This document shows, piece after piece, positions 1 through 24,426 of a stretch of 24,426 bases of DNA; positions within the stretch are counted from its first letter, which is position 1; each line of letters starts with the position of its first letter. The notes beneath the pieces are model-generated. The model had not been told where the DNA came from and did no database searches. It saw only the letters and a list, made by a program, of their open reading frames with translations. A program made the translations under genes and the position numbers. Origin of the DNA: a virus (Duplodnaviria; Heunggongvirae; Uroviricota; Caudoviricetes); the IMG/VR virus record IMGVR_UViG_3300029473_000227, positions 1 to 24,426 of that record; one strand, written 5' to 3'.

Positions 1-459
1 ATGAACAGAGTAACCGCGATTATCTCCGCTCTGGTTATCTGCATCATCGTTTGCCTGTCATTGGCTGTTAATCATTACCGTGATAACGCAATCGCCTACA
101 AAGAGCAGCGCGATAACAAGGCCAGTGAACTGGAGAAGGCGAACGCCACCATCGCTGACATGCGGAAGCGTCAACGTGATGTAGCAGAACTCGACGCAAG
201 ATACACAAAGGAGCTTGCTGATGCTAACGCGACTATCGAAAGTCTCCGTGCTGATGTTTCTGCTGGGCGTAAGCGCCTGCAAGTCGCCGCCACCTGTGCA
301 AAGTCAACGACCGGAGCCAGCGGCATGGGCGATGGAGAAAGCCCAAGACTTACAGCAGATGCTGAACTCAATTATTACCGTCTCCGAAGTGGAATCGACA
401 GGATAACCGCGCAGGTTGACTACCTGCAGGAATACATCAGGACGCAATGCCTTCGATGA
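1..459 (+). CDS. Rz: i-spanin Rz (P22 gene 15 equivalent)
   Basis: 152 aa; N-terminal membrane anchor [29 protein letters not shown] followed by a coiled-coil region; closely resembles lambda Rz as recalled; embedded +1-frame lipoprotein ORF. Confidence 0.9.
221..406 (+). CDS. Rz1: o-spanin Rz1, outer-membrane lipoprotein embedded in the +1 frame of Rz
   Basis: ATG at 221 preceded by AAAGGAG at 207-213; lipobox LLGVSAC; proline-rich ([12 protein letters not shown]); entirely inside Rz. The ORF track starts at a TTG at 215; the ATG at 221 is preferred. Confidence 0.8.
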
Positions 460-633
460 TAGCGATAATTTTACTCATCATCCTTCACATCTGGCTCTGT
501 AGACAGGGTGGTGATCACTTCTGGAGTAAATCCAGATTAAACATCTCATTGCTGATGCTTGATATTGAGCATCTGGCGCGCGGTAAGGGGCTGCGTTGAG
601 ATAAGAGCCAGTTCATTACAAATACCAGGATTT

Positions 634-658
634 AGCCTCGCATTCGCGGGGCTTTTTT
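634..658 (+). terminator. Rho-independent terminator downstream of the lysis genes
   Basis: 8-bp stem agcctcgc / gcggggct (one G-U pair), 4-nt loop attc, followed by a 6-T run. Confidence 0.6.
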
Positions 659-802
659 ATATCTGAATTTCACAGCGCATCTCACGCGCATATTAACGAG
701 AGCCTTTCAGTAAGCGAGCCTGAGAAATGCCGTTATAGGTGGCGACCTCTCTCGGGCGGCTTTTCTGTGAGACAGGCTCACTTTCTAAAAGGTAAAGACG
801 CT

Positions 803-1321
803 ATGAATCATCAATTGGCTAATCTCGATTTCCGGGACATGGTGGTTGTTTCTGGTGATCGCGTGATCACAACCTCCCGCAAGGTAGCAGCTTACTTCGA
901 CAAGCAGCATCACCACATCATTCAGAAAATCGAAAAGCTAGACTGTTCGGATGAATTTCTAACCAGCAACTTTTCGCGGGTTACCTATGAACACAAGGGT
1001 AATCAGTATGTTGAATATGAAATTTCCAAAGACGGCGCGATGTACATCATCATGTCGTTTACCGGCAAAAAAGCTGCCGCCATCAAAGAGGCGTTTATCA
1101 AAGCATTTAATTGGATGCGTGACAGGCTGATGGAGATGGCTCACTCATACCAAAGAGAGCACAACGAGTTAATGCTGGAGTTCATGAAGGAAAAGGATGT
1201 TGCCAGTATGTCAGGACGCTTGCTGAACCGCTGGGGCAGGATCAAAAAACCGCAACTCATAGCAAGAATCGAAAGGCTTGAGCAGCAGGCGCAAATATCG
1301 ATCCCCGGACTGCCAAAGTGA
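803..1321 (+). CDS. rha: Rha-family phage regulatory protein
   Basis: 172 aa from ATG 803 (the ORF track starts at GTG 767); Rha-type pattern (TTSRKVAAYF...NFSRVTYEHKGNQYVEYEISKDGAMYIIMSFTGKKAAAIKEAFIKAFN); lies between lysis and terminase genes as in P22. Confidence 0.75.
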   Translation: MNHQLANLDFRDMVVVSGDRVITTSRKVAAYFDKQHHHIIQKIEKLDCSDEFLTSNFSRVTYEHKGNQYVEYEISKDGAMYIIMSFTGKKAAAIKEAFIKAFNWMRDRLMEMAHSYQREHNELMLEFMKEKDVASMSGRLLNRWGRIKKPQLIARIERLEQQAQISIPGLPK

Positions 1322-1607
1322 CCATTCCAAAGCCCATCTACGGGTGGGCTTGATAATGAAACCAGAATTTATTCTGGGCAACCAGTTACGGCAGTACCAC
1401 GAAACAACCCAAGCCAGTAAGTGGGGAAATAACACTGGCAGCCACTGAAAGATGAACCTCCTGCCTTATGGCAAAAAAGATTCTTTGTGGTGGCAGACTG
1501 ATGGAAAGACATCGGATAGAATAAAACAGTGGCTAGGGTAGCTCCCGAAAAGCGGAATCGTCACCGCCAGCCACTGAATCTATGACGAACAACTAGACGA
1601 GGTTGAT

Positions 1608-1850
1608 ATGAGTGAAATTGATAAAATAATAAATGGTACATGTAACTTTCAATCAATGCCGCCAGGTAGTTATGTAAAACAATGTAGTGAAATAGTTAAT
1701 GGTCAGCTTGTAATGTCAAATGCAGGACGCGGAGTTTCTGCGGATGAAAAAAAATCAATAAATGAAGCCCTGTTAAGCATCAATGTTTTTGACTTGTTTC
1801 GCCCATCTTGGGTTATCTTGCAAAATAGTAACCAATTCCCACATTATTGA
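1608..1850 (+). CDS. hypothetical protein, AT-rich moron
   Basis: 80 aa; GAGG at 1599-1602 with 5-nt spacing to ATG; markedly AT-rich compared with flanks; followed by a weak terminator-like hairpin. No family recognised. Confidence 0.55.
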   Translation: MSEIDKIINGTCNFQSMPPGSYVKQCSEIVNGQLVMSNAGRGVSADEKKSINEALLSINVFDLFRPSWVILQNSNQFPHY

Positions 1851-1867
1851 TAATTAATTATTAAATT

Positions 1868-1890
1868 GGTCGCTAAGTCGGCCTTTTTTA
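1868..1890 (+). terminator. possible weak intrinsic terminator after the moron ORF
   Basis: 5-bp stem ggtcg / cggcc (one G-U), loop ctaagt, then TTTTTTA. Confidence 0.35.
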
Positions 1891-1996
1891 TTGCCATCAC
1901 AAAAGCCATTCCCTACAGAGTGGCTTTGATAATGGCTTATACCCTACACGGGATAACTTAACTGATATCCCTTTTAACGGATAAACGGAGCCAACA

Positions 1997-2239
1997 ATGG
2001 CAGAGATTATTCCCATGACTGAAGAACAGAAATTCCAGTTAGAGGTTTACAAACTGGTCATGAACCAGAACGCAGCCGCAGAAGAAGCATTTCAGTTCAT
2101 TGGTACTGACGAGCTGAAGCTTGAGCTATTCAAAATTCACTTCCAGTCAGGCGGCGCTAATTCAGATATCACGACCCGCACTATCGAAGCGGTGCGTAAA
2201 TCGAAGGAAGCGTTAGACCTGTTCACCGCTGGAGTGTGA
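1997..2239 (+). CDS. hypothetical acidic helical protein; stop lies 1 nt before the HExxH ORF start
   Basis: 80 aa; GGAG at 1987-1990, 6 nt before ATG; stop 2237-2239 and next ATG at 2241. Confidence 0.6.
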   Translation: MAEIIPMTEEQKFQLEVYKLVMNQNAAAEEAFQFIGTDELKLELFKIHFQSGGANSDITTRTIEAVRKSKEALDLFTAGV

Positions 2240-2240
2240 T

Positions 2241-2630
2241 ATGGCTAAGGCCAAATGGCACAAACTCCCGGCGTTCACCATTCCGCTGTTTCAAAGTGCA
2301 CACGTCTACCTCGCAACAACCAGAGAACAGTTTCAGCACGCTGATAAATTCCTTGGCGGCAGCGGGGATGAGAAGCCATTCAATCTTGGGCTTGCAAGCA
2401 ACTATGAAAACACTGATACGGGTGAGCGATGCTATCTGATTGGAGTATTCGATCAGCAGATCGCTACGCTCGTTCATGAGTGCGCCCACGTCTGCTTTTA
2501 CGTTTGCTCTGATGTCGGCGTGACGACAAGGCCTGAAGATGCCAACGAGACGTACTGTTACATGCTGGACAGGATGGTTAATCACTTCCTGCCATTCATT
2601 CAGGAGAAACAAGATGCATCACTGGAATAA
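2241..2630 (+). CDS. HExxH zinc-metallopeptidase-like protein, possibly ImmA/IrrE (COG2856) family
   Basis: 129 aa; GGAG 6 nt upstream; motif LVHECAHV followed 17 residues later by EDANETY, reminiscent of the HExxH...E-x-EAN signature. Family assignment is from motif memory only. Confidence 0.6.
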   Translation: MAKAKWHKLPAFTIPLFQSAHVYLATTREQFQHADKFLGGSGDEKPFNLGLASNYENTDTGERCYLIGVFDQQIATLVHECAHVCFYVCSDVGVTTRPEDANETYCYMLDRMVNHFLPFIQEKQDASLE

Positions 2631-2808
2631 TCAATCCCCTTATTGCCAATGCCAACGCTGCCCGTGCTGCGGGAAGATTGTTAACCAATTTACTGGCAAC
2701 AATTTCTTCAAGACTGGTTATGGATATGGTGTTGCGGGTAGCATTAATTGCTCTGGGGCTGCTGCTGAAACGACATCAAACACAGGCAAGCAGGAAGGAG
2801 CTAAGTAA
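2614..2808 (+). CDS. small cysteine-rich protein (CxCxxCxCC), putative zinc knuckle
   Basis: 64 aa; AGGAGA at 2602-2607, 6 nt before ATG; overlaps the HExxH ORF 3' end by 17 nt. The overlapping alternative frame (2678-2869) is an alternative reading. Confidence 0.4.
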   Translation: MHHWNNQSPYCQCQRCPCCGKIVNQFTGNNFFKTGYGYGVAGSINCSGAAAETTSNTGKQEGAK

Positions 2809-2897
2809 TGGTAATCAACGTTTGTTCAGGCTCTCAGGGCTTCGACAACCCATCCAAATTCCGCGATGAATGGGATAAGCAAGCAGAAGGGAAATAA
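2808..2897 (+). CDS. candidate 29-aa micro-ORF ([29 protein letters not shown]) upstream of terS
   Basis: AAGGAG at 2795-2800 with 7-nt spacing; ATG overlaps the previous stop (TAATG); ends 5 nt before the terS ATG. Too short for the ORF track. Confidence 0.25.
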
Positions 2898-2902
2898 TCA
2901 AT

Positions 2903-3391
2903 ATGGCAGCACCAAAGGGCAACCGATTTTGGGAGGCCCGCAGTAGTCATGGGCGAAATCCTAAATTCGAATCGCCTGAGGCGCTGTGGGCTGCTTGTTG
3001 TGAATACTTCGAGTGGGCTGATGATAACCCGTTATGGGAGGGTAAGGTATTTTCATATCAGGGAGAAATAATTAAGGCTAATGTCCCTAAGATGCGAGCC
3101 ATGACTATTTCAGGATTGTGTACCTTCCTTGATATCACCAGGCAAACATGGGGAACCTTCCGGTCAATGGAAGGTTTTTCTGACGTCACATCACGAGCGG
3201 AAGACATCATCTACGACCAGAAATTCTCTGGCGCAGCCGCTGACCTTCTCAACGCTAACATCATCGCCCGTGATTTGGGCCTCAAAGAGCAGTCGCAAGT
3301 TGAAGACGTGACACCTGATAAGGGAGATCGCGATAAGCGGCGCTCTCGTATCAAGGAGCTATTCAACCGTGGAACTGGACGCGATTCTTGA
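2903..3391 (+). CDS. terminase small subunit (P22 gp3-like)
   Basis: 162 aa, the same length as P22 gp3; N-terminus [38 protein letters not shown] and C-terminus [18 protein letters not shown] match recalled P22 gp3; central region diverged. Confidence 0.93.
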
Positions 3392-4868
3392 TAACCTGAG
3401 CGACGAAGAGCAAATCGAGTTGCTCGAGCTACTCGAAGAAGAAGAGAACTACCGGAACACACACCTGCTATATGAATTTACGCCATACAGCAAACAGCGT
3501 GAGTTCATCGACGCCGGGCATGACTATCCAGAGCGCTGTTTTATGGCTGGTAACCAGCTTGGTAAGTCATTTACTGGTGCTGCTGAAGTCGCGTTTCACC
3601 TTACCGGGCGTTATCCTGGCACAAAAGGCTATCCTGCTGATGGTAAATATGGCGGTGAGTGGAAAGGTAAGCGTTTCTATGAGCCTGTTGTCTTCTGGAT
3701 TGGCGGCGAGACAAACGAGACGGTAACCAAAACGACTCAACGCATCCTGTGCGGTCGTATTGAAGAGAATGATGAGCCGGGCTACGGTTCAATACCGAAA
3801 GAGGACATCATTAGCTGGAAGAAGTCTCCTTTCTTTCCGAACCTTGTTGATCATCTTCTGGTTAAGCATCACACGGCTGATGGCGTTGAAGATGGCATTT
3901 CAATCTGCTACTTCAAACCATACTCGCAAGGCCGCGCTCGCTGGCAGGGTGACACAATCCACGGCGTGTGGTTTGACGAAGAGCCACCATACAGCATTTA
4001 TGGCGAAGGTCTTACCCGTACCAACAAATACGGGCAATTCTCAATTCTGACGTTTACCCCGCTGATGGGGATGTCTGACGTTGTTACCAAGTTCCTGAAG
4101 AATCCCAGCAAGTCGCAGAAAGTGGTCAACATGACCATCTACGACGCTGAGCACTACACAGACGAACAGAAAGAGCAAATCATCGCATCTTATCCTGAGC
4201 ATGAGAGAGAGGCGCGTGCTCGCGGTATTCCTACGATGGGTAGTGGTCGAATCTTCCAGATACCGGAAGAGACAATTAAGTGTCAGCCGTTCGAGTGTCC
4301 TGATCACTTCTACGTAATTGGCGGGATGGATTTCGGATGGGATCACCCACAGGCGCAGGTTCAGCTTTGGTGGGATAAGGACGCAGACACAATCTACGTT
4401 TCACGCGTGTGGAAGGCGAAAGAAAAGACAGCCGTTCAGGCGTGGGGAGCTGTTAAATCATGGGCGCATAAAGTGCCAACAGCATGGCCTCATGACGGAA
4501 ACCAGCACGAGAAGGGCGGCGGTGAGCAGCTCAAAGGGCAGTATGCCGACGCTGGTTTTATGATGTTGCAGGAGCATGCGACATGGCCTGATGGCGGTAA
4601 TGCTGTGGAGCCTGGCATCACTGAATTGCGCGACATGATGCTCGATGGTCGCTTCAAAGTATTCAACACCTGTGAGCCATTCTTTGAGGAGTTCCGCCTC
4701 TATCACCGTGATGAAAACGGGAAGATCGTCAAGCTTAACGACGATGTTCTCTCAGCCGTTCGCTATGCATACATGATGCGCCGCTTCGCCAAAATGATGC
4801 GCGACATCAAAAAACCAAAAGAGAAAAAGATACCAGCCCCAATCAGGCCCATCGCACGGAGAACTTAA
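3369..4868 (+). CDS. terminase large subunit (P22 gp2-like)
   Basis: 499 aa from GTG 3369, overlapping the terS 3' end as in P22; N-terminus [37 protein letters not shown]; same length as P22 gp2. Confidence 0.93.
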
Positions 4869-7034
4869 ATGGCCGACGAAAACAGACTCAATTCCATTCT
4901 GTGTAAGTTTGACGCAGACTGGATGGCGAGCGATGAAGCCAGAACCGAGGCGACAAATGACCTGTATTTTAGCCGAGTGTCGCAATGGGATGACTGGCTA
5001 TCAAACTACACGACTCTGCAATATCGCGGACAATTCGATGTTGTTCGCCCGGTGGTCAGGAAACTGGTCGCAGAGATGCGCCGGAACCCTATCGACGTTC
5101 TCTTCCGACCCAAAGACGGTGCTAATCCTGATGCAGCCGATGTGTTGATGGGGATGTATCGTACTGATATGCGCCATAACACGGCAAAGATTGCCGTTAA
5201 CGTTGGCGTTCGTGAGCAGATAGAGTCCGGCGTTGGTGCATGGCGCCTGGTCACACAGTACGAAGACAACGACCCAACAAGCAACAATCAGGTAATCCGA
5301 CGCCTGCCAATCCATGAAGCCTGCTCACACGTCATATGGGACGCCAACAGCAAGCAGATGGATAAGAGCGACGCTAAGCACTGCACGGTGATTAACGCTT
5401 TGTCACGCAATGGTTGGAAAGAGTTCGCAGAGGATTACGGTATTGATCCTGACACCTTGCCATCTTTCCAGAATCCGAACGATACATGGCTGTTTCCGTG
5501 GGTATCGAATGATGTCGTCTACGTCGCTGAGTATTACGAGGTCGAAGAGAAGAAAGAGAAAGTCTTCATCTACCGCGACCCGCTGACAGGTGAGCCGGTC
5601 AGCTATTACCAGCAGGATATCAAAGACGTCATCGACGACCTGGCTAATCGTGGATTCATTAAGGTAGCAGAGCGCAAGGTGAAGCGTCGGCGTGTGTATA
5701 AGTCGATCATCACCTGTACGCAGATACTGAAAGACCGCGAGAAGATAGCAGGAGAGCATATTCCAATCGTTCCAGTGTATGGTGAATGGTCATTCGCTGG
5801 TGACAAGGAGTGCTACGAAGGAGTAGTAAGGCTGACGAAAGACGGGCAGCGACTTCGCAACATGATTATGTCGTTCAACGCCGACATCGTGGCGCGGAAC
5901 CCTCAGAAGAAACCTTTCTTCTATCCAGAGCAGATTGCCGGTTATGAGCACATGTACGGTGGCGATGACGCCTATCCGTACTATCTCATCAATCGCACTG
6001 ATGAAAACGGAGCTGATCTACCGCCAACGCCAGTTGCGTACATGGAGGAGCCTCAGGTTCCGCAGGCCAACGCCTACATGCTTGAGGCCGCCACCGCTGC
6101 AGTGAAGGAAGTCGCTAGCCTTGGCGTTGATGCTGAGGCTGCAAACGGGCAGGTGGCTTTCGATACCGTCAATCAACTGAACATGCGGGCAGACCTTGAG
6201 ACATACGTGTTTCAGGATAACCTGGCTACCGCAATGCGGCGTGATGGCGAGATTTATGCCTCAATGGTCAATGATATTTATGACGTTCCTCGTCATGTAA
6301 CGCTGACACTTGAAGATGGAAGCGAGAAAGACGTTCAACTCTACGCGCAAGTTGTCGATTACCAGTCCGGCAATGTGGTCACACTCAACGACATTCGTGG
6401 TCGCTATGAGTGCTATACGGACGTTGGGCCATCCTTCCAGAGCATGAAGGAACAGAACCGCGCAGAGATTCAGGAGTTACTAACCAAGGTTCCGCAAGGT
6501 ACTCCAGAGTTCCAGATGCTGATGCTGCAATACTTCACGCTGCTTGACGGTAAAGGCGTCGAGATGATGCGAGAGTACGCGAACAAGCAACTGGTGATGA
6601 TGGGGCTGAAGAAACCAGAAACACCTGAAGAGATGGAGATGGTACAGCAGGCTCAACAGCAGCCGCAGCAGCCATCAGCAGAGCAAATTCAGGCGCAGGG
6701 TATCCTTCTGCAAGGTCAGGCTGAATTGCTCAAGGCAGAGAACCAACAGGCGCAGATTCAGGTTGAAGCCGCCAAGGTTGAAGCCCAAAACCAACTCAAC
6801 GCCGCGAAGATTGCGGAAATCTTCAACAATATGGACCTCGACAAGCAGGCAGAACTGCGTGAGTACCTCAAGCTCGTAGGTCAATTCCAGCAACAGCGCA
6901 GCAAAGATGCTCGTGCTAACGCTGAGCTGCTTCTTAAAGATGCAGACCAGACTCATTCACAACGCATGGATTTCGCGAATCTTATGCGTCAAGTTCAAAT
7001 CCCCTCCGGCGGAGTAGCCGAGACACCTCAATAA
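4869..7034 (+). CDS. portal protein (P22 gp1-like)
   Basis: 721 aa; ATG immediately after the terL stop; glutamine- and alanine-rich C-terminal helical barrel region ([18 protein letters not shown]...) as in the P22 portal. Confidence 0.93.
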
Positions 7035-7047
7035 GAGAGAGTTAACC

Positions 7048-7959
7048 ATGGACCAAACCACCGACATTCAGGCTTCTGAAGAATTAACCCTGCCCGGCAA
7101 TCATGCAGCGGCATCTGCTGATGGCTTAGTTGTCGATAATGCCAACGACATCGCAGGTCAGGAAGAAGGCTTCGAGATTGTCCTGAAAGACGATGAGAAA
7201 CCAAAACAAGACCCGGCAACTAATGCTGAATTTGCCCGTCGCCGCATCGAACGCAAACGCCAGCGTGAGCTTGAGCAGCAGATGGAAGCGGTTAAGCGTG
7301 GAGAGTTGCCGGAGCACCTGCGGGTGAACCCTGAGTTACCAAAACAACCAGACCCTAACGATTATCTTTCCGAAGATGCGCTGGCTAAGTACGACTATGA
7401 CCAGAGCCGCGCACTGGCTGCCTTCCAGCAGGCAAACAGTGAATGGCAGATCAAGGCTATGGACGCACGAAGCCAGGCTGTCGCCGAGCAGGGTCGCAAA
7501 ACTCAGGAGTTCACCCAGCAATCAGCGCAATACGTCGAGGCAGCCCGTAAGCACTACGACGCAGCGGAAAAGCTCAATATCCCTGACTATCAGGAGAAAG
7601 AGGATGCATTCATGCAACTGGTGCCGCCAGCAGTCGGTGCCGACATCATGCGCCTCTTCCCGGAGAAATCCGCTGCTCTCATGTATCACCTTGGTGCTAA
7701 TCCTGAGAAAACACGCCAGTTGCTGGCGATGGACGGGCAATCCGCGCTGATTGAACTCACTCGACTGTCAGAACGTTTAACTCTCAAGCCTCGAGCCAAG
7801 CCTGTTTCAGAAGCCCCGTTACCTGATGAACCCATTCATGGACACGCTGTTGCTGCAAATATCTCTGCGATTGAAAAGCAGATGGAAGCGGCAGCAAACA
7901 AAGGGGATGTAGAGACGTACCGCAAGCTCAAGGCGCAACTGAATAAAGGAATTCGATAA
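7048..7959 (+). CDS. scaffolding protein (P22 gp8-like)
   Basis: 303 aa (P22 gp8 is 303 aa); acidic, helical, charged; positioned between portal and coat. Confidence 0.9.
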
Positions 7960-9254
7960 TGGCATTAAATGAAGGTCAACTGGTCACGTATGCTCTGGAT
8001 GAAATCATCGAAACCGCCCAGAACCTGACGCCAATGGCGTCCAAAGTGACAAAATACACCCCTCCGGCAGAATCCATGCAGCGTTCAAGCAACACCGTGT
8101 GGATGCCTGTTGAGCAGGAAGCGCCAACCCAGACTGGCTGGGATTTAACTGGCAACGCAACAGGGATTCTGGAACTCTCCGTGAAATGCAACATGGGCGA
8201 TCCGGATAACGATTTCTTCGAGCTTCGTGCAGATGACCTGCGTGATGAGCGTTCTTACCGTCGCCGCATCCAGGCATCCGCTAAAAAACTGGCGAATAAC
8301 ATTGAGTCAGCAATTGCCAAACAGGCAACTGAAATGGGCTCACTTGTTGTTCACGATACCCGAGCAATTGGTCCATCTACTGGCCTGTCTGGCTGGGATT
8401 TTGTGTCTGATGCAGAGCGCCTGATGTTCTCCCGTGAGCTAAACCGCGATATGGGCATCAGTTACTTCCTGAACCCTGACGATTACCGCAAAGCGGGCCG
8501 CAACCTGGTAGATGGTGACATCTTCGGGCGCGTTCCTGAAGATGCATATCACAACGGTACTATTCAGCGTCAGATTGCTGGCTTTGATGAAATTCTTCGC
8601 TCACCGAAACTTCCGGCAGTTACCAAGTCAACCGCTACTGGTGTAACTGTTTCTGGTGCGCAGAAGTTTAAGCCGCAGGCATACACCCTTGATACCGATG
8701 GTAACAAAGAGAACGTCGACAACCGTGTTGCAACGGTGACCGTATCCTCCACCACCGGATTTAAGCGCGGCGACAAAATCAGCTTCACTGGTGTGAAATT
8801 CCTGTCTCAGATGGCGAAGAACGTGCTGACTGATGATGCGACTTTCTCAATCACCCGTGTGATCGATGGTACTCATATCGAAATCACGCCGAAACCGATT
8901 GCACTGGATGACGCGTCACTGACAAAAGAAGAGAAGGCTTACGCTAACGTAAACACCTCTCTTGCTGATACCACTCCGGTAAACGTTCTGAACGTGGCAA
9001 CAACCACCGCTAACGTGTTCTGGGCTGATGACTCAATCCGCCTGCTGTCTCAGCCGATTCCGGTAACCCATGAACTGTTTGCTGGCATGAAAACGTCTTC
9101 CTTCAGCATTCCAGGCATTGGTGTTAACGGCATCTTCGCAACGCAGGGTGATATCAACACTCTGTCTGGTAAGTGCCGTATTGCTGTGTGGTATTCAGCA
9201 TGTGCTGTACGACCAGAGGCAATTGGTGTTGGTCTGCCTAACCAGACTGCGTGA
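7959..9254 (+). CDS. major coat protein (P22 gp5-like)
   Basis: 431 aa; start overlaps the scaffold stop (TAATG); synteny and size match P22 gp5. Confidence 0.93.
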
Positions 9255-9262
9255 TAACCAGA

Positions 9263-9284
9263 GGGAGCTTCGGCTCCCTTTTTT
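9263..9284 (+). terminator. Rho-independent terminator/attenuator immediately after the coat gene
   Basis: Stem gggagc / gctccc, loop ttcg, six T residues; begins 9 nt after the coat stop. Confidence 0.7.
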
Positions 9285-9298
9285 ATCTGGAGACAAGC

Positions 9299-9523
9299 AT
9301 GACACACATGATCTTTCGTCATGGCGACATGAAGAAGTGGAAAGGCGTTGGCTACGACTTTGAAATCGTGAAAGCCGAAGAGCTTCAGGAATATCTGGAT
9401 GCTGGCTGGTTTTCACATCCTGATGACCTTTTGAAGGATGTTGCAGAGCCAGAAGAAAAACAGCGTAAAAAGCCCGGTCGAAAACCTAAGGCGGCAGCAG
9501 ATGAACCTGACAACGAAGGGTGA
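9299..9523 (+). CDS. small hypothetical protein with a lysine-rich C-terminal tail
   Basis: 74 aa from ATG 9299 (GGAG 9289-9292). The ORF-track GTG start at 9251 would run through the terminator and is rejected. 3' end overlaps gp4. Confidence 0.5.
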
Positions 9524-10001
9524 TTTAGTTCTTGCGGCATTACGTAAGCTCGGTGTGGCATCAAATGCCACGTTAACCGATGTCGAACCGCAGTCTATGG
9601 AAGATGGTGTCAACGACCTTGAAATGATGATGGCGGAATGGCTTGGCGGTGATGCGTCACCAGGTATCAACGTTGGCTACATTTTCGCTGATGCAGATGT
9701 CGCTCCAGATCCTGGCGATGAACACGGTTTATCAAATAACGCTATCAATGCCGTCATTTTCAACCTTGCCTGCCGCATTGCTCCGGATTATGCGCTGGAA
9801 GCGTCTGCAAAACTTATAACCACTGCCAGATACGGGAAAGAGCGACTCGTCAAACTGTCTGCAATGGACAGAGCAAAAGCCGCAAAATGTAAGTCCGGTT
9901 ATCCAAATCGTATGCCTGTTGGCAGTGGAAACCAGTTGGCGAAGTGGAACGGTTGGAATTACTTCCACCGAAAGGAACCTTGCGATAACGGGAGCAAATA
10001 A
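9501..10001 (+). CDS. gp4-like tail accessory (head-closure) protein
   Basis: 166 aa, same as P22 gp4; N-terminus [33 protein letters not shown] resembles recalled P22 gp4. Confidence 0.88.
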
Positions 10002-11419
10002 TGCCGATTCAGCAACTTCCGCTTATGAAAGGTGTCGGCAAAGACTTCCGAAACGCCGACTATATCGACTATCTGCCAGTGAATATGTTGGCTACACCAA
10101 AAGAAATCCTTAACAGCAGCGGATATCTTCGCTCATTCCCGGGAATTGCCAAACGTTCTGATGTGAACGGCGTATCGCGAGGTGTCGAGTACAACATGGC
10201 GCAGAATGCTGTTTATCGCGTTTGCGGTGGGAAGCTCTACAAAGGCGAAAGCGAAGTCGGTGACGTCGCCGGAAGTGGTCGCGTATCAATGGCACATGGT
10301 CGGACATCTCAGGCTGTAGGCGTTAATGGTCAACTGGTCGAGTATCGCTATGATGGTACGGTTAAAACCGTCTCAAACTGGCCTGCAGACAGCGGATTCA
10401 CGCAGTATGAGTTAGGCTCAGTCCGCGACATTACGCGATTACGTGGGCGTTATGCGTGGTCAAAAGACGGCACCGATTCATGGTTTATCACTGACCTTGA
10501 AGACGAATCGCATCCTGACCGCTACAGCGCACAATATCGCGCAGAGTCTCAGCCTGACGGAATCATCGGCATCGGAACATGGCGAGACTTCATCGTCTGC
10601 TTTGGTTCATCGACGATTGAATATTTCTCCCTGACGGGTGCAACCACCGTTGGTGCTGCTTTGTATGTCGCACAGCCATCTCTTATGGTGCAGAAAGGCA
10701 TTGCCGGGACTTACTGCAAAACGCCGTTCGCTGATTCTTATGCGTTCATCAGCAATCCGGCAACAGGTGCGCCGTCTGTATATATCATCGGCTCCGGTCA
10801 GGTATCACCAATCGCCAGCGCGAGCATTGAGAAAATACTACGCTCCTACACTGCTGATGAACTGGCTGATGGCGTGATGGAATCGTTGCGGTTTGATGCT
10901 CATGAGTTGCTGATTATTCACCTGCCGCGCCATGTTCTTGTTTACGACGCATCTTCAAGCGCCAATGGTCCGCAATGGTGTGTGTTGAAAACAGGCCTGT
11001 ATGACGATGTGTACCGCGCTATCGACTTCATTTACGAAGGCAATCAGATAACGTGCGGCGATAAGCTGGAATCCGTGACCGGGAAATTGCAATTCGACAT
11101 CAGCAGCCAGTACGACAAGCAACAGGAACACCTGCTGTTTACTCCACTGTTCAAAGCGGATAACGCCAGAGTGTTCGACCTTGAGGTTGAATCGTCAACT
11201 GGCGTTGCGCAGTATGCTGACCGCCTTTTTCTCTCTGCAACCACTGACGGCATCAATTACGGGCGTGAGCAGATGATTGAGCAGAATGAACCGTTCGTTT
11301 ACGACAAACGTGTTTTGTGGAAGCGAGTCGGGCGCATCAGGAAAAATGTCGGCTTCAAATTGCGCGTTATCACGAAGTCACCTGTCACTCTGTCAGGCTG
11401 CCAGATAAGGATTGAGTAA
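10001..11419 (+). CDS. gp10-like tail accessory protein
   Basis: 472 aa, same as P22 gp10; [16 protein letters not shown]... C-terminus [14 protein letters not shown] coupling with gp4. Confidence 0.9.
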
Positions 11420-12372
11420 TGGCTGATTCGAATCTCAATGTGCCGGTGATCATCCAGGCTACGCGGCTCGATACATCAGTTCTTCCACGCAATATCTTCT
11501 CGCAGTCGTATCTGCTGTACGTTATTGCACAGGGTGCTGATGTTGGTAACGTGGCTAACAAGGCCAACGAGGCCGGACAGGGCGCTTATGATGCACAAGT
11601 CAGGAACGATGAGCAGGATGTCACCCTTGCAGACCATGAATCCAGAATTGAAGCTGCTGAAGCAACTCTCATCAATCATGAACATAGAATTGCAGCAGCG
11701 GAAAGCACTCTTGCAGATCATGAAACAAGGATTACGGCTGCTGAAACAGAGCTGGCTGATCACGAGACGCGAATTGCTGCCAATGAATCTGAGTTAGCAA
11801 ACCATGATGCGCGCATAACTCAGAATACAACCGATATCGACGCACTTGATACCAGGCTCACAGCGGCAGAGGGAAGTATTTCGACGCTACAAAGCACAGT
11901 TGGTGATCACTCAACAAGAATATCTGCGCTTGAGTATGCCACCACGCGCAAGAAATCAGAGGTTGTTTACTCAGGGGTATCGGTAACAATTCCGACAGCG
12001 CCTACCAACCTTGTTAGCCTGCTGAAAACGCTCACGCCGTCATCCGGCACGTTGGCACCATTCTTCGACACCGTTAACAACAAGATGGTTGTGTTCAACG
12101 AGAACAAAACCCTGTTCTTCAAGCTGTCGATTGTCGGGACGTGGCCCAGTGGAACCGCCAACAGGTCAATGCAGCTAACCTTTTCCGGCTCTGTTCCTGA
12201 CACACTGGTAAGCAGTCGCAACTCGGCGACAACGACCGATAACATCCTGTTAGCTACGTTCTTCAGCGTGGATAAAGACGGCTTTCTTGCCACAAATGGC
12301 AGCACGTTAACCATTCAGTCGAATGGTGCGTCGTTTACTGCCACAACCATCAAGATAATCGCGGAGCAGTAA
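11419..12372 (+). CDS. tail needle (gp26-like) with extended C-terminal knob domain
   Basis: 317 aa; N-terminus [39 protein letters not shown] matches P22 gp26; five degenerate 14-residue coiled-coil repeats; C-terminal about 150 residues unlike P22. Confidence 0.85.
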
Positions 12373-12827
12373 TGATTCAGTTCAAACCAACGCGAAACAT
12401 CGACCTGATAGAAGCCGTGGGAAATCACCCCGACATTATCACCGGGAGCAACAACGGTGATGGATACGACTACAAGCCTGAATGCCGTTACTTCGAGGTG
12501 AACGTGCACGGGCAGTTCGGCGGCATTGTTTACTATCAGGAGATTCAGCCGCTTACATTCGATTGCCACGCCATGTACCTGCCAGAGGTTCGTGGATTCA
12601 GCAAGGAAATCGGGATGGCGTTCTGGCGATACATTCTTACTAACACCACCGTTCAGTGCATCACATCGTTCGCCGCACGCAAATTCCGCCACGGGCAGAT
12701 TTACTGCGCAATGATTGGCCTTAAGCGTGTCGGAACCATCAAGAAATACTTCAAAGGCGTGGATGACGTGACATTTTACAGTGCTACACGCGAAGAACTA
12801 ATCGAATTCCTGAATCACGGGAGATAG
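12372..12827 (+). CDS. gp14-position protein (head-completion/ejection accessory), assigned by synteny
   Basis: 151 aa; TAATG coupling with the needle gene; sequence not recognised from memory. Confidence 0.55.
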   Translation: MIQFKPTRNIDLIEAVGNHPDIITGSNNGDGYDYKPECRYFEVNVHGQFGGIVYYQEIQPLTFDCHAMYLPEVRGFSKEIGMAFWRYILTNTTVQCITSFAARKFRHGQIYCAMIGLKRVGTIKKYFKGVDDVTFYSATREELIEFLNHGR

Positions 12828-12829
12828 CC

Positions 12830-13525
12830 ATGTTATATGCATTTAAGCTGGGCAGAAAACTGCGCGGCGAGGAACCTTATTGCCCTGAAAAAGGCGGGAA
12901 AGGTGGCAGTTCTGATAAAAGCGCAAAGTATGCCGCAGAAGCTCAGAAGTATGCAGCAGACCTGCAAAATCAGCAGTTCAACACCATCATGAACAACCTG
13001 AAGCCGTTTACTCCTCTGGCTGATAAGTATGTCGGCAGCCTCGAGAACTTATCGTCTCTGGAAGGGCAAGGTCAGGCACTTAACCAGTATTACAACTCTC
13101 AGCAGTACAAAGATCTTGCTGGTCAGGCTCGCTATCAGAGTCTGGCGGCAGCGGAAGCAACAGGTGGATTGGGTTCCACTGCAACCGGTAATCAGTTAGC
13201 AACAATCGCACCAACGCTTGGTCAGCAATGGCTATCTGGTCAGATGAACAACTACCAGAATCTGGCAAATATTGGTCTTGGCGCACTGCAAGGTCAGGCA
13301 AACGCCGGGCAGACATATGCCAACAACATGAGTCAGATTTCGCAGCAAAGTGCGGCTCTTGCAGCGGCAAATGCCAACAGACCATCAGCAATGCAATCTG
13401 CTATTGGCGGAGGTGCGTCTGGTGCTATTGCTGGGGCTGGACTTGCGAAATTAATTGGTTCATCAACTCCGTGGGGTGCTGGTATCGGTGCTGGTATCGG
13501 TCTGCTTGGTTCACTGCTTTATTAA
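12830..13525 (+). CDS. ejection protein gp7-like
   Basis: 231 aa; MLYAFKLGRKLRGEEPYCPEKGGKGG N-terminus, Gln/Ala/Gly-rich body, hydrophobic Gly-rich C-terminus. Confidence 0.8.
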   Translation: MLYAFKLGRKLRGEEPYCPEKGGKGGSSDKSAKYAAEAQKYAADLQNQQFNTIMNNLKPFTPLADKYVGSLENLSSLEGQGQALNQYYNSQQYKDLAGQARYQSLAAAEATGGLGSTATGNQLATIAPTLGQQWLSGQMNNYQNLANIGLGALQGQANAGQTYANNMSQISQQSAALAAANANRPSAMQSAIGGGASGAIAGAGLAKLIGSSTPWGAGIGAGIGLLGSLLY

Positions 13526-13535
13526 GGGGTAATCA

Positions 13536-14900
13536 ATGGCTACGTGGCAACAGGGTATTAATTCTGGTGGTTTTCTGGCTGGCATCGGTACGCAAAATGA
13601 GAATGCGCCAAAGGCAAGCGACATTAACGCAACGCTTGGTATGATCCGCGAAAACAATGAACTGGCTCGCTCAGGTGCAAATAACGTTGGCCTGACCGCG
13701 TTACGTGGTCTGGCTGGAGTTGCTGATATTTACAATCAGGAACAGCAACAGAAAGCTATTAGTGCGTTCAATAAGGTTCACGCTGATGCATGGGCTTCTG
13801 GTGATCCATCGGGACTATTTAAGTTTGCCCAGGAAAATCCAGCGTTTGTTGCACAGGCACAACAGGCGTTTTCCGGTCTTAATGATCAGCAACGCAACGA
13901 TATGGGCGATTTAGCCATGAGGGCTAACGTCGCTCTTTCTCAGGGACCGGAAGCCTACAGTAAATTCATTACTGACAACAAGGACAGGTTAAATCGCGTT
14001 GGTGCTAATGCTGACTGGATGATTCAGACAGGTATCCAGAATCCAGAGCAGCTATCACACATGCTGACTACTATGTCTCTCGGTGCGCTTGGACCAGAAA
14101 AGGCGTTTGCTGTTCAGGATAAGATGGTTGGTCGTGAGATTGACCGAGGCCAGCTGGCAGAGACAATCCGCAGCAATAAGGCTGGAGAGGCGCTAACAGC
14201 ACGTGGTCAGAATATCACGATGCGCGGTCAGGATTTATCGATGCAGAGAGCATCAATGAAAGGGTCGGTTGGGAATAATGAGCGTACAGTTCAGTTAGCA
14301 GATGGCAGAACTGTAACGGTAGGCGGGAAGCTTCACGGCGCTGGGGCTAATGCGTTCTACGAAGGTATCGACAACGAGGGGAATATGGTTCGCGTTCCTG
14401 CTGGCTCTATTGCCGCTCCGGCTACATCGGCAGCAAGCGCGCAGAATTACGCAATGAAGAAAGATCTTGATGCAATTTCTGGTGCATCAATTGACGATCT
14501 TGGCTTCATGACTGGCATTACAGGCTCTTCAGGTTCTCCTGCTCTTGGTGCAGATATTCGTAGCCGTGCATCTGGTGGTGATCAGAGGAAACTATACAAC
14601 GCTGCACAGCGAATCCAAGGAAAGATGCAGAATCAGGGCATTGCAGCAGCCAGAGACATGGGGGCATCCGGTATCAACACCGTTGCAGAAGCAAAGATGT
14701 ATTTTCAAGGTATGCCACAGGTTGATTTCTCAAGCCCTGAAGCACTGCAACAATCAATGCGCGACATTCAGCAATATACCGACAATTACAACCAACAATA
14801 TAACGTTAATGTTGGTAAATCTCAGCGGCAGCAATCTCAACCTACACAGGTATCACAGCCAGCAGCCAGCAGTAACTTTTCTTCACTATGGGGTGATTAA
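13536..14900 (+). CDS. ejection protein gp20-like
   Basis: 454 aa; position and size consistent with P22 gp20 (about 470 aa). Confidence 0.8.
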
Positions 14901-16765
14901 TGGCTAAAGCATGGAAAGATGTTATCGCCTCTCCACAGTATCAGGCGTTAACTGAAGAACAGAAAGCACAGGCTCAAGCGCAATATTTTGATGAGGTTGT
15001 TGCCCCTAAGGCTGGTGACAAATGGGCTGAAGCAAGAGATCAGTTTTATGCAGCATACCCTCCGCCTCAGCAGCAGAAAGAAGAACCATCATTGATGCAA
15101 CAAGCTGGCGATTGGCTCACTGGTGGTCAAAGTGCAGGGCAAATTGCAGAGCAGGCTGGTCGTGGTCTGGTAAACATACCATTTGACGTATTGCAGGGTG
15201 GCGCAAGTCTGATTAATGCAATCAGCCAGGGGCTTGGTGGCCCCAAGGTTTTGGACGATGTCTATCGTCCAGTAGATCGACCAACAGACCCTTATGCGCA
15301 AGCTGGAGAAACAATTGGCGGGTATTTAGTTCCAGGAGTTGGAACGGCAGGAAGCATGGCTATTGGATCACTGGCAGAGGCCGCAAATCAGAAAGGCGAT
15401 TTCGCACAAAATGCAGCTAAAAATGCCGGAGTTAACCTTGCCGCTCAGGGGGTTCTTTCCGCAGCAGCAAAGGGAATAGGGCGTGGAATTACTGCTGTTC
15501 GTGGCGAAATATCACCAGCAGATCAGCAATTTCTCAAGCGTGCCGCTGCGGCAGATGTACCAGTTATGACATCGGATGTAGTTCCTCCAAAAACAAAACT
15601 TGGCAATCAACTGCAGGGTTACTCAGAAGGAGTCATAGCTGGGACTGGACCAATGAGAGCCGCACAGCAGGATGCTAGAACCAAGCTTGTTAATCGCTTC
15701 ACCGAAAAATACGGCGACTACGATCCATCTGTAGTCGTTGATAGTCTAAAGTCAGGCGTTGCAAGGGAAAAATCGTTAGCCAAGTCAAAACTAAACAACC
15801 TGTCAGGAAGAATGGTTGGAAAGCCAGTTGATACAAGTGGCGCCATAAGAGCTATCGACGGAGCAGTAAACGAACTTGGGAAACTTAAAGGTGTTTCTGA
15901 CACCCAGACCATTTCTGCGCTTAATGATTATAAGAATGCCATTCAGGAGATAACAAATGGAGATGATGCCTTTGAGTTACTTGATAAGCTGAGAACTCAG
16001 TTCCGCATTGACGTAAAAGGCGATCGTACAGTTCTGCCATCAATGTCGCAAACAATGGTCGACAGGGTCTACAACTCGCTAACCAATAGCCTTAGTAAAT
16101 CTATAGCGAAAGGACTTAGCCCAAAAGATGCTTCAGCATGGAGAGCGGGAAAAGCTGATTATGCAAAAATGGCAACACATGCAACTCAAACGCGCCTTAA
16201 AAACGTTCTAAATAAAGGAGATTTAACTCCCGAGGTTGTAAATACCATTGTGTATGGACAATATGGGTCAGATATAGCTCGATTGTACGGGAAACTCGAT
16301 CAAAAAGGTAAAGACATGCTAAGGGCGGCATATATCAGCAAAATAGCTGACAAGGTAGGTGACAGCCCTCAGAAAATGATGACCGAGCTTGGCAAGCTGC
16401 AAAAACAAGCAAATGGTCAGGTGTTTAAAACTGTATTTGGTGGGAAGAACGGAAAAGAGATAGAGGGGATGTTATCTATTCTCGATGCTACCAAAAGAGC
16501 ATCTGAGGCTAATGTTGTGACGAAGACTGGCATGACACTCGCGCCTTTGGTAAGGGTTATTGGTAACCTAAAAACCGGAGGCGCGCTATTGGCTGGGGAA
16601 ACAGGGATTGGCCTTATGTCGAGGGTTTATGAAAGCCCTATGTCCAGGAATGCGCTCTTACGTCTGGCAAACACCAAAGCAGGAACGCCAGACTATGAAA
16701 GAGCATTAAGTAACGCTGCAAATGCCATCAGACCGCTGCTTGCCACTGAGGCAACACAGCAGTGA
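14900..16765 (+). CDS. ejection protein gp16-like
   Basis: 621 aa; TAATG coupling with gp20; last gene of the morphogenetic operon before the accessory cassette. Confidence 0.8.
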   Translation: MAKAWKDVIASPQYQALTEEQKAQAQAQYFDEVVAPKAGDKWAEARDQFYAAYPPPQQQKEEPSLMQQAGDWLTGGQSAGQIAEQAGRGLVNIPFDVLQGGASLINAISQGLGGPKVLDDVYRPVDRPTDPYAQAGETIGGYLVPGVGTAGSMAIGSLAEAANQKGDFAQNAAKNAGVNLAAQGVLSAAAKGIGRGITAVRGEISPADQQFLKRAAAADVPVMTSDVVPPKTKLGNQLQGYSEGVIAGTGPMRAAQQDARTKLVNRFTEKYGDYDPSVVVDSLKSGVAREKSLAKSKLNNLSGRMVGKPVDTSGAIRAIDGAVNELGKLKGVSDTQTISALNDYKNAIQEITNGDDAFELLDKLRTQFRIDVKGDRTVLPSMSQTMVDRVYNSLTNSLSKSIAKGLSPKDASAWRAGKADYAKMATHATQTRLKNVLNKGDLTPEVVNTIVYGQYGSDIARLYGKLDQKGKDMLRAAYISKIADKVGDSPQKMMTELGKLQKQANGQVFKTVFGGKNGKEIEGMLSILDATKRASEANVVTKTGMTLAPLVRVIGNLKTGGALLAGETGIGLMSRVYESPMSRNALLRLANTKAGTPDYERALSNAANAIRPLLATEATQQ

Positions 16766-16782
16766 CTAAATGCCATGGATGG

Positions 16783-16971
16783 TTATTTCCCTAGCACATG
16801 AAACAATGTTTGCTTTAATTCCACCCATACAATTATGACCACTATAGACAGACAAAAGAAACTGAATGCATTGGCATCACGATCGAAACCTTCTCCGGCA
16901 CTAAATCCGTAAAAGGTCATAAAAAATATAAAAATTGCGCACTTTGCAACGTTTACAAATTTTTTCTTCAC
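16783..16971 (-). CDS. small hydrophobic membrane protein (two predicted TM segments), moron
   Basis: 62 aa from GTG at 16971; strong AAGGAGG 5 nt upstream on the minus strand (plus-strand cctcctt at 16977-16983); AT-rich. Confidence 0.5.
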   Translation of the reverse strand: MKKKFVNVAKCAIFIFFMTFYGFSAGEGFDRDANAFSFFCLSIVVIIVWVELKQTLFHVLGK

Positions 16972-17089
16972 ACCAACCTCCTTAGTTTTGAGCAGGATAC
17001 CATGAAAAAAGTAAACATCTTTTGCCTACTTCACATTTGAATGTTTTGTCATTAGGATGTTTCCGGTTTTTTTAAATATGGAAATTGAT

Positions 17090-17509
17090 ATGAAGAGGAT
17101 TATTAGCGTCGTTGCTGGCGTTATCATGTTATCTGGGTGCGCAACTATTGTTGGTGATGAAACGCAACTTGTGCAAGTGAACAGCAATCCTTCTGGCGCG
17201 AGCTTTAAGGTAAAAGATGAATCTGGTGTGATTGTTGCGCAAGGTAAGACTCCACAAGGTGTAACACTCGCCAAGTCAGATGGTAGCTTTTTTGGCAAAA
17301 AGAGCTACCAGATCACTATGGAGAAGGATGGGTACGAACCAGTTACCCTGCCAATCAAAGCCAATGCTAATGGTTGGTATATTGGTGGGAACCTTGTGTT
17401 TGGTGGGTTAATTGGTTGGCTTGCTGTAGATCCATTTAATGGTGGGATGTATACCTTGAAGCCAAAAGAGGCAAACGCATCTCTTATACCATCAACAAAT
17501 CAAGACTAA
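17090..17509 (+). CDS. lipoprotein with PEGA-like domain and C-terminal glycine-zipper segment
   Basis: Signal peptide MKRIISVVAGVIMLSGC with lipobox; PEGA-like motifs (NSNPSGASF...GKTPQGV...EKDGYEPVTL); Gly-rich hydrophobic stretch GWYIGGNLVFGGLIGWLAV. Start ambiguous (17057, 17078 or 17090). Confidence 0.7.
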   Translation: MKRIISVVAGVIMLSGCATIVGDETQLVQVNSNPSGASFKVKDESGVIVAQGKTPQGVTLAKSDGSFFGKKSYQITMEKDGYEPVTLPIKANANGWYIGGNLVFGGLIGWLAVDPFNGGMYTLKPKEANASLIPSTNQD

Positions 17510-17515
17510 TAAATA

Positions 17516-17540
17516 GGACCCACCATCAGGTGGGTTTTTT
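17516..17540. terminator. palindromic hairpin with T-run; candidate bidirectional terminator
   Basis: Stem cccacc / ggtggg, loop atca, six T residues on the plus strand; the mnt stop codon (plus-strand tca at 17526-17528) sits in the loop. Confidence 0.65.
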
Positions 17541-17777
17541 GTACAAATCCTTCAGCGTATCAAACACCATCTTCTTAACAAGATCTGACTGCTCATCAGC
17601 GAGTCGTTCTGCATCGTCACGATATCCAGTCACAGGCGATGGTTTTGATAGAGCATCTTGGACGATTTGTAACAACTCGGAGTTCATTGATCTCCCATTC
17701 GCCTCCGCCCTGAATTTTAATTTCTCCCTTACTTCCATAGGCATACGGAAGTTAAAGTGCGGATCATCTCTAGCCAT
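17526..17777 (-). CDS. mnt: Mnt repressor (ribbon-helix-helix), immI region
   Basis: 83 aa, MARDDPHFNFRMPMEVREKLKFRAEANGRSMNSELLQIVQDAL..., matching recalled P22 Mnt; divergent from arc. Confidence 0.93.
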   Translation of the reverse strand: MARDDPHFNFRMPMEVREKLKFRAEANGRSMNSELLQIVQDALSKPSPVTGYRDDAERLADEQSDLVKKMVFDTLKDLYKKPT

Positions 17778-17799
17778 GCCATCACTCCAAGTTAGTGTA

Positions 17800-17828
17800 T
17801 TGACATGATAGAAGCACTCTACTATATT
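17800..17828 (+). promoter_or_regulatory. Pant promoter (-35 TTGACA 17800-17805, 17-bp spacer, -10 TATATT 17823-17828)
   Basis: Near-consensus sigma-70 hexamers read directly; Arc operator lies between them, Mnt operator just downstream, as described for P22 immI. Confidence 0.8.
17805..17825. promoter_or_regulatory. Arc operator (Oarc)
   Basis: Sequence atgatagaagcactctactat matches the P22 arc operator as recalled; sits between the Pant -35 and -10. Confidence 0.8.
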
Positions 17829-17833
17829 CTCAA
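17805..17833 (-). promoter_or_regulatory. Pmnt promoter (minus strand: -35 TTGAGA, 17-bp spacer, -10 TATCAT)
   Basis: Reverse complement of 17828-17833 is TTGAGA and of 17805-17810 is TATCAT; divergent and overlapping with Pant, consistent with P22. Confidence 0.6.
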
Positions 17834-17852
17834 TAGGTCCACGGTGGACCTA
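17834..17852. promoter_or_regulatory. Mnt operator (Omnt), perfect palindrome
   Basis: taggtccacggtggaccta, a 19-bp perfect inverted repeat overlapping the Pant start region. Confidence 0.85.
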
Positions 17853-17867
17853 TATTGTGAGGTGAAT

Positions 17868-18029
17868 ATGAAAGGAATGAGCAAGATGCCGCAGTTCAAT
17901 TTGCGGTGGCCTAAAGAAGTATTGGATTTGGTACGCAAGGTGGCGGAAGAGAATGGTCGGTCTGTTAACTCTGAGATTTATCAGAGAGTAATGGAAAGCT
18001 TTAAGAAGGAAGGGCGCATTGGCGCGTAA
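17868..18029 (+). CDS. arc: Arc repressor (ribbon-helix-helix)
   Basis: 53 aa, [53 protein letters not shown], essentially P22 Arc; GAGGTGA RBS. The ORF-track N-terminal extension from 17805 is rejected. Confidence 0.95.
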
Positions 18030-18097
18030 AGTTGAAGCCCCAACTGCGGGAACAGTCAGGGCTTCGGTTGTCAGTAAATCCGTGGAGAAAAACCAAC
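18030..18097 (-). ncRNA. sar: putative sar antisense RNA (complementary to the arc-ant intercistronic region and ant RBS)
   Basis: By analogy with P22 sar (about 68 nt). Minus-strand -10-like TATACT (plus 18104-18109) at the ant start; hairpin gaagccc...gggcttc in the intergenic region. Ends not determined. Confidence 0.35.
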
Positions 18098-19000
18098 ATG
18101 AATAGTATAGCAATTTTAGAAGCAGTGAACACCTCTTACGTACCATTCAACGGTCAGCAAATTATCACCGCCATGGCTGCCGGAGTTGCATACGTTGCGA
18201 TGAAGCCAATCGTTGAAAACCTTGGAATGAGTTGGGGTACTCAGCAACAAAAACTTATGAAACAACTAGATAAGTTCAACTGTATTCATATGAATATGGT
18301 TGCCGCTGATGGGAAGCTTCGTAAGCTACTCTGCCTTCCTTTGAAGAAGTTAAATGGATGGCTGTTCAGCATCAACCCTGAGAAAGTTCGAGCTGACATC
18401 CGCGATAAACTGATTCAGTACCAGGAGGAATGCTTTAGCGTGCTGCATGACTACTGGACAAAGGGAAAGGCAGAAAATGCACGTAAGAAAACATCTGTTG
18501 ATGACAGGACTCCGCTTCGTGATGCTGTAAATATGCTGGTCAGCAAAAAGCATCTAATGTACCCAGAAGCTTATGCAATGATTCATCAGCGTTTCAATGT
18601 GGAAAGTATTGAAGAGCTTGATGCATCTCAGATACCGCAAGCCGTAGAGTACATCCACAGGGTAGTGCTTGAAGGTGAGTTCATTGGCAAACAAGAGAAG
18701 AAAACCAACGAGCTTTCTGCAAAAGAAGCAAACAGCCTTGTATGGTTATGGGATTATGCCAACCGCTCACAGGCATTATTCCGCGAACTGTATCCGGCGC
18801 TGAAACAAATTCAATCGAACTATTCCGGCAGATGCTACGACTACGGTCATGAATTCTCGTATGTTATCGGAATGGCGAGAGACGTTTTAATCAATCACAC
18901 ACGAGATGTTGATATCAATGAGCCAGACGGACCAGCGAATCTTTCCGCATGGATGAGACTTAAGAATAAAGAATTACCTCCTTCAGTACATAACTACTGA
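18098..19000 (+). CDS. ant: antirepressor Ant
   Basis: 300 aa from ATG 18098 (GGAG 18084-18087); N-terminus [21 protein letters not shown]; follows mnt-arc as in P22. Confidence 0.9.
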
Positions 19001-19018
19001 CAGATAACCAACGCAACG

Positions 19019-19042
19019 ACCCAGCTTCGGCTGGGTTTTTTT
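19019..19042 (+). terminator. Rho-independent terminator after ant
   Basis: Stem acccagc / gctgggt, loop ttcg, seven T residues. Confidence 0.75.
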
Positions 19043-19100
19043 ATGCCCAAAATTCACCGTAGCCATGCTGCGGCGATTCCTTGTATCTGGAGCAAATTAA

Positions 19101-19163
19101 ATGACAGACATTACCTACTCAACAGATGGTCAGCAACCATGTTTGCTGCCTTATAAGCTATAG
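19101..19163 (+). pseudogene. stranded ancestral tailspike 5' end (RBS + ATG ACA GAC ATT ACC = MTDIT) truncated by the HNH cassette
   Basis: GGAG at 19089-19092 then ATG 19101; the first five codons equal the P22 tailspike N-terminus MTDIT; frame terminates after 20 codons; the HNH stop codon (19111-19113) overlaps it. Confidence 0.55.
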
Positions 19164-19611
19164 CCGCTTCATCAATGGTGTTGAATCTCCCAAGGGTTAT
19201 GTTTTTACCTGAGACATTTATCTGAGCTTGCCATTGATTTCTGGCTTGACAGAAAGTTACCCCCTTGATTCCAGCATTGCTATTTCGAGGTCCGACATTT
19301 AATGCATTTACGACTCTGCTAACATCCCTAAGGTTTGAGATTGCGTTATTTCTTCTGTTTCTATCAATGTGGTCAATCTCTTGTTTGGGCCATTCGCCAT
19401 ATACATACAGCCAGGCAAGTCTATGTGCAAAATATCTTACGCCATCAATATTAATCGCGTTATATCCATAAGAAATTGTGCCAGCAACTTTCCCAACAGC
19501 ACCTCTGGCGCTTAATTTCTTTTTCCAAGTGAAAATTCCTGTTTCTTTATTGTAATCGAGAACCTCCATAAGGCGATCCCGAGTTACTACCTCGTGACGT
19601 CTCTTACTCAT
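19111..19611 (-). CDS. HNH homing endonuclease with C-terminal AP2 DNA-binding domain
   Basis: 166 aa from ATG 19611 (GGAG 8 nt upstream; the ORF track starts at TTG 19653); HNH motif [27 protein letters not shown]2-like [44 protein letters not shown]. Confidence 0.85.
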
Positions 19612-19651
19612 TATTTTCTCCGGAATGTTTATTATGCCAGAACAATTATAC
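19114..19651 (-). mobile_element. homing-endonuclease cassette inserted into the tailspike 5' coding region (approximate limits)
   Basis: Contains the HNH ORF, its RBS and a perfect minus-strand TATAAT (plus 19645-19650); flanked on the left by the ancestral tailspike start and on the right by the resumption of conserved tailspike codons (NVVVS at 19652). Confidence 0.6.
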
Positions 19652-21835
19652 AACGTTGTTGTTTCACAACCAAGTCAGTTATTTACTTTAGCTCGCTCGT
19701 TTAAAGCAAATGCTAATGGTAAAATTTATATCGGTAAAATTGACACGGACCCTGTAAACCCTGAAAACCAGATTCAGGTTTATGTGGAGAACGAAGATGG
19801 CTCTCACGTTCCTGTTTCGCAACCAATAATCATTAACGCCGCTGGTTATCCTGTATATAACGGACAGATTGCCAAATTCGTTACCGTGCAAGGCCATTCT
19901 ATGGCTGTGTACGATGCATATGGGGCGCAGCAATTCTATTTTCCTAATGTGCTGAAGTATGACCCTGATCAACTTGAACAGCGATTATCACTGCCTACAG
20001 CACCTGAGATTATAGGGGTATATCCATCAGGTAAATTAGCAGATGTATTAAATGATGTAACCCCGGAGCAATTCGGAGCTATCGGTGATGGGGTTGCTGA
20101 CGATACGCAGGCATTAAAGGCTATGTTTAAATACATCAATGACATGCCGATTTCATTCACAGACACAGCAACAGAACTTAACCCCCACCTGGATGTGGCA
20201 GCAAAACGTGTTGTTTTGCGCGGCCTGTACATGCACACAGAGACAATCTTTATTCCTTCTGGGGTGCAGATTTTCCAGCCTGGATACTCTTATTTCCGCC
20301 GAAACGTGCAGCAAGGTTTTTATTTCAACCCTCCTTCTGGGGAAGAAAACATGGCTGCTGTTGGTACTTATGTTTATTTGAAGTCCGGTAATACCTGGTA
20401 TCTTAATTCTGACCCAATGTTACTTCCACAGGGCGCACAGATAGATAATGGCACTATCCGCACAGGAGCTAGACACATTGATATTGAGAATCTTAGTATC
20501 ATTACCAAGCCTGGAACCTTGCTTGGTTTACGCTGGTTAGGTGCAGCAGGATGCACAACTCGCAATCTAAGTATTGGTGAGAACACACCAAACAGCACAG
20601 CATCAACCGCCAGAATTCCTAAGGTTGGTATGCTTCACAGTATTGCTTGGGGCAGTGTTCACACAACACCTAAGATTCTATACAAAACTCAAGGTGCTGT
20701 TTTCTACGAGCAAAACGGTGGTTCTGAGGTGAAAAACGCTTACATTGCTCGTCTTGGGCAGGATTCAACTTATTCAGAACAGGTAATTTATAAACCGGAA
20801 GATTTTGACGAAACCGGCGATGTCGCAATTACACAGTACGGGCGCAGTTCTGTGCAGTTCAGGTATTGTGTAACAGAAACATGCTCATTCATGTATGTTA
20901 ACCAGGGTGATGCAAGAAGTAACGGCGGACTTAAGGTTGACGGTTGTCACATGGAAGCCACGGATGGTAAGGCGAAACATTGTTTCTATATTATCAACTC
21001 AGACGCTGATATTCGATTAAACGGTCTGTTTATCCAGGATAGCTCCATTCCTTCCAGTAGCGTGATTTTTGTTAAAAATTGCCAGAAGGGAAGAAGTGTA
21101 ATTGATGTTCACGGATACATGATGTTCAACGGTTACCGATTGCTGGACGGGGAAAACTCTGGAGAAGTCGTAAACTTACGTAACCCAAACGGCGGTCAAT
21201 ACCAATACGGAAAGCTCGGCAAATGGTCGCTGGTTAATGAAGTTACCGGCGTTTCTCCTCAGACTTTGTACATTGATCCGGTTAACGGAGATGACGAAAA
21301 CTGGGGTTTCCACAGCGGAAAAACGCTAAAAACGTTAACTTATGCCGCCAAAATCTGCCGCATGTTTGGTGTAACCGATATCTATACTAACGCAGGTAGT
21401 ATTACATTAACTGCGGATACGGACCTGCCTTCTGCCACGATTCGTGGCGCTGGTGGGATCGTGTGTAACGCAAACGGGAGCTTAGTTGCCTCACGTAAAA
21501 CCAATGTGAACCTGACTCTAGCTGATGGGGTAACAAGCCCTGCTGGTTACCATCTCATAAAGATAAACACTACGGAGCCCGTCGTCGTAGTATCTACCTG
21601 CGATATGACCACAACAACTGCCGCGAACATATTTCTTTTCCAGTCGAACGGTAATGTTGAATGGACGCATAGGGCCGGTGGTGGTCTGGCGTGTTATCGT
21701 TATGCAGGCACTCAGTCAGCAACATATTCGGCAGTGATTGGTTTGAATATCAGGTCTACAACCAGACCAGCTATAGATTCGACACCTGTATCTGGTAATG
21801 TTGTTACTAAATACTCTTCTATTTTGAAATCTTAA
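19625..21835 (+). CDS. tailspike protein: conserved P22/HK620-type head-binding domain plus divergent beta-helix receptor-binding domain
   Basis: 736 aa; residues about 10-116 ([11 protein letters not shown]...NVLKYDPDQ) match the P22/HK620 tailspike N-terminal domain from memory; the rest is unlike P22. Start may be ATG 19634, which restores P22 spacing before NVVVS; neither ATG has a good SD. Confidence 0.88.
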
Positions 21836-22024
21836 AAATATATCCCCAGTAGGGGCTATATAAATTTAACATTTATTTAATCAATGAGTTCTAAAAGGCA
21901 TGAAGTCTATCATCCAAGTCTCAATCGATCGATACTTGCTGTGGTTGATGAGACAAAACTGAGACAAACAAAGCTTTGCATCGGTTTGCAAGGCTTTGTG
22001 CTATTCGATAGTTGTTAAGGTGGT

Positions 22025-23182
22025 TCACTCCACCTTCTCATCAAGCCAGTCCGCCCACCACTGCATCATTTCTCTGCGCTTATCGAGATACTGAGCATGG
22101 TTGTAAATTCCGCGCACAGATCCGCCGTTGGCATGTGCCAGTTGCACTTCAATAGCGTCAGCAGGCCATTCGTGCTCGTTCATAACCGTGCTGAATTCAT
22201 GCCTGAATCCGTGACCGCTTTCCAGACCCTCATAGCCGATTTGTTTGATCACAAGCAATACCGCATTCTCGCAGATTGGCTTCTTCTTATCGTTGCGCCC
22301 GGCAAAAACAAACTCTGATACTGGTTTAGTGATGGAGCTTAGCGTAGTGAGAAGTTCAACCACCTGGTCTGACATAGGAACCACATGAATTTTGCGTCCC
22401 TTCATCACACTGGCGTCGATGGTGATAATCCTGTTTTCAAAATCGACGTTCTTCCATTGCATGGAACGAAGCTCTTTCGTTCTTAGGGCTGTGTAGCGCA
22501 AAACTTTAGTCGCAATGAGCGATACGATACTTCCTGAAAATGTTGCCAGTGCTTTATTGAATGCCGGGATCTGGTCTGCAGGAAGAAACGGGAAGTTTTT
22601 CTTGCGGTATCCCTTCATGGCGTCAGCAAGGTCAGGTGCCGGGTTATATTTAGCCCTACCAGTGACAATAGCGTAACGGAAAACCTCGCCGCATCTTCTG
22701 CGGGCTTTATTTGCTCGCTCCATTGCACCGCGATCTTCAAATCTGCGGATTACTTCCAGCAGTTGCATCGGCTCAATCTCCTGAATTTCAAGGCCGCCGA
22801 TGATAGGTAAAATGTCGTCATCAAACATTTTTGCAAGTTCAGTCGCATACCCTACTGACCATACTTGCTTCTTGTGCTCGTACCATTCCTTGTAAATCGC
22901 ACTAAAGGAATTGTTGTTAGACGAAGCCTTTTTCGCCTTTACCGGATCGATGCCAACCGAGATGTCTTTCCTCGCAGTCCATGCCTTATCCCTTGCCTCC
23001 TGCAAAGTCATTAGCGGATATTTTCCTACGGTCAGGATTTTCTCCTTACCGTCAATCTTGTAGCGAAGCTGCCATACCTTTTTCCCGGATACAGGGACAT
23101 AAAGGTACAGGCCATTACCATCGAGAAGGCGGTATGGTTTTTCTTTCGGCTTTGCTGCTTCAATCTGCTTAACGGTGAGCAT
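22025..23182 (-). CDS. intS: tyrosine integrase (P4-type, IntS-like)
   Basis: 385 aa from ATG 23182 (MLTVKQIEAAKPKEKPYRLLDGNGLYLYV...); C-terminal catalytic region with ...HGFRHEF...LAHANGGSVRGIYNHAQY; adjacent to tRNA-Arg. The ORF-track GTG start at 23218 is considered less likely. Confidence 0.9.
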   Translation of the reverse strand: MLTVKQIEAAKPKEKPYRLLDGNGLYLYVPVSGKKVWQLRYKIDGKEKILTVGKYPLMTLQEARDKAWTARKDISVGIDPVKAKKASSNNNSFSAIYKEWYEHKKQVWSVGYATELAKMFDDDILPIIGGLEIQEIEPMQLLEVIRRFEDRGAMERANKARRRCGEVFRYAIVTGRAKYNPAPDLADAMKGYRKKNFPFLPADQIPAFNKALATFSGSIVSLIATKVLRYTALRTKELRSMQWKNVDFENRIITIDASVMKGRKIHVVPMSDQVVELLTTLSSITKPVSEFVFAGRNDKKKPICENAVLLVIKQIGYEGLESGHGFRHEFSTVMNEHEWPADAIEVQLAHANGGSVRGIYNHAQYLDKRREMMQWWADWLDEKVE

Positions 23183-23343
23183 GGGTAAAAATCCGGTGGG
23201 TAAAATTATTTTATCCACTTTTTACCCGTCACGGAGTGCGGCTGTCAACGATCTGAAGCGAACCATGACGAACTGTGAATCTACGGAAGGCTTGATATTC
23301 AGGGGATTTTGCGGACTAGTACGGATGGGAGAGAACTGATAAA

Positions 23344-23418
23344 TGGTGTCCCCTGCAGGAATCGAACCTGCAATTAGCCCTTAGGAGGGGCTCGTTATAT
23401 CCATTTAACTAAGAGGAC
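23344..23418 (-). tRNA. argW: tRNA-Arg (anticodon CCU), argW-like; prophage attachment site
   Basis: Reverse complement reads GTCCTCTTAGTTAAATGGATATAACGAGCCCCTCCTAAGGGCTAATTGCAGGTTCGATTCCTGCAGGGGACACCA (75 nt, CCA end, T-loop GGTTCGATTCC), matching E. coli argW as recalled. Confidence 0.9.
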
Positions 23419-23493
23419 AATGCGGCATGAGTATACCCGCTAATGGAGTGCGGGGTAAGTACGCTGCCGCTCGATTGCTTAAACCCTCGCCAT

Positions 23494-24426
23494 TTATGCC
23501 GGGTTTTTATAATTTTTCTTAATGTTTTCCGCACGTTCTGCTTTTTGGCGTGCTTCTGCTTTACGCTTATTGCTCATGTCGTTACGAATCTGTGCATGAC
23601 TCATTAACGCGAAGATAAAGGTGCCGCCGCAGATGTTCCCCGCTAAAGTAGGTAGTGCGAAGGGCCAGATGAAATCGCTCCAGTGCAGCGTACCGTTAAA
23701 CACCAGATAGAGGATTTCAACAGAACCGACCACGATATGGGTGGTGTCACCCAGGGCAATAAGCCAGGTCATCAATATAATCACCACAATCTTTGCCGCA
23801 CCCGCTGCAGGAAACATCCAAACCATAGTGGCGATCAGCCAGCCGGAAATGATCGCGTTGGCAAACATCTCGCTGGGGGTGTTCTTCATCACATCCATGC
23901 CGATTTTGACAAATGCATCGCGAGTTTCTTCATTGAAGATAGGCATATATTCAAATGCCCACGCCGCAATACCTGTCCCGAGAATATTACCCAGCAGCAC
24001 GACGCCCCATAACCGTATAAGTAAGCCGACGTTGCTCATTGTCGGTTTTTGCATGACGGGTAGTACCGCAGTCACGGTATTTTCGGTAAATAATTGCTGG
24101 CGGGCCATAATGACGATAATAAAACCAAAGGTATAACCGAGATTCTCCAGCAAGAAGCTGCCCGGCACACCTTCCAGTTCGACATGAAATATCCCTTTTG
24201 CCAGTAACGAAGCGCCCATCGACAGACCCGCCGCAATGGCTGACCACAGTAGCGCCATTGCGTCGCGTTCCAGCTCTTTTTCACCATCCTGGCGGATATG
24301 CTCATGAATTGCCATCGCCCGGGAGGGGAGTCGGTCTTCATCTATTTCTATTTTTTTGCCGCGCTCTTTTTCTTCGCTCTCAACTTCAATTTCGTCGCTG
24401 TGTTGATCAATTTTGTCGTTGTCCAT
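23494..24426 (-). CDS. yfdC: inner-membrane formate/nitrite-transporter-family protein (YfdC-like), host chromosome
   Basis: 310 aa polytopic membrane protein; in E. coli K-12, yfdC flanks argW and intS; complete ORF with ATG at the window end. Confidence 0.75.
   Translation of the reverse strand: MDNDKIDQHSDEIEVESEEKERGKKIEIDEDRLPSRAMAIHEHIRQDGEKELERDAMALLWSAIAAGLSMGASLLAKGIFHVELEGVPGSFLLENLGYTFGFIIVIMARQQLFTENTVTAVLPVMQKPTMSNVGLLIRLWGVVLLGNILGTGIAAWAFEYMPIFNEETRDAFVKIGMDVMKNTPSEMFANAIISGWLIATMVWMFPAAGAAKIVVIILMTWLIALGDTTHIVVGSVEILYLVFNGTLHWSDFIWPFALPTLAGNICGGTFIFALMSHAQIRNDMSNKRKAEARQKAERAENIKKNYKNPA

What the first reader, a model, noticed from the sequence alone, without database searches (positions are those of the whole stretch)
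1599..1890. Self-contained AT-rich moron (RBS, 80-aa ORF, terminator) between rha and the late-operon accessory cluster
This segment is conspicuously AT-rich against roughly 50% GC flanks. It has a GAGG RBS, an ORF with no recognisable motif, and a hairpin plus T-tract downstream. That is the architecture of a horizontally acquired moron expressed from the prophage; such loci often carry defence or anti-defence genes.
Basis: seen in the sequence. Interest (0 to 1): 0.45.

Follow-up and report, generated by a model that had tools for sequence, protein, structure and literature searches.

The report
Orphan phage gene behind int-alpA leader
The AT-rich segment is a real, horizontally swapped accessory gene of a P22-like E. 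coli prophage, encoding an 80-residue protein with no known relatives; its "ribosome-binding site" is the 3' end of a conserved structured RNA leader (Rfam int-alpA) that sits directly in front of many unrelated phage genes and whose hairpin loop co-varies with two boxes next to the ribosome-binding site.

Summary
ORF 1608-1850 (80 aa), GAGG 1599-1602, hairpin plus T-run 1868-1889, and GC 0.34 against 0.48 (lowest 0.2% of windows) are all present. The ORF is a real gene (dN/dS 0.17-0.22). It is an orphan: 6 clusters among 5.8 billion proteins, with no Pfam, PHROG, NCBIfam, PADLOC, PDB or fold match.

The swapped unit is larger than reported: 1514-1895. The gene is mobile: about 15 of 5,426 E. 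coli genomes carry it, no deposited phage does, and relatives sit either in this slot or between Q and holin. The leader and terminator also flank other cargo (DUF551).

Across more than 100 viral contigs the leader ends 1-8 nt before the start codon of unrelated genes. Its P3 loop is complementary to two downstream boxes, the second at the Shine-Dalgarno sequence (83% of leaders, against 8.5% in cross-controls).

Most likely this is a moron cassette whose translation is gated by the leader. The protein's function is unknown, and nothing supports a defence or anti-defence role. As a moron it is ordinary; the leader's architecture is the interesting part.

The parts
1514..1895 (+). Whole exchangeable cassette: -10-like box, int-alpA leader, ORF80, terminator
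   Evidence: Homology to Sf6 and Huey stops at 1513 and resumes at 1896. It is continuous in the E. coli prophages L001 and L002, which carry the cassette.
1517..1522 (+). -10-like hexamer TAGAAT, about 5 nt upstream of P1; possible cassette promoter (no good -35)
   Evidence: Read from the sequence. In 37 of 99 family members a -10-like hexamer (at least 5/6) starts at -18..-13 relative to the GGC of P1, and an AT-rich block lies at -16..-8. L005 has TGATATAAT here.
1526..1588 (+). int-alpA RNA (Rfam RF02996). Three-way junction: P1 1527-1534/1569-1576, P2 1536-1538/1544-1546, P3 1552-1555/1564-1567, P3 loop (L3) 1556-1563 AAUCGUCA
   Evidence: cmscan gives 42.0 bits against a gathering score of 35.8, E 2.4e-7 to 1e-5. 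The MFE fold gives the same helices, z -2.6. P1 and P3 show compensatory changes in the Q-slot copies and in other phages.
1583..1588 (+). Box 'seg1' UGACGA, complementary to the P3 loop (UCGUCA, 1558-1563)
   Evidence: The loop and box change together in other phages, e.g. IME307 CCUCA/UGAGG. Alignment-free test.
1590..1605 (+). Helix P4 (CAACU 1590-1594 / GGUUG 1601-1605). Its loop holds box 'seg2' GACGA (1596-1600), the second complement of the P3 loop, and the Shine-Dalgarno GAGG (1599-1602)
   Evidence: Fold. Compensatory variants by eye: Vibrio UACAC/GUGUA, Shewanella UUAAC/GUUAA, GF-2 AACGAC/GUUGUU. A stem of at least 5 bp occurs in 58% of leaders against 32% of cross-controls. seg2 starts 14 nt (IQR 13-15) after seg1 and carries an SD-like tetramer in 65 of 74.
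1608..1850 (+). ORF80: orphan 80-aa protein gene, AT-rich (GC 0.346, GC3 0.247)
   Evidence: dN/dS 0.17-0.22 at dS 0.64-0.88 against the homologues in L005-L007, with all other frames closed. Six clusters among 5.8e9 proteins. AF2 model has pLDDT 65 and three helices.
1868..1889 (+). Intrinsic-terminator-like hairpin (GGUCG/CGGCC, loop CUAAGU) plus T6
   Evidence: Conserved after ORF80 in both slots, after DUF551 in L007 and after a 57-aa ORF in L008. In the family, 27% of cargo ORFs are followed by such a site, against 2% of control windows.

Best explanation
Window 1514-1895 is a modular accessory-gene ('moron') cassette. It is inserted in the late operon of an integrated P22/Sf6-like E. coli prophage, between rha and the DUF2560/terminase genes. 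It has four parts: a weak -10-like box; a roughly 80-nt structured leader of the Rfam int-alpA family (three-way junction P1-P2-P3, then box seg1, then helix P4 carrying box seg2 and the Shine-Dalgarno sequence); an AT-rich orphan gene for an 80-residue, probably all-helical cytoplasmic protein; and a weak intrinsic terminator. Shown: the cassette is exchangeable. The same leader and terminator frame other cargo, and the same cargo sits in two different late-operon slots. Shown: the ORF is under purifying selection. Shown: across phages the loop of hairpin P3 co-varies with both downstream boxes, and the second box abuts the SD. Inferred mechanism: the leader gates translation of whatever gene follows it. 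When the P3 loop pairs with seg2 in the loop of P4 (a kissing interaction), the SD is blocked. When it pairs with the decoy box seg1 (a pseudoknot), the SD is free. What sets this balance is unknown; candidates are co-transcriptional folding, where the transcript starts, a host factor, or a ligand bound at the invariant junction. During lytic growth the cassette is read from the Q-antiterminated late transcript, and in the lysogen at most weakly from its own -10 box. The protein's activity is unknown. My guess, at low confidence, is that it works by binding a host or phage protein, as many small moron products do.
For: Cassette and mobility: boundaries 1513/1514 and 1895/1896 against Sf6 and Huey. 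Present in about 15 of 5,426 E. coli genomes and no deposited phage. In L007 the identical leader (to 1605) and terminator (from 1868) frame a DUF551 gene. Homologues at 73-75% identity lie in the Q-holin slot (L006-L010) and the Rz-DUF2560 slot (L005). Real gene: dN/dS 0.17-0.22, other frames closed. Leader identity: Rfam int-alpA at 42 bits against a cut-off of 35.8; diverse relatives score 40-54 bits. Leader placement: 75-89% nucleotide identity over about 79 nt in unrelated phages of Vibrio, Pseudomonas, Shewanella, Edwardsiella, Klebsiella, Pantoea and Enterobacter. Annotated ORFs of different families start 1-8 nt after the match, and similarity stops at the ATG. The start codon lies 73-89 nt from the GGCUAGG core in more than 100 viral contigs. 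Loop-box covariation: both complementary sites are present in 83% of 95 leaders (63 distinct loops), against 8.5% of 7,974 cross pairs. Spacing is fixed, and seg2 includes an SD-like motif in 65 of 74. Cargo is diverse: 36 clusters among 80 ORFs, including DUF1376 replication initiators, HNH/GIY-YIG endonucleases, DUF551, KilA-N and many orphans.
Against: There is no expression data of any kind. The promoter is only a -10-like hexamer that the consensus scan did not report. Support for P4 is moderate (58% against 32%). In L005 the leader has uncompensated changes and gave no Rfam hit at E <= 0.1, yet the ORF is intact, so the gene can apparently persist with a degraded leader. The covariation does not distinguish cis from trans action. 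About 30% of family members have a U-run after P1, which suggests a separate short RNA in those cases. The structure model of the protein has low confidence (pLDDT 65), so even 'helical binder' is weak.
Confidence: 0.6

Rival explanations
1. The int-alpA element acts mainly in trans, as a small stable antisense RNA in the manner of the P1/P7 C4 and P4 CI RNAs. It would be cut out of, or terminated from, the transcript after P1. Its P3 loop would then pair with the seg2/SD box of mRNAs carrying the same code, repressing the downstream gene as dose-dependent negative feedback or immunity. seg1 would be a second target or decoy.
For: The architecture is similar: a closing stem plus two hairpins, with a loop complementary to a box at the RBS of the co-transcribed downstream gene and to a second copy of that box. 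The C4/CI description is from my own knowledge; C4's control of icd/ant is cited in PMC8201110. About 30% of members have a U-run right after P1, like an sRNA terminator. Rfam classes the family as an sRNA. In L007 two leaders in one phage share the same loop code, so they could cross-regulate ORF80 and DUF551. Cargo includes replication initiators and KilA-N/antirepressor-like genes, typical targets of such RNAs.
Against: The window's copy has no U-run or obvious processing signal after P1. Both target boxes lie within 35 nt in cis at fixed spacing, which favours intramolecular pairing. The Rfam C4 model does not match the window at E <= 1.
Confidence: 0.22
2. The leader is a ligand- or factor-sensing switch (riboswitch-like). 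The invariant three-way junction (GGCUAGG.U.GCU.CCGAAA...CUGCC) would bind a universal small molecule, ion or host protein, and that binding would decide whether the P3 loop pairs with seg1 or with seg2/SD.
For: The junction and P2 are almost invariant in sequence, while the P1 and P3 stems and the loop code vary freely. The core with the full architecture occurs in genomes of Proteobacteria, Acidobacteria, Planctomycetota and Clostridia, which points to a universal partner. Mutually exclusive pairings adjacent to an SD are the usual layout of a translational expression platform.
Against: The cargo genes have no metabolic theme (replication initiators, homing endonucleases, orphan ORFs). No known riboswitch family matched. 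No ligand can be inferred.
Confidence: 0.12
3. The leader and terminator are only conserved 'boundary sequences' (recombination linkers between mosaic modules) or an independent sRNA gene that happens to lie upstream. ORF80 would then be an ordinary moron translated from a plain SD.
For: Mosaic joints coincide with the leader/CDS and CDS/terminator borders. Sf6's annotation lists such boundary sequences nearby. L005 keeps the ORF with a degraded leader.
Against: Boundary sequences would not need RNA-level compensatory changes in P1 and P3, a fixed distance to the start codon, or three-way covariation of loop, seg1 and seg2. The element is conserved in phages that share no other sequence with this one.
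Confidence: 0.06
4. One reading: ORF80 is a defence or anti-defence (or superinfection-exclusion) protein.
For: Only context. It is a small, AT-rich, sporadically distributed gene in a slot where one phage record (Huey) labels the alternative occupant an 'anti-CRISPR protein'. Small orphan moron products often have such roles (general knowledge).
Against: No PADLOC, Pfam, PHROG, NCBIfam, PDB or BFVD match, and no linked defence genes. The label in Huey is an automatic annotation of an unrelated protein.
Confidence: 0.15

Closest known systems
Rfam RF02996, int-alpA RNA motif (from the bioinformatic survey of Weinberg et al. 2017, PMC5737381; classed as an sRNA gene, no function assigned as far as I know)
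   Same: The window's 1526-1588 scores above the family's gathering threshold. It has the P1/P2/P3 junction with the conserved CUAG and CGAAAAG strands. The last model positions (..AgGG) correspond to box seg1.
   Different: It is not next to int or alpA: the integrase is 20 kb away. The conserved element continues about 20 nt beyond the Rfam model, through P4, seg2 and the SD, to the start codon of a cargo gene. I could not check whether the original supplement proposed the loop-tail pairing, because the supplements are not held here.
Phage morons (extra genes with their own promoter and terminator between conserved genes of lambdoid phages; the concept is from Hendrix and colleagues, cited from my own knowledge)
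   Same: Present in some relatives and absent or replaced in others. Deviant base composition. Terminator downstream. Located in the late operon, in slots known to carry accessory genes.
   Different: The promoter is doubtful. The cassette also carries a conserved structured leader shared with unrelated cargo, which is not part of the classical description of a moron.
C4 antisense RNA of phages P1/P7 and CI RNA of satellite P4 (Rfam RF01695; Citron & Schuster 1990, as cited in PMC8201110)
   Same: A short RNA with a closing stem and two hairpins, encoded just upstream of and co-transcribed with its target. Loop bases are complementary to a box at the target's RBS and to a second copy of that box. 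The code varies between phages.
   Different: No sequence or CM similarity (no C4 hit at E <= 1). Both boxes are downstream and within 35 nt. Processing by RNase P is untested. The cargo is not restricted to antirepressor or replication genes.
RBS-sequestering hairpins of T4-type homing-endonuclease and late genes (I-TevI, segB, mobE; Edgell et al. 2010, PMC2988022)
   Same: An RNA structure next to or over the SD of selfish or accessory genes embedded in long polycistronic transcripts. HNH/GIY-YIG endonucleases are frequent cargo of the int-alpA leader.
   Different: The T4 elements are simple gene-specific hairpins, relieved when transcription starts from a late promoter inside the hairpin. 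Here a conserved multi-helix module with a variable loop code is shared across very distant phages.

Membership tests
Rfam int-alpA RNA (RF02996) | Covariance-model score at or above the curated gathering score (35.8 bits) | tested here: met
   42.0 bits at 1526-1588 (+), full-length model match 1-71. L001 scores 40.9 and L002 scores 42.0.
Rfam int-alpA RNA (RF02996) | Three-way junction: closing stem P1 enclosing two hairpins, with conserved CUAG and CGAAAAG joining strands | tested here: met
   cmscan alignment. An independent MFE fold gives the same helices. Compensatory changes are seen in P1 and P3.
Rfam int-alpA RNA (RF02996) | Genomic neighbourhood of integrase and alpA genes (the source of the name; from my own knowledge of the family description) | tested here: not met
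   It lies between rha and DUF2560 in the late operon. The integrase is at 22025-23218 and no alpA is in the window. This is a contextual feature, not a structural one.
Moron (accessory gene cassette of lambdoid phages) | Gene present in some closely related phages and absent or replaced in others, between conserved genes | tested here: met
Moron (accessory gene cassette of lambdoid phages) | Base composition different from the surrounding genome | tested here: met
   GC 0.339 against 0.479, lowest 0.2% of windows; GC3 0.247.
Moron (accessory gene cassette of lambdoid phages) | Own promoter upstream | tested here: inconclusive
   Only TAGAAT at 1517-1522, with a poor -35. The scan did not report it. 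-10-like boxes at this offset are enriched in the family (37 of 99).
Moron (accessory gene cassette of lambdoid phages) | Own terminator downstream | tested here: met
   Hairpin plus T6 at 1868-1889, conserved behind three different cargo genes. Its function was not tested, and the stem is weak.
Moron (accessory gene cassette of lambdoid phages) | Expression from the repressed prophage | not testable with these tools
   Needs transcript mapping in a lysogen.
C4 / CI antisense RNA (Rfam RF01695) | Match to the family covariance model | tested here: not met
   No C4 hit in window 1-3500 or 1400-2000 at E <= 1, or in the whole window at gathering score.
C4 / CI antisense RNA (Rfam RF01695) | Loop sequence complementary to the RBS region of the downstream co-transcribed gene and to a second copy of the box | tested here: met
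   L3 UCGUCA against seg1 UGACGA (1583-1588) and seg2 GACGA (1596-1600, overlapping SD 1599-1602). Family-wide, 83% against 8.5% in controls.
C4 / CI antisense RNA (Rfam RF01695) | Excision from the precursor by RNase P, and action in trans | not testable with these tools
   Requires cleavage assays, Northern blots and trans-complementation.
Known defence / anti-defence proteins | Profile match to a described defence or anti-defence family, or linkage to such genes | tested here: not met
   PADLOC gives 0 hits for ORF80, P0002 and P0003. No Pfam, PHROG or NCBIfam hit. The neighbours are lysis, rha and packaging genes.

The most novel reading that the evidence does not exclude
int-alpA is not a free-standing sRNA of integrase/alpA islands. 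It would instead be a widespread, portable translational-control leader of (pro)phage genes. It has a tRNA-like three-way junction with an invariant core, and its 'anticodon-like' P3 loop carries a freely variable 5-8 nt code. That code is matched by two boxes in its own mRNA: a decoy, and one at the Shine-Dalgarno sequence inside a hairpin loop. This would make it a programmable cis (and possibly trans) switch that phages place in front of selfish or dosage-sensitive genes (homing endonucleases, replication initiators, morons such as ORF80) in hosts from Proteobacteria to Planctomycetota and Clostridia.
Probability: 0.5. Interest if true: 0.7.

Novelty: new member of a known kind. Interest (0 to 1): 0.5.

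Why it matters
As a moron, the locus adds one more orphan accessory gene to P22-like prophages, which is of modest interest. The wider value is that it links an orphan Rfam motif to a concrete, testable role. The int-alpA RNA abuts the start codons of dozens of unrelated phage genes, and its hairpin loop co-varies with two boxes flanking the ribosome-binding site. If this is a regulatory switch, it would be a modular, programmable expression controller that moves with, or waits for, cargo genes across very distant phages. That would help in understanding how newly acquired or toxic genes are kept in check. It would also improve annotation, since the element is unannotated in all 47 E. coli genomes that carry it, and it could serve as a compact synthetic-biology part.

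Tried and rejected
1. Distant homology for ORF80. The word-indexed search found only 6 close clusters. The exhaustive HMMER profile search added six large proteins, which I rejected as artefacts. P0007 is a translated tandem repeat in which the word SYLRSCSEI recurs 19 times. The others are Cys-rich repeat, dockerin or CARDB proteins whose E-values are inflated by summing repeats.

2. Structure route. The AF2 model has pLDDT 65 and pTM 0.46. The BFVD fold search gave nothing below E = 1.9. The PDB profile search gave no hits at E <= 10. I ran no further search on a low-confidence model.

3. 'The RNA travels with the ORF.' I first thought the int-alpA RNA and ORF80 formed one inseparable module. 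I rejected this when L007 showed the same leader in front of DUF551 and the Q-slot copies gave no Rfam hit. I then partly revived it, because the Q-slot copies carry a diverged leader with compensatory changes.

4. Column-based covariation of the 3' half. MAFFT scrambles the variable loop and box regions and shifts the P3 register between subfamilies. I therefore used alignment-free self-versus-cross tests and did not use the count of structure pairs or a custom CM.

5. Taxonomic breadth from the raw genome scan. With 15 fixed bases, about 1,000 chance matches are expected in 596 Gb, so raw hits were not accepted. Only 65 of 117 have P3 plus the P1 partner, and 35 pass the strict full-architecture filter.

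6. Other RNA identities for the leader. No ribozyme or riboswitch family matched in Rfam. A by-eye comparison with the hammerhead core does not fit.

7. The promoter-like site TTGATA-16-AATAAT at 1603-1630 overlaps the start codon, lies in AT-rich sequence, and the region's site count is below the shuffle expectation. I treated it as chance.

8. Literature. The 2017 discovery paper's main text does not discuss int-alpA, and its supplements are not held. The only other paper that mentions the motif merely lists it as present in two STEC genomes.
Full report
CONTEXT. The window is the right-hand part of an integrated P22/Sf6-like prophage of E. coli. In order it holds:
- Rz spanin (1-459) and a small Sf6-gp65-like ORF (447-599);
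- rha (803-1321; Phage_pRha + ORF11CD3);
- the finding;
- a DUF2560/hkbM gene (1997-2239) and a phrog_1365 gene (2241-2630);
- small terminase gp3 (2903-3391) and TerL (3369-4868);
- further on, the immI region with sar RNA (18030-18097, minus strand) and the P22 antirepressor (18032-19000);
- a tailspike with the P22 head-binding domain (19625-21835) and an integrase (22025-23218, minus strand);
- tRNA-Arg(CCU) (23344-23418, minus strand) and a host formate/nitrite-transporter gene.
The flanks of the finding match about 200 deposited P22-like phages and about 2,600 E. coli genome records at 90-99% identity.

1. ORF 1608-1850 (80 aa) is preceded by GAGG (1599-1602, 5 nt from the ATG). It is followed by a hairpin (1868-1872/1879-1883) and T6 (1884-1889). 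GC of 1599-1890 is 0.339, against a window mean of 0.479 (sd 0.041). Only 0.2% of 292-nt windows are as low, and the window minimum lies here. GC3 of the ORF is 0.247, against 0.49-0.58 in neighbouring genes. The hairpin is weak on energy alone (-6.5 kcal/mol, z -1.0). Its reality rests on conservation: the same hairpin and T-run follow ORF80 homologues in two slots, a DUF551 gene in L007 and a 57-aa ORF in L008.

2. THE ORF IS A REAL BUT ORPHAN GENE. Against homologues at 73-75% amino-acid identity, dN/dS is 0.17-0.22 at dS 0.64-0.88, and all five other frames are closed in every copy. The family is tiny: 6 clusters among 5.8 billion proteins. There is no tblastn hit in 50,697 phage records, and no Pfam, PHROG, NCBIfam or PADLOC family. 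There is no PDB relative even at E <= 10. The exhaustive HMMER search returned only repeat-driven artefacts. AlphaFold gives a low-confidence three-helix model (pLDDT 65) with no significant viral fold match. The protein has no hydrophobic segment, two conserved cysteines (C12, C26) and a near-neutral charge (read from the sequence).

3. THE EXCHANGEABLE UNIT IS 1514-1895, AND IT IS MOSAIC. Homology to Sf6 and Huey stops at 1513 and resumes at 1896. Those phages carry a gp49_66-family gene in the slot. About 15 of 5,426 complete E. coli genomes have the ORF80 cassette, annotated only as 'hypothetical protein'. Homologues occur in the same slot (L005). They also occur in a different late-operon slot, between the Q antiterminator and the holin (L006-L010), with homology spanning window 1546-1894. 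In L007 the Rz-DUF2560 slot carries a DUF551 gene instead. There the match to the window runs up to 1605 and restarts at 1868, so only the coding sequence is exchanged while the upstream leader and the terminator are kept.

4. Rfam's int-alpA model (RF02996) matches 1526-1588 (+) at 42 bits (gathering score 35.8), end to end. The fold is a three-way junction:
- P1 1527-1534/1569-1576;
- P2 1536-1538/1544-1546;
- P3 1552-1555/1564-1567, with the 8-nt loop AAUCGUCA.
The Q-slot copies did not reach Rfam's threshold. They keep the single-stranded motifs, however, and they have compensatory changes in P1 (CAGUGGC/GCCACUG to CAUGGC/GCCAUG) and in P3 (GCGG/CCGC to GAGUU/AACUC). They fold into the same shape. 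In L005 the leader carries uncompensated changes.

5. THE LEADER IS A PORTABLE ELEMENT THAT ABUTS START CODONS. The 94 nt upstream of ORF80 match, over about 79 nt at 75-89% identity, phages that share nothing else with this one. These are Enterobacter Tyrion, Edwardsiella GF-2, Pantoea PA-1, Klebsiella prophages, Pseudomonas IME307, several Vibrio phages and Shewanella X14. In each, an ORF of a different family starts 1-8 nt after the match: 56 aa, 58 aa and 205 aa hypotheticals, and an HNH endonuclease. The genomic positions are unrelated, for example inside head or tail modules. In the alignment, similarity runs up to the ATG and stops there.

Of 113 usable hits, 101 had P3 and the P1 partner strand, and there were 108 distinct leaders. 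The start codon lies 73-89 nt from the core. Members tested with Rfam all pass the int-alpA threshold at 40-54 bits.

Cargo is heterogeneous: 36 BLAST clusters among 80 ORFs of 27-364 aa. By Pfam and PHROG it includes:
- DUF1376 'primosomal'/O-like replication initiators (15-20);
- HNH/NUMOD/GIY-YIG endonucleases (about 12-15);
- DUF551, KilA-N, HTH_36 and lambda P;
- many orphans like ORF80.

In bacterial genomes the raw pattern is expected about 1,000 times by chance. After filtering for the full architecture, members remain in Alpha-, Beta-, Gamma- and Deltaproteobacteria, Acidobacteria, Planctomycetota and Clostridia. In E. coli the window-type leader is in 47 of 5,426 genomes and is never annotated.

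6. THREE-WAY COVARIATION POINTS TO A MECHANISM. In each leader the P3 loop is Watson-Crick complementary to two downstream boxes.
- seg1 lies about 7-10 nt after P1. In the window it is UGACGA, 1583-1588.
- seg2 starts 14 nt (IQR 13-15) after seg1. In the window it is GACGA, 1596-1600, overlapping the SD at 1599-1602.
The three segments change together between phages: CGUCA/UGACG/GACGAGG here; CCUCA/UGAGG/AGAGG in IME307; UCGUUAC/GUAACGA/AACGUGAGG in L021; CCUCCA/UGGAG/UGGAGG in L025; CCCUAA/UUAGGG/UUAGGAG in L033.

Without any alignment, both sites (at least 5 nt and at least 4 nt) are present in 83% of 95 leaders (63 distinct loops). The figure is 8.5% for 7,974 pairings of a loop with the downstream region of a leader that has an unrelated loop. 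seg2 carries an SD-like tetramer in 65 of 74 cases, and the AUG follows about 7 nt later.

A further helix, P4 (window 1590-1594/1601-1605), brackets seg2 and the SD. It shows compensatory variants by eye and moderate statistical enrichment: a stem of at least 5 bp in 58% against 32%. The Rfam model ends at seg1, so seg2, P4 and the start codon lie outside the curated family.

Shown: the complementarity, its covariation and the fixed geometry. Inferred: that the loop alternates between seg1 (pseudoknot, SD free) and seg2 (kissing contact, SD blocked) and thereby sets translation of the cargo.

The data do not decide between purely cis action, a C4/CI-like trans antisense RNA, and a ligand- or factor-controlled switch.
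- The trans reading is favoured by U-runs after P1 in about 30% of members, though not in this one.
- It is also favoured by two leaders with the same code in one phage (L007).
- The switch reading is favoured by the near-invariant junction across phyla.

7. PROMOTER AND TERMINATOR. A -10-like TAGAAT (1517-1522) sits just upstream of P1, inside the cassette, and there is no good -35. Such boxes are enriched at this offset in the family (37 of 99), and L005 has an extended -10, TGATATAAT. Terminator-like sites follow 27% of cargo ORFs, against 2% of control windows. The 'promoter-leader-gene-terminator' layout is therefore recurrent but not universal. Expression in the lysogen remains untested. 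In lytic growth the cassette lies in the Q-antiterminated late transcript; this follows from its position between the lysis and packaging genes and from established lambdoid biology.

8. COMPARISON WITH KNOWN SYSTEMS. The RNA is a member of Rfam int-alpA by score and structure, but not by the int/alpA neighbourhood that named the family. The cassette fits the moron concept, except that its promoter is unproven and it carries a shared structured leader. Functionally the nearest analogues are two. One is the C4 (P1/P7) and CI (P4) antisense RNAs, which share the logic but have no model match. The other is the RBS-sequestering hairpins of T4 homing-endonuclease genes (PMC2988022). No support was found for a defence or anti-defence role of ORF80.

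9. VERDICT. The finding is real and its general interpretation (a horizontally acquired moron) is right. As such it is ordinary, with an orphan protein of unknown function. Three corrections apply: the unit starts at 1514, the 'RBS' is part of a conserved int-alpA leader, and the leader and terminator are generic framing elements reused for other cargo. The leader's architecture is the more interesting result, and it makes an orphan RNA family directly testable.

Noticed in passing
window 1583-1633: The last 25 nt of the leader and the first 26 nt of ORF80 (codons 1-9) are invariant at the nucleotide level in all seven aligned copies. This includes copies that are otherwise only about 79% identical and that sit in a different slot. 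It could be a recombination tract, or a constraint on the translation-initiation region that extends into the ORF.
   Followed up: partly
window 1322-1513: About 190 nt of apparently non-coding sequence between rha and the cassette is conserved at 90-96% in Sf6, Huey, HK620-type phages and many E. coli prophages. It has no Rfam hit and no convincing ORF (only a 56-aa TTG ORF at 1278-1448). Its function is unknown.
   Followed up: no
window 19111-19653 (- strand): A second low-GC island holds an HNH_3 + AP2 homing-endonuclease-like gene (180 aa), on the opposite strand between the antirepressor gene and the tailspike. As listed, the ORF overlaps the tailspike start, though its real ATG may be at about 19611. 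It has no int-alpA leader by Rfam.
   Followed up: partly
window 18030-18097 (- strand) and 18032-19000 (+): A P22-type immI region: sar antisense RNA (Rfam 95.6 bits) opposite the 5' end of a P22 antirepressor gene (P22_AR_N/C).
   Followed up: partly
window 16692-17000 and 21599-21822: Two further stretches with GC <= 0.40. The first lies after the 621-aa ORF (14900-16765, no Pfam hit). The second is the 3' end of the tailspike gene, which is probably a swapped receptor-binding module.
   Followed up: no
window 22025-24426: The prophage end: integrase (minus strand), tRNA-Arg(CCU) at 23344-23418 (the probable attachment site), then a host formate/nitrite-transporter gene. This confirms that the window is an integrated prophage and not a free phage genome.
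   Followed up: partly
L006-L010, about 5760-5821 (L008 1207-1267): Sub-threshold Hammerhead_3 matches (about 30 bits against a gathering score of 48.5, E 0.016-0.027) lie between the Q antiterminator gene and the ORF80 homologue. CUGAUGA, GAAAC and GUC are present, but positions 10.1/11.1 are mismatched. This may be chance.
   Followed up: no
L005 2807-2885: An isrJ sRNA match above the gathering score (44.2 against 37 bits) lies immediately downstream of the Q antiterminator gene of a P22-like contig.
   Followed up: no
L046, L085, L112, L117, L122 (e.g. L046 2067 and 2653): Two int-alpA leader-cargo units lie in tandem, about 500-600 nt apart, on the same contig. Their P3-loop codes are different or only partly overlapping (AUGCCUUG against ACCUUGA or ACCUCCAA). 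In L007, by contrast, the two leaders share the same code.
   Followed up: partly
L003 (phage Huey) 992-1492 and 1727-2107: The deposited annotation calls the gp49_66-family occupant of this slot, and a second nearby ORF, 'anti-CRISPR protein'. This looks like an automatic label, and I did not verify it.
   Followed up: no

What the first reader, a model, noticed from the sequence alone, without database searches (positions are those of the whole stretch)
1987..2630. Coupled 80-aa protein plus HExxH (ImmA/IrrE-like) metallopeptidase-fold protein inside the late operon
Two ORFs with good RBSs are separated by a single nucleotide (stop 2237-2239, ATG 2241). The second has HECAH plus a downstream EDANETY motif resembling the ImmA/IrrE zinc-peptidase signature, but it is only 129 aa and is not paired with an HTH repressor. 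Expression with late genes would fit a protease acting on a host or phage target, such as anti-defence or repressor cleavage. I do not recognise it as a canonical P22 gene.
Basis: partly seen in the sequence, partly recalled or inferred. Interest (0 to 1): 0.65.

Follow-up and report, generated by a model that had tools for sequence, protein, structure and literature searches.

The report
Small phage zinc-protease-like gene beside orf80
The two genes are real: one is the known P22 gene orf80, and the other belongs to a widespread but unstudied family of very small phage proteins with a conserved zinc-protease motif, though the two are only occasional neighbours and not a fixed pair.

Summary
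ORF 1997-2239 and ORF 2241-2630 each have a GGAG ribosome-binding site and lie 1 nt apart. HECAH and EDANETY are present in the second ORF.

The 80-aa protein is P22 Orf80 (Pfam DUF2560, 96% identical). P22 orf80 is reported as nonessential.

The 129-aa protein belongs to PHROG 1365, which carries no functional annotation. Relatives are Orf129 of phages L and ST64T (61%) and HkcC of HK620 and P22 (35%). H79, E80, H83 and E103 are invariant across 128 relatives of 24-50% identity, and dN/dS is 0.06-0.10. A confident AlphaFold model gives the strand and helix order expected of a zincin. The only weak profile hits to solved structures are zinc metallopeptidases.

It is not an ImmA/IrrE member: there is no Peptidase_M78 match and no HTH partner. 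SprT-like is the nearest Pfam family, but below threshold.

The pairing is facultative. 53 of 79 loci centred on the 129-aa gene have DUF2560 next door, in either gene order. Only 7 of 80 DUF2560-centred loci have the 129-aa gene. Alleles reassort freely.

It is most likely a minimal Glu-type zinc hydrolase, carried as an accessory gene in the variable slot between the lysis and terminase genes. Its target is unknown. It is a known, uncharacterised family of modest interest.

The parts
1987..1990 (+). Shine-Dalgarno GGAG, 6 nt upstream of the ORF1 start
   Evidence: read directly from the sequence
1997..2239 (+). 80-aa DUF2560 protein, orthologue of P22 orf80; predicted small four-helix protein, acidic (pI 4.7)
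   Evidence: Pfam PF10834 at 147.6 bits; phrog_571; 96% identical to P22 orf80; AF2 model with 4 helices, pLDDT 77.6; dN/dS 0.04-0.3
2231..2234 (+). Shine-Dalgarno GGAG for ORF2, inside the 3' end of ORF1
   Evidence: read directly from the sequence
2241..2630 (+). 129-aa HkcC/Orf129-family protein (PHROG 1365), a predicted minimal zincin-like metallohydrolase
   Evidence: phrog_1365 at E 1.3e-37; 61% identical to ST64T/L Orf129; AF2 pLDDT 86.5, pTM 0.81; dN/dS 0.06-0.10
2475..2489 (+). HECAH motif (H79 E80 C81 A82 H83) in predicted helix 74-92: proposed metal ligands H79 and H83, and general base E80
   Evidence: invariant in 104 close relatives and 128 distant relatives; helix assignment
2544..2561 (+). 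N102-E103-T-Y-C-Y107 at the start of predicted helix 103-128: E103 is the proposed third metal ligand
   Evidence: E103 invariant and Y107 at least 90% conserved in 128 distant relatives; helix assignment
2614..2808 (+). probable third small gene (64 aa, Cys-rich CQCQRCPCCGK motif), with AGGAG at 2602-2606; overlaps the 3' end of ORF2 by 17 nt; not called in RefSeq
   Evidence: sequence; diverged homologue as a separate ORF after DUF2560 in L047; dN/dS 0.2-0.27 in two comparisons; no Pfam, PHROG or PADLOC hit; no CDS annotated there in NZ_CM137002

Best explanation
ORF2 (2241-2630) encodes a stand-alone, minimal zincin-type metallohydrolase of the HkcC/Orf129 family (PHROG 1365).

Inferred mechanism: one Zn2+ is held by H79 and H83 on the active-site helix and by E103 at the start of the next helix. 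That is a gluzincin-like HExxH-x19-E arrangement. E80 acts as the general base that activates water to cut a peptide bond in a cytoplasmic protein or peptide. In this phage it would act late in infection.

It is a non-structural accessory gene. It sits in the variable slot between the lysis cassette and the small terminase gene of a P22-like E. coli prophage.

ORF1 (1997-2239) is the P22 orf80 orthologue (DUF2560). It is a small four-helix accessory protein that is nonessential in P22. It shares this slot and here is translationally coupled to ORF2, but it is not an obligate partner.

Shown: gene reality, family membership, motif invariance, purifying selection, gene context, and facultative pairing. 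Inferred: metal binding, hydrolytic activity, late expression, and any target.
For: The ORFs, ribosome-binding sites and 1-nt gap are in the sequence. ORF1 is DUF2560 and ORF2 is phrog_1365; all 128 diverse relatives fall in phrog_1365.

Only H79, E80, H83 and E103 are invariant across 128 relatives of 24-50% identity. dN/dS is 0.06-0.10.

The AF2 model (pLDDT 86.5, pTM 0.81) has the order strand-strand-helix-strand-strand-helix-helix. HExxH lies in the sixth element and E103 at the start of the seventh. By my knowledge of zincin folds, this is the zincin N-terminal subdomain followed by a 'glutamate helix'.

A family profile searched against all PDB sequences returns nine weak hits, and all nine are zinc metallopeptidases: myroilysin at E 0.009, BMP1 and tolloid astacins, and peptidyl-Lys metalloendopeptidase. 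HExxH is aligned in the alignments shown.

Context: the gene lies between Rz and the small terminase gene in most of the 79 close loci, with different terminase types. In a census of 150 neighbours around more diverse members, the commonest families are large terminase, lysozyme, Rz and portal. In other phages it sits in early or right-end accessory regions, which fits an accessory rather than an assembly role.

Pairing with DUF2560 is facultative. P22 orf80 is reported as dispensable for lytic growth and lysogeny (bioRxiv 10.1101/2023.08.15.553423).

Against: No Pfam family reaches threshold. SprT-like scores 12.7 bits against a cut-off of 25.6, and only 4 of 128 relatives reach E<=0.01.

The metal-site geometry could not be measured, because model coordinates are not exposed. 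No experimental data on any family member was found. A weak NCBIfam hit to an aKG-HExxH peptide hydroxylase domain (E 0.0022, 18 bits against a cut-off of 40) shows that HExxH need not mean peptidase. No substrate is identified.
Confidence: 0.6

Rival explanations
1. Counter-defence or host-takeover protease. The zincin cleaves a host immune or abortive-infection factor, for example a sensor triggered by late proteins, or another host protein, and so protects late development. This refines the best explanation by naming a target class.
For: The family sits in variable accessory regions of temperate and virulent phages. One distant member overlaps by 4 nt the end of a Tad2-like gene (PF11195; L092). 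Another lies three genes from an Acb2/Tad1-hairpin gene (L093). Some BFVD structural neighbours are named PolyVal metallopeptidase. By my own knowledge, that domain class has been proposed to act in conflicts between mobile elements and hosts.
Against: That is only 2 of about 12 sampled contexts. No anti-defence family appears among the 25 commonest families in the 150-neighbour census. There is no PADLOC hit and no experimental data. Late expression is an unusual time for counter-defence, unless the target acts late or the protein is packaged into the virion.
Confidence: 0.2
2. ImmA/IrrE-type anti-repressor protease. The protein cleaves a phage or host repressor to switch a regulatory circuit.
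For: It has HExxH with a downstream Glu, as in IrrE/ImmA (by my knowledge). One weak BFVD neighbour is named IrrE (rank 36, TM 0.35). The P22 paralogue hkcC lies in the immI ('ant moron') region next to mnt.
Against: There is no Peptidase_M78 or DUF955 match for the query or for any of 128 relatives. No HTH gene is adjacent in the window or in the related loci examined against a small reference panel. The census of 150 neighbours around diverse members shows no HTH/Xre family in its top 25. The usual position is the lysis-terminase junction of the late operon.
Confidence: 0.05
3. SprT/Spartan-like, DNA-associated protease. The enzyme acts on DNA-bound or DNA-crosslinked proteins, for example clearing proteins from concatemeric DNA before packaging.
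For: SprT-like is the only Pfam family touched at all. Some BFVD neighbours are named SprT-like. A sub-family (mEp phages and E. coli prophages, 173-194 aa) adds a Lys/Arg-rich C-terminal tail. The gene often lies directly upstream of the terminase genes.
Against: The window protein is acidic (pI 5.25) and has no basic tail. No conserved third His or zinc-ribbon follows HExxH; the invariant downstream residue is Glu. The SprT-like score is far below threshold. SPRTN appears only at Foldseek rank 24 with E 0.81.
Confidence: 0.1
4. Obligate two-component module. DUF2560 is the inhibitor, adaptor or substrate of the zincin, as in a protease-inhibitor or toxin-antitoxin-like pair.
For: The genes are 1 nt apart here. 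They are adjacent in 53 of 79 zincin-centred loci, always with gaps of at most 3 nt or a 4-nt overlap, and in both gene orders: DUF2560 then zincin in 46-47 loci, zincin then DUF2560 in 6. Adjacency surviving a change of order suggests linkage.
Against: 25 of 79 zincin-centred loci have no DUF2560. Only 7 of 80 DUF2560-centred loci have the zincin; the others run DUF2560 then orf59c, gp3 or Dec. DUF2560 is found only in enterobacterial sequences (90 clusters), whereas the zincin family has 795 cluster representatives across many phage types. Alleles reassort: the same DUF2560 allele is found with zincins only 60% identical to each other, and the reverse. No fusion proteins were found. Caveat: a trans partner elsewhere in the genome, such as hkcC in P22, is not excluded.
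Confidence: 0.1
5. Not a peptidase. The HExxH...E site binds a metal for a structural role or for different chemistry, for example a hydroxylase-type or other hydrolase activity. Alternatively, the protein is a prophage-expressed, Lit-like exclusion factor.
For: There is no significant match to any solved peptidase fold. There is a weak NCBIfam hit to an aKG-HExxH peptide beta-hydroxylase domain over residues 75-104. P22 hkcC lies beside sieA and mnt; by my knowledge of P22, both are expressed from the prophage.
Against: All nine profile hits in the PDB are peptidases. The invariant Glu after the first His is the catalytic signature of zincins. The family also occurs in virulent N4-like and T7-like phages, which argues against a role only in lysogens. 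There is no PADLOC hit.
Confidence: 0.12

Closest known systems
HkcC (HK620, P22) / Orf129 (phages L, ST64T; ST104 orf47; epsilon34 gp70; g341c gp66) = PHROG 1365
   Same: Same family. 61% identity to ST64T and L Orf129 at the same genomic position. 35% identity to P22 and HK620 HkcC, with HECAH and NETYCY conserved. Both match phrog_1365.
   Different: This is a distinct allele: no phage record in the collection is more than 61% identical. Near-identical copies occur in prophages, for example 16 of 5426 complete E. coli genomes carry the whole arrangement. Here a 64-aa Cys-rich ORF follows the gene instead of Dec. No family member has a described function; the epsilon34 paper lists hkcC as a gene of unknown function (PMC2629481).
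P22 Orf80 / Pfam DUF2560 (PF10834)
   Same: The 80-aa ORF is 96% identical and has the same position upstream of gene 3.
   Different: In P22 it is followed by orf59c, not by the zincin. Its function is unknown. [quoted passage not shown]
SprT-like / Spartan / Wss1 zincins (Pfam PF10263)
   Same: A small alpha/beta HExxH domain. It is the only Pfam family with any signal: 12.7 bits for the query, and a best E of 1e-4 among 4 of 128 relatives. Some BFVD structural neighbours carry this name.
   Different: Below the gathering threshold. The invariant third-ligand candidate is Glu, not His. There is no zinc-ribbon or basic DNA-binding region in the window protein.
ImmA/IrrE (Peptidase_M78, COG2856)
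   Same: A mobile-element-borne HExxH enzyme with a downstream Glu ligand (by my knowledge).
   Different: No HMM match. No paired HTH repressor. About 129 aa with no extra domain. Located at the lysis-terminase junction of the late operon.
Minimal gluzincins (minigluzincins such as proabylysin and projannalysin; selecase), about 100-110 aa; recalled from my own knowledge, not tested here
   Same: Comparable minimal size and the layout HExxH helix followed by a Glu-bearing helix.
   Different: Those are archaeal and bacterial proteins. No sequence or structural match to them appeared in the PDB searches.
PolyVal metallopeptidase (MPTase) domains of polyvalent proteins and ArdC-type proteins of phages and plasmids
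   Same: A zincin borne by mobile elements. One BFVD structural neighbour carries this name (rank 28, E 7.8e-4, TM 0.61).
   Different: Those are domains inside large multidomain proteins, whereas this is a stand-alone 129-aa protein. No Pfam match was found.

Membership tests
Zincin (HExxH metallopeptidase superfamily, gluzincin type) | HExxH on an alpha-helix, conserved across the family | tested here: met
   H79, E80 and H83 are invariant in 104 and in 128 relatives. The motif lies in predicted helix 74-92.
Zincin (HExxH metallopeptidase superfamily, gluzincin type) | Third metal ligand (Glu) on the helix after the active-site helix | tested here: met
   E103 is invariant and lies at the N-terminus of predicted helix 103-128, 19 residues after H83. 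Actual coordination geometry could not be measured.
Zincin (HExxH metallopeptidase superfamily, gluzincin type) | Zincin fold, shown by significant structural similarity to solved members | tested here: inconclusive
Zincin (HExxH metallopeptidase superfamily, gluzincin type) | Zn2+ binding and peptide-bond hydrolysis | not testable with these tools
   Needs biochemistry.
ImmA/IrrE (Peptidase_M78 / COG2856) | Profile-HMM match to the family | tested here: not met
   No Peptidase_M78 or DUF955 hit at E<=1 for the query, and none at E<=0.01 for any of 128 relatives.
ImmA/IrrE (Peptidase_M78 / COG2856) | Adjacent HTH (Xre-type) repressor as partner or substrate | tested here: not met
   Neighbours in the window are DUF2560, a Cys-rich ORF and gp3. 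In related loci, the neighbours identified are Rz, Rha, DUF2560, Dec and terminases; these were matched against a small reference panel, not scanned for HTH domains. The Pfam census of 150 neighbours around diverse members shows no HTH/Xre family in its top 25.
SprT-like (PF10263) | Profile-HMM score at or above the gathering threshold (25.6 bits) | tested here: not met
   12.7 bits, E 0.12, over residues 73-91 only. 4 of 128 relatives reach E<=0.01, best 1e-4.
SprT-like (PF10263) | Third His ligand shortly after HExxH (by my knowledge of Spartan/Wss1) | tested here: not met
   No conserved His lies downstream of H83. The only further invariant residue is E103.
PHROG 1365 (HkcC/Orf129 family) | Full-length profile match | tested here: met
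   E 1.3e-37 over residues 1-126. All 128 diverse relatives match it. P22 HkcC matches at E 1.4e-39.
DUF2560 (PF10834) | Profile-HMM score at or above the gathering threshold (25 bits) | tested here: met
   147.6 bits over residues 5-76, covering the whole 72-position model.
Obligate two-gene module (protease-inhibitor or toxin-antitoxin-like pair) | The two genes co-occur consistently and co-vary | tested here: not met
   25 of 79 zincin-centred loci lack DUF2560. 73 of 80 DUF2560-centred loci lack the zincin next door. Alleles reassort.
Known anti-phage defence systems (PADLOC-DB) | Profile match to a defence-system protein | tested here: not met
   No hit at E<=0.1 for DUF2560, the zincin, the Cys-rich ORF or Dec.

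The most novel reading that the evidence does not exclude
The HkcC/Orf129 family (PHROG 1365) could be a previously unrecognised family of minimal (about 120 aa) phage gluzincins. On this reading its job is to cut a specific host protein, such as an immune or abortive-infection sensor or another host factor that limits late development. That would be a protease-based counter-defence present in the model phages P22, L and HK620 and in N4-like, T7-like and crAss-like phages. DUF2560 and the Cys-rich ORF would be optional co-factors.
Probability: 0.15. Interest if true: 0.7.

Novelty: new member of a known kind. Interest (0 to 1): 0.35.

Why it matters
If the prediction holds, this family is among the smallest zincin-type enzymes. 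It is widespread in phages: 795 clusters at 50% identity. It occurs in genetically tractable model phages, so its target could be found with simple deletions and point mutants.

For this window the practical results are corrective:
- The 80-aa gene is the known, nonessential P22 orf80.
- The 129-aa gene is a known but uncharacterised family, not an ImmA/IrrE protease.
- The apparent operon coupling comes from a shared, highly mosaic gene slot, not from a conserved two-component system.

Tried and rejected
- Single-sequence and close-family profile searches against PDB sequences gave nothing useful. Only the diverse-family profile gave weak hits, all zincins.
- The search for related loci with the very diverse alignment A2 failed because no stretch was conserved enough. 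Sub-alignments were used instead.
- I looked for natural DUF2560-zincin fusions as evidence of interaction. The longer relatives only carry Lys-rich tails or N-terminal extensions, and no long DUF2560 proteins contain a zincin.
- I prepared a linker-fused DUF2560+zincin construct with a paired alignment for complex prediction. I did not submit it, because structure prediction accepts only window proteins and retrieved homologues. The complex therefore remains unpredicted.
- Literature searches for DUF2560, orf80, hkcC, orf129, and SprT-like or HExxH anti-defence proteins found no functional study of either family. The phage L paper that named Orf129 (PMC1064062) is not held.
- The idea that the zincin processes Dec is rejected. 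Epsilon34 Dec loses only its N-terminal Met (PMC2629481), and Dec occurs directly after DUF2560 with no zincin.
- A general link to anti-defence islands was suggested by two contexts, but the 150-neighbour Pfam census did not bear it out.
- hhalign of the family against an adjacent PF18894-like 'HELYH' protein (L116) gave 1.3% probability, so the two are unrelated.
Full report
**1. Observation**

The window is the late region of a P22-like prophage or phage. The gene order is:
- Rz (1-459) and Rha (767-1321);
- an AT-rich island carrying an orphan ORF (1608-1850);
- the two ORFs of the finding;
- gp3 small terminase (2903-3391), large terminase (3369-4868), P22-type portal, scaffold and coat;
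- further downstream, a P22-type antirepressor, a tailspike with the P22 head-binding domain, and an integrase.

ORF1 runs from ATG 1997 to TGA 2237-2239, with GGAG at 1987-1990. ORF2 runs from ATG 2241 to TAA 2628-2630, with GGAG at 2231-2234. One base separates them. HECAH is residues 79-83 and EDANETY is residues 99-105. The description in the finding is accurate.

Near-identical DNA for the whole 1900-2950 stretch occurs in only 16 of 5426 complete E. coli genomes. Parts of it occur in 2565 genomes.

**2. Identity of ORF1**

ORF1 matches Pfam DUF2560 at 147.6 bits against a cut-off of 25. It is 96% identical to P22 orf80, which has the same position in front of gene 3. It is therefore a canonical P22 ORF.

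A P22 strain in which a cassette replaces orf25, pid and orf80 grows lytically and lysogenises. [quoted passage not shown] A viable orf25-orf80 deletion is also reported in PMC11016777.

The family is small and, where sources name an organism, enterobacterial: 90 clusters, with no fusions. AlphaFold gives four helices at moderate confidence (pLDDT 77.6). dN/dS is 0.04-0.3.

**3. Identity of ORF2**

ORF2 matches phrog_1365, a family with no functional annotation, at E 1.3e-37. No Pfam family reaches threshold. The only touch is SprT-like at 12.7 bits against a cut-off of 25.6, over residues 73-91.

By tblastn it is 61% identical to Orf129 of phages L and ST64T, ST104 orf47, epsilon34 gp70 and g341c gp66. 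All of these lie between the lysis genes and gene 3. It is 43% identical to a longer protein of the mEp lambdoid phages.

It is 35% identical to an intact ORF in P22 itself (AF527608 13849-14226, + strand). That ORF lies between sieA and orf59a in the immI region and keeps HECAH and NETYCY. It is hkcC of HK620. It has no CDS in the P22 reference records NC_002371 and BK000583. The epsilon34 genome paper does list it as a P22 gene of unknown function (PMC2629481).

An exhaustive profile search finds 795 cluster representatives at E<=1e-3, nearly all 110-140 aa. All 128 sampled relatives fall in phrog_1365.

**4. Is ORF2 a zincin?**

- In 104 close relatives, 11 columns are invariant, including H79, E80, H83, N102 and E103.
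- In 128 distant relatives (24-50% identity), exactly four columns remain invariant: H79, E80, H83 and E103.
- dN/dS is 0.06-0.10.
- The AlphaFold model is confident (pLDDT 86.5, pTM 0.81). Its elements are strands 11-13 and 20-25, helix 28-37, strands 50-56 and 63-69, helix 74-92 carrying HExxH, and helix 103-128 beginning with E103. From general knowledge of zincin structures, this is the order of the N-terminal sheet, backing helix, active-site helix and 'glutamate helix' of gluzincins. The spacing is HExxH-x19-E.
- The diverse-family profile, searched against all PDB sequences, returns nine weak hits. Every one is a zinc metallopeptidase: myroilysin at E 0.009-0.015, BMP1 and tolloid astacins, and peptidyl-Lys metalloendopeptidase. 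In the alignments shown, HExxH is aligned, and for myroilysin and the astacins the preceding strands are aligned too.
- Against predicted viral structures there are 30 hits at E<=1e-3, from very different phages: Pseudomonas, Ralstonia, Erwinia jumbo, crAss-like, Acinetobacter and Eggerthella phages. The few that carry names are called SprT-like, PolyVal metallopeptidase, Metalloprotease or IrrE.

I conclude that membership of the zincin superfamily is well supported by the motif, its conservation and the topology. It is not proven by fold matching. The protein belongs to no curated peptidase family.

**5. ImmA/IrrE in particular**

No Peptidase_M78 or DUF955 hit appears for the query or for any of 128 relatives. 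No HTH gene is adjacent in the window or among the neighbours identified in related loci. A Pfam census of 150 neighbours around diverse members shows no HTH/Xre family in its top 25. That defining pair of features was tested and not met. The resemblance is limited to the generic HExxH...E pattern.

**6. Is the pair a functional unit?**

I examined 79 IMG/VR loci centred on the zincin.
- 46-47 have DUF2560 immediately upstream, mostly with gaps of 1-3 nt.
- 6 have DUF2560 immediately downstream (gap 2 nt).
- 1-2 have it within or just outside the adjacency window, and 25 have none.

Adjacency in both gene orders looks like linkage, but three results argue against an obligate partnership.
- In 80 loci centred on DUF2560, only 7 have the zincin next door. 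The others run DUF2560 then orf59c then gp3 (the P22 type), DUF2560 then gp3, or DUF2560 then Dec.
- Alleles reassort. The P22-type DUF2560 allele is found with both the window-type and the ST64T-type zincin, which are 60% identical to each other. The ST64T-type zincin is found with DUF2560 alleles only 43% identical to each other.
- DUF2560 is confined to enterobacterial sequences, while the zincin family is far wider.

No fusion of the two exists among the retrieved proteins. The simplest reading is that both are independent accessory genes sharing one mosaic slot. A partner acting in trans, such as hkcC in P22, cannot be excluded. I could not run a complex prediction.

**7. Context and likely role**

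Among close relatives the zincin lies after Rz (sometimes with Rha or small ORFs between) and before the packaging genes, whatever the terminase type. Examples are gp3-type terminases, and a Terminase_2-type 333-aa small subunit that starts 5 nt after the zincin's stop in L026. [quoted passage not shown]

A Pfam census of 150 neighbours around about 25 more diverse members is led by large terminase, lysozyme, Rz, portal families, Q antiterminator and Terminase_2.

More distant members lie elsewhere:
- at the right end of a T7-like genome, after the lysis genes;
- beside the terminase cluster of an N4-like phage;
- in an Erf/SSB/Rha/integrase early region;
- overlapping the end of a Tad2-like gene;
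- three genes from an Acb2/Tad1-hairpin gene;
- next to a ParE toxin module.

This scatter fits an accessory, non-assembly function. The two anti-defence neighbours are suggestive but too few to carry a claim. In the window no promoter-like site precedes ORF1, and only a weak hairpin with a T-run lies upstream at 1868-1883. Expression from the Q-antiterminated late transcript is therefore the likely default; this is inferred, not shown. The protein has no signal peptide or hydrophobic segment on inspection, is acidic (pI 5.25), and has a GRAVY index of -0.27. A cytoplasmic target is expected.

**8. Mechanism I commit to**

A single-domain Zn-dependent hydrolase. H79, H83 and E103 hold the metal, and E80 activates the water. 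Invariant Y107, one helical turn after E103, and the conserved G93 that ends the active-site helix probably shape the site. It cuts a specific cytoplasmic protein or peptide late in infection.

My probability for the metallohydrolase reading with DUF2560 as an independent neighbour is about 0.6. The target class is open. My estimates are about 0.2 for a counter-defence or host-factor target, 0.1 for a SprT-like DNA-associated role, 0.05 for ImmA/IrrE-like repressor cleavage, 0.1 for an obligate DUF2560 partnership, and about 0.12 for a non-peptidase or Lit-like exclusion role.

**9. Novelty and score**

Both genes belong to families that are already catalogued (DUF2560; PHROG 1365, Orf129, HkcC) and annotated as unknown. 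Automated annotation has already labelled some relatives 'SprT-like'. The window adds a new allele and arrangement, not a new kind of system.

What remains open, and is worth a modest effort, is the function of a very small, very widespread phage zincin-like family that is present in P22, L and HK620. Interest: 0.35.

Noticed in passing
window 2614-2808 (+), RBS AGGAG at 2602-2606: A probable third small gene: 64 aa, Cys-rich (CQCQRCPCCGK), pI 8.6. It overlaps the 3' end of the zincin gene by 17 nt and fills most of the gap before gp3. A diverged homologue is a separate ORF after DUF2560 in L047 (6619-6807). dN/dS is 0.2-0.27 in two comparisons. It has no Pfam, PHROG or PADLOC hit, and RefSeq annotates no CDS at the equivalent place in NZ_CM137002.
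   Followed up: partly
L005 (P22, AF527608) 13849-14226 (+); same place in NC_002371.2 and BK000583.1: P22 carries an intact paralogue of the zincin (121-125 aa, 35% identical, HECAH and NETYCY kept) between sieA and orf59a in immI. It is 100% identical to HK620 hkcC. It has no CDS in the P22 reference records, although the epsilon34 paper names it as a P22 gene of unknown function.
   Followed up: yes
window 1500-1950: An AT-rich island (GC 0.34-0.39 against about 0.49 around it) holds an 80-aa orphan ORF (1608-1850) with no Pfam, PHROG or NCBIfam hit. A promoter-like site (1603-1630, 10 of 12 matches) and a terminator-like hairpin with a T-run (1868-1883) flank it. This is the layout of a moron. 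Closely related prophages carry other genes in this stretch, for example GIY-YIG nuclease and DUF551 genes in L001.
   Followed up: partly
L002 (ST64T) 2890-3294, and many IMG/VR loci: The gene directly downstream of the zincin in ST64T-type phages (orf-134) matches the 'head decoration protein' PHROG (phrog_3018, E 8.7e-59) and corresponds to phage L Dec. Its start overlaps the zincin's stop. Dec also occurs directly after DUF2560 with no zincin, so it does not depend on the zincin.
   Followed up: yes
L092 4729-5570; L093 3877-5286: Two distant family members sit beside known anti-defence gene families. One overlaps by 4 nt the end of a Tad2-like gene (PF11195). The other lies three small genes downstream of an Acb2/Tad1-hairpin gene (PF24729). 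A 150-neighbour Pfam census did not show this as a general pattern.
   Followed up: partly
P0116, P0119, P0127, P0128; L003 (mEp021_49) 3001-3585: A sub-family in mEp lambdoid phages and E. coli prophages extends the zincin domain by about 50-65 residues. The extension is an acidic linker followed by a Lys/Arg-rich tail (...KKGKRKPKAKEA.VPRVMSFKRG), possibly a nucleic-acid-binding or targeting tail. The window protein has no such tail.
   Followed up: no
L109 2920-3330; L116 2472-3113: One locus carries a second, very diverged copy of the zincin (HEAAH...EFEAY; hhalign probability 92%). In another locus the zincin is followed directly by an unrelated 214-aa HELYH protein (hhalign probability 1.3%), probably the PF18894 'putative phage metallopeptidase' hit of the census.
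   Followed up: partly
3' end of DUF2560 and 5' end of the zincin gene, window about 2205-2270 and homologous loci: The C-terminus of DUF2560 (...KEALDLFT[AT]G[AV]) and the N-terminus of the zincin (MAK[AT]KW[HP]KLP) stay conserved across otherwise diverged alleles that reassort freely. This is consistent with a conserved junction used for recombination between modules, or with an interaction motif.
   Followed up: no

What the first reader, a model, noticed from the sequence alone, without database searches (positions are those of the whole stretch)
16783..17509. Divergent two-gene AT-rich cassette in the sieA position: small membrane protein plus PEGA-like glycine-zipper lipoprotein
Between gp16 and mnt, where P22 carries sieA, there are two divergently oriented genes. 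One is a 62-aa two-TM hydrophobic protein with a strong AAGGAGG RBS and GTG start. The other is a 140-aa lipoprotein with a PEGA-like beta domain and a Gly-rich membrane-interacting C-terminus, followed by a strong terminator. Both are AT-rich. Envelope-localised moron proteins here are prime candidates for superinfection exclusion or receptor masking.
Basis: partly seen in the sequence, partly recalled or inferred. Interest (0 to 1): 0.6.

Follow-up and report, generated by a model that had tools for sequence, protein, structure and literature searches.

The report
Two independent prophage envelope-protein morons
Between the DNA-injection genes and the immunity genes of a P22-like prophage sit two real but uncharacterised genes, a tiny inner-membrane protein and an outer-membrane-type lipoprotein; they are separate mobile add-on genes rather than a pair, and are reasonable but untested candidates for blocking other phages.

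Summary
The window is a P22-like prophage at a tRNA-Arg site. Between gene 16 and mnt lie a 62-aa two-TM ORF (16783-16971, minus; GTG start, AAGGAGG 5 nt upstream) and a 139-aa lipoprotein gene (17090-17509, plus; lipobox LSGC) ending in a strong intrinsic terminator.

Both genes are real and already catalogued without function: phrog_21338, and phrog_6823, which is phage epsilon34 gene 15.

They are not a cassette. In 5426 complete E. coli genomes the small gene occurs in 89, the lipoprotein in about 123, and both together in 9. A 34-bp block (16969-17002) is the mosaic junction.

The small gene is a conserved island. It always lies 17 nt from the gene 16 stop and is 88-89% nt identical across E. 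coli, Salmonella and Serratia prophages, while gene 16 diverges. dN/dS is 0.14-0.34. It is mostly unannotated.

The lipoprotein has a PEGA-like beta-sandwich and a Gly/Trp-rich hydrophobic helix-kink-helix. It is a promiscuous moron with its own terminator everywhere examined, found at five prophage insertion sites, including the position recalled for the HK97 gp15 exclusion moron, and in non-phage chromosomal DNA.

It shows no homology to SieA, Cor or any PADLOC defence model, or, from recall only, to Llp. Superinfection exclusion is plausible but untested. Ordinary kind, moderately interesting candidates.

The parts
16783..16971 (-). 62-aa small membrane protein gene (phrog_21338). GTG start, two predicted TM helices, invariant loop GEGF(D/N)RD. 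Convergent with gene 16, with 17 nt between the stop codons.
   Evidence: Purifying selection (dN/dS 0.14-0.34), no indels, exact protein on at least 1000 contigs. 88-89% nt identity across three genera while the adjacent gp16 3' end is 70% over 102 nt or undetectable.
16969..17002 (-). 34-bp junction block shared by three different mosaics. It carries the start codon (16969-16971), the AAGGAGG Shine-Dalgarno (16977-16983) and a candidate extended -10, TGGTATCCT (16994-17002).
   Evidence: alignment. epsilon34 shares sequence only rightward from 16969 and uses the block for its gp14. phiv205-1 shares sequence only leftward up to 17002. Promoter function is inferred, not shown.
17030..17058 (+). 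Candidate sigma-70 promoter of the lipoprotein moron (TTCACA, 17 nt, TAGGAT).
   Evidence: 9 of 12 matches. The TAGGATGTTTCCG(G/A)TTTTTT stretch recurs upstream of the homologue in a lambda-like prophage, L022. Activity not shown.
17090..17509 (+). 139-aa lipoprotein gene (phrog_6823, epsilon34 gene 15 family). Signal peptide and lipobox at residues 1-17, PEGA-like beta-sandwich 25-93, Gly/Trp-rich hydrophobic helix-kink-helix 95-112, conserved beta-hairpin 121-131.
17516..17541 (.). Intrinsic terminator (9-bp stem, 4-nt loop, T-run). It ends the lipoprotein transcript. On the other strand it overlaps the last codons and stop of mnt, so it is probably bidirectional.
   Evidence: annotated as a terminator in epsilon34. 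Every homologue examined has its own, different terminator.

Best explanation
The interval holds two unrelated, independently acquired morons of the hypervariable 'ant moron' region of P22-like phages.

(1) The small gene encodes a 62-aa protein with an N-in/C-in two-helix hairpin and an invariant acidic periplasmic loop. It is predicted to sit in the inner membrane. It is transcribed antisense to the late operon, like sieA and mnt, from the shared 34-bp start block, so it is probably made in the lysogen. It fills the slot next to gene 16 that holds an inner-membrane protein in every compared phage: SieA in P22 and an HkcB-like protein in epsilon34. The most likely role is a prophage-expressed inner-membrane factor that interferes with the injection conduit of incoming P22-like phages.

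(2) The lipoprotein is a self-contained promoter-gene-terminator moron. The product has Ala at +2, so it is predicted to be Lol-sorted to the inner leaflet of the outer membrane. Almost no tether separates the lipidated Cys from the beta-sandwich. A hydrophobic Gly/Trp helix-kink-helix projects from the sandwich. The domain is therefore probably clamped flat on the membrane by two anchors. The most likely role is to modify an outer-membrane component from the periplasmic side, as the Cor and Llp lipoproteins do with FhuA, giving exclusion or another lysogenic-conversion phenotype that does not depend on the carrier phage's type.

Shown: gene reality, anatomy, independence of the two genes, moron structure, mobility. 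Inferred: localisation, expression in the lysogen, and any exclusion function.
For: Reality and conservation.

Independence of the two genes: and 10 (together in 9 genomes).

Small gene position: it is fixed 17 nt from the gp16 stop with varying partners. These are a 161-aa lipoprotein in Salmonella, a Rap1a-like periplasmic protein in Serratia, and none here or in phiv205-1. A decayed Serratia-type prophage remnant still keeps it.

The slot next to gene 16 holds inner-membrane proteins in P22 (SieA) and epsilon34 (gp14). SieA is experimentally an inner-membrane injection blocker whose escape mutations map to gp16 and gp20 (PMC10883804).

Lipoprotein homologues at 54-78% identity sit at other prophage sites:
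- between tail chaperone T and the tape-measure gene in HK97-like E. coli prophages; from my own recall, unverified because the HK97 paper could not be retrieved, this is the site of the HK97 gp15 exclusion moron;
- upstream of the tape-measure gene in Proteus;
- between I and J in lambda-like prophages;
- after Q in Actinobacillus.

Each copy has its own terminator, and GC is about 10 points below the flanks in two contexts.

Structure: pLDDT 87.3, sandwich above 90, hydrophobic helix-kink-helix 65-79, C-terminal hairpin 96.

The epsilon34 paper calls this region a moron in rapid flux and gene 15 unknown (PMC2629481).
Against: There is no functional data for either family. Neither protein matches any PADLOC model.

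There is no homology to SieA. The only similarity to Cor is in the signal peptide.

The lipoprotein family is very large, with more than 5500 clusters at 50% identity. It includes stand-alone chromosomal genes in non-phage neighbourhoods. Its basic role is therefore probably a general envelope function rather than anti-phage.

Carriage by both podophage and siphophage prophages argues against a target specific to one injection machine.

The promoters are only consensus matches. No minus-strand sigma-70 consensus site was found inside the 16972-17089 intergenic region.

The hydrophobic segment's topology is a medium-confidence prediction.
Confidence: 0.45

Rival explanations
1. The lipoprotein is a host-fitness, lysogenic-conversion factor unrelated to phage exclusion. 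Examples would be outer-membrane stabilisation, stress or serum resistance in the manner of lambda Bor or chromosomal Gly-rich lipoproteins. Phages simply ferry a bacterial envelope gene.
For: The family is huge and mostly outside phages. Chromosomal stand-alone copies have no phage neighbours. The C-terminal membrane motif is nearly invariant across distant bacteria. Carriage by unrelated phage types fits a phage-independent benefit. No defence-system profile matches.
Against: The enterobacterial subclade sampled at 54-80% identity sits mostly in prophages, though a 67%-identical Kosakonia copy is chromosomal. From recall, one of those prophage sites is the known HK97 gp15 exclusion moron site. 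No stress-regulon or conserved operon context was found.
Confidence: 0.3
2. The two divergent genes form one functional unit: a membrane protein plus a lipoprotein partner acting together, as the first reader's 'cassette' implies.
For: They are adjacent and divergently arranged around a 118-bp AT-rich region. In Salmonella and Serratia the small gene also lies next to an exported or lipoprotein gene.
Against: Only 9 of 89 small-gene genomes and 9 of about 123 lipoprotein genomes carry both. epsilon34, Gally and 720R6 have the lipoprotein without the small gene. phiv205-1, JEP4 and UPF_BP1 have the reverse. The partners of the small gene are mutually unrelated. The lipoprotein also occurs alone in siphophage prophages and chromosomes.
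Confidence: 0.07
3. The 62-aa protein is a membrane-damaging peptide, either a toxin of a type I-like module or a holin/abortive-infection effector, rather than an injection blocker.
For: It is small, very hydrophobic and Phe-rich, with two TM segments and charged ends. Late-operon read-through would supply a natural antisense RNA (inference from gene orientation). It is retained in a decayed prophage remnant.
Against: No similarity to any toxin or holin family in Pfam, NCBIfam, PHROGs or PADLOC. Its strong Shine-Dalgarno and constitutive-looking arrangement are unlike tightly repressed type I toxins. Its most conserved part is the short loop, which suggests a specific contact.
Confidence: 0.1
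4. The small ORF is a chance reading frame in AT-rich spacer DNA. This would explain why NCBI's pipeline and phage depositors usually leave it unannotated.
For: It is unannotated in all four phage records and in most RefSeq hits. It has a GTG start and low GC.
Against: The frame, length and start are preserved across three genera, with dN/dS 0.14-0.34 and 15 of 30 variable sites at codon position 3. The start switches between GTG and ATG, and a Shine-Dalgarno is present in all versions. The gene is far better conserved than the flanking gene 16.
Confidence: 0.03

Closest known systems
Salmonella phage epsilon34 gene 15 (phrog_6823) and the P22-like 'ant moron' (Villafane et al. 2008, PMC2629481)
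   Same: The lipoprotein gene, its upstream region and its terminator are 98% identical in DNA to epsilon34. The location is the same, between gene 16 and mnt. The paper already describes the region as a moron in rapid flux.
   Different: epsilon34 carries an HkcB-like gene (gp14, a TM segment plus coiled coil) where this prophage has the 62-aa gene. The swap occurs exactly at the shared 34-bp start block. No function is known for gene 15.
P22 SieA (Pfam PF26849), an inner-membrane superinfection-exclusion protein (PMC10883804)
   Same: Same slot and orientation as the small gene: convergent with gene 16, about 20 nt away, antisense to the late operon. Both are predicted or shown to be inner-membrane proteins.
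   Different: SieA is 162-164 aa with three TM segments and the motif FxRYPxEAxxFNK. The 62-aa protein shows no homology: no PF26849 hit, BLASTP E 0.29, hhalign probability 0.1%. This prophage has no sieA.
HK97 gp15 moron (Cumby et al. 2012; recalled from knowledge and cited in PMC10883804; the paper itself could not be retrieved)
   Same: Homologues of the lipoprotein sit between the tail chaperone T gene and the tape-measure gene of HK97-like E. coli prophages. From memory, this is the insertion site of the gp15 exclusion moron.
   Different: From memory, HK97 gp15 is an inner-membrane protein, not a lipoprotein. Sequence homology was not tested here. The resemblance is positional only.
Cor (phi80/N15/HK022) and Llp (T5), outer-membrane lipoproteins that block FhuA-dependent phages
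   Same: Both are small phage-encoded lipoproteins predicted to go to the outer membrane. This is the working model for how the lipoprotein could act.
   Different: The only similarity to Cor is the signal peptide (residues 1-20 or 1-30), well below the NCBIfam cut-off. Cor is not a PEGA sandwich and lacks the hydrophobic hairpin. No target is known here.
Pfam PEGA domain (PF08308) and transthyretin/CnaB-like beta-sandwiches
   Different: This protein scores below the PEGA gathering threshold. The fold carries no specific functional implication.

Membership tests
Bacterial lipoprotein (signal peptidase II substrate) | Positively charged n-region, hydrophobic h-region, and lipobox [LVI][ASTVI][GAS]C | tested here: met
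   MKR-IISVVAGVIM-LSG-C17. C17 is invariant in close homologues and at least 90% conserved in distant ones. Lipidation itself was not tested.
Outer-membrane-sorted lipoprotein (Lol pathway, E. coli +2 rule) | No Asp at position +2 after the lipidated Cys | tested here: met
   The mature N-terminus is C-A-T-I-V-G, and A18 is invariant or nearly so. Localisation is an inference from the rule, not a measurement.
Pfam PEGA (PF08308) | Profile score at or above the gathering threshold (20.8 bits) | tested here: inconclusive
   17.5 bits, E 0.0039, for this protein. 9 of 32 distant relatives match, best 5e-9. The fold is consistent.
Glycine-zipper membrane families (Pfam Gly-zipper_Omp, Gly-zipper_YMGG, Gly-zipper_OmpA, Rick_17kDa_Anti) | Profile match, or a repeated GxxxGxxxG run in a hydrophobic helix | tested here: not met
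   No such family at E <= 1. The segment GWYIGGNLVFGGLIGWLAV has isolated GxxxG pairs only.
SieA (Pfam PF26849) | Profile match; three TM segments; motif FxRYPxEAxxFNK | tested here: not met
   Neither protein hits PF26849. For the small protein against P22 SieA, BLASTP E is 0.29. Profile-profile probability is 0.1%.
Cor exclusion lipoprotein (NF047972 / phrog_1119) | Full-length profile match above the cut-off (31 bits) | tested here: not met
   13 bits, residues 1-30 only. The PHROG match covers residues 1-20 only. This is signal-peptide similarity.
Moron (Hendrix/Juhala definition) | Gene present in some and absent from other otherwise collinear phages | tested here: met
   P22 has sieA and orf59a here. 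epsilon34 has gp14 and gp15. phiv205-1 has the small gene plus others. Other insertion sites are shown.
Moron (Hendrix/Juhala definition) | Own terminator | tested here: met
   Lipoprotein gene; all eight loci examined have a stem-loop plus T-run. The small gene has no separate terminator in the 17 nt before gene 16.
Moron (Hendrix/Juhala definition) | Own promoter active in the lysogen | not testable with these tools
   Only consensus-level sites were found: TTCACA-17-TAGGAT on the plus strand, and a candidate extended -10 TGGTATCCT on the minus strand.
PHROG families 6823 and 21338 | Full-length profile match | tested here: met
   E 4e-85 over 1-139 of 139 positions, and E 4e-45 over 1-62 of 62 positions. 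Both families are annotated 'unknown function'.
Known anti-phage defence systems (PADLOC-DB v2) | Match to any defence-protein profile | tested here: not met
   0 families at E <= 1 for both proteins.

The most novel reading that the evidence does not exclude
The epsilon34-gp15-type lipoprotein is a new class of exclusion or defence factor that does not depend on phage type. It would act at the inner face of the outer membrane, be spread as a self-contained moron among podophage and siphophage prophages of Enterobacterales and Pasteurellaceae, and have been recruited from a very large bacterial lipoprotein family of unknown function. Alternatively or additionally, the unannotated 62-aa protein is a minimal, SieA-unrelated blocker of the gp7/gp20/gp16 injection conduit that travels with gene 16.
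Probability: 0.2. Interest if true: 0.65.

Novelty: new member of a known kind. Interest (0 to 1): 0.38.

Why it matters
If either protein proves to exclude phages, it would add a new, sequence-unrelated family to the short list of envelope-level superinfection-exclusion proteins of enterobacterial prophages. The lipoprotein case would also give a first functional handle on a lipoprotein family with thousands of members.

The 62-aa gene is missing from most genome annotations, yet it is among the best conserved elements of this part of P22-like prophages. It is a cheap and specific target for the assays already set up for SieA.

As it stands, the finding mainly shows an ordinary, well-known hypervariable moron region carrying two catalogued genes of unknown function.

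Tried and rejected
1. SieA homology of the small protein. A weak BLASTP alignment to the SieA C-terminal motif looked suggestive. Profile-profile comparison gave probability 0.1%, so it was rejected.

2. The 161-aa Salmonella partner as SieA. No similarity was found. It is an unrelated lipoprotein.

3. Cor, Llp, TssJ or IglE relationship of the lipoprotein. Matches cover only the signal peptide or are sub-threshold.

5. NCBIfam 'invert_tail' and LEPBI_I2678 leads. The weak matches only show that the same module exists in uncharacterised Leptospira-type proteins.

6. Guilt by association in chromosomal contexts. The neighbourhoods are unrelated to one another.

7. Literature. There is no paper on the family. 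The HK97 gp15 paper could not be retrieved.

8. Rfam. Only sar RNA was found in the region; no RNA element lies in 16972-17089.

Full report
**Context**

The window is a P22-like (Lederbergvirus-type) prophage. Its genes run in this order:
- gp7, gp20 and gp16 ejection-protein genes;
- the two genes in question;
- mnt, arc, sar RNA and ant;
- an HNH/AP2 endonuclease-like ORF, then the tailspike gene;
- an integrase, tRNA-Arg(CCT), and a host formate/nitrite-transporter-family gene.

These assignments rest. The closest DNA matches are E. coli chromosomes (98% over 901 bp) and phage epsilon34.

**The observation**

Both ORFs are present as described.

The small ORF runs from 16971 down to 16783 on the minus strand. 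It starts with GTG, preceded by AAGGAGG with a 5-nt spacer. It encodes 62 residues with two hydrophobic stretches.

The lipoprotein gene starts at the ATG at 17090, judged from the alignment of homologues. It encodes 139 residues with a canonical lipobox (LSG|C17).

The lipoprotein gene is followed by a 9-bp-stem terminator: dG -15 kcal/mol, z = -3, with none of 200 shuffles as stable. On the other strand this hairpin overlaps the end of mnt.

GC content is 0.349 for the small gene and 0.322 for the spacer, the lowest 1% of the window. The lipoprotein gene, at 0.438, is only mildly below the window mean of 0.479.

**The small gene is real**

It matches phrog_21338 end to end (E 4e-45). The exact protein is recorded on at least 1000 contigs.

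Versions in Salmonella and Serratia P22-like prophages keep the 62-codon frame without indels at 79-82% aa identity. Pairwise dN/dS is 0.14-0.34. The start is GTG or ATG, and a Shine-Dalgarno is present in each. Half of the variable sites are at codon position 3.

In all eight loci fetched (L004-L011) its stop lies 17 nt from the stop of the gene 16 homologue, convergent with it.

It is a conserved island. It is 88-89% nt identical across the three genera. The adjacent 600 nt of gene 16 are 70% identical over only 102 nt, or not alignable at all. The gp16 proteins are 53% identical (Salmonella), or 35% identical over the N-terminal third only (Serratia).

It is nevertheless unannotated in all four phage records that contain it. 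It is also unannotated in six of the eight sampled RefSeq E. coli hits.

**The two genes are not a cassette**

Phage-level distribution:
- epsilon34, Gally and vB_EcoP-720R6 have the lipoprotein gene but not the small gene.
- phiv205-1, JEP4 and UPF_BP1 have the small gene but not the lipoprotein.

Among 5426 complete E. coli genomes, the small gene is in 89 and the lipoprotein gene in 123-126. The joint arrangement is in 9.

An alignment of the three mosaics shows a 34-bp block (16969-17002) common to all. It holds the start codon, the Shine-Dalgarno and a possible extended -10 (TGGTATCCT). Unrelated sequence lies on one side or the other. In epsilon34 the same block initiates gp14, an HkcB-like protein with an N-terminal TM segment and a coiled coil.

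The co-oriented upstream neighbour of the small gene is different in each lineage:
- a 161-aa lipoprotein unrelated to SieA in Salmonella;
- a Rap1a-like periplasmic protein in Serratia;
- nothing here or in phiv205-1.

**The lipoprotein family**

The protein matches phrog_6823 (E 4e-85). It is 98.6% identical to epsilon34 gp15.

[quoted passage not shown] It calls the whole gene 16 to gene 9 interval the 'ant moron', a region 'in a state of rapid flux' (PMC2629481).

The family is large:
- 676 hits in the 90%-clustered database, all named hypothetical, lipoprotein or PEGA-domain;
- 5570 representatives at 50% identity with E <= 0.001, of which 2088 have E <= 1e-10.

The conserved core is C-A-T-I-V-G directly after the signal peptide, a variable beta domain, and a nearly invariant motif NGWYxxGNxxFGGLIGWLxVDPxxGxMYxLxP.

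AlphaFold2 with 100 sequences gives pLDDT 87.3:
- a beta-sandwich, residues 25-93, pLDDT 91-98;
- a helix-kink-helix, residues 95-104 and 106-112, pLDDT 65-79;

Pfam PEGA is sub-threshold for this protein (17.5 against 20.8 bits). It is significant for 9 of 32 distant relatives. No glycine-zipper family matches.

**Where the lipoprotein gene travels**

Homologues at 54-78% identity lie in the following places:

| Context | Position |
|---|---|
| HK97-like E. coli prophages (for example strain ED1a) | between tail chaperone T and the tape-measure gene |
| Proteus siphophage prophages | just upstream of the tape-measure gene |
| Lambda-like prophages | between the I and J homologues |
| Actinobacillus prophage | after the Q antiterminator gene |
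| Kosakonia and other bacteria | non-phage chromosomal neighbourhoods with no conserved partners |

From recall, the first of these sites is that of the HK97 gp15 exclusion moron. The source paper was not retrievable.

In all eight loci examined the gene is followed by its own, different intrinsic terminator. In two contexts its GC is about 10 points below the flanks. The -10-like TAGGATGTTTCCG stretch recurs upstream in the lambda-like context. This is the classical moron anatomy.

**Mechanism (inference)**

For the lipoprotein:
- Ala at +2 predicts Lol sorting to the outer membrane.
- The near absence of a tether, together with the hydrophobic Trp-flanked helix-kink-helix next to the lipidated N-terminus, suggests a domain held flat on the inner leaflet by two anchors.
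- The variable sandwich surface could contact a target, while the membrane motif stays invariant.
- The gene is co-oriented with the late operon, so it would also be transcribed late in lytic growth.
- The closest working analogy is Cor or Llp acting on an outer-membrane receptor from the periplasmic side. There is no homology: the matches are to the signal peptide only.

For the 62-aa protein:
- The positive-inside rule gives N-in/C-in topology with the invariant GEGF(D/N)RD loop in the periplasm.
- Its slot, orientation and membrane location parallel SieA.
- SieA is experimentally an inner-membrane blocker of the gp20/gp16 conduit (PMC10883804).
- Homology to SieA is excluded.

No PADLOC defence profile matches either protein. 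I put about 0.9 on the anatomy, about 0.85 on independence of the two genes, and about 0.35 on an anti-phage role for at least one of them.

**Verdict**

The finding is accurate as an observation. The 'cassette', 'glycine zipper' and 'both AT-rich' details need correcting.

The genes are already catalogued (PHROGs; epsilon34 gene 15), lie in a known moron hot spot, and have no known function.

What is added here:
- evidence that the small, mostly unannotated gene is real and unusually conserved next to gene 16;
- the 34-bp junction;
- the demonstration that the lipoprotein is a widely travelling moron.

Interest is moderate-low until a phenotype is shown.

Noticed in passing
window 19111-19653 (-): An HNH endonuclease plus AP2-domain ORF (homing-endonuclease-like) lies between ant and the tailspike gene. 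It is on the opposite strand and overlaps the tailspike start (19625) by about 29 nt.
   Followed up: no
window 18030-18097 (-): sar antisense RNA (Rfam RF00262, 95.6 bits). Together with mnt, arc and ant it makes a complete P22-type immunity I region.
   Followed up: yes
window 22025-24426: The integrase (22025-23218, minus) directly follows the tailspike gene with no gtrABC. Next come tRNA-Arg(CCT) at 23344-23418 and a host formate/nitrite-transporter-family gene. This is the prophage/host junction at an argW-type site.
   Followed up: partly
L008 3361-5196 (Logan SRR27027366 contig): A decayed P22-like prophage remnant next to tonB still keeps mnt, a Rap1a-like periplasmic protein gene, the 62-aa gene and a truncated gene 16 homologue. 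It is seen on many contigs, which hints that these morons are retained after the phage has decayed.
   Followed up: no
L004-L007 3483-3968 (Salmonella P22-like prophages): A 161-aa lipoprotein (MKKSLLIIPLLLAGC...) with no Pfam hit and no similarity to SieA lies directly upstream of, and co-oriented with, the 62-aa gene. It is another uncharacterised envelope moron in the sieA region.
   Followed up: partly
window 14900-16765 (+): The gp16 homologue (621 aa) gets no Pfam hit at E <= 0.001. Yet it is 53% identical to a Salmonella gp16 that carries PF26808. The Serratia counterpart (785 aa) is alignable only over the N-terminal 270 or so residues. The C-terminal parts of gp16, where SieA-escape mutations map in P22, are highly diverse.
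   Followed up: partly
window 17526-17541: The last codons and the stop of mnt lie inside the terminator hairpin that ends the lipoprotein gene. One stem-loop therefore probably terminates both convergent transcripts.
   Followed up: partly
PQ480021.1 37258-37626 (Caulobacter phage DMCA): A distant homologue of the lipoprotein (30% identity over 95% of its length) is present in a Caulobacter phage. Phage carriage of this family therefore extends beyond Gammaproteobacteria.
   Followed up: no

Follow-up and report, generated by a model that had tools for sequence, protein, structure and literature searches.

An Apparently Intact P22-Type immI Module in the ant Moron of an Escherichia coli Lederbergvirus Prophage

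The sequence of a mnt-arc-ant locus in an E. coli prophage indicates that it is, with high probability, an orthologous and intact copy of the P22 immI (immunity I) module, carried in the "ant moron" of a Lederbergvirus at argW. We refer to the whole 24,426-nt stretch of viral DNA analyzed (IMG/VR record IMGVR_UViG_3300029473_000227) as the window. Within it, a complete P22-type immI module occupies positions 17526-19045, or 17518-19045 if the terminator at the 3' end of mnt is included. The first-pass annotation had claimed a complete module at 17778-18110, and all of the elements that it listed are indeed found there or adjoining that span; as an extent, however, these coordinates cover the control region, whereas the whole module runs from 17518 to 19045. 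The switch itself is the textbook P22 immI switch, which is already known and fairly common, and there is nothing new in kind about the copy described here.

We read positions 17300-19400 of the window and listed the open reading frames (ORFs) in this region, and the control regions were aligned base by base with those of P22 (BK000583) and Salmonella phage epsilon34 (EU570103), both of which have curated immI feature tables. The listing contains three module ORFs, mnt, arc, and ant, all of which are full length and without frameshifts or stops. They form two divergent units, with mnt on the minus strand and arc-ant on the plus strand, and the promoters Pmnt and Pant overlap face to face. The control region between mnt and arc is 90 bp long (17778-17867), and the arc-ant spacer measures 68 bp. 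Alignment to P22 immI had been proposed as the check on the original claim, and in this alignment, as in that to epsilon34, each annotated P22 feature finds a conserved counterpart in the window, namely Pant, Pmnt, Oarc, Omnt, arc, sar, the sar terminator, Psar, ant, and the ant terminator. All cis-acting and trans-acting parts of the module are present, intact, and identifiable by their sequence identity to the reference.

Over its whole length, the module (17500-19050; 1551 bp) shares 97.7% identity with epsilon34 and 89.9% with P22, as well as with many P22-like Salmonella phages. In the part that runs from mnt to Psar (17526-18132), 14 of 607 positions differ from P22: five lie in mnt, one just outside the Omnt core, five in arc, two in sar, and one in the weak -35 element of Psar. 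None of the differences in these 607 nt falls in the operators, the Pant and Pmnt hexamers, or the sar stems. The Shine-Dalgarno sequences of arc and ant are likewise unchanged, and that of mnt falls in a stretch (17778-17851) that is itself unchanged from P22.

Repressors, Promoters, and Operators

The two repressors encoded by the module are ribbon-helix-helix proteins orthologous to those of P22, and both are predicted from their sequences to bind the corresponding operators. The mnt gene (17526-17777, minus strand) encodes 83 residues with an N-terminal ribbon-helix-helix domain and a C-terminal tetramerization domain. Its product is 100% identical to the Mnt of epsilon34 and 96% identical to that of P22, from which it departs at three residues (N54D, E65D, and T82P), with residues 1-53 identical. 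It matches known structures (PDB 1MNT, E = 3e-45; 1QEY for the C-terminal domain) and the Pfam families Arc and Repressor_Mnt. The arc gene (17868-18029, plus strand; stop codon TAA at 18027-18029) encodes 53 residues, is preceded by the Shine-Dalgarno sequence GAGGTG (17859-17864), and matches PDB 1ARR/1PAR/1BDT (E = 5e-31) and the Pfam family Arc. Its product is 98% identical to P22 Arc, the sole change being R16K, which is common to epsilon34, and residues 1-15 are identical. Four of the five nucleotide differences between the two arc genes are synonymous, and the fifth is the R16K change. Thus, the earlier statement that Mnt and Arc are nearly identical to their P22 counterparts is borne out. 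The base contacts of these proteins are made by N-terminal beta-strands, through Gln9, Asn11, and Arg13 in Arc and through Arg2, His6, Asn8, and Arg10 in Mnt. These beta-strand segments are unchanged from P22 in both proteins.

An upstream start for arc was also considered. The ATG at 17805 would give an ORF of 74 residues, and it was rejected because it lies inside Oarc and upstream of the expected Pant start site. The preferred start is the ATG at 17868, which has the GAGGTG Shine-Dalgarno sequence and is the equivalent of the start annotated in P22 and epsilon34.

Both promoters of the control region were picked up independently by a consensus promoter scan. Pant (17800-17828, plus strand), the promoter of arc and ant, has the -35 hexamer TTGACA (17800-17805) and the -10 hexamer TATATT (17823-17828) separated by a 17-nt spacer, scores 11 of 12 in the scan, and is identical to the annotated Pant of P22. 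Pmnt (17805-17833, minus strand) has the -35 hexamer TTGAGA (17833-17828), again a 17-nt spacer, and the -10 hexamer TATCAT (17810-17805); it scores 10 of 12 and is also identical to its annotated P22 equivalent.

The operators had been singled out as the place where a difference from P22 at contact positions would speak against the proposal, and no difference is found in Oarc (21/21) or in the Omnt core (17/17). An Arc operator between the Pant hexamers was part of the original description, and the 21-bp sequence ATGATAGAAGCACTCTACTAT lies exactly there, between the -35 and -10 elements at 17805-17825, corresponding base for base to the protein_bind feature of P22. This sequence is unique in the window, in which 0.00 chance matches would be expected even at three mismatches. 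The Mnt operator (17833-17853) overlies the expected Pant start site. Its 17-bp core, AGGTCCACGGTGGACCT at 17835-17851, is that of P22, whose mnt operator feature maps to 17829-17851; the core lies just downstream of the Pant -10 hexamer and is likewise unique in the window (0.02 chance matches expected with three mismatches allowed). The window has A at 17852 where P22 has G, which extends the dyad, so that Omnt is here a 21-bp palindrome of the form 10+1+10, ATAGGTCCAC-G-GTGGACCTAT. The 19-bp Mnt operator palindrome that had been noted earlier, TAGGTCCACGGTGGACCTA, is present at 17834-17852, inside this longer one. It had been called perfect, which holds for the arms, in which all positions pair, but not for the central base, which is unable to pair with itself.

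The module is bounded by terminators. A terminator scan finds a terminator-like hairpin for mnt at 17518-17535 (minus strand), overlapping the mnt stop codon, and the same hairpin doubles as the plus-strand terminator of the lipoprotein-like gene upstream; in epsilon34, a rho-independent terminator is annotated at the equivalent place. At the other end, the ant terminator (19018-19045, plus strand; 19018-19037 in the terminator scan) consists of an 8-bp stem followed by seven T and has annotated counterparts in P22 and epsilon34. The sequence at 19001-19050 is 100% identical to P22.

The sar RNA and the Ant Antirepressor

A "putative sar" had been suggested in the original description, and an Rfam scan of the whole window supports this assignment with a match to RF00262, the sar family, at 18030-18097 (minus strand) that covers the full length of the model (positions 1-68 of 68). 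The match reaches 95.6 bits against a gathering score of 43 (E = 1.2e-19), with no non-canonical pairs flagged. By alignment, the sar of P22 maps to 18028-18097 and its terminator to 18028-18065. Folded alone, the RNA (70 nt) has a predicted energy of -29.4 kcal/mol (z = -4.8 relative to shuffled sequences) and forms two hairpins, as in the Rfam match. The first hairpin spans 18097-18070, and the second, which is the terminator, spans 18065-18034 with a 14-bp stem. In comparison with P22, 66 of the 68 bases are the same, and the two substitutions, at 18050 and 18082, are both in hairpin loops.

The 5' end of sar adjoins the ant ATG (18098-18100), and its 3' end reaches the arc stop codon. The RNA is antisense to the entire arc-ant spacer, within which lies the Shine-Dalgarno sequence of ant (GGAG, 18084-18087). 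The hairpin that the first-pass annotation placed in the arc-ant leader exists, as the 14-bp stem at 18034-18065. We considered and rejected the possibility that this hairpin is a plus-strand terminator, because the plus strand lacks a T-run and the terminator scan is silent there; it is the minus-strand terminator of sar, as annotated in P22. A minus-strand TATACT at the start of ant, which had also been pointed out, is found at 18109-18104, exactly where the annotated Psar of P22 maps. Psar as a whole (18104-18132, minus strand) combines this -10 element with the -35 element GTGTTC (18132-18127), sits just inside ant, and maps onto the annotated Psar of both P22 and epsilon34. The single substitution relative to P22 is at 18127 (the -35 element of P22 is GTGTTA). 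Since TGC precedes TATACT, Psar looks like an extended -10 promoter (TGn) with a weak -35 element. Expression of sar in P22 has been detected by RNA-seq (PMC13397905).

The segment that contains the sar terminator hairpin (18028-18068, about 40-50 nt) is the sole part of the control region that is common to the E. coli phages Kapi1, EC.P3, and CUS-3, and in CUS-3 it is annotated as "bsq2; boundary sequence." These observations suggest that the hairpin serves as a recombination or mosaic joint among ant morons.

The ant gene (18098-19000, plus strand) lies directly downstream of arc and encodes 300 residues. Its product has the same length as the Ant proteins of P22 and epsilon34, to which it is 86% and 97% identical, respectively. 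It contains the domains P22_AR_N (PF10547, 152 bits) and P22_AR_C (PF10548, 103.7 bits) and matches PHROG 245, anti-repressor Ant. A start at the TTG at 18032, which would give an ORF of 322 residues, was rejected in favor of the ATG at 18098, because the 300-residue product is colinear with the Ant of P22 and epsilon34 and has the GGAG Shine-Dalgarno sequence upstream. Nucleotides 61-243 of ant (window 18158-18340) form a mosaic patch with 65.6% identity to P22, whereas the flanking DNA is 89-100% identical. At the protein level, residues 21-80 match P22 at 34 of 60 positions (57%) and epsilon34 at 55 of 60. Like the R16K change in Arc, the patch is common to epsilon34.

Prophage Context and Distribution

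The window represents the late half of a P22-like (Lederbergvirus) prophage, with terminase, portal, scaffold, coat, ejection proteins, ant moron, tailspike (with the P22 head-binding domain), and integrase in this order. The prophage ends at a tRNA-Arg(CCT) beside a formate/nitrite-transporter gene. The same pair marks the argW/yfdC integration site of E. coli, as in the annotated relative NCTC11121, which agrees with the earlier description of the element as an E. coli-type prophage. The tailspike (19634-21835) has a Pfam match in its N-terminal head-binding domain only. It is directly followed by the integrase (22025-23218, minus strand) and then by the tRNA-Arg(CCT) (23344-23418, minus strand). 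The gtr O-antigen-modification operon is absent between tailspike and integrase, unlike in the NCTC11121 relative and in epsilon34.

Between the ant terminator and the tailspike start is a gene for an endonuclease of the homing-endonuclease type with HNH_3 and AP2 domains (19111-19611, minus strand; PHROG 99, E = 1.6e-62). It is antisense to late-operon read-through, and neither P22 nor epsilon34 has a gene at this position. Upstream of mnt, a lipoprotein-like ORF (17090-17506, plus strand) with the lipobox MKRIISVVAGVIMLSGC is a homolog of gp15 of epsilon34 and matches phrog_6823 (function unassigned), with no match in Pfam. It takes the place of sieA/orf59a of P22, shares a bidirectional terminator with mnt, and may be a superinfection-exclusion gene or another moron gene. 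A hydrophobic ORF of 62 residues (16783-16971, minus strand; phrog_21338) is found between the gene for the gp16-like ejection protein and the lipoprotein-like gene. Elsewhere in the window, a gene for a regulator of the Rha family (767-1321; Pfam Phage_pRha and ORF11CD3) is followed downstream by an Rfam match to the int-alpA RNA (RF02996) at 1526-1588 (plus strand), which scores 42 bits where the gathering score is 35.8. The sequence just upstream of this match (1396-1520) resembles a P22 small-RNA sequence tabulated in PMC13397905.

Among 5426 complete E. coli genomes, the 333-bp control region is covered to at least 80% in 157; its identity reaches 99% or more in 151, and four genomes carry it at 100%. 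Coverage of at least 80% of the 1551-bp module is reached in 104 of the 5426. Each complete E. coli genome in the collection has a match to the window, if only in the host flank, and none of them covers at least 80% of the 24-kb window, the best showing 78% coverage at 96% identity. The phage isolates with the full control region are almost all Salmonella phages (45 of the 55 records). Among the isolates from E. coli, N7 and HZ41 match from arc onwards only, and in Kapi1 and CUS-3 the match consists of the sar-terminator hairpin only. The complete P22-type control region is more common in E. coli prophages than the collection of isolates suggests.

Proposed Working and Comparison with Known Systems

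How the P22 switch operates is known from the work of Susskind, Sauer, McClure, and colleagues. PMC11016777 gives an overview of the parts played by Mnt, Arc, sar, and Ant, and the established biology of P22 immI is summarized in PMC2629481. Since all of the parts are present and conserved and are nearly identical to those of P22, we infer that each element would behave here as in P22 and that the circuit is probably active in this host. The "active antirepressor circuit" that the first-pass annotation attributed to this lysogen is likewise a plausible reading of the intactness of the module. If so, Mnt made from Pmnt in the lysogen would occupy the symmetric Omnt over the Pant start and keep arc and ant silent. 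Upon infection, when Mnt and Arc are absent, the strong promoter Pant would fire and yield the arc-ant mRNA. As Arc builds up, it would bind Oarc between the -35 and -10 elements of Pant and shut off both Pant and the overlapping, divergent Pmnt. The drop in convergent transcription from Pant would then allow Psar to yield the sar RNA of about 68 nt. This RNA, being fully complementary to the ribosome-binding region of ant, would pair with leftover ant mRNA and block the translation of Ant. Any Ant that is made would bind a prophage repressor of the c2/cI type non-covalently and inactivate it, which would lift immunity and could induce this or other lambdoid prophages. The immC repressor, which is the presumed target of Ant, falls outside the window.

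It could be asked whether the module is intact in sequence but silent or decaying, that is, a relic in a defective prophage without a compatible repressor target or expression. We consider this quite unlikely. No part of the late operon is more fluid than the ant moron, HK620 and Scho1 carry ant or arc genes that are degraded (PMC2629481), and the location of immC outside the window would also fit such a relic. Nevertheless, mnt, arc, and ant are full length in the window, the operators and promoter hexamers are unchanged, and the neighboring morphogenetic ORFs are of full size. In particular, the mainly synonymous changes in arc and the confinement of the sar changes to loops are the pattern expected under purifying selection. 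The 151 E. coli genomes that carry a nearly identical control region also argue against decay. Although mnt expression went undetected by RNA-seq in Kapi1 lysogens, this precedent comes from a different locus, which has just 41 nt in common with the control region described here. Thus, we favor a module that is intact and probably works as in P22.

Departures from P22-type behavior within a working module can also be envisaged. Mnt and Arc are thought to take part in late-operon read-through into the tailspike gene. There is a small chance that the N-terminal patch of Ant (residues 21-80) or the antisense HNH-AP2 gene alters this behavior, be it in the target range of Ant (cross-talk among E. 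coli lambdoid prophages) or in late read-through into the tailspike. Still less probable, and indeed very improbable, is that the immI-type switch works but that the mosaic patch gives Ant another repressor specificity, its main role being cross-talk with E. coli lambdoid prophages. The patch does diverge sharply from P22 as both DNA and protein, and trans-acting antirepressors that coordinate several prophages have been documented (Lemire et al. 2011). However, the same patch is present in a Salmonella phage, epsilon34, and is thus not an E. coli-specific adaptation. Furthermore, P22 Ant itself already acts on several lambdoid repressors.

The preferred reading, an intact copy of P22 immI, is of little consequence other than for annotating the locus correctly. 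In this prophage, the secondary immunity switch of P22 is complete and includes sar, which automated pipelines usually leave unannotated; the RefSeq rows of the E. coli relatives contain only "Arc family DNA-binding protein" twice and an antirepressor. If immI is live in the lysogen, loss of Mnt would cause self-induction, and a superinfecting Ant-expressing phage, or the prophage's own Ant, could induce other lambdoid prophages, including Stx phages. In a similarity search with the module, Stx phage genomes were found to share ant-like segments. Self-induction and cross-induction are known properties of a known system.

The immI of epsilon34 (genes 16-18 and sar; EU570103) is alike in gene order, lengths, promoters, Oarc, sar, and Psar. 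Its 97.7% identity over 1551 bp corresponds to 100% for Mnt, 98% for Arc, and 97% for Ant, and the upstream lipoprotein-like gene (gp15) with the shared bidirectional terminator is likewise present. Within 17760-18150, epsilon34 differs by five substitutions. One position of interest is 17851, the last base of the Omnt core, which is T in the window as in P22 and C in epsilon34, and which gives the window the longer Omnt palindrome. Furthermore, the host of epsilon34 is S. Anatum whereas that of the window is E. coli, and the HNH-AP2 gene between ant and the tailspike gene is present in the window only. In the case of P22 (BK000583, X01916), all annotated cis elements map and the Pant and Pmnt hexamers are identical. 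The overall identity to P22 is 89.9%, with the divergence concentrated in nucleotides 61-243 of ant (65.6%), and P22 has sieA and orf59a upstream in place of the small ORF and the lipoprotein-like gene of the window. The window is distinct from Kapi1, a phage that likewise uses argW in E. coli and has mnt, arc, and ant, but shares only 41 nt of the control region. Finally, the P22-like prophages at argW of E. coli (for example, NCTC11121, VE-T2, and ETEC1720) differ from the window in the body of the tailspike and in accessory genes, but they are alike in synteny and in their argW/yfdC site.

Follow-up and report, generated by a model that had tools for sequence, protein, structure and literature searches.

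P22 gp9, Sf6 gp14 and HK620 gp9 have a head-binding domain in common. In these phages the tailspike is the sole receptor-binding protein, its gene follows those of the ejection proteins and immI, and the two parts of the protein meet at a KYDPDQ junction. TSP1 of the Kuttervirus CBA120, by contrast, has its own Tail_spike_N-type anchor for the branched Ackermannviridae complex. The crystal structure of the CBA120 TSP1/orf210 family is available at 1.8 Å (4OJ5), and a catalytic cluster at the subunit interface, consisting of Glu456 and Glu483 together with His481, Tyr411 and Trp380, has been proposed on structural grounds (Chen et al., 2014; PMC3966878); no mutagenesis test of this site was found in the literature. 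CBA120 TSP1 recognises the Salmonella O:21 O-antigen, purified tailspikes having been assayed on S. Minnesota by clearing-zone spot and infection-inhibition assays (PMC8432352). Phage Kapi1 (MT813197) is temperate and viable; O-antigen serves as its receptor, and purified LPS is altered by it. Finally, the free-standing HNH homing genes of the T-even seg/mob type are small HNH ORFs with exact boundaries and presence/absence polymorphism, which reside inside essential conserved gene regions and have heavily recoded flanks in the genomes that carry them.

Here, we analysed the tailspike gene in a stretch of 24,426 nucleotides of viral DNA (the window). We consider it likely that this gene codes for the one tailspike of a P22-like (Lederbergvirus) prophage, seemingly complete, at the argW tRNA gene of Escherichia coli, and that it has a TSP1-type receptor domain and a start codon supplied by an HNH cassette. 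The domain architecture, homologies, junctions, residue conservation and cassette anatomy that underlie this account were observed directly. As in P22, Sf6 and HK620, the gene lies after the ejection-protein genes and immI, its product is the sole receptor-binding protein and a KYDPDQ junction is present; the region of its start, however, has been replaced by the HNH cassette.

Prophage setting and virion anchor

The prophage contains the portal-to-ejection-protein genes, mnt/arc/ant, int and a tRNA-Arg gene. The tailspike gene lies where the late operon ends, after gp7, gp20, gp16 and mnt/arc/ant and beside int/att, as Pfam labels show in a contig (L001) identical to the window over 19000–22100. 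A terminator scan revealed, behind the antirepressor gene, a terminator-like hairpin with a T-run (19018–19037, plus strand); this stem-loop and T-run are conserved in HK620, where tANT is annotated directly upstream of the aligned segment (alignment A3). Beyond the tailspike, an IntS-type integrase with Pfam Phage_integrase and arm-binding domains is encoded at 22025–23182 on the minus strand, followed by the attachment-site tRNA-Arg(CCT) (23344–23418, minus strand) and a host yfdC-like gene. The order intS–tRNA-Arg–yfdC is likewise annotated in E. coli GN04171. From the gene order of K-12, we take the O-antigen cluster of the host to lie more than 300 kb from argW.

The tailspike ORF is real, as originally claimed: the frame at 19625–21835 on the plus strand is open without interruption and codes for 736 residues when counted from its first ATG. 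On the basis of the ORF listing, database copies and annotated counterparts, the CDS is placed at 19634–21835 (733 residues plus the stop codon).

Residues 1–113 in 733-residue numbering (19634–19972, plus strand) comprise the head-binding domain and end in KYDPDQ, encoded at 19955–19972. Pfam Head_binding (PF09008) matches residues 4–116 (E = 4.9e-64; 214 bits, cutoff 24) and is the sole Pfam match of the tailspike at E ≤ 1. Residues 7–119 align with Sf6 gp14 (7sg7; E = 1.8e-60) and also with the P22 chains 2vky, 8tvr and 1lkt, and the 113 residues aligned to Sf6 gp14 are nearly identical. The P22-family anchor described in the original prediction was thus recovered by both Pfam and structure matches. 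This domain would dock the tailspike trimer onto the tail hub; trimer formation is expected by homology to the trimeric TSP1.

In nucleotide comparisons, the homology breaks off abruptly at this point. GN04171 and the window share 97% identity over 19000–19971 and then no homology until 22012; for Kapi1 the identity is 97% over 19000–19977, with homology returning at 22035. The best matches among complete E. coli genomes stop at query positions 963–978, equivalent to 19962–19977 of the window. A break at 19971–19977 is seen in three prophages with three unrelated receptor domains, as would be expected of an exchangeable domain after KYDPDQ, and the sharp transition predicted at this motif is borne out, together with the mosaic nature of the protein, in which a P22/Sf6/HK620-type head-binding domain is joined to a receptor-binding domain of non-P22 type. 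The head-binding domain of Kapi1 is 97.5% identical to that of the window, whereas its tailspike (791 residues) has a wholly different receptor domain, with no similarity to the window after residue 121. A short linker (19973–20005, plus strand) follows the anchor and matches an L-R-x-x-L segment that precedes the receptor domain on other anchor types, as read from a 12-sequence protein alignment (A1, columns about 360–400).

Receptor-binding domain

The receptor-binding/depolymerase domain (residues 125–733; 20006–21832, plus strand) is homologous to residues 169–767 of CBA120 TSP1. The homology runs end to end, pairing TSP1 residues 169–767 with residues 125–730 of the tailspike. A phmmer search against the PDB matched residues 128–732 to residues 169–767 of 4oj5_A (E = 6e-140); BLASTP against CBA120 TSP1 gave 246 identical positions out of 610 (40%) with 16 gap positions, beginning at residues 125–126; and PHROG 18484 matched with E = 4.9e-143 over positions 169–767 of its 770-position profile. 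By sequence, the domain is a member of the CBA120 TSP1/orf210 family, and the original description of it as unrecognised does not hold. No TSP1-type N-terminus (PF18668, Tail_spike_N) is present, the alignment with TSP1 starting only at TSP1 residue 169. No full-length match of high identity to a characterised tailspike was found; the best characterised relative shares the receptor domain only, at 40% identity.

The earlier statement that the domain differs from the P22 endorhamnosidase was correct. P22 chains in the PDB align with the anchor only (8tvr, 2xc1 and 5gai with query residues 9–117), with no match to gp9 residues of about 120–666, and the last ~620 residues match none of the P22, Sf6 and HK620 receptor domains, for which PDB hits cover residues 7–119 only. 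The pectate lyase superfamily (Pectate_lyase_3 and its relatives) gave no Pfam match in the tailspike at E ≤ 1. Short, motif-level PDB matches were obtained for residues 120–180, to Phi92 gp150 (E = 2.6e-6) and to a β-1,3-glucanase (E = 0.2). An AlphaFold2 model of the 733-residue protein, built from alignment A1, was too poor to be of use (mean pLDDT 50, pTM 0.48), so the fold assignment rests on homology to the crystal structure. The 605-residue match to that structure supports the predicted fold: residues of about 125–733 would form a TSP1-type right-handed β-helix.

Counterparts of the TSP1 catalytic cluster were located with alignment A1 and their codons verified; they span 20648–20956 on the plus strand and comprise Trp339 (20648–20650), Tyr370 (20741–20743), Glu415 (20876–20878), His439 (20948–20950) and Glu441 (20954–20956). 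All five occupy invariant columns (12/12 sequences). P0012, whose identity to the receptor domain of the window is only 41%, is among the 12, and the five residues also match TSP1 itself at 40% identity. This conservation lends independent support to the Glu-Glu site proposed for TSP1, and the adjacent pair Glu415/Glu441 with His439, Tyr370 and Trp339 is the probable catalytic centre. By analogy, the tailspike would be enzymatically active and its mechanism would be the one suggested for TSP1, a retaining, substrate-assisted attack on a repeat that contains an N-acetyl-hexosamine.

The domain is rare, and its relatives are found on varied backbones. The whole TSP1-like family comprises 65 clusters among 1.84 billion representative proteins. 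Neither megablast nor sensitive blastn matched the receptor domain to any of 5,426 complete E. coli genomes, and 50,697 GenBank phage records contained no close relative, the best being 41% identical. A closer clade (65–93% identity) occurs on at least five other phage chassis, in metagenomic or draft contigs in which the context was covered to 10 kb on either side of the gene. These chassis include the P22 head-binding anchor, a Kayfunavirus backbone with a T7-tail-fibre N-terminus plus Tail_spike_N, and Tail_spike_N anchors in three further phages, two of siphovirus type and one of myovirus type; one phage with the Kayfunavirus backbone has 92% nucleotide identity over 20024–21838. The closest four proteins have receptor domains with 87–93% amino-acid identity and very probably share the receptor of the window tailspike. 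Three of them (P0002, P0005 and P0006) are found on a Kayfunavirus (T7-like) backbone and are anchored by a T7 tail-fibre N-terminus plus Tail_spike_N; the fourth (P0003) comes from a gtrABC-carrying P22-like prophage that occupies another locus. None of the four is present in the GenBank phage set that was searched.

The receptor domain is interpreted as a horizontally exchanged cassette, with its left edge at the KYDPDQ junction and its right edge just before int. A 3′ flank (21836–22011, plus strand) travels with it in P22-like prophages, homology resuming at 22012 for GN04171 and at 22035 for Kapi1. The flank contains a CCCC-AGTA-GGGG hairpin (21844–21855) and is shared up to 21876 by a prophage (L007) in which gtrABC sits at that point.

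The β-helix would bind a polysaccharide of the host surface, most likely the LPS O-antigen, and cleave it, allowing the virion to reach the outer membrane. A specificity for O-antigen or capsule different from that of P22, as suggested originally, is plausible. O-antigen-modifying genes lie directly 3′ of the tailspike in three temperate phages with the same receptor-domain clade, namely gtrABC in L007, Acyl_transf_3 in L012 and Glycos_transf_2 plus Glucos_trans_II in L014.

Whether the tailspike has the specificity of CBA120 TSP1, as a diverged orthologous domain acting on a Salmonella O:21-like repeat, has to be weighed. The receptor domains are homologous from end to end, the proposed catalytic cluster is identical, and both proteins would form one 'RBP subtype' under the rule of at least 30% identity and at least 60% coverage (Pas et al.; PMC10408124). 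Their identity, however, is just 40%, and tailspikes with a shared receptor are grouped at 75–100% (Sorensen et al.; PMC8432352). Moreover, the P22-like tailspike P0012 is nearer to TSP1 (59%) than to the window's tailspike (41%), which points to three or more diverged clades. The host here belongs to E. coli rather than to Salmonella, and a literature search for the E. coli equivalent of Salmonella O:21 yielded only the pair E. coli O21/S. enterica O38, which is a different antigen. Since 60% of the receptor-domain positions differ from TSP1, the specificity probably differs as well; identity of 40% does not allow it to be transferred, and we regard a common specificity as unlikely.

We also think it unlikely that the receptor domain acts on a capsule or another exopolysaccharide (K antigen or colanic acid) in place of O-antigen. 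P22-like tailspikes can do so, since the Lederbergvirus CUS-3 targets the K1 capsule (PMC11990801). The window prophage has no O-antigen-modifying gene beside its tailspike, which is separated from int by ~190 nt, and the second-best PHROG (8280) is described as a 'tail spike protein with colanic acid degradation activity'. That match, however, spans residues 7–174 only, i.e. the anchor; the one homologue of this receptor domain that has been characterised is specific for O-antigen (PMC8432352); and the gtr or acyltransferase genes of the three temperate relatives adjoin the same receptor domain. O-antigen is the favoured candidate substrate.

HNH cassette and tailspike start

Immediately upstream of the tailspike, an antisense cassette of 537 nt is placed in codons 5–6 of the ancestral gene; in blastn alignments of the flanks, these 537 nt occupy a site at which an HNH-free allele (L008) has 4 nt. 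The cassette encodes an HNH-AP2 endonuclease of 166 residues on the minus strand (19111–19611; ATG 19611–19609, stop 19113–19111), identified by PF13392 HNH_3 (E = 2.2e-16), by AP2 at a score below the Pfam cutoff (E = 3.6e-6) and by PHROG 99, HNH endonuclease (E = 1.6e-62). Its gene has a GGAG Shine–Dalgarno (SD) sequence (−6.6 kcal/mol). An intron in the insert was rejected, since no Rfam family, group I and II introns included, was found over 18900–22100 at E ≤ 1. The original prediction had missed the HNH cassette as the cause of the weak start.

A relic of the canonical tailspike 5′ boundary is retained on the far side of the insert (19044–19115, plus strand). It includes the ancestral ribosome-binding site (RBS) TCTGGAGC and an ATG at 19101–19103 (MTDIT...), the two together occupying 19088–19103; on translation, this ATG heads a dead-end ORF of 20 codons. 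The relic is 95–100% identical to sequence that spans the annotated tailspike start of N7, CUS-3, epsilon34, HK620 and ~90 other phages, and its counterpart in CUS-3 is annotated as a 'boundary sequence'. The right end of the cassette (19612–19720, plus strand) provides a substitute start region and about 28 recoded tailspike codons. Over its first 60 nt, the CDS shares about 50% identity with the HNH-free N7 and L007 (15–16/30 per bin) and about 97–100% with the HNH-carrying Kapi1 and GN04171 (29–30/30 per bin), and from about nt 90 onwards its identity to N7 is 93–97%. Empty sites (N7 and HK620) and filled sites (the window and Kapi1) coexist with exact boundaries. The cassette is present in 15 of 5,426 complete E. 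coli genomes at 98.7–99.4% identity, and a 99%-identical cassette is already joined to at least three unrelated receptor domains. Kapi1 (Kapi1_067) occupies the same argW site and shares the cassette and relic (99.4% over 657 nt), the substitute start and the MPEQLY N-terminus.

The weak initiation context of the original prediction was upheld and its start codon, ATG 19625, was not; translation probably starts at ATG 19634. The latter leaves six residues ahead of NVVV, the N-terminal length of the P22/N7 type, and its counterpart is annotated as the tailspike start for GN04171 and Kapi1 in GenBank/RefSeq. The exact 733-residue protein represents a cluster of nine members named as E. coli phage tailspike or head-binding-domain protein; most copies in databases have this form, and the 736-residue form is a JGI call only. 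The predicted duplex between SD and anti-SD has −2.6 kcal/mol at ATG 19625 and −3.5 kcal/mol at ATG 19634, against −5.6 kcal/mol at canonical tailspike starts and −5.5 to −8.4 kcal/mol at six other ORF starts in the late-gene region of the window. The substitute start region consists of GGA (19621–19623), an A/U-rich spacer of 9 nt and ATG 19634, and the region around the start is computed to be unstructured (−4.3 kcal/mol). This weakness is explained by insertion of the cassette into the first codons, as a result of which the former RBS and ATG now lie 533 nt farther upstream. The promoter scan detected no convincing σ70 promoter just upstream of the tailspike and only two weak sites in 3.2 kb, compared with 7.1 expected by chance, in keeping with expression through transcripts that read on from the late operon. 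Late transcripts passing the terminator after ant would read the tailspike gene, and translation would begin at ATG 19634 from the weak, unstructured site that the HNH-AP2 cassette provides.

The loss of a canonical RBS might suggest that the tailspike gene is a prophage remnant in decay or with poor expression, its SD being reduced to GGA and its ancestral start now opening only the dead-end ORF. We consider this very unlikely. The full-length ORF is intact and as long as its relatives, the start region is free of structure, and the late-gene ORFs are uninterrupted within the window and of the expected sizes. Kapi1, with its 99.4% identical cassette, makes infectious particles that need O-antigen, and the 20 nt before its tailspike ATG as well as the first codons are identical to those of the window. 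That the insert is an intron or translational-bypass element, with the tailspike still made from the ancestral start at 19101, is almost certainly wrong: upstream of the insert, the old RBS and ATG survive almost perfectly together with the first five codons, but the endonuclease ORF is antisense, the relic frame closes after 20 codons and does not share the frame of the tailspike, whose ATG is 533 nt away, and an in-frame ATG at exactly the canonical distance from NVVV is conserved in all three HNH-carrying alleles compared (the window, Kapi1 and GN04171).

A start supplied by the cassette is the preferred reading. The cassette resembles the T-even seg/mob-type genes in its small HNH ORF, presence/absence polymorphism, exact boundaries, location inside an essential conserved gene region and heavily recoded flank in carriers. 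It differs from them in being antisense and in bringing a new start codon to the interrupted gene, and its homing is putative only. Its own start codon, weak RBS and ~28 recoded codons may keep the interrupted essential gene working. That the cassette is an active homing element at the conserved tailspike 5′ boundary, helping to move receptor-binding cassettes and host range between phages, is a tentative idea that we think doubtful; if true, double-strand breaks in co-resident or co-infecting P22-like genomes would lead to repair tracts extending into the tailspike gene.

Biological significance

The window tailspike is an ordinary modular prophage tailspike of which the receptor family has already been solved structurally, and the current understanding of tailspike modularity is unchanged by these results. 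Tailspike receptor domains decide which O-serogroup is open to a phage or to a phage-derived bacteriocin, and the known variants of the TSP1 fold are joined here by a rare, uncharacterised one. The occurrence of the same cassette on podovirus-, siphovirus- and myovirus-type chassis is useful for the engineering of chimeric tailspikes. The HNH insertion exemplifies how a mobile gene can rewrite the start of translation in an essential virion gene while leaving the phage viable.

Architecture of the mosaic tailspike

The tailspike gene of this P22-like prophage is an uninterrupted plus-strand open reading frame at 19625–21835, as had been predicted, and encodes 736 amino acids from its first ATG (733 from ATG 19634, the numbering used here for single residues). 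The P22-family head-binding domain claimed for its N-terminus was recovered as the sole Pfam domain of the protein (Head_binding, PF09008; residues 4–116, E = 4.9e-64). Among the sequences of solved structures, residues 7–119 match Sf6 gp14 (E = 1.8e-60) and the N-terminus likewise matches the P22 head-binding domain; neither alignment continues past about residue 119. The receptor domain, the C-terminal ~610 residues, is therefore unlike the P22 endorhamnosidase, as originally proposed, and that identity was rejected. The sharp break expected after KYDPDQ (codons at 19955–19972, plus strand) is equally evident in the DNA: Escherichia coli GN04171 is 97% identical to the window over 19000–19971 and then unrelated until 22012, phage Kapi1 is 97% identical over 19000–19977 with homology restarting at 22035, and each of the best matches from 5,426 complete E. 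coli genomes ends within 19962–19977.

The receptor domain had been called unrecognised, but it belongs to the family of TSP1, the CBA120 ORF210 tailspike. Residues 128–732 match residues 169–767 of the TSP1 crystal structure (4oj5_A; E = 6e-140), PHROG 18484, the TSP1 family, is matched at E = 4.9e-143, and BLASTP aligns the domain with TSP1 at 40% identity (246/610), needing only 16 gap positions. A tblastn search of 50,697 phage records matched only Kuttervirus TSP1/TSP4-type proteins, at 40–41%. Likeness to pectate lyases, also part of the original prediction, holds at the level of the fold only; no Pfam pectate-lyase model matched the tailspike at E ≤ 1. No characterised tailspike was found that matches the protein closely over its full length. 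In every feature that could be tested, the window protein agrees with a Lederbergvirus tailspike and with a TSP1-type receptor domain; as a whole protein, however, it is no TSP1 orthologue, because the anchor differs.

The catalytic centre proposed for TSP1 lies at the subunit interface and comprises the adjacent pair Glu456/Glu483 with His481, Tyr411 and Trp380, and a substrate-assisted mechanism on an N-acetylated sugar has been suggested (Chen et al., PMC3966878). The counterparts E415, E441, H439, Y370 and W339 are invariant in all 12 sequences of our tailspike alignment, including P0012, a P22-like tailspike only 41% identical in the receptor domain. Two other database tailspikes (P0010 and P0011; 65–70% identical to the window protein overall) are near-identical to it over ~100 residues at either end of the receptor domain (alignment columns about 400–1019) and diverge strongly in the central beta-helix. 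The receptor domain is itself mosaic in this way, which suggests either that parts of it have recombined or that its sugar-binding surface has diversified locally.

Distribution of the receptor domain and its probable target

The TSP1-like family is small: when all 1.84 billion representative proteins were read, just 65 clusters passed E ≤ 1e-3 and 21 passed E ≤ 1e-30. Nine database copies of the exact protein exist, from E. coli wherever labelled, and all those retrieved with DNA share the argW prophage context and come from human-gut or similar assemblies; the receptor domain was found in none of the 5,426 complete E. coli genomes, sensitive blastn included. A closer clade (65–93% identity) is carried on several anchor types. 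Its members include P0003, in a different P22-like prophage with gtrABC directly 3′ of the tailspike; P0011, in a temperate siphovirus-type genome with an adjoining acyltransferase; P0009, in a temperate myovirus-type genome with adjoining gtr-type glycosyltransferases; and P0008, in a siphovirus-type genome. In P0002, P0005 and P0006 the anchor is a T7-tail-fibre N-terminus plus Tail_spike_N; their 38.7-kb genome, compared along a 22.5-kb stretch, is 94% identical to Kayfunavirus Baskent_phicoli_1 at 89% coverage, and the receptor-domain DNA of this Kayfunavirus-type genome is 92% identical to window 20024–21838. As P0012 shows 59% identity to TSP1 versus 41% to the window protein, there are at least three diverged clades. 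It is well documented that Lederberg-, Kayfuna-, Kutter- and other viruses exchange receptor domains (PMC10408124; PMC8432352; PMC11990801), and a mosaic architecture is the expected state for a tailspike gene; to the known mosaic plan and TSP1-type fold family the window protein adds another member.

We consider it probable that the protein is a trimeric tailspike whose residues 1–113 would plug into a P22-type tail and whose TSP1-type beta-helix would bind E. coli O-antigen and cleave it through the E415/E441 centre, thereby setting the prophage's host range. TSP1 itself recognises Salmonella Minnesota O:21 O-antigen (PMC8432352), and the window protein is unlikely to have the same O:21-like specificity. 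Slightly less likely still is a capsule or colanic acid target: O-antigen-modifying genes adjoin the tailspike in three independent temperate carriers of the receptor-domain clade, which is the best argument available for O-antigen rather than capsule, and tailspike and modifier appear to be linked across widely differing chassis.

In the window, only about 190 nt (21836–22024) separate the tailspike from int, and they hold no O-antigen-modifying gene. At the locus of P0003, the closest P22-like relative by receptor domain, gtrABC (L007, 7906–10593) is inserted at the equivalent of window ~21870. Tailspikes of the same clade are convergent with an acyltransferase in a temperate siphovirus-type locus (L012, 12295–13368) and with gtr-type glycosyltransferases in a temperate myovirus-type locus (L014, 12312–14649). 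Eight nucleotides separate the tailspike stop from a short hairpin, CCCC-AGTA-GGGG (21844–21855), with inverted AT-rich runs on either side. It is part of the flanking DNA that accompanies the receptor-domain cassette and was not called by the terminator scan.

The tailspike start and the HNH-AP2 cassette

The weak initiation context noted originally was reproduced: predicted SD:anti-SD pairing is −2.6 kcal/mol at ATG 19625 and −3.5 kcal/mol at ATG 19634, against −5.6 kcal/mol at canonical P22-like tailspike starts; six other starts in the late-gene region of the window range from −5.5 to −8.4 kcal/mol. We prefer ATG 19634 as the probable start because it restores the exact canonical N-terminal length (six residues ahead of NVVV, as in MTDITA-NVVV), agrees with the GenBank/RefSeq annotation of Kapi1 and GN04171, and yields the 733-residue form that dominates databases. 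The palindrome TCCGGA (19619–19624) lies between the divergent start codons, 22 nt apart, of the tailspike and an HNH gene; it provides a GGAG Shine–Dalgarno sequence for the latter on the minus strand, whereas on the plus strand it offers only GGA, separated from ATG 19634 by nine A/U-rich bases. HK620 shares the terminator-like hairpin that follows ant (19018–19037), beside its annotated tANT terminator. The promoter scan found nothing convincing in front of the tailspike, which fits expression from late transcripts by read-through, an inference from P22 biology.

The start is weak because insertion of an HNH cassette left the ancestral RBS and ATG upstream and supplied a substitute. In about 95 phages (N7, CUS-3, epsilon34, HK620 and others), the sequence overlapping the annotated start of the tailspike is 95–100% identical to window 19044–19115, and 19088–19115 preserves the ancestral RBS along with ATG 19101 and MTDIT. 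The next 537 nt, missing from empty-site alleles, interrupt tailspike codons 5–6 and include an antisense HNH-AP2 endonuclease gene (19611–19111, minus strand; 166 amino acids) and, after it, 40 nt with the substitute start. ATG 19101 now heads a dead-end 20-codon frame, out of frame with the tailspike; the RBS of this relic (19101–19163) is still good (−5.6 kcal/mol), and the 20-residue peptide predicted from it runs antisense to the HNH gene's 3′ end. Nucleotides 1–60 of the tailspike coding sequence share about 50% identity with empty-site alleles, with the protein largely conserved, and are near-identical in the three carrier alleles compared (window, Kapi1 and GN04171); identity to N7 is 93–97% from about nt 90. 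About 28 recoded codons came with the cassette (region 19044–19720).

Kapi1 matches the window cassette at 99.4% over 657 nt, with an identical start region, and is a viable temperate phage (O-antigen required, purified LPS altered; Kapi1 preprint). The arrangement is thus compatible with function, and crippled tailspike expression, which the weak pairing might suggest, is improbable. That the insert is an intron or bypass element is hardly credible; no intron family matches the region, and an intron was rejected.

The cassette occurs in only 15 of the 5,426 complete E. coli genomes (98.7–99.4% identity) as well as in Kapi1, and accompanies at least three unrelated receptor domains (window, Kapi1 and GN04171). 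The literature searched contained no account of it, and the Kapi1 preprint makes no mention of HNH. Judged from its sequence, it has the anatomy of a free-standing, putatively homing endonuclease gene whose target has been recoded, and this cassette, rewriting the start of the tailspike gene, is the most interesting by-product of the analysis.

What the first reader, a model, noticed from the sequence alone, without database searches (positions are those of the whole stretch)
21836..22024. Tailspike and integrase converge with only 190 bp between them: no O-antigen conversion genes
In P22, Sf6 and the K-12 CPS-53 remnant, gtr or oac serotype-conversion genes sit near int and the tailspike. Here the space holds only a short spacer with an imperfect hairpin (ccccagtagggg), a gagacaaa direct repeat and a ttgca...ttgcaa palindrome. 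Either conversion genes lie elsewhere or were lost. The repeats could be protein-binding sites.
Basis: partly seen in the sequence, partly recalled or inferred. Interest (0 to 1): 0.4.

Follow-up and report, generated by a model that had tools for sequence, protein, structure and literature searches.

The report
Deletion scar of phage gtrABC genes
The short gap between the tailspike and integrase genes of this E. coli prophage is the scar left when its three O-antigen-modifying genes (gtrABC) were cut out between two copies of a 12-base repeat, which is a tidy but ordinary case of a phage losing accessory genes.

Summary
The tailspike gene (19625/19634-21835, +) and an IntS-type integrase gene (22025-23182, -) converge on a 189-bp gap (21836-22024).

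The window is the right end of a P22-like prophage inserted at E. coli argW. The attL core lies at 23343-23358, on the far side of int, so the gap is not an att site.

In relatives this slot holds oac (Sf6), an O-antigen modification gene (HK620), neuO (CUS-3) or gtrABC (HF4s and many E. coli). Kapi1 and Dewey have empty slots.

In this prophage the genes were lost:
- Five other E. coli contigs carry the same tailspike type, 91% identical in L013. In four it is intact (733 aa) and in one disrupted. All have gtrC-gtrB-gtrA between tailspike and int.
- In three of these contigs a 12-nt direct repeat, TTTAACATTTAT, flanks that cluster, with the copies 2,681 bp apart.
- The window keeps one copy (21865-21876). 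It matches the gtrC side to its left and the gtrA leader to its right.

What remains is a convergent terminator hairpin, an orphan gtrA start and leader, and the int terminator annotated in HK620. The finding is ordinary and of low interest.

The parts
19634..21835 (+). Tailspike gene. It is 733 aa as called on identical contigs; the longest ORF starts at 19625. The N-terminus is a P22 head-binding domain and the receptor-binding part is rare.
   Evidence: Pfam Head_binding, E = 4.9e-64. The identical protein P0001 occurs on 11 contigs. The receptor-binding part has no match at >=85% nt identity in 5,426 complete E. coli genomes.
21838..21861 (.). Hairpin ATATA-T-CCCC / AGTA / GGGG-C-TATAT, inferred to be a two-way terminator between the tailspike gene and, formerly, gtrC. 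On the - strand it is followed by TTTTT. A G->T change at 21843 weakens it here.
   Evidence: Fold energy is -9.9 to -10 kcal/mol here, against -16.6 to -16.7 kcal/mol for the perfect 10-bp stem in L013. L025 has a compensating C:G->A:T pair. The consensus terminator scan did not call it.
21865..21876 (.). Deletion junction: a single copy of the 12-nt repeat TTTAACATTTAT. In gtr-bearing relatives the repeat is both the end of gtrC (CAT AAA TGT TAA on the - strand) and the start of gtrA (ATAAATGTTAAA).
   Evidence: The window is 99/100 identical to L013 up to and including the repeat and 18/48 after it. It is 98/100 identical to E41 from the repeat rightwards and 15/48 before it. L022-L024 have two copies 2,681 bp apart.
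21819..21872 (-). Orphan gtrA start codon (21872-21870) heading a 17-codon chimeric remnant [20 protein letters not shown]. It runs through the hairpin into the tailspike 3' end and is probably meaningless.
   Evidence: Translation. Alignment to the E41, L013 and HF4s gtrA start, MLKLF....
21877..21948 (-). Orphan gtr leader, meaning the 5' untranslated region and presumed promoter of the lost operon. It has one GATC, at 21927.
   Evidence: Near-identical to the intS-gtrA intergenic region of E. coli E41 and L022-L024. The same segment precedes a different cargo gene in HK620. Promoter activity is inferred only; the consensus scan found no site here.
21949..21968 (-). The TGAGACAAA x2 direct repeat. 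Read on the int strand it is the U-rich tail (UUUGUCUCAGUUUUGUCUCA) directly 3' of the int terminator stem.
   Evidence: One or other copy is altered in E41, L013, HF4s and HK620.
21968..21999 (-). Stem-loop terminator of the int (excision) transcript.
   Evidence: HK620 coordinate 1 equals window 21977. The HK620 feature 'terminator for prophage excision transcript' at 38289..23 therefore maps to window 21968-21999. Inverted repeat I4. Fold energy -16.3 kcal/mol, z = -3.2.
22025..23182 (-). IntS-type tyrosine integrase, 385 aa as called on identical contigs. The ORF extends to a GTG at 23218.
   Evidence: Pfam. 95-97% nt identity to Sf6, HK620 and CUS-3 int. Gene calls on identical contigs.
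23343..23358 (.). attL core ATGGTGTCCCCTGCAG at the 3' end of argW. Phage homology ends at 23358.
   Evidence: Identical to the annotated Sf6 and HK620 attP cores. Identity to the phage arm falls from 58-59/60 to 17/60 past the core.
23344..23418 (-). tRNA-Arg(CCT), the argW gene, which is the bacterial integration target.
   Evidence: ARAGORN. Rfam tRNA, 63.4 bits.
23494..24426 (-). Chromosomal yfdC (formate/nitrite transporter family), which is host DNA.
   Evidence: Pfam. Region 23219-24426 is 99.8% identical to E. coli and is found in 5,426 of 5,426 genomes.

Best explanation
The 189-bp gap is the scar of a precise 2.68-kb deletion that removed a gtrA-gtrB-gtrC O-antigen glucosylation operon from a P22-like prophage integrated at argW.

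**Ancestral layout (shown in relatives).** The order was argW/attL, int, int terminator, gtr leader, gtrA, gtrB, gtrC, hairpin, then the convergent tailspike gene.

**The event.** The 12-nt sequence TTTAACATTTAT occurred twice in direct orientation. One copy covered the ribosome-binding region, ATG and first codons of gtrA. The other covered the last three codons and stop of gtrC. Recombination or replication slippage between the two copies removed everything between them and left one copy, at 21865-21876. The junction is shown; the mechanism that produced it is inferred.

**What remains, left to right:**
1. The hairpin that separates the convergent tailspike and gtr transcripts. It is now weakened by one mismatch.
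2. An orphan gtrA start codon.
3. The orphan gtr leader and presumed promoter.
4. The stem-loop terminator of the int transcript. Its U-rich tail contains the TGAGACAAA repeat.

**Consequences.** The gap therefore works only as two transcription stops between convergent genes (inferred from structure and from the HK620 annotation). The lysogen is predicted not to glucosylate its O-antigen (inferred).
For: **Prophage layout.** The window reads yfdC, argW, attL core, int, gap, tailspike. The attL core is identical to the Sf6 and HK620 attP cores.

**Gtr-bearing relatives with the same tailspike type.**
- The closest relative tailspike, P0002 (91% aa identity), is followed on L013 by gtrC, gtrB and gtrA.
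- Four further E. coli contigs (L022-L025) carry the full layout mlaA, yfdC, intS, gtrA, gtrB, gtrC, tailspike at the same chromosomal site.
- The tailspike is intact (733 aa) in L023 and L025 and disrupted in L022 and L024.

**The junction.**
- The window is 99/100 identical to L013 up to and including the repeat, then at random level (18/48).
- It is 98/100 identical to the E41 gtrA leader from the repeat onward, and at random level (15/48) before it.

**The repeat.**
- L022-L024 have the exact 12-nt repeat on both sides of the cluster, 2,681 bp apart. L013 and L025 share 10 nt.
- Deleting between the repeats in silico reproduces window 21736-22124 at 373-375 of 389 positions.

**Direction of the change.** The GtrC C-terminus ...VIDFEHKC aligns with ...VIDFNMSCK in a 48%-identical homolog. 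The gtrA start MLKLF is the normal GtrA N-terminus. Both repeat copies are therefore native gene ends, and the single hybrid copy is the derived state.

**Not an assembly artefact.** The identical gap occurs on all six contig stretches examined (L007-L012, drawn from 11 contigs carrying the identical tailspike). Their names indicate different assemblers (k127, k119, NODE, scaffold, Logan).

**The terminators.** Fold energies are. L025 carries a compensating base-pair change in the hairpin. The HK620 terminator annotation maps exactly onto 21968-21999.
Against: - No sequenced immediate parent was found. The gtr-bearing relatives differ from the window by about 14-16% in tailspike nucleotides, so the event is reconstructed from cousins.
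- The same junction could have arisen during a tailspike-module swap (illegitimate right-hand crossover at the repeat) rather than by a simple internal deletion. The two routes cannot be told apart.
- The consensus terminator scan called neither hairpin.
- The gtr promoter in the leader is not identified.
- The early-left part of the prophage was not seen, so a different conversion gene elsewhere is not excluded. Kapi1 modifies O-antigen without any recognisable gene (PMC8787464).
Confidence: 0.85

Rival explanations
1. The slot was always empty in this lineage. On this view the gtr-bearing relatives acquired the cassette by insertion into a window-like site, and the 10-12-nt repeats are an insertion footprint.
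For: A direct repeat flanking a cassette, with a single copy at the empty site, looks the same whichever way the change went. Other argW P22-like phages (Kapi1, Dewey) have empty slots. gtrABC clusters are described as highly mobile (PMC2629481).
Against: - The window retains about 95 nt of gtr leader plus the gtrA ATG and first codons. These have no role without gtrA.
- Both repeat copies are native coding ends. The GtrC C-terminus is conserved in a 48%-identical homolog, and the GtrA N-terminus is normal.
- No known insertion mechanism makes a 12-bp duplication for such cassettes (own knowledge).
- The Kapi1 and Dewey spacers are not homologous to this one.
Confidence: 0.05
2. The gap is a recombination or regulatory protein-binding region. 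The hairpin, direct repeat and palindrome would be Int arm-type, IHF or repressor sites.
For: The TGAGACAAA pair is unlikely by chance: 2 copies against 0.2 expected in the window, and they are adjacent. The integrase has an arm-binding domain.
Against: - The att core is at 23343-23358, upstream of int.
- The HK620 att repeats are annotated at record positions 829-1463, none of them in the gap equivalent.
- The palindrome is the HK620-annotated int terminator.
- One or other repeat copy is mutated in E41, L013, HF4s and HK620.
- The P22-type Dam/OxyR gtr switch needs four GATC sites, and only one is present.
Confidence: 0.05
3. The gap encodes something of its own: a small protein (the 44-aa ORF at 21884-22018 on the + strand, or the 17-aa remnant) or a small RNA driven by the orphan gtr promoter and running antisense to the tailspike 3' end.
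For: Small ORFs exist. The leader, and presumably its promoter, is intact and points at the tailspike 3' end. The hairpin that should stop such a transcript is weakened here.
Against: - No Rfam family matches; the best hit has E = 0.71 and is an implausible miRNA family.
- The ATG of the 44-aa ORF is absent from the HF4s/L013-type leader.
- The 17-aa ORF is a chimera created by the deletion.
- On the - strand the hairpin is still followed by TTTTT.
Confidence: 0.04
4. The short gap is an assembly artefact, a metagenome assembler having collapsed the two repeat copies.
For: The identical tailspike is known only from metagenome and read-archive assemblies.
Against: - A 12-nt repeat is far below the k-mer sizes shown in the contig names (k119, k127).
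- The exact gap sequence occurs in all six contig stretches examined (L007-L012), from several samples and from assemblers that differ by name. One is a 351-kb scaffold.
- The deletion lineage has its own tailspike allele, about 9% different in protein from the gtr-bearing ones.
Confidence: 0.01

Closest known systems
The tailspike-int accessory-gene ('moron') slot of argW-integrating P22-like phages: Sf6 (oac), HK620 (O-antigen modification gene), CUS-3 (neuO), HF4s/N7 and E. coli prophages (gtrABC), and K-12 CPS-53 (intS-gtrABS)
   Same: - The same integrase family (95-97% nt identity).
- The same attP/attL core upstream of int.
- The same int terminator.
- The same convergent tailspike.
- The gap keeps the same int-gtrA leader as E41 and L022-L024.
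   Different: The cargo genes are gone. Only the gtrA start, the last codons of gtrC and the flanking terminators remain.
E. coli prophages on contigs L022-L025 (GCA_032285765.1, GCA_052421135.1, SRR25469303, GCA_903976515.1), which have the parental-type architecture
   Same: The same chromosomal site (mlaA-yfdC-argW), the same int, leader and hairpin, and the same tailspike type. The 733-aa gene is intact in L023 and L025.
   Different: - They carry the 2,681-bp gtrA-gtrB-gtrC block between two copies of the repeat.
- Their tailspike genes differ from the window's by about 14-16% in nucleotides.
- Two of them (L022, L024) have disrupted tailspike genes.
Phages Kapi1 and Dewey, argW-type P22-like phages with an empty tailspike-int slot
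   Same: The tailspike and int converge with only about 170-240 bp between them and no recognisable conversion gene. Kapi1 also has an HNH endonuclease gene before the tailspike.
   Different: Their spacers are not homologous to this one and carry no gtr leader or start remnant. Kapi1 still alters O-antigen by an unidentified route (PMC8787464).
The P22/L gtrABC operon with Dam/OxyR phase variation
   Same: The same kind of three-gene glucosylation operon, next to the tailspike and transcribed towards it.
   Different: In P22 attP lies between gtrA and int. Here att is upstream of int. The leader here has one GATC rather than four, so the P22-type switch is not expected.

Membership tests
P22-like (Lederbergvirus) prophage with a Sf6/HK620-type IntS integration module at argW | Tyrosine integrase with an arm-binding domain and a catalytic domain, closely related to Sf6/HK620/CPS-53 IntS | tested here: met
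   Pfam Arm-DNA-bind_3, Phage_int_M and Phage_integrase. 95-97% nt identity to the Sf6, HK620 and CUS-3 int genes.
P22-like (Lederbergvirus) prophage with a Sf6/HK620-type IntS integration module at argW | att core identical to the 3' end of tRNA-Arg(CCT) and located upstream of int | tested here: met
   ATGGTGTCCCCTGCAG at 23343-23358 is identical to the annotated Sf6 and HK620 attP cores and overlaps the argW 3' end. Phage homology stops there.
P22-like (Lederbergvirus) prophage with a Sf6/HK620-type IntS integration module at argW | P22-type virion module with a tailspike that carries the N-terminal head-binding domain | tested here: met
   Head_binding, E = 4.9e-64. P22 portal, coat, scaffold, gp4, gp16, Mnt, Arc and Ant Pfam hits on the window and on matching contigs carrying the same gene order. 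sar RNA.
gtrABC O-antigen glucosylation operon | Presence of gtrA (GtrA_DPMS_TM), gtrB (family-2 glycosyltransferase) and gtrC (Glucos_trans_II) genes | tested here: not met
   tblastn with GtrA, GtrB and GtrC from L013, E41 and HF4s against the whole window gave no hit better than E = 0.4. Only the ATG plus about 8-12 nt of gtrA and the leader remain.
Other prophage O-antigen or capsule modification genes (Oac/OafA acyltransferases, HK620 O-antigen modification protein) | A homologous ORF anywhere in the window | tested here: not met
   tblastn with Sf6 Oac, the HK620 protein and 611R6 OafA gave no hit better than E = 1.1. The 10 kb to the left of the window, seen on a matching contig (L018) that carries the same first gene and gene order, also has no such Pfam hit. 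The early-left region was not seen.
Phage attachment site (attP/attL/attR) with Int arm-type and IHF sites | Core sequence shared with the bacterial target lying inside the element | tested here: not met
   The core is 1.3 kb away, at 23343-23358. The HK620 att repeats are annotated outside the gap equivalent.
Phage attachment site (attP/attL/attR) with Int arm-type and IHF sites | Specific binding of Int or IHF to the repeats | not testable with these tools
   This needs gel-shift or footprinting.
Intrinsic (Rho-independent) terminator | Stable GC-containing stem-loop followed by a U-tract, conserved as a structure | tested here: inconclusive
   - Both hairpins fold better than shuffles: z = -2.1 here and -4.2 in relatives for the first, z = -3.2 for the second.
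- L025 has a compensating pair in the first hairpin.
- HK620 annotates the second as a terminator.
- The simple consensus scan called neither, and termination was not measured.
P22-type Dam/OxyR phase-variable gtr promoter | Four GATC sites in two pairs within OxyR half-sites upstream of gtrA | tested here: not met
   There is only one GATC in the gap, at 21927. The requirement is taken from PMC8022706.

The most novel reading that the evidence does not exclude
The 10-12-nt direct repeat that brackets the gtr cluster in all five gtr-bearing relatives may not be a coincidence. It could be a maintained 'boundary sequence' that makes the seroconversion cassette recurrently lost, a population-level off switch. 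After loss, the retained leader might also drive a short transcript antisense to the tailspike 3' end through the weakened hairpin, changing tailspike expression.
Probability: 0.06. Interest if true: 0.45.

Novelty: new member of a known kind. Interest (0 to 1): 0.2.

Why it matters
The conversion genes were present in the ancestor and were lost by a clean repeat-mediated deletion. The odd motifs in the gap are leftover terminators and an orphaned operon leader, not binding sites for recombination proteins.

In practical terms, lysogens of this prophage are predicted to keep an unmodified O-antigen. They would therefore stay open to adsorption by this phage and by the T7-like phages that share its receptor-binding domain.

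More broadly, this is a well-documented single example of how accessory genes leave mosaic P22-like genomes. It does not reveal a new mechanism.

Tried and rejected
- **attP hypothesis.** My first working idea was that a tailspike next to int meant a circular-form phage genome with attP in the gap. I rejected it once tRNA-Arg and yfdC were found beyond int and the attL core was mapped to 23343-23358.
- **Searches for the junction elsewhere.** Exact-pattern scans with the hairpin plus repeat found nothing in IMG/VR, JGI metagenomes or GTDB species representatives. Megablast of the gap against 5,426 complete E. coli genomes found no record covering the tailspike-proximal 29 nt. The tailspike receptor-binding part is absent from those genomes and from the phage collection at megablast sensitivity.
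- **RNA families.** Rfam has nothing credible in the gap.
- **Consensus scan.** No promoter was called in the leader, and neither hairpin was called as a terminator. The only 'promoter' called in the gap sits in the AT-rich hairpin region and is taken as spurious.
- **Kapi1 and Dewey.** Their empty slots were compared as possible sister scars but are not homologous.
- **Rest of the prophage.** Walking leftwards beyond 10 kb to inspect the early-left region was not possible, because look-ups are restricted to window-encoded proteins.

Full report
**1. What is in the window**

The window holds the right-hand 23 kb of a P22-like prophage plus about 1.1 kb of E. coli chromosome. Pfam and gene calls on matching contigs that carry the same gene order give the following layout:

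- lysis genes, then terminase (3369-4868), portal, scaffold, coat, tail and ejection proteins;
- the immunity-I region (mnt, arc, ant), with sar RNA at 18030-18097;
- an HNH/AP2 endonuclease gene on the - strand;
- the tailspike gene (19625/19634-21835, +), which has the P22 head-binding domain.

Beyond the tailspike gene the order is as follows:

- the 189-bp gap (21836-22024);
- an IntS-type tyrosine integrase gene on the - strand (22025-23182, with the ORF running to 23218);
- tRNA-Arg(CCT), which is argW (23344-23418, -);
- yfdC (23494-24426, -).

The region from argW to yfdC is 99.8% identical to E. coli and is present in all 5,426 complete genomes searched.

**2. The observation**

No gtrA, gtrB, gtrC, oac, OafA-type or HK620-type O-antigen modification homolog exists anywhere in the window (tblastn, all E >= 0.4). 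None appears in the 10 kb to the left of the window either, as seen on a matching contig (L018) that carries the same first gene and gene order.

**3. The gap is not an att site**

In P22 attP lies between gtrA and int. In the Sf6/HK620 lineage, however, the annotated attP core lies upstream of int. That 16-nt core, ATGGTGTCCCCTGCAG, is at window 23343-23358 and overlaps the 3' end of argW. Identity to the Sf6 and HK620 phage arm is 58-59 of 60 up to the core and falls to 17 of 60 immediately after it.

So int and the tailspike lie at the same end of the integrated prophage. The gap is internal phage DNA, 1.3 kb from the recombination site.

**4. What relatives have in this slot**

| Phage or strain | Content of the tailspike-int slot |
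|---|---|
| Sf6 | oac |
| HK620 | a 408-aa O-antigen modification gene |
| CUS-3 | neuO |
| HF4s | gtrA-gtrB-gtrC |
| 611R6 | an OafA-type acetylase plus small ORFs |
| E. coli E41 | intS-gtrA-gtrB-gtrC-tailspike at argW |
| Kapi1 | empty |
| Dewey | empty |

Many other complete E. coli genomes resemble E41. The 40 best megablast hits all list intS next to yfdG/gtrA, and 82 genomes share the gap from the gtrA start onward.

The Kapi1 and Dewey spacers are unrelated to this one. The Kapi1 authors tested the small ORF in that slot and saw no LPS effect (PMC8787464).

**5. The scar**

The right-hand 160 bp of the gap (21865-22024) is almost identical to the intS-gtrA intergenic region of E41. This includes the gtrA start codon, read on the - strand at 21872-21870, and the next few bases.

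The tailspike itself is rare. Its closest P22-type relative, P0002, is 91% identical. On contig L013 that relative is followed directly by gtrC, gtrB and gtrA.

The junction can be read from three comparisons:

- The window matches L013 at 99 of 100 positions through the tailspike 3' end, the hairpin and the last three codons plus stop of gtrC. Identity stops after TTTAACATTTAT (18 of 48 beyond it).
- The window matches E41 at 98 of 100 positions from that same 12-mer rightwards, and at 15 of 48 to its left.
- GtrC of L013 (P0121) is also encoded on four E. coli contigs, L022-L025, three of them NCBI isolate assemblies. These have the full layout mlaA, yfdC, intS, gtrA, gtrB, gtrC, tailspike. 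The tailspike gene is intact (733 aa) in L023 and L025 and disrupted in L022 and L024.

In L022-L024 the 12-mer TTTAACATTTAT occurs on both sides of the gtr cluster, 2,681 bp apart. In L013 and L025 the shared repeat is 10 nt. Removing the interval between the repeats in silico reproduces window 21736-22124 at 373-375 of 389 positions.

**6. Direction of the change**

Two observations show that both repeat copies are native gene ends:

- The gtrC-side copy encodes the native C-terminus ...VIDFEHKC*. A 48%-identical homolog, P0122, ends ...VIDFNMSCK.
- The gtrA-side copy contains the normal GtrA start, MLKLF.

The single hybrid copy in the window is therefore the derived state, a deletion. It is not an ancestral empty site that later received a cassette.

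The mechanism is inferred. It was either slippage or illegitimate recombination at the 12-bp microhomology within one genome, or an illegitimate right-hand crossover at the same repeat during a tailspike-module exchange. The gtr-bearing cousins differ from the window by about 14-16% in tailspike nucleotides, so the immediate parent has not been sampled.

**7. Not an artefact**

The exact 189-bp gap is present on all six contig stretches examined (L007-L012), out of 11 contigs that carry the identical tailspike. They come from several human-gut samples, and their names indicate different assemblers. One is a 351-kb scaffold with the same yfdC-mlaA-fadL flank. A 12-nt repeat is far shorter than the k-mer sizes shown in the contig names.

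**8. What the leftover motifs are**

*The CCCCAGTAGGGG hairpin.* It sits between the convergent tailspike and (former) gtrC genes.
- In L013 and L022-L024 it is a perfect 10-bp stem (-16.6 kcal/mol; 0 of 200 shuffles fold as well).
- In L025 a C:G pair is replaced by A:T on both sides, which argues that the structure is under selection.
- On the - strand it is followed by TTTTT.
- In the window a G->T change at 21843 introduces a mismatch and weakens the fold to -9.9 kcal/mol.

*The palindrome at 21968-21999.* It maps exactly onto the HK620 feature 'terminator for prophage excision transcript' (HK620 38289..23, with HK620 position 1 equal to window 21977).

*The TGAGACAAA pair.* Read on the int strand, it is the U-rich stretch immediately 3' of that terminator stem. 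One or other copy is altered in E41, L013, HF4s and HK620, so it is not conserved as a repeat.

*The segment between the two hairpins (21877-21948).* This is the orphaned gtr leader.
- A promoter there is inferred from its position only. The consensus scan found none.
- It has a single GATC, unlike the four-GATC Dam/OxyR switch of P22 gtr.
- Rfam finds nothing in the gap.
- The 17-codon ORF that starts at the orphan ATG ([17 protein letters not shown]) is a by-product of the deletion.

**9. Comparison with the known, and verdict**

This is a member of the well-described Sf6/HK620/CUS-3 group of argW-integrating P22-like phages. The tailspike-int slot is their known site for surface-modification accessory genes. 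gtrABC clusters are documented as highly mobile among phages (PMC2629481).

The only new thing is this particular allele, a precise repeat-mediated loss of gtrABC. It is seen so far only in metagenome assemblies. It is absent from 5,426 complete E. coli genomes, IMG/VR, JGI metagenomes and GTDB representatives.

Its 'lost' alternative is supported and its binding-site idea is not. The finding is ordinary, and I score interest at about 0.2.

Noticed in passing
window 19990-21835 (tailspike residues ~120-736): The receptor-binding part of the tailspike is 87-93% identical to 833-aa proteins that have a T7-type tail-fibre N-terminus (P0003, P0005, P0006), found on contigs of about 38.7-40.5 kb. 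The same receptor-binding module is therefore shared between P22-like and T7-like podoviruses. It is absent at >=85% nt identity from 5,426 complete E. coli genomes and from the phage collection.
   Followed up: partly
L013 10594-11326: On this contig the tailspike-gtrCBA-leader block is followed by only the last ~60 nt of intS. Unrelated DNA and dacD/sbmC/yeeA-like chromosomal genes come next. The gtr block seems to have travelled with an int 3' stub into a prophage at another site.
   Followed up: partly
L025 (reverse complement) about 5970-5999, the hairpin behind the tailspike: There is a compensating double change in the hairpin stem (GCCCC/GGGGC becomes GACCC/GGGTC) that keeps a perfect 10-bp stem. 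This is evidence that the structure is selected.
   Followed up: yes
window 21836-22110 compared with E. coli genomes: Homology of the int 3' flank to other E. coli genomes breaks at a few discrete points: window ~21865, ~21894, ~21945-21956, ~21989 and ~22027-22031. This suggests preferred mosaic boundaries where different cargo joins the int module.
   Followed up: no
window 19111-19653 (-): An HNH/AP2-domain endonuclease gene is wedged between ant and the tailspike gene. It is 166 aa as called on identical contigs. Kapi1 has one at the same position.
   Followed up: no
window 18030-18097 (-) and 1526-1588 (+): Rfam hits above the gathering score: sar RNA (95.6 bits), the antisense RNA of the P22 immunity-I region, and int-alpA RNA (42 bits) in the region after the lysis genes.
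   Followed up: no
window 22025-23218 (-): The longest integrase ORF (397 aa, GTG start at 23218) is probably an over-call. Identical contigs, Sf6 and HK620 use a 385-aa gene starting at window 23182.
   Followed up: partly
proteins P0122 and P0009: A 48%-identical GtrC homolog and a 75%-identical receptor-binding-domain homolog both list a longest contig of 38,458 bp. They may be one phage that pairs a related tailspike with a related gtrC. This was not checked.
   Followed up: no
L015 (phage IME10) 1-3600: Only about 45 bp separate the last + strand ORF (2008-3474) from the int stop. IME10 may be another P22-like phage with an empty slot. The record is almost unannotated.
   Followed up: no
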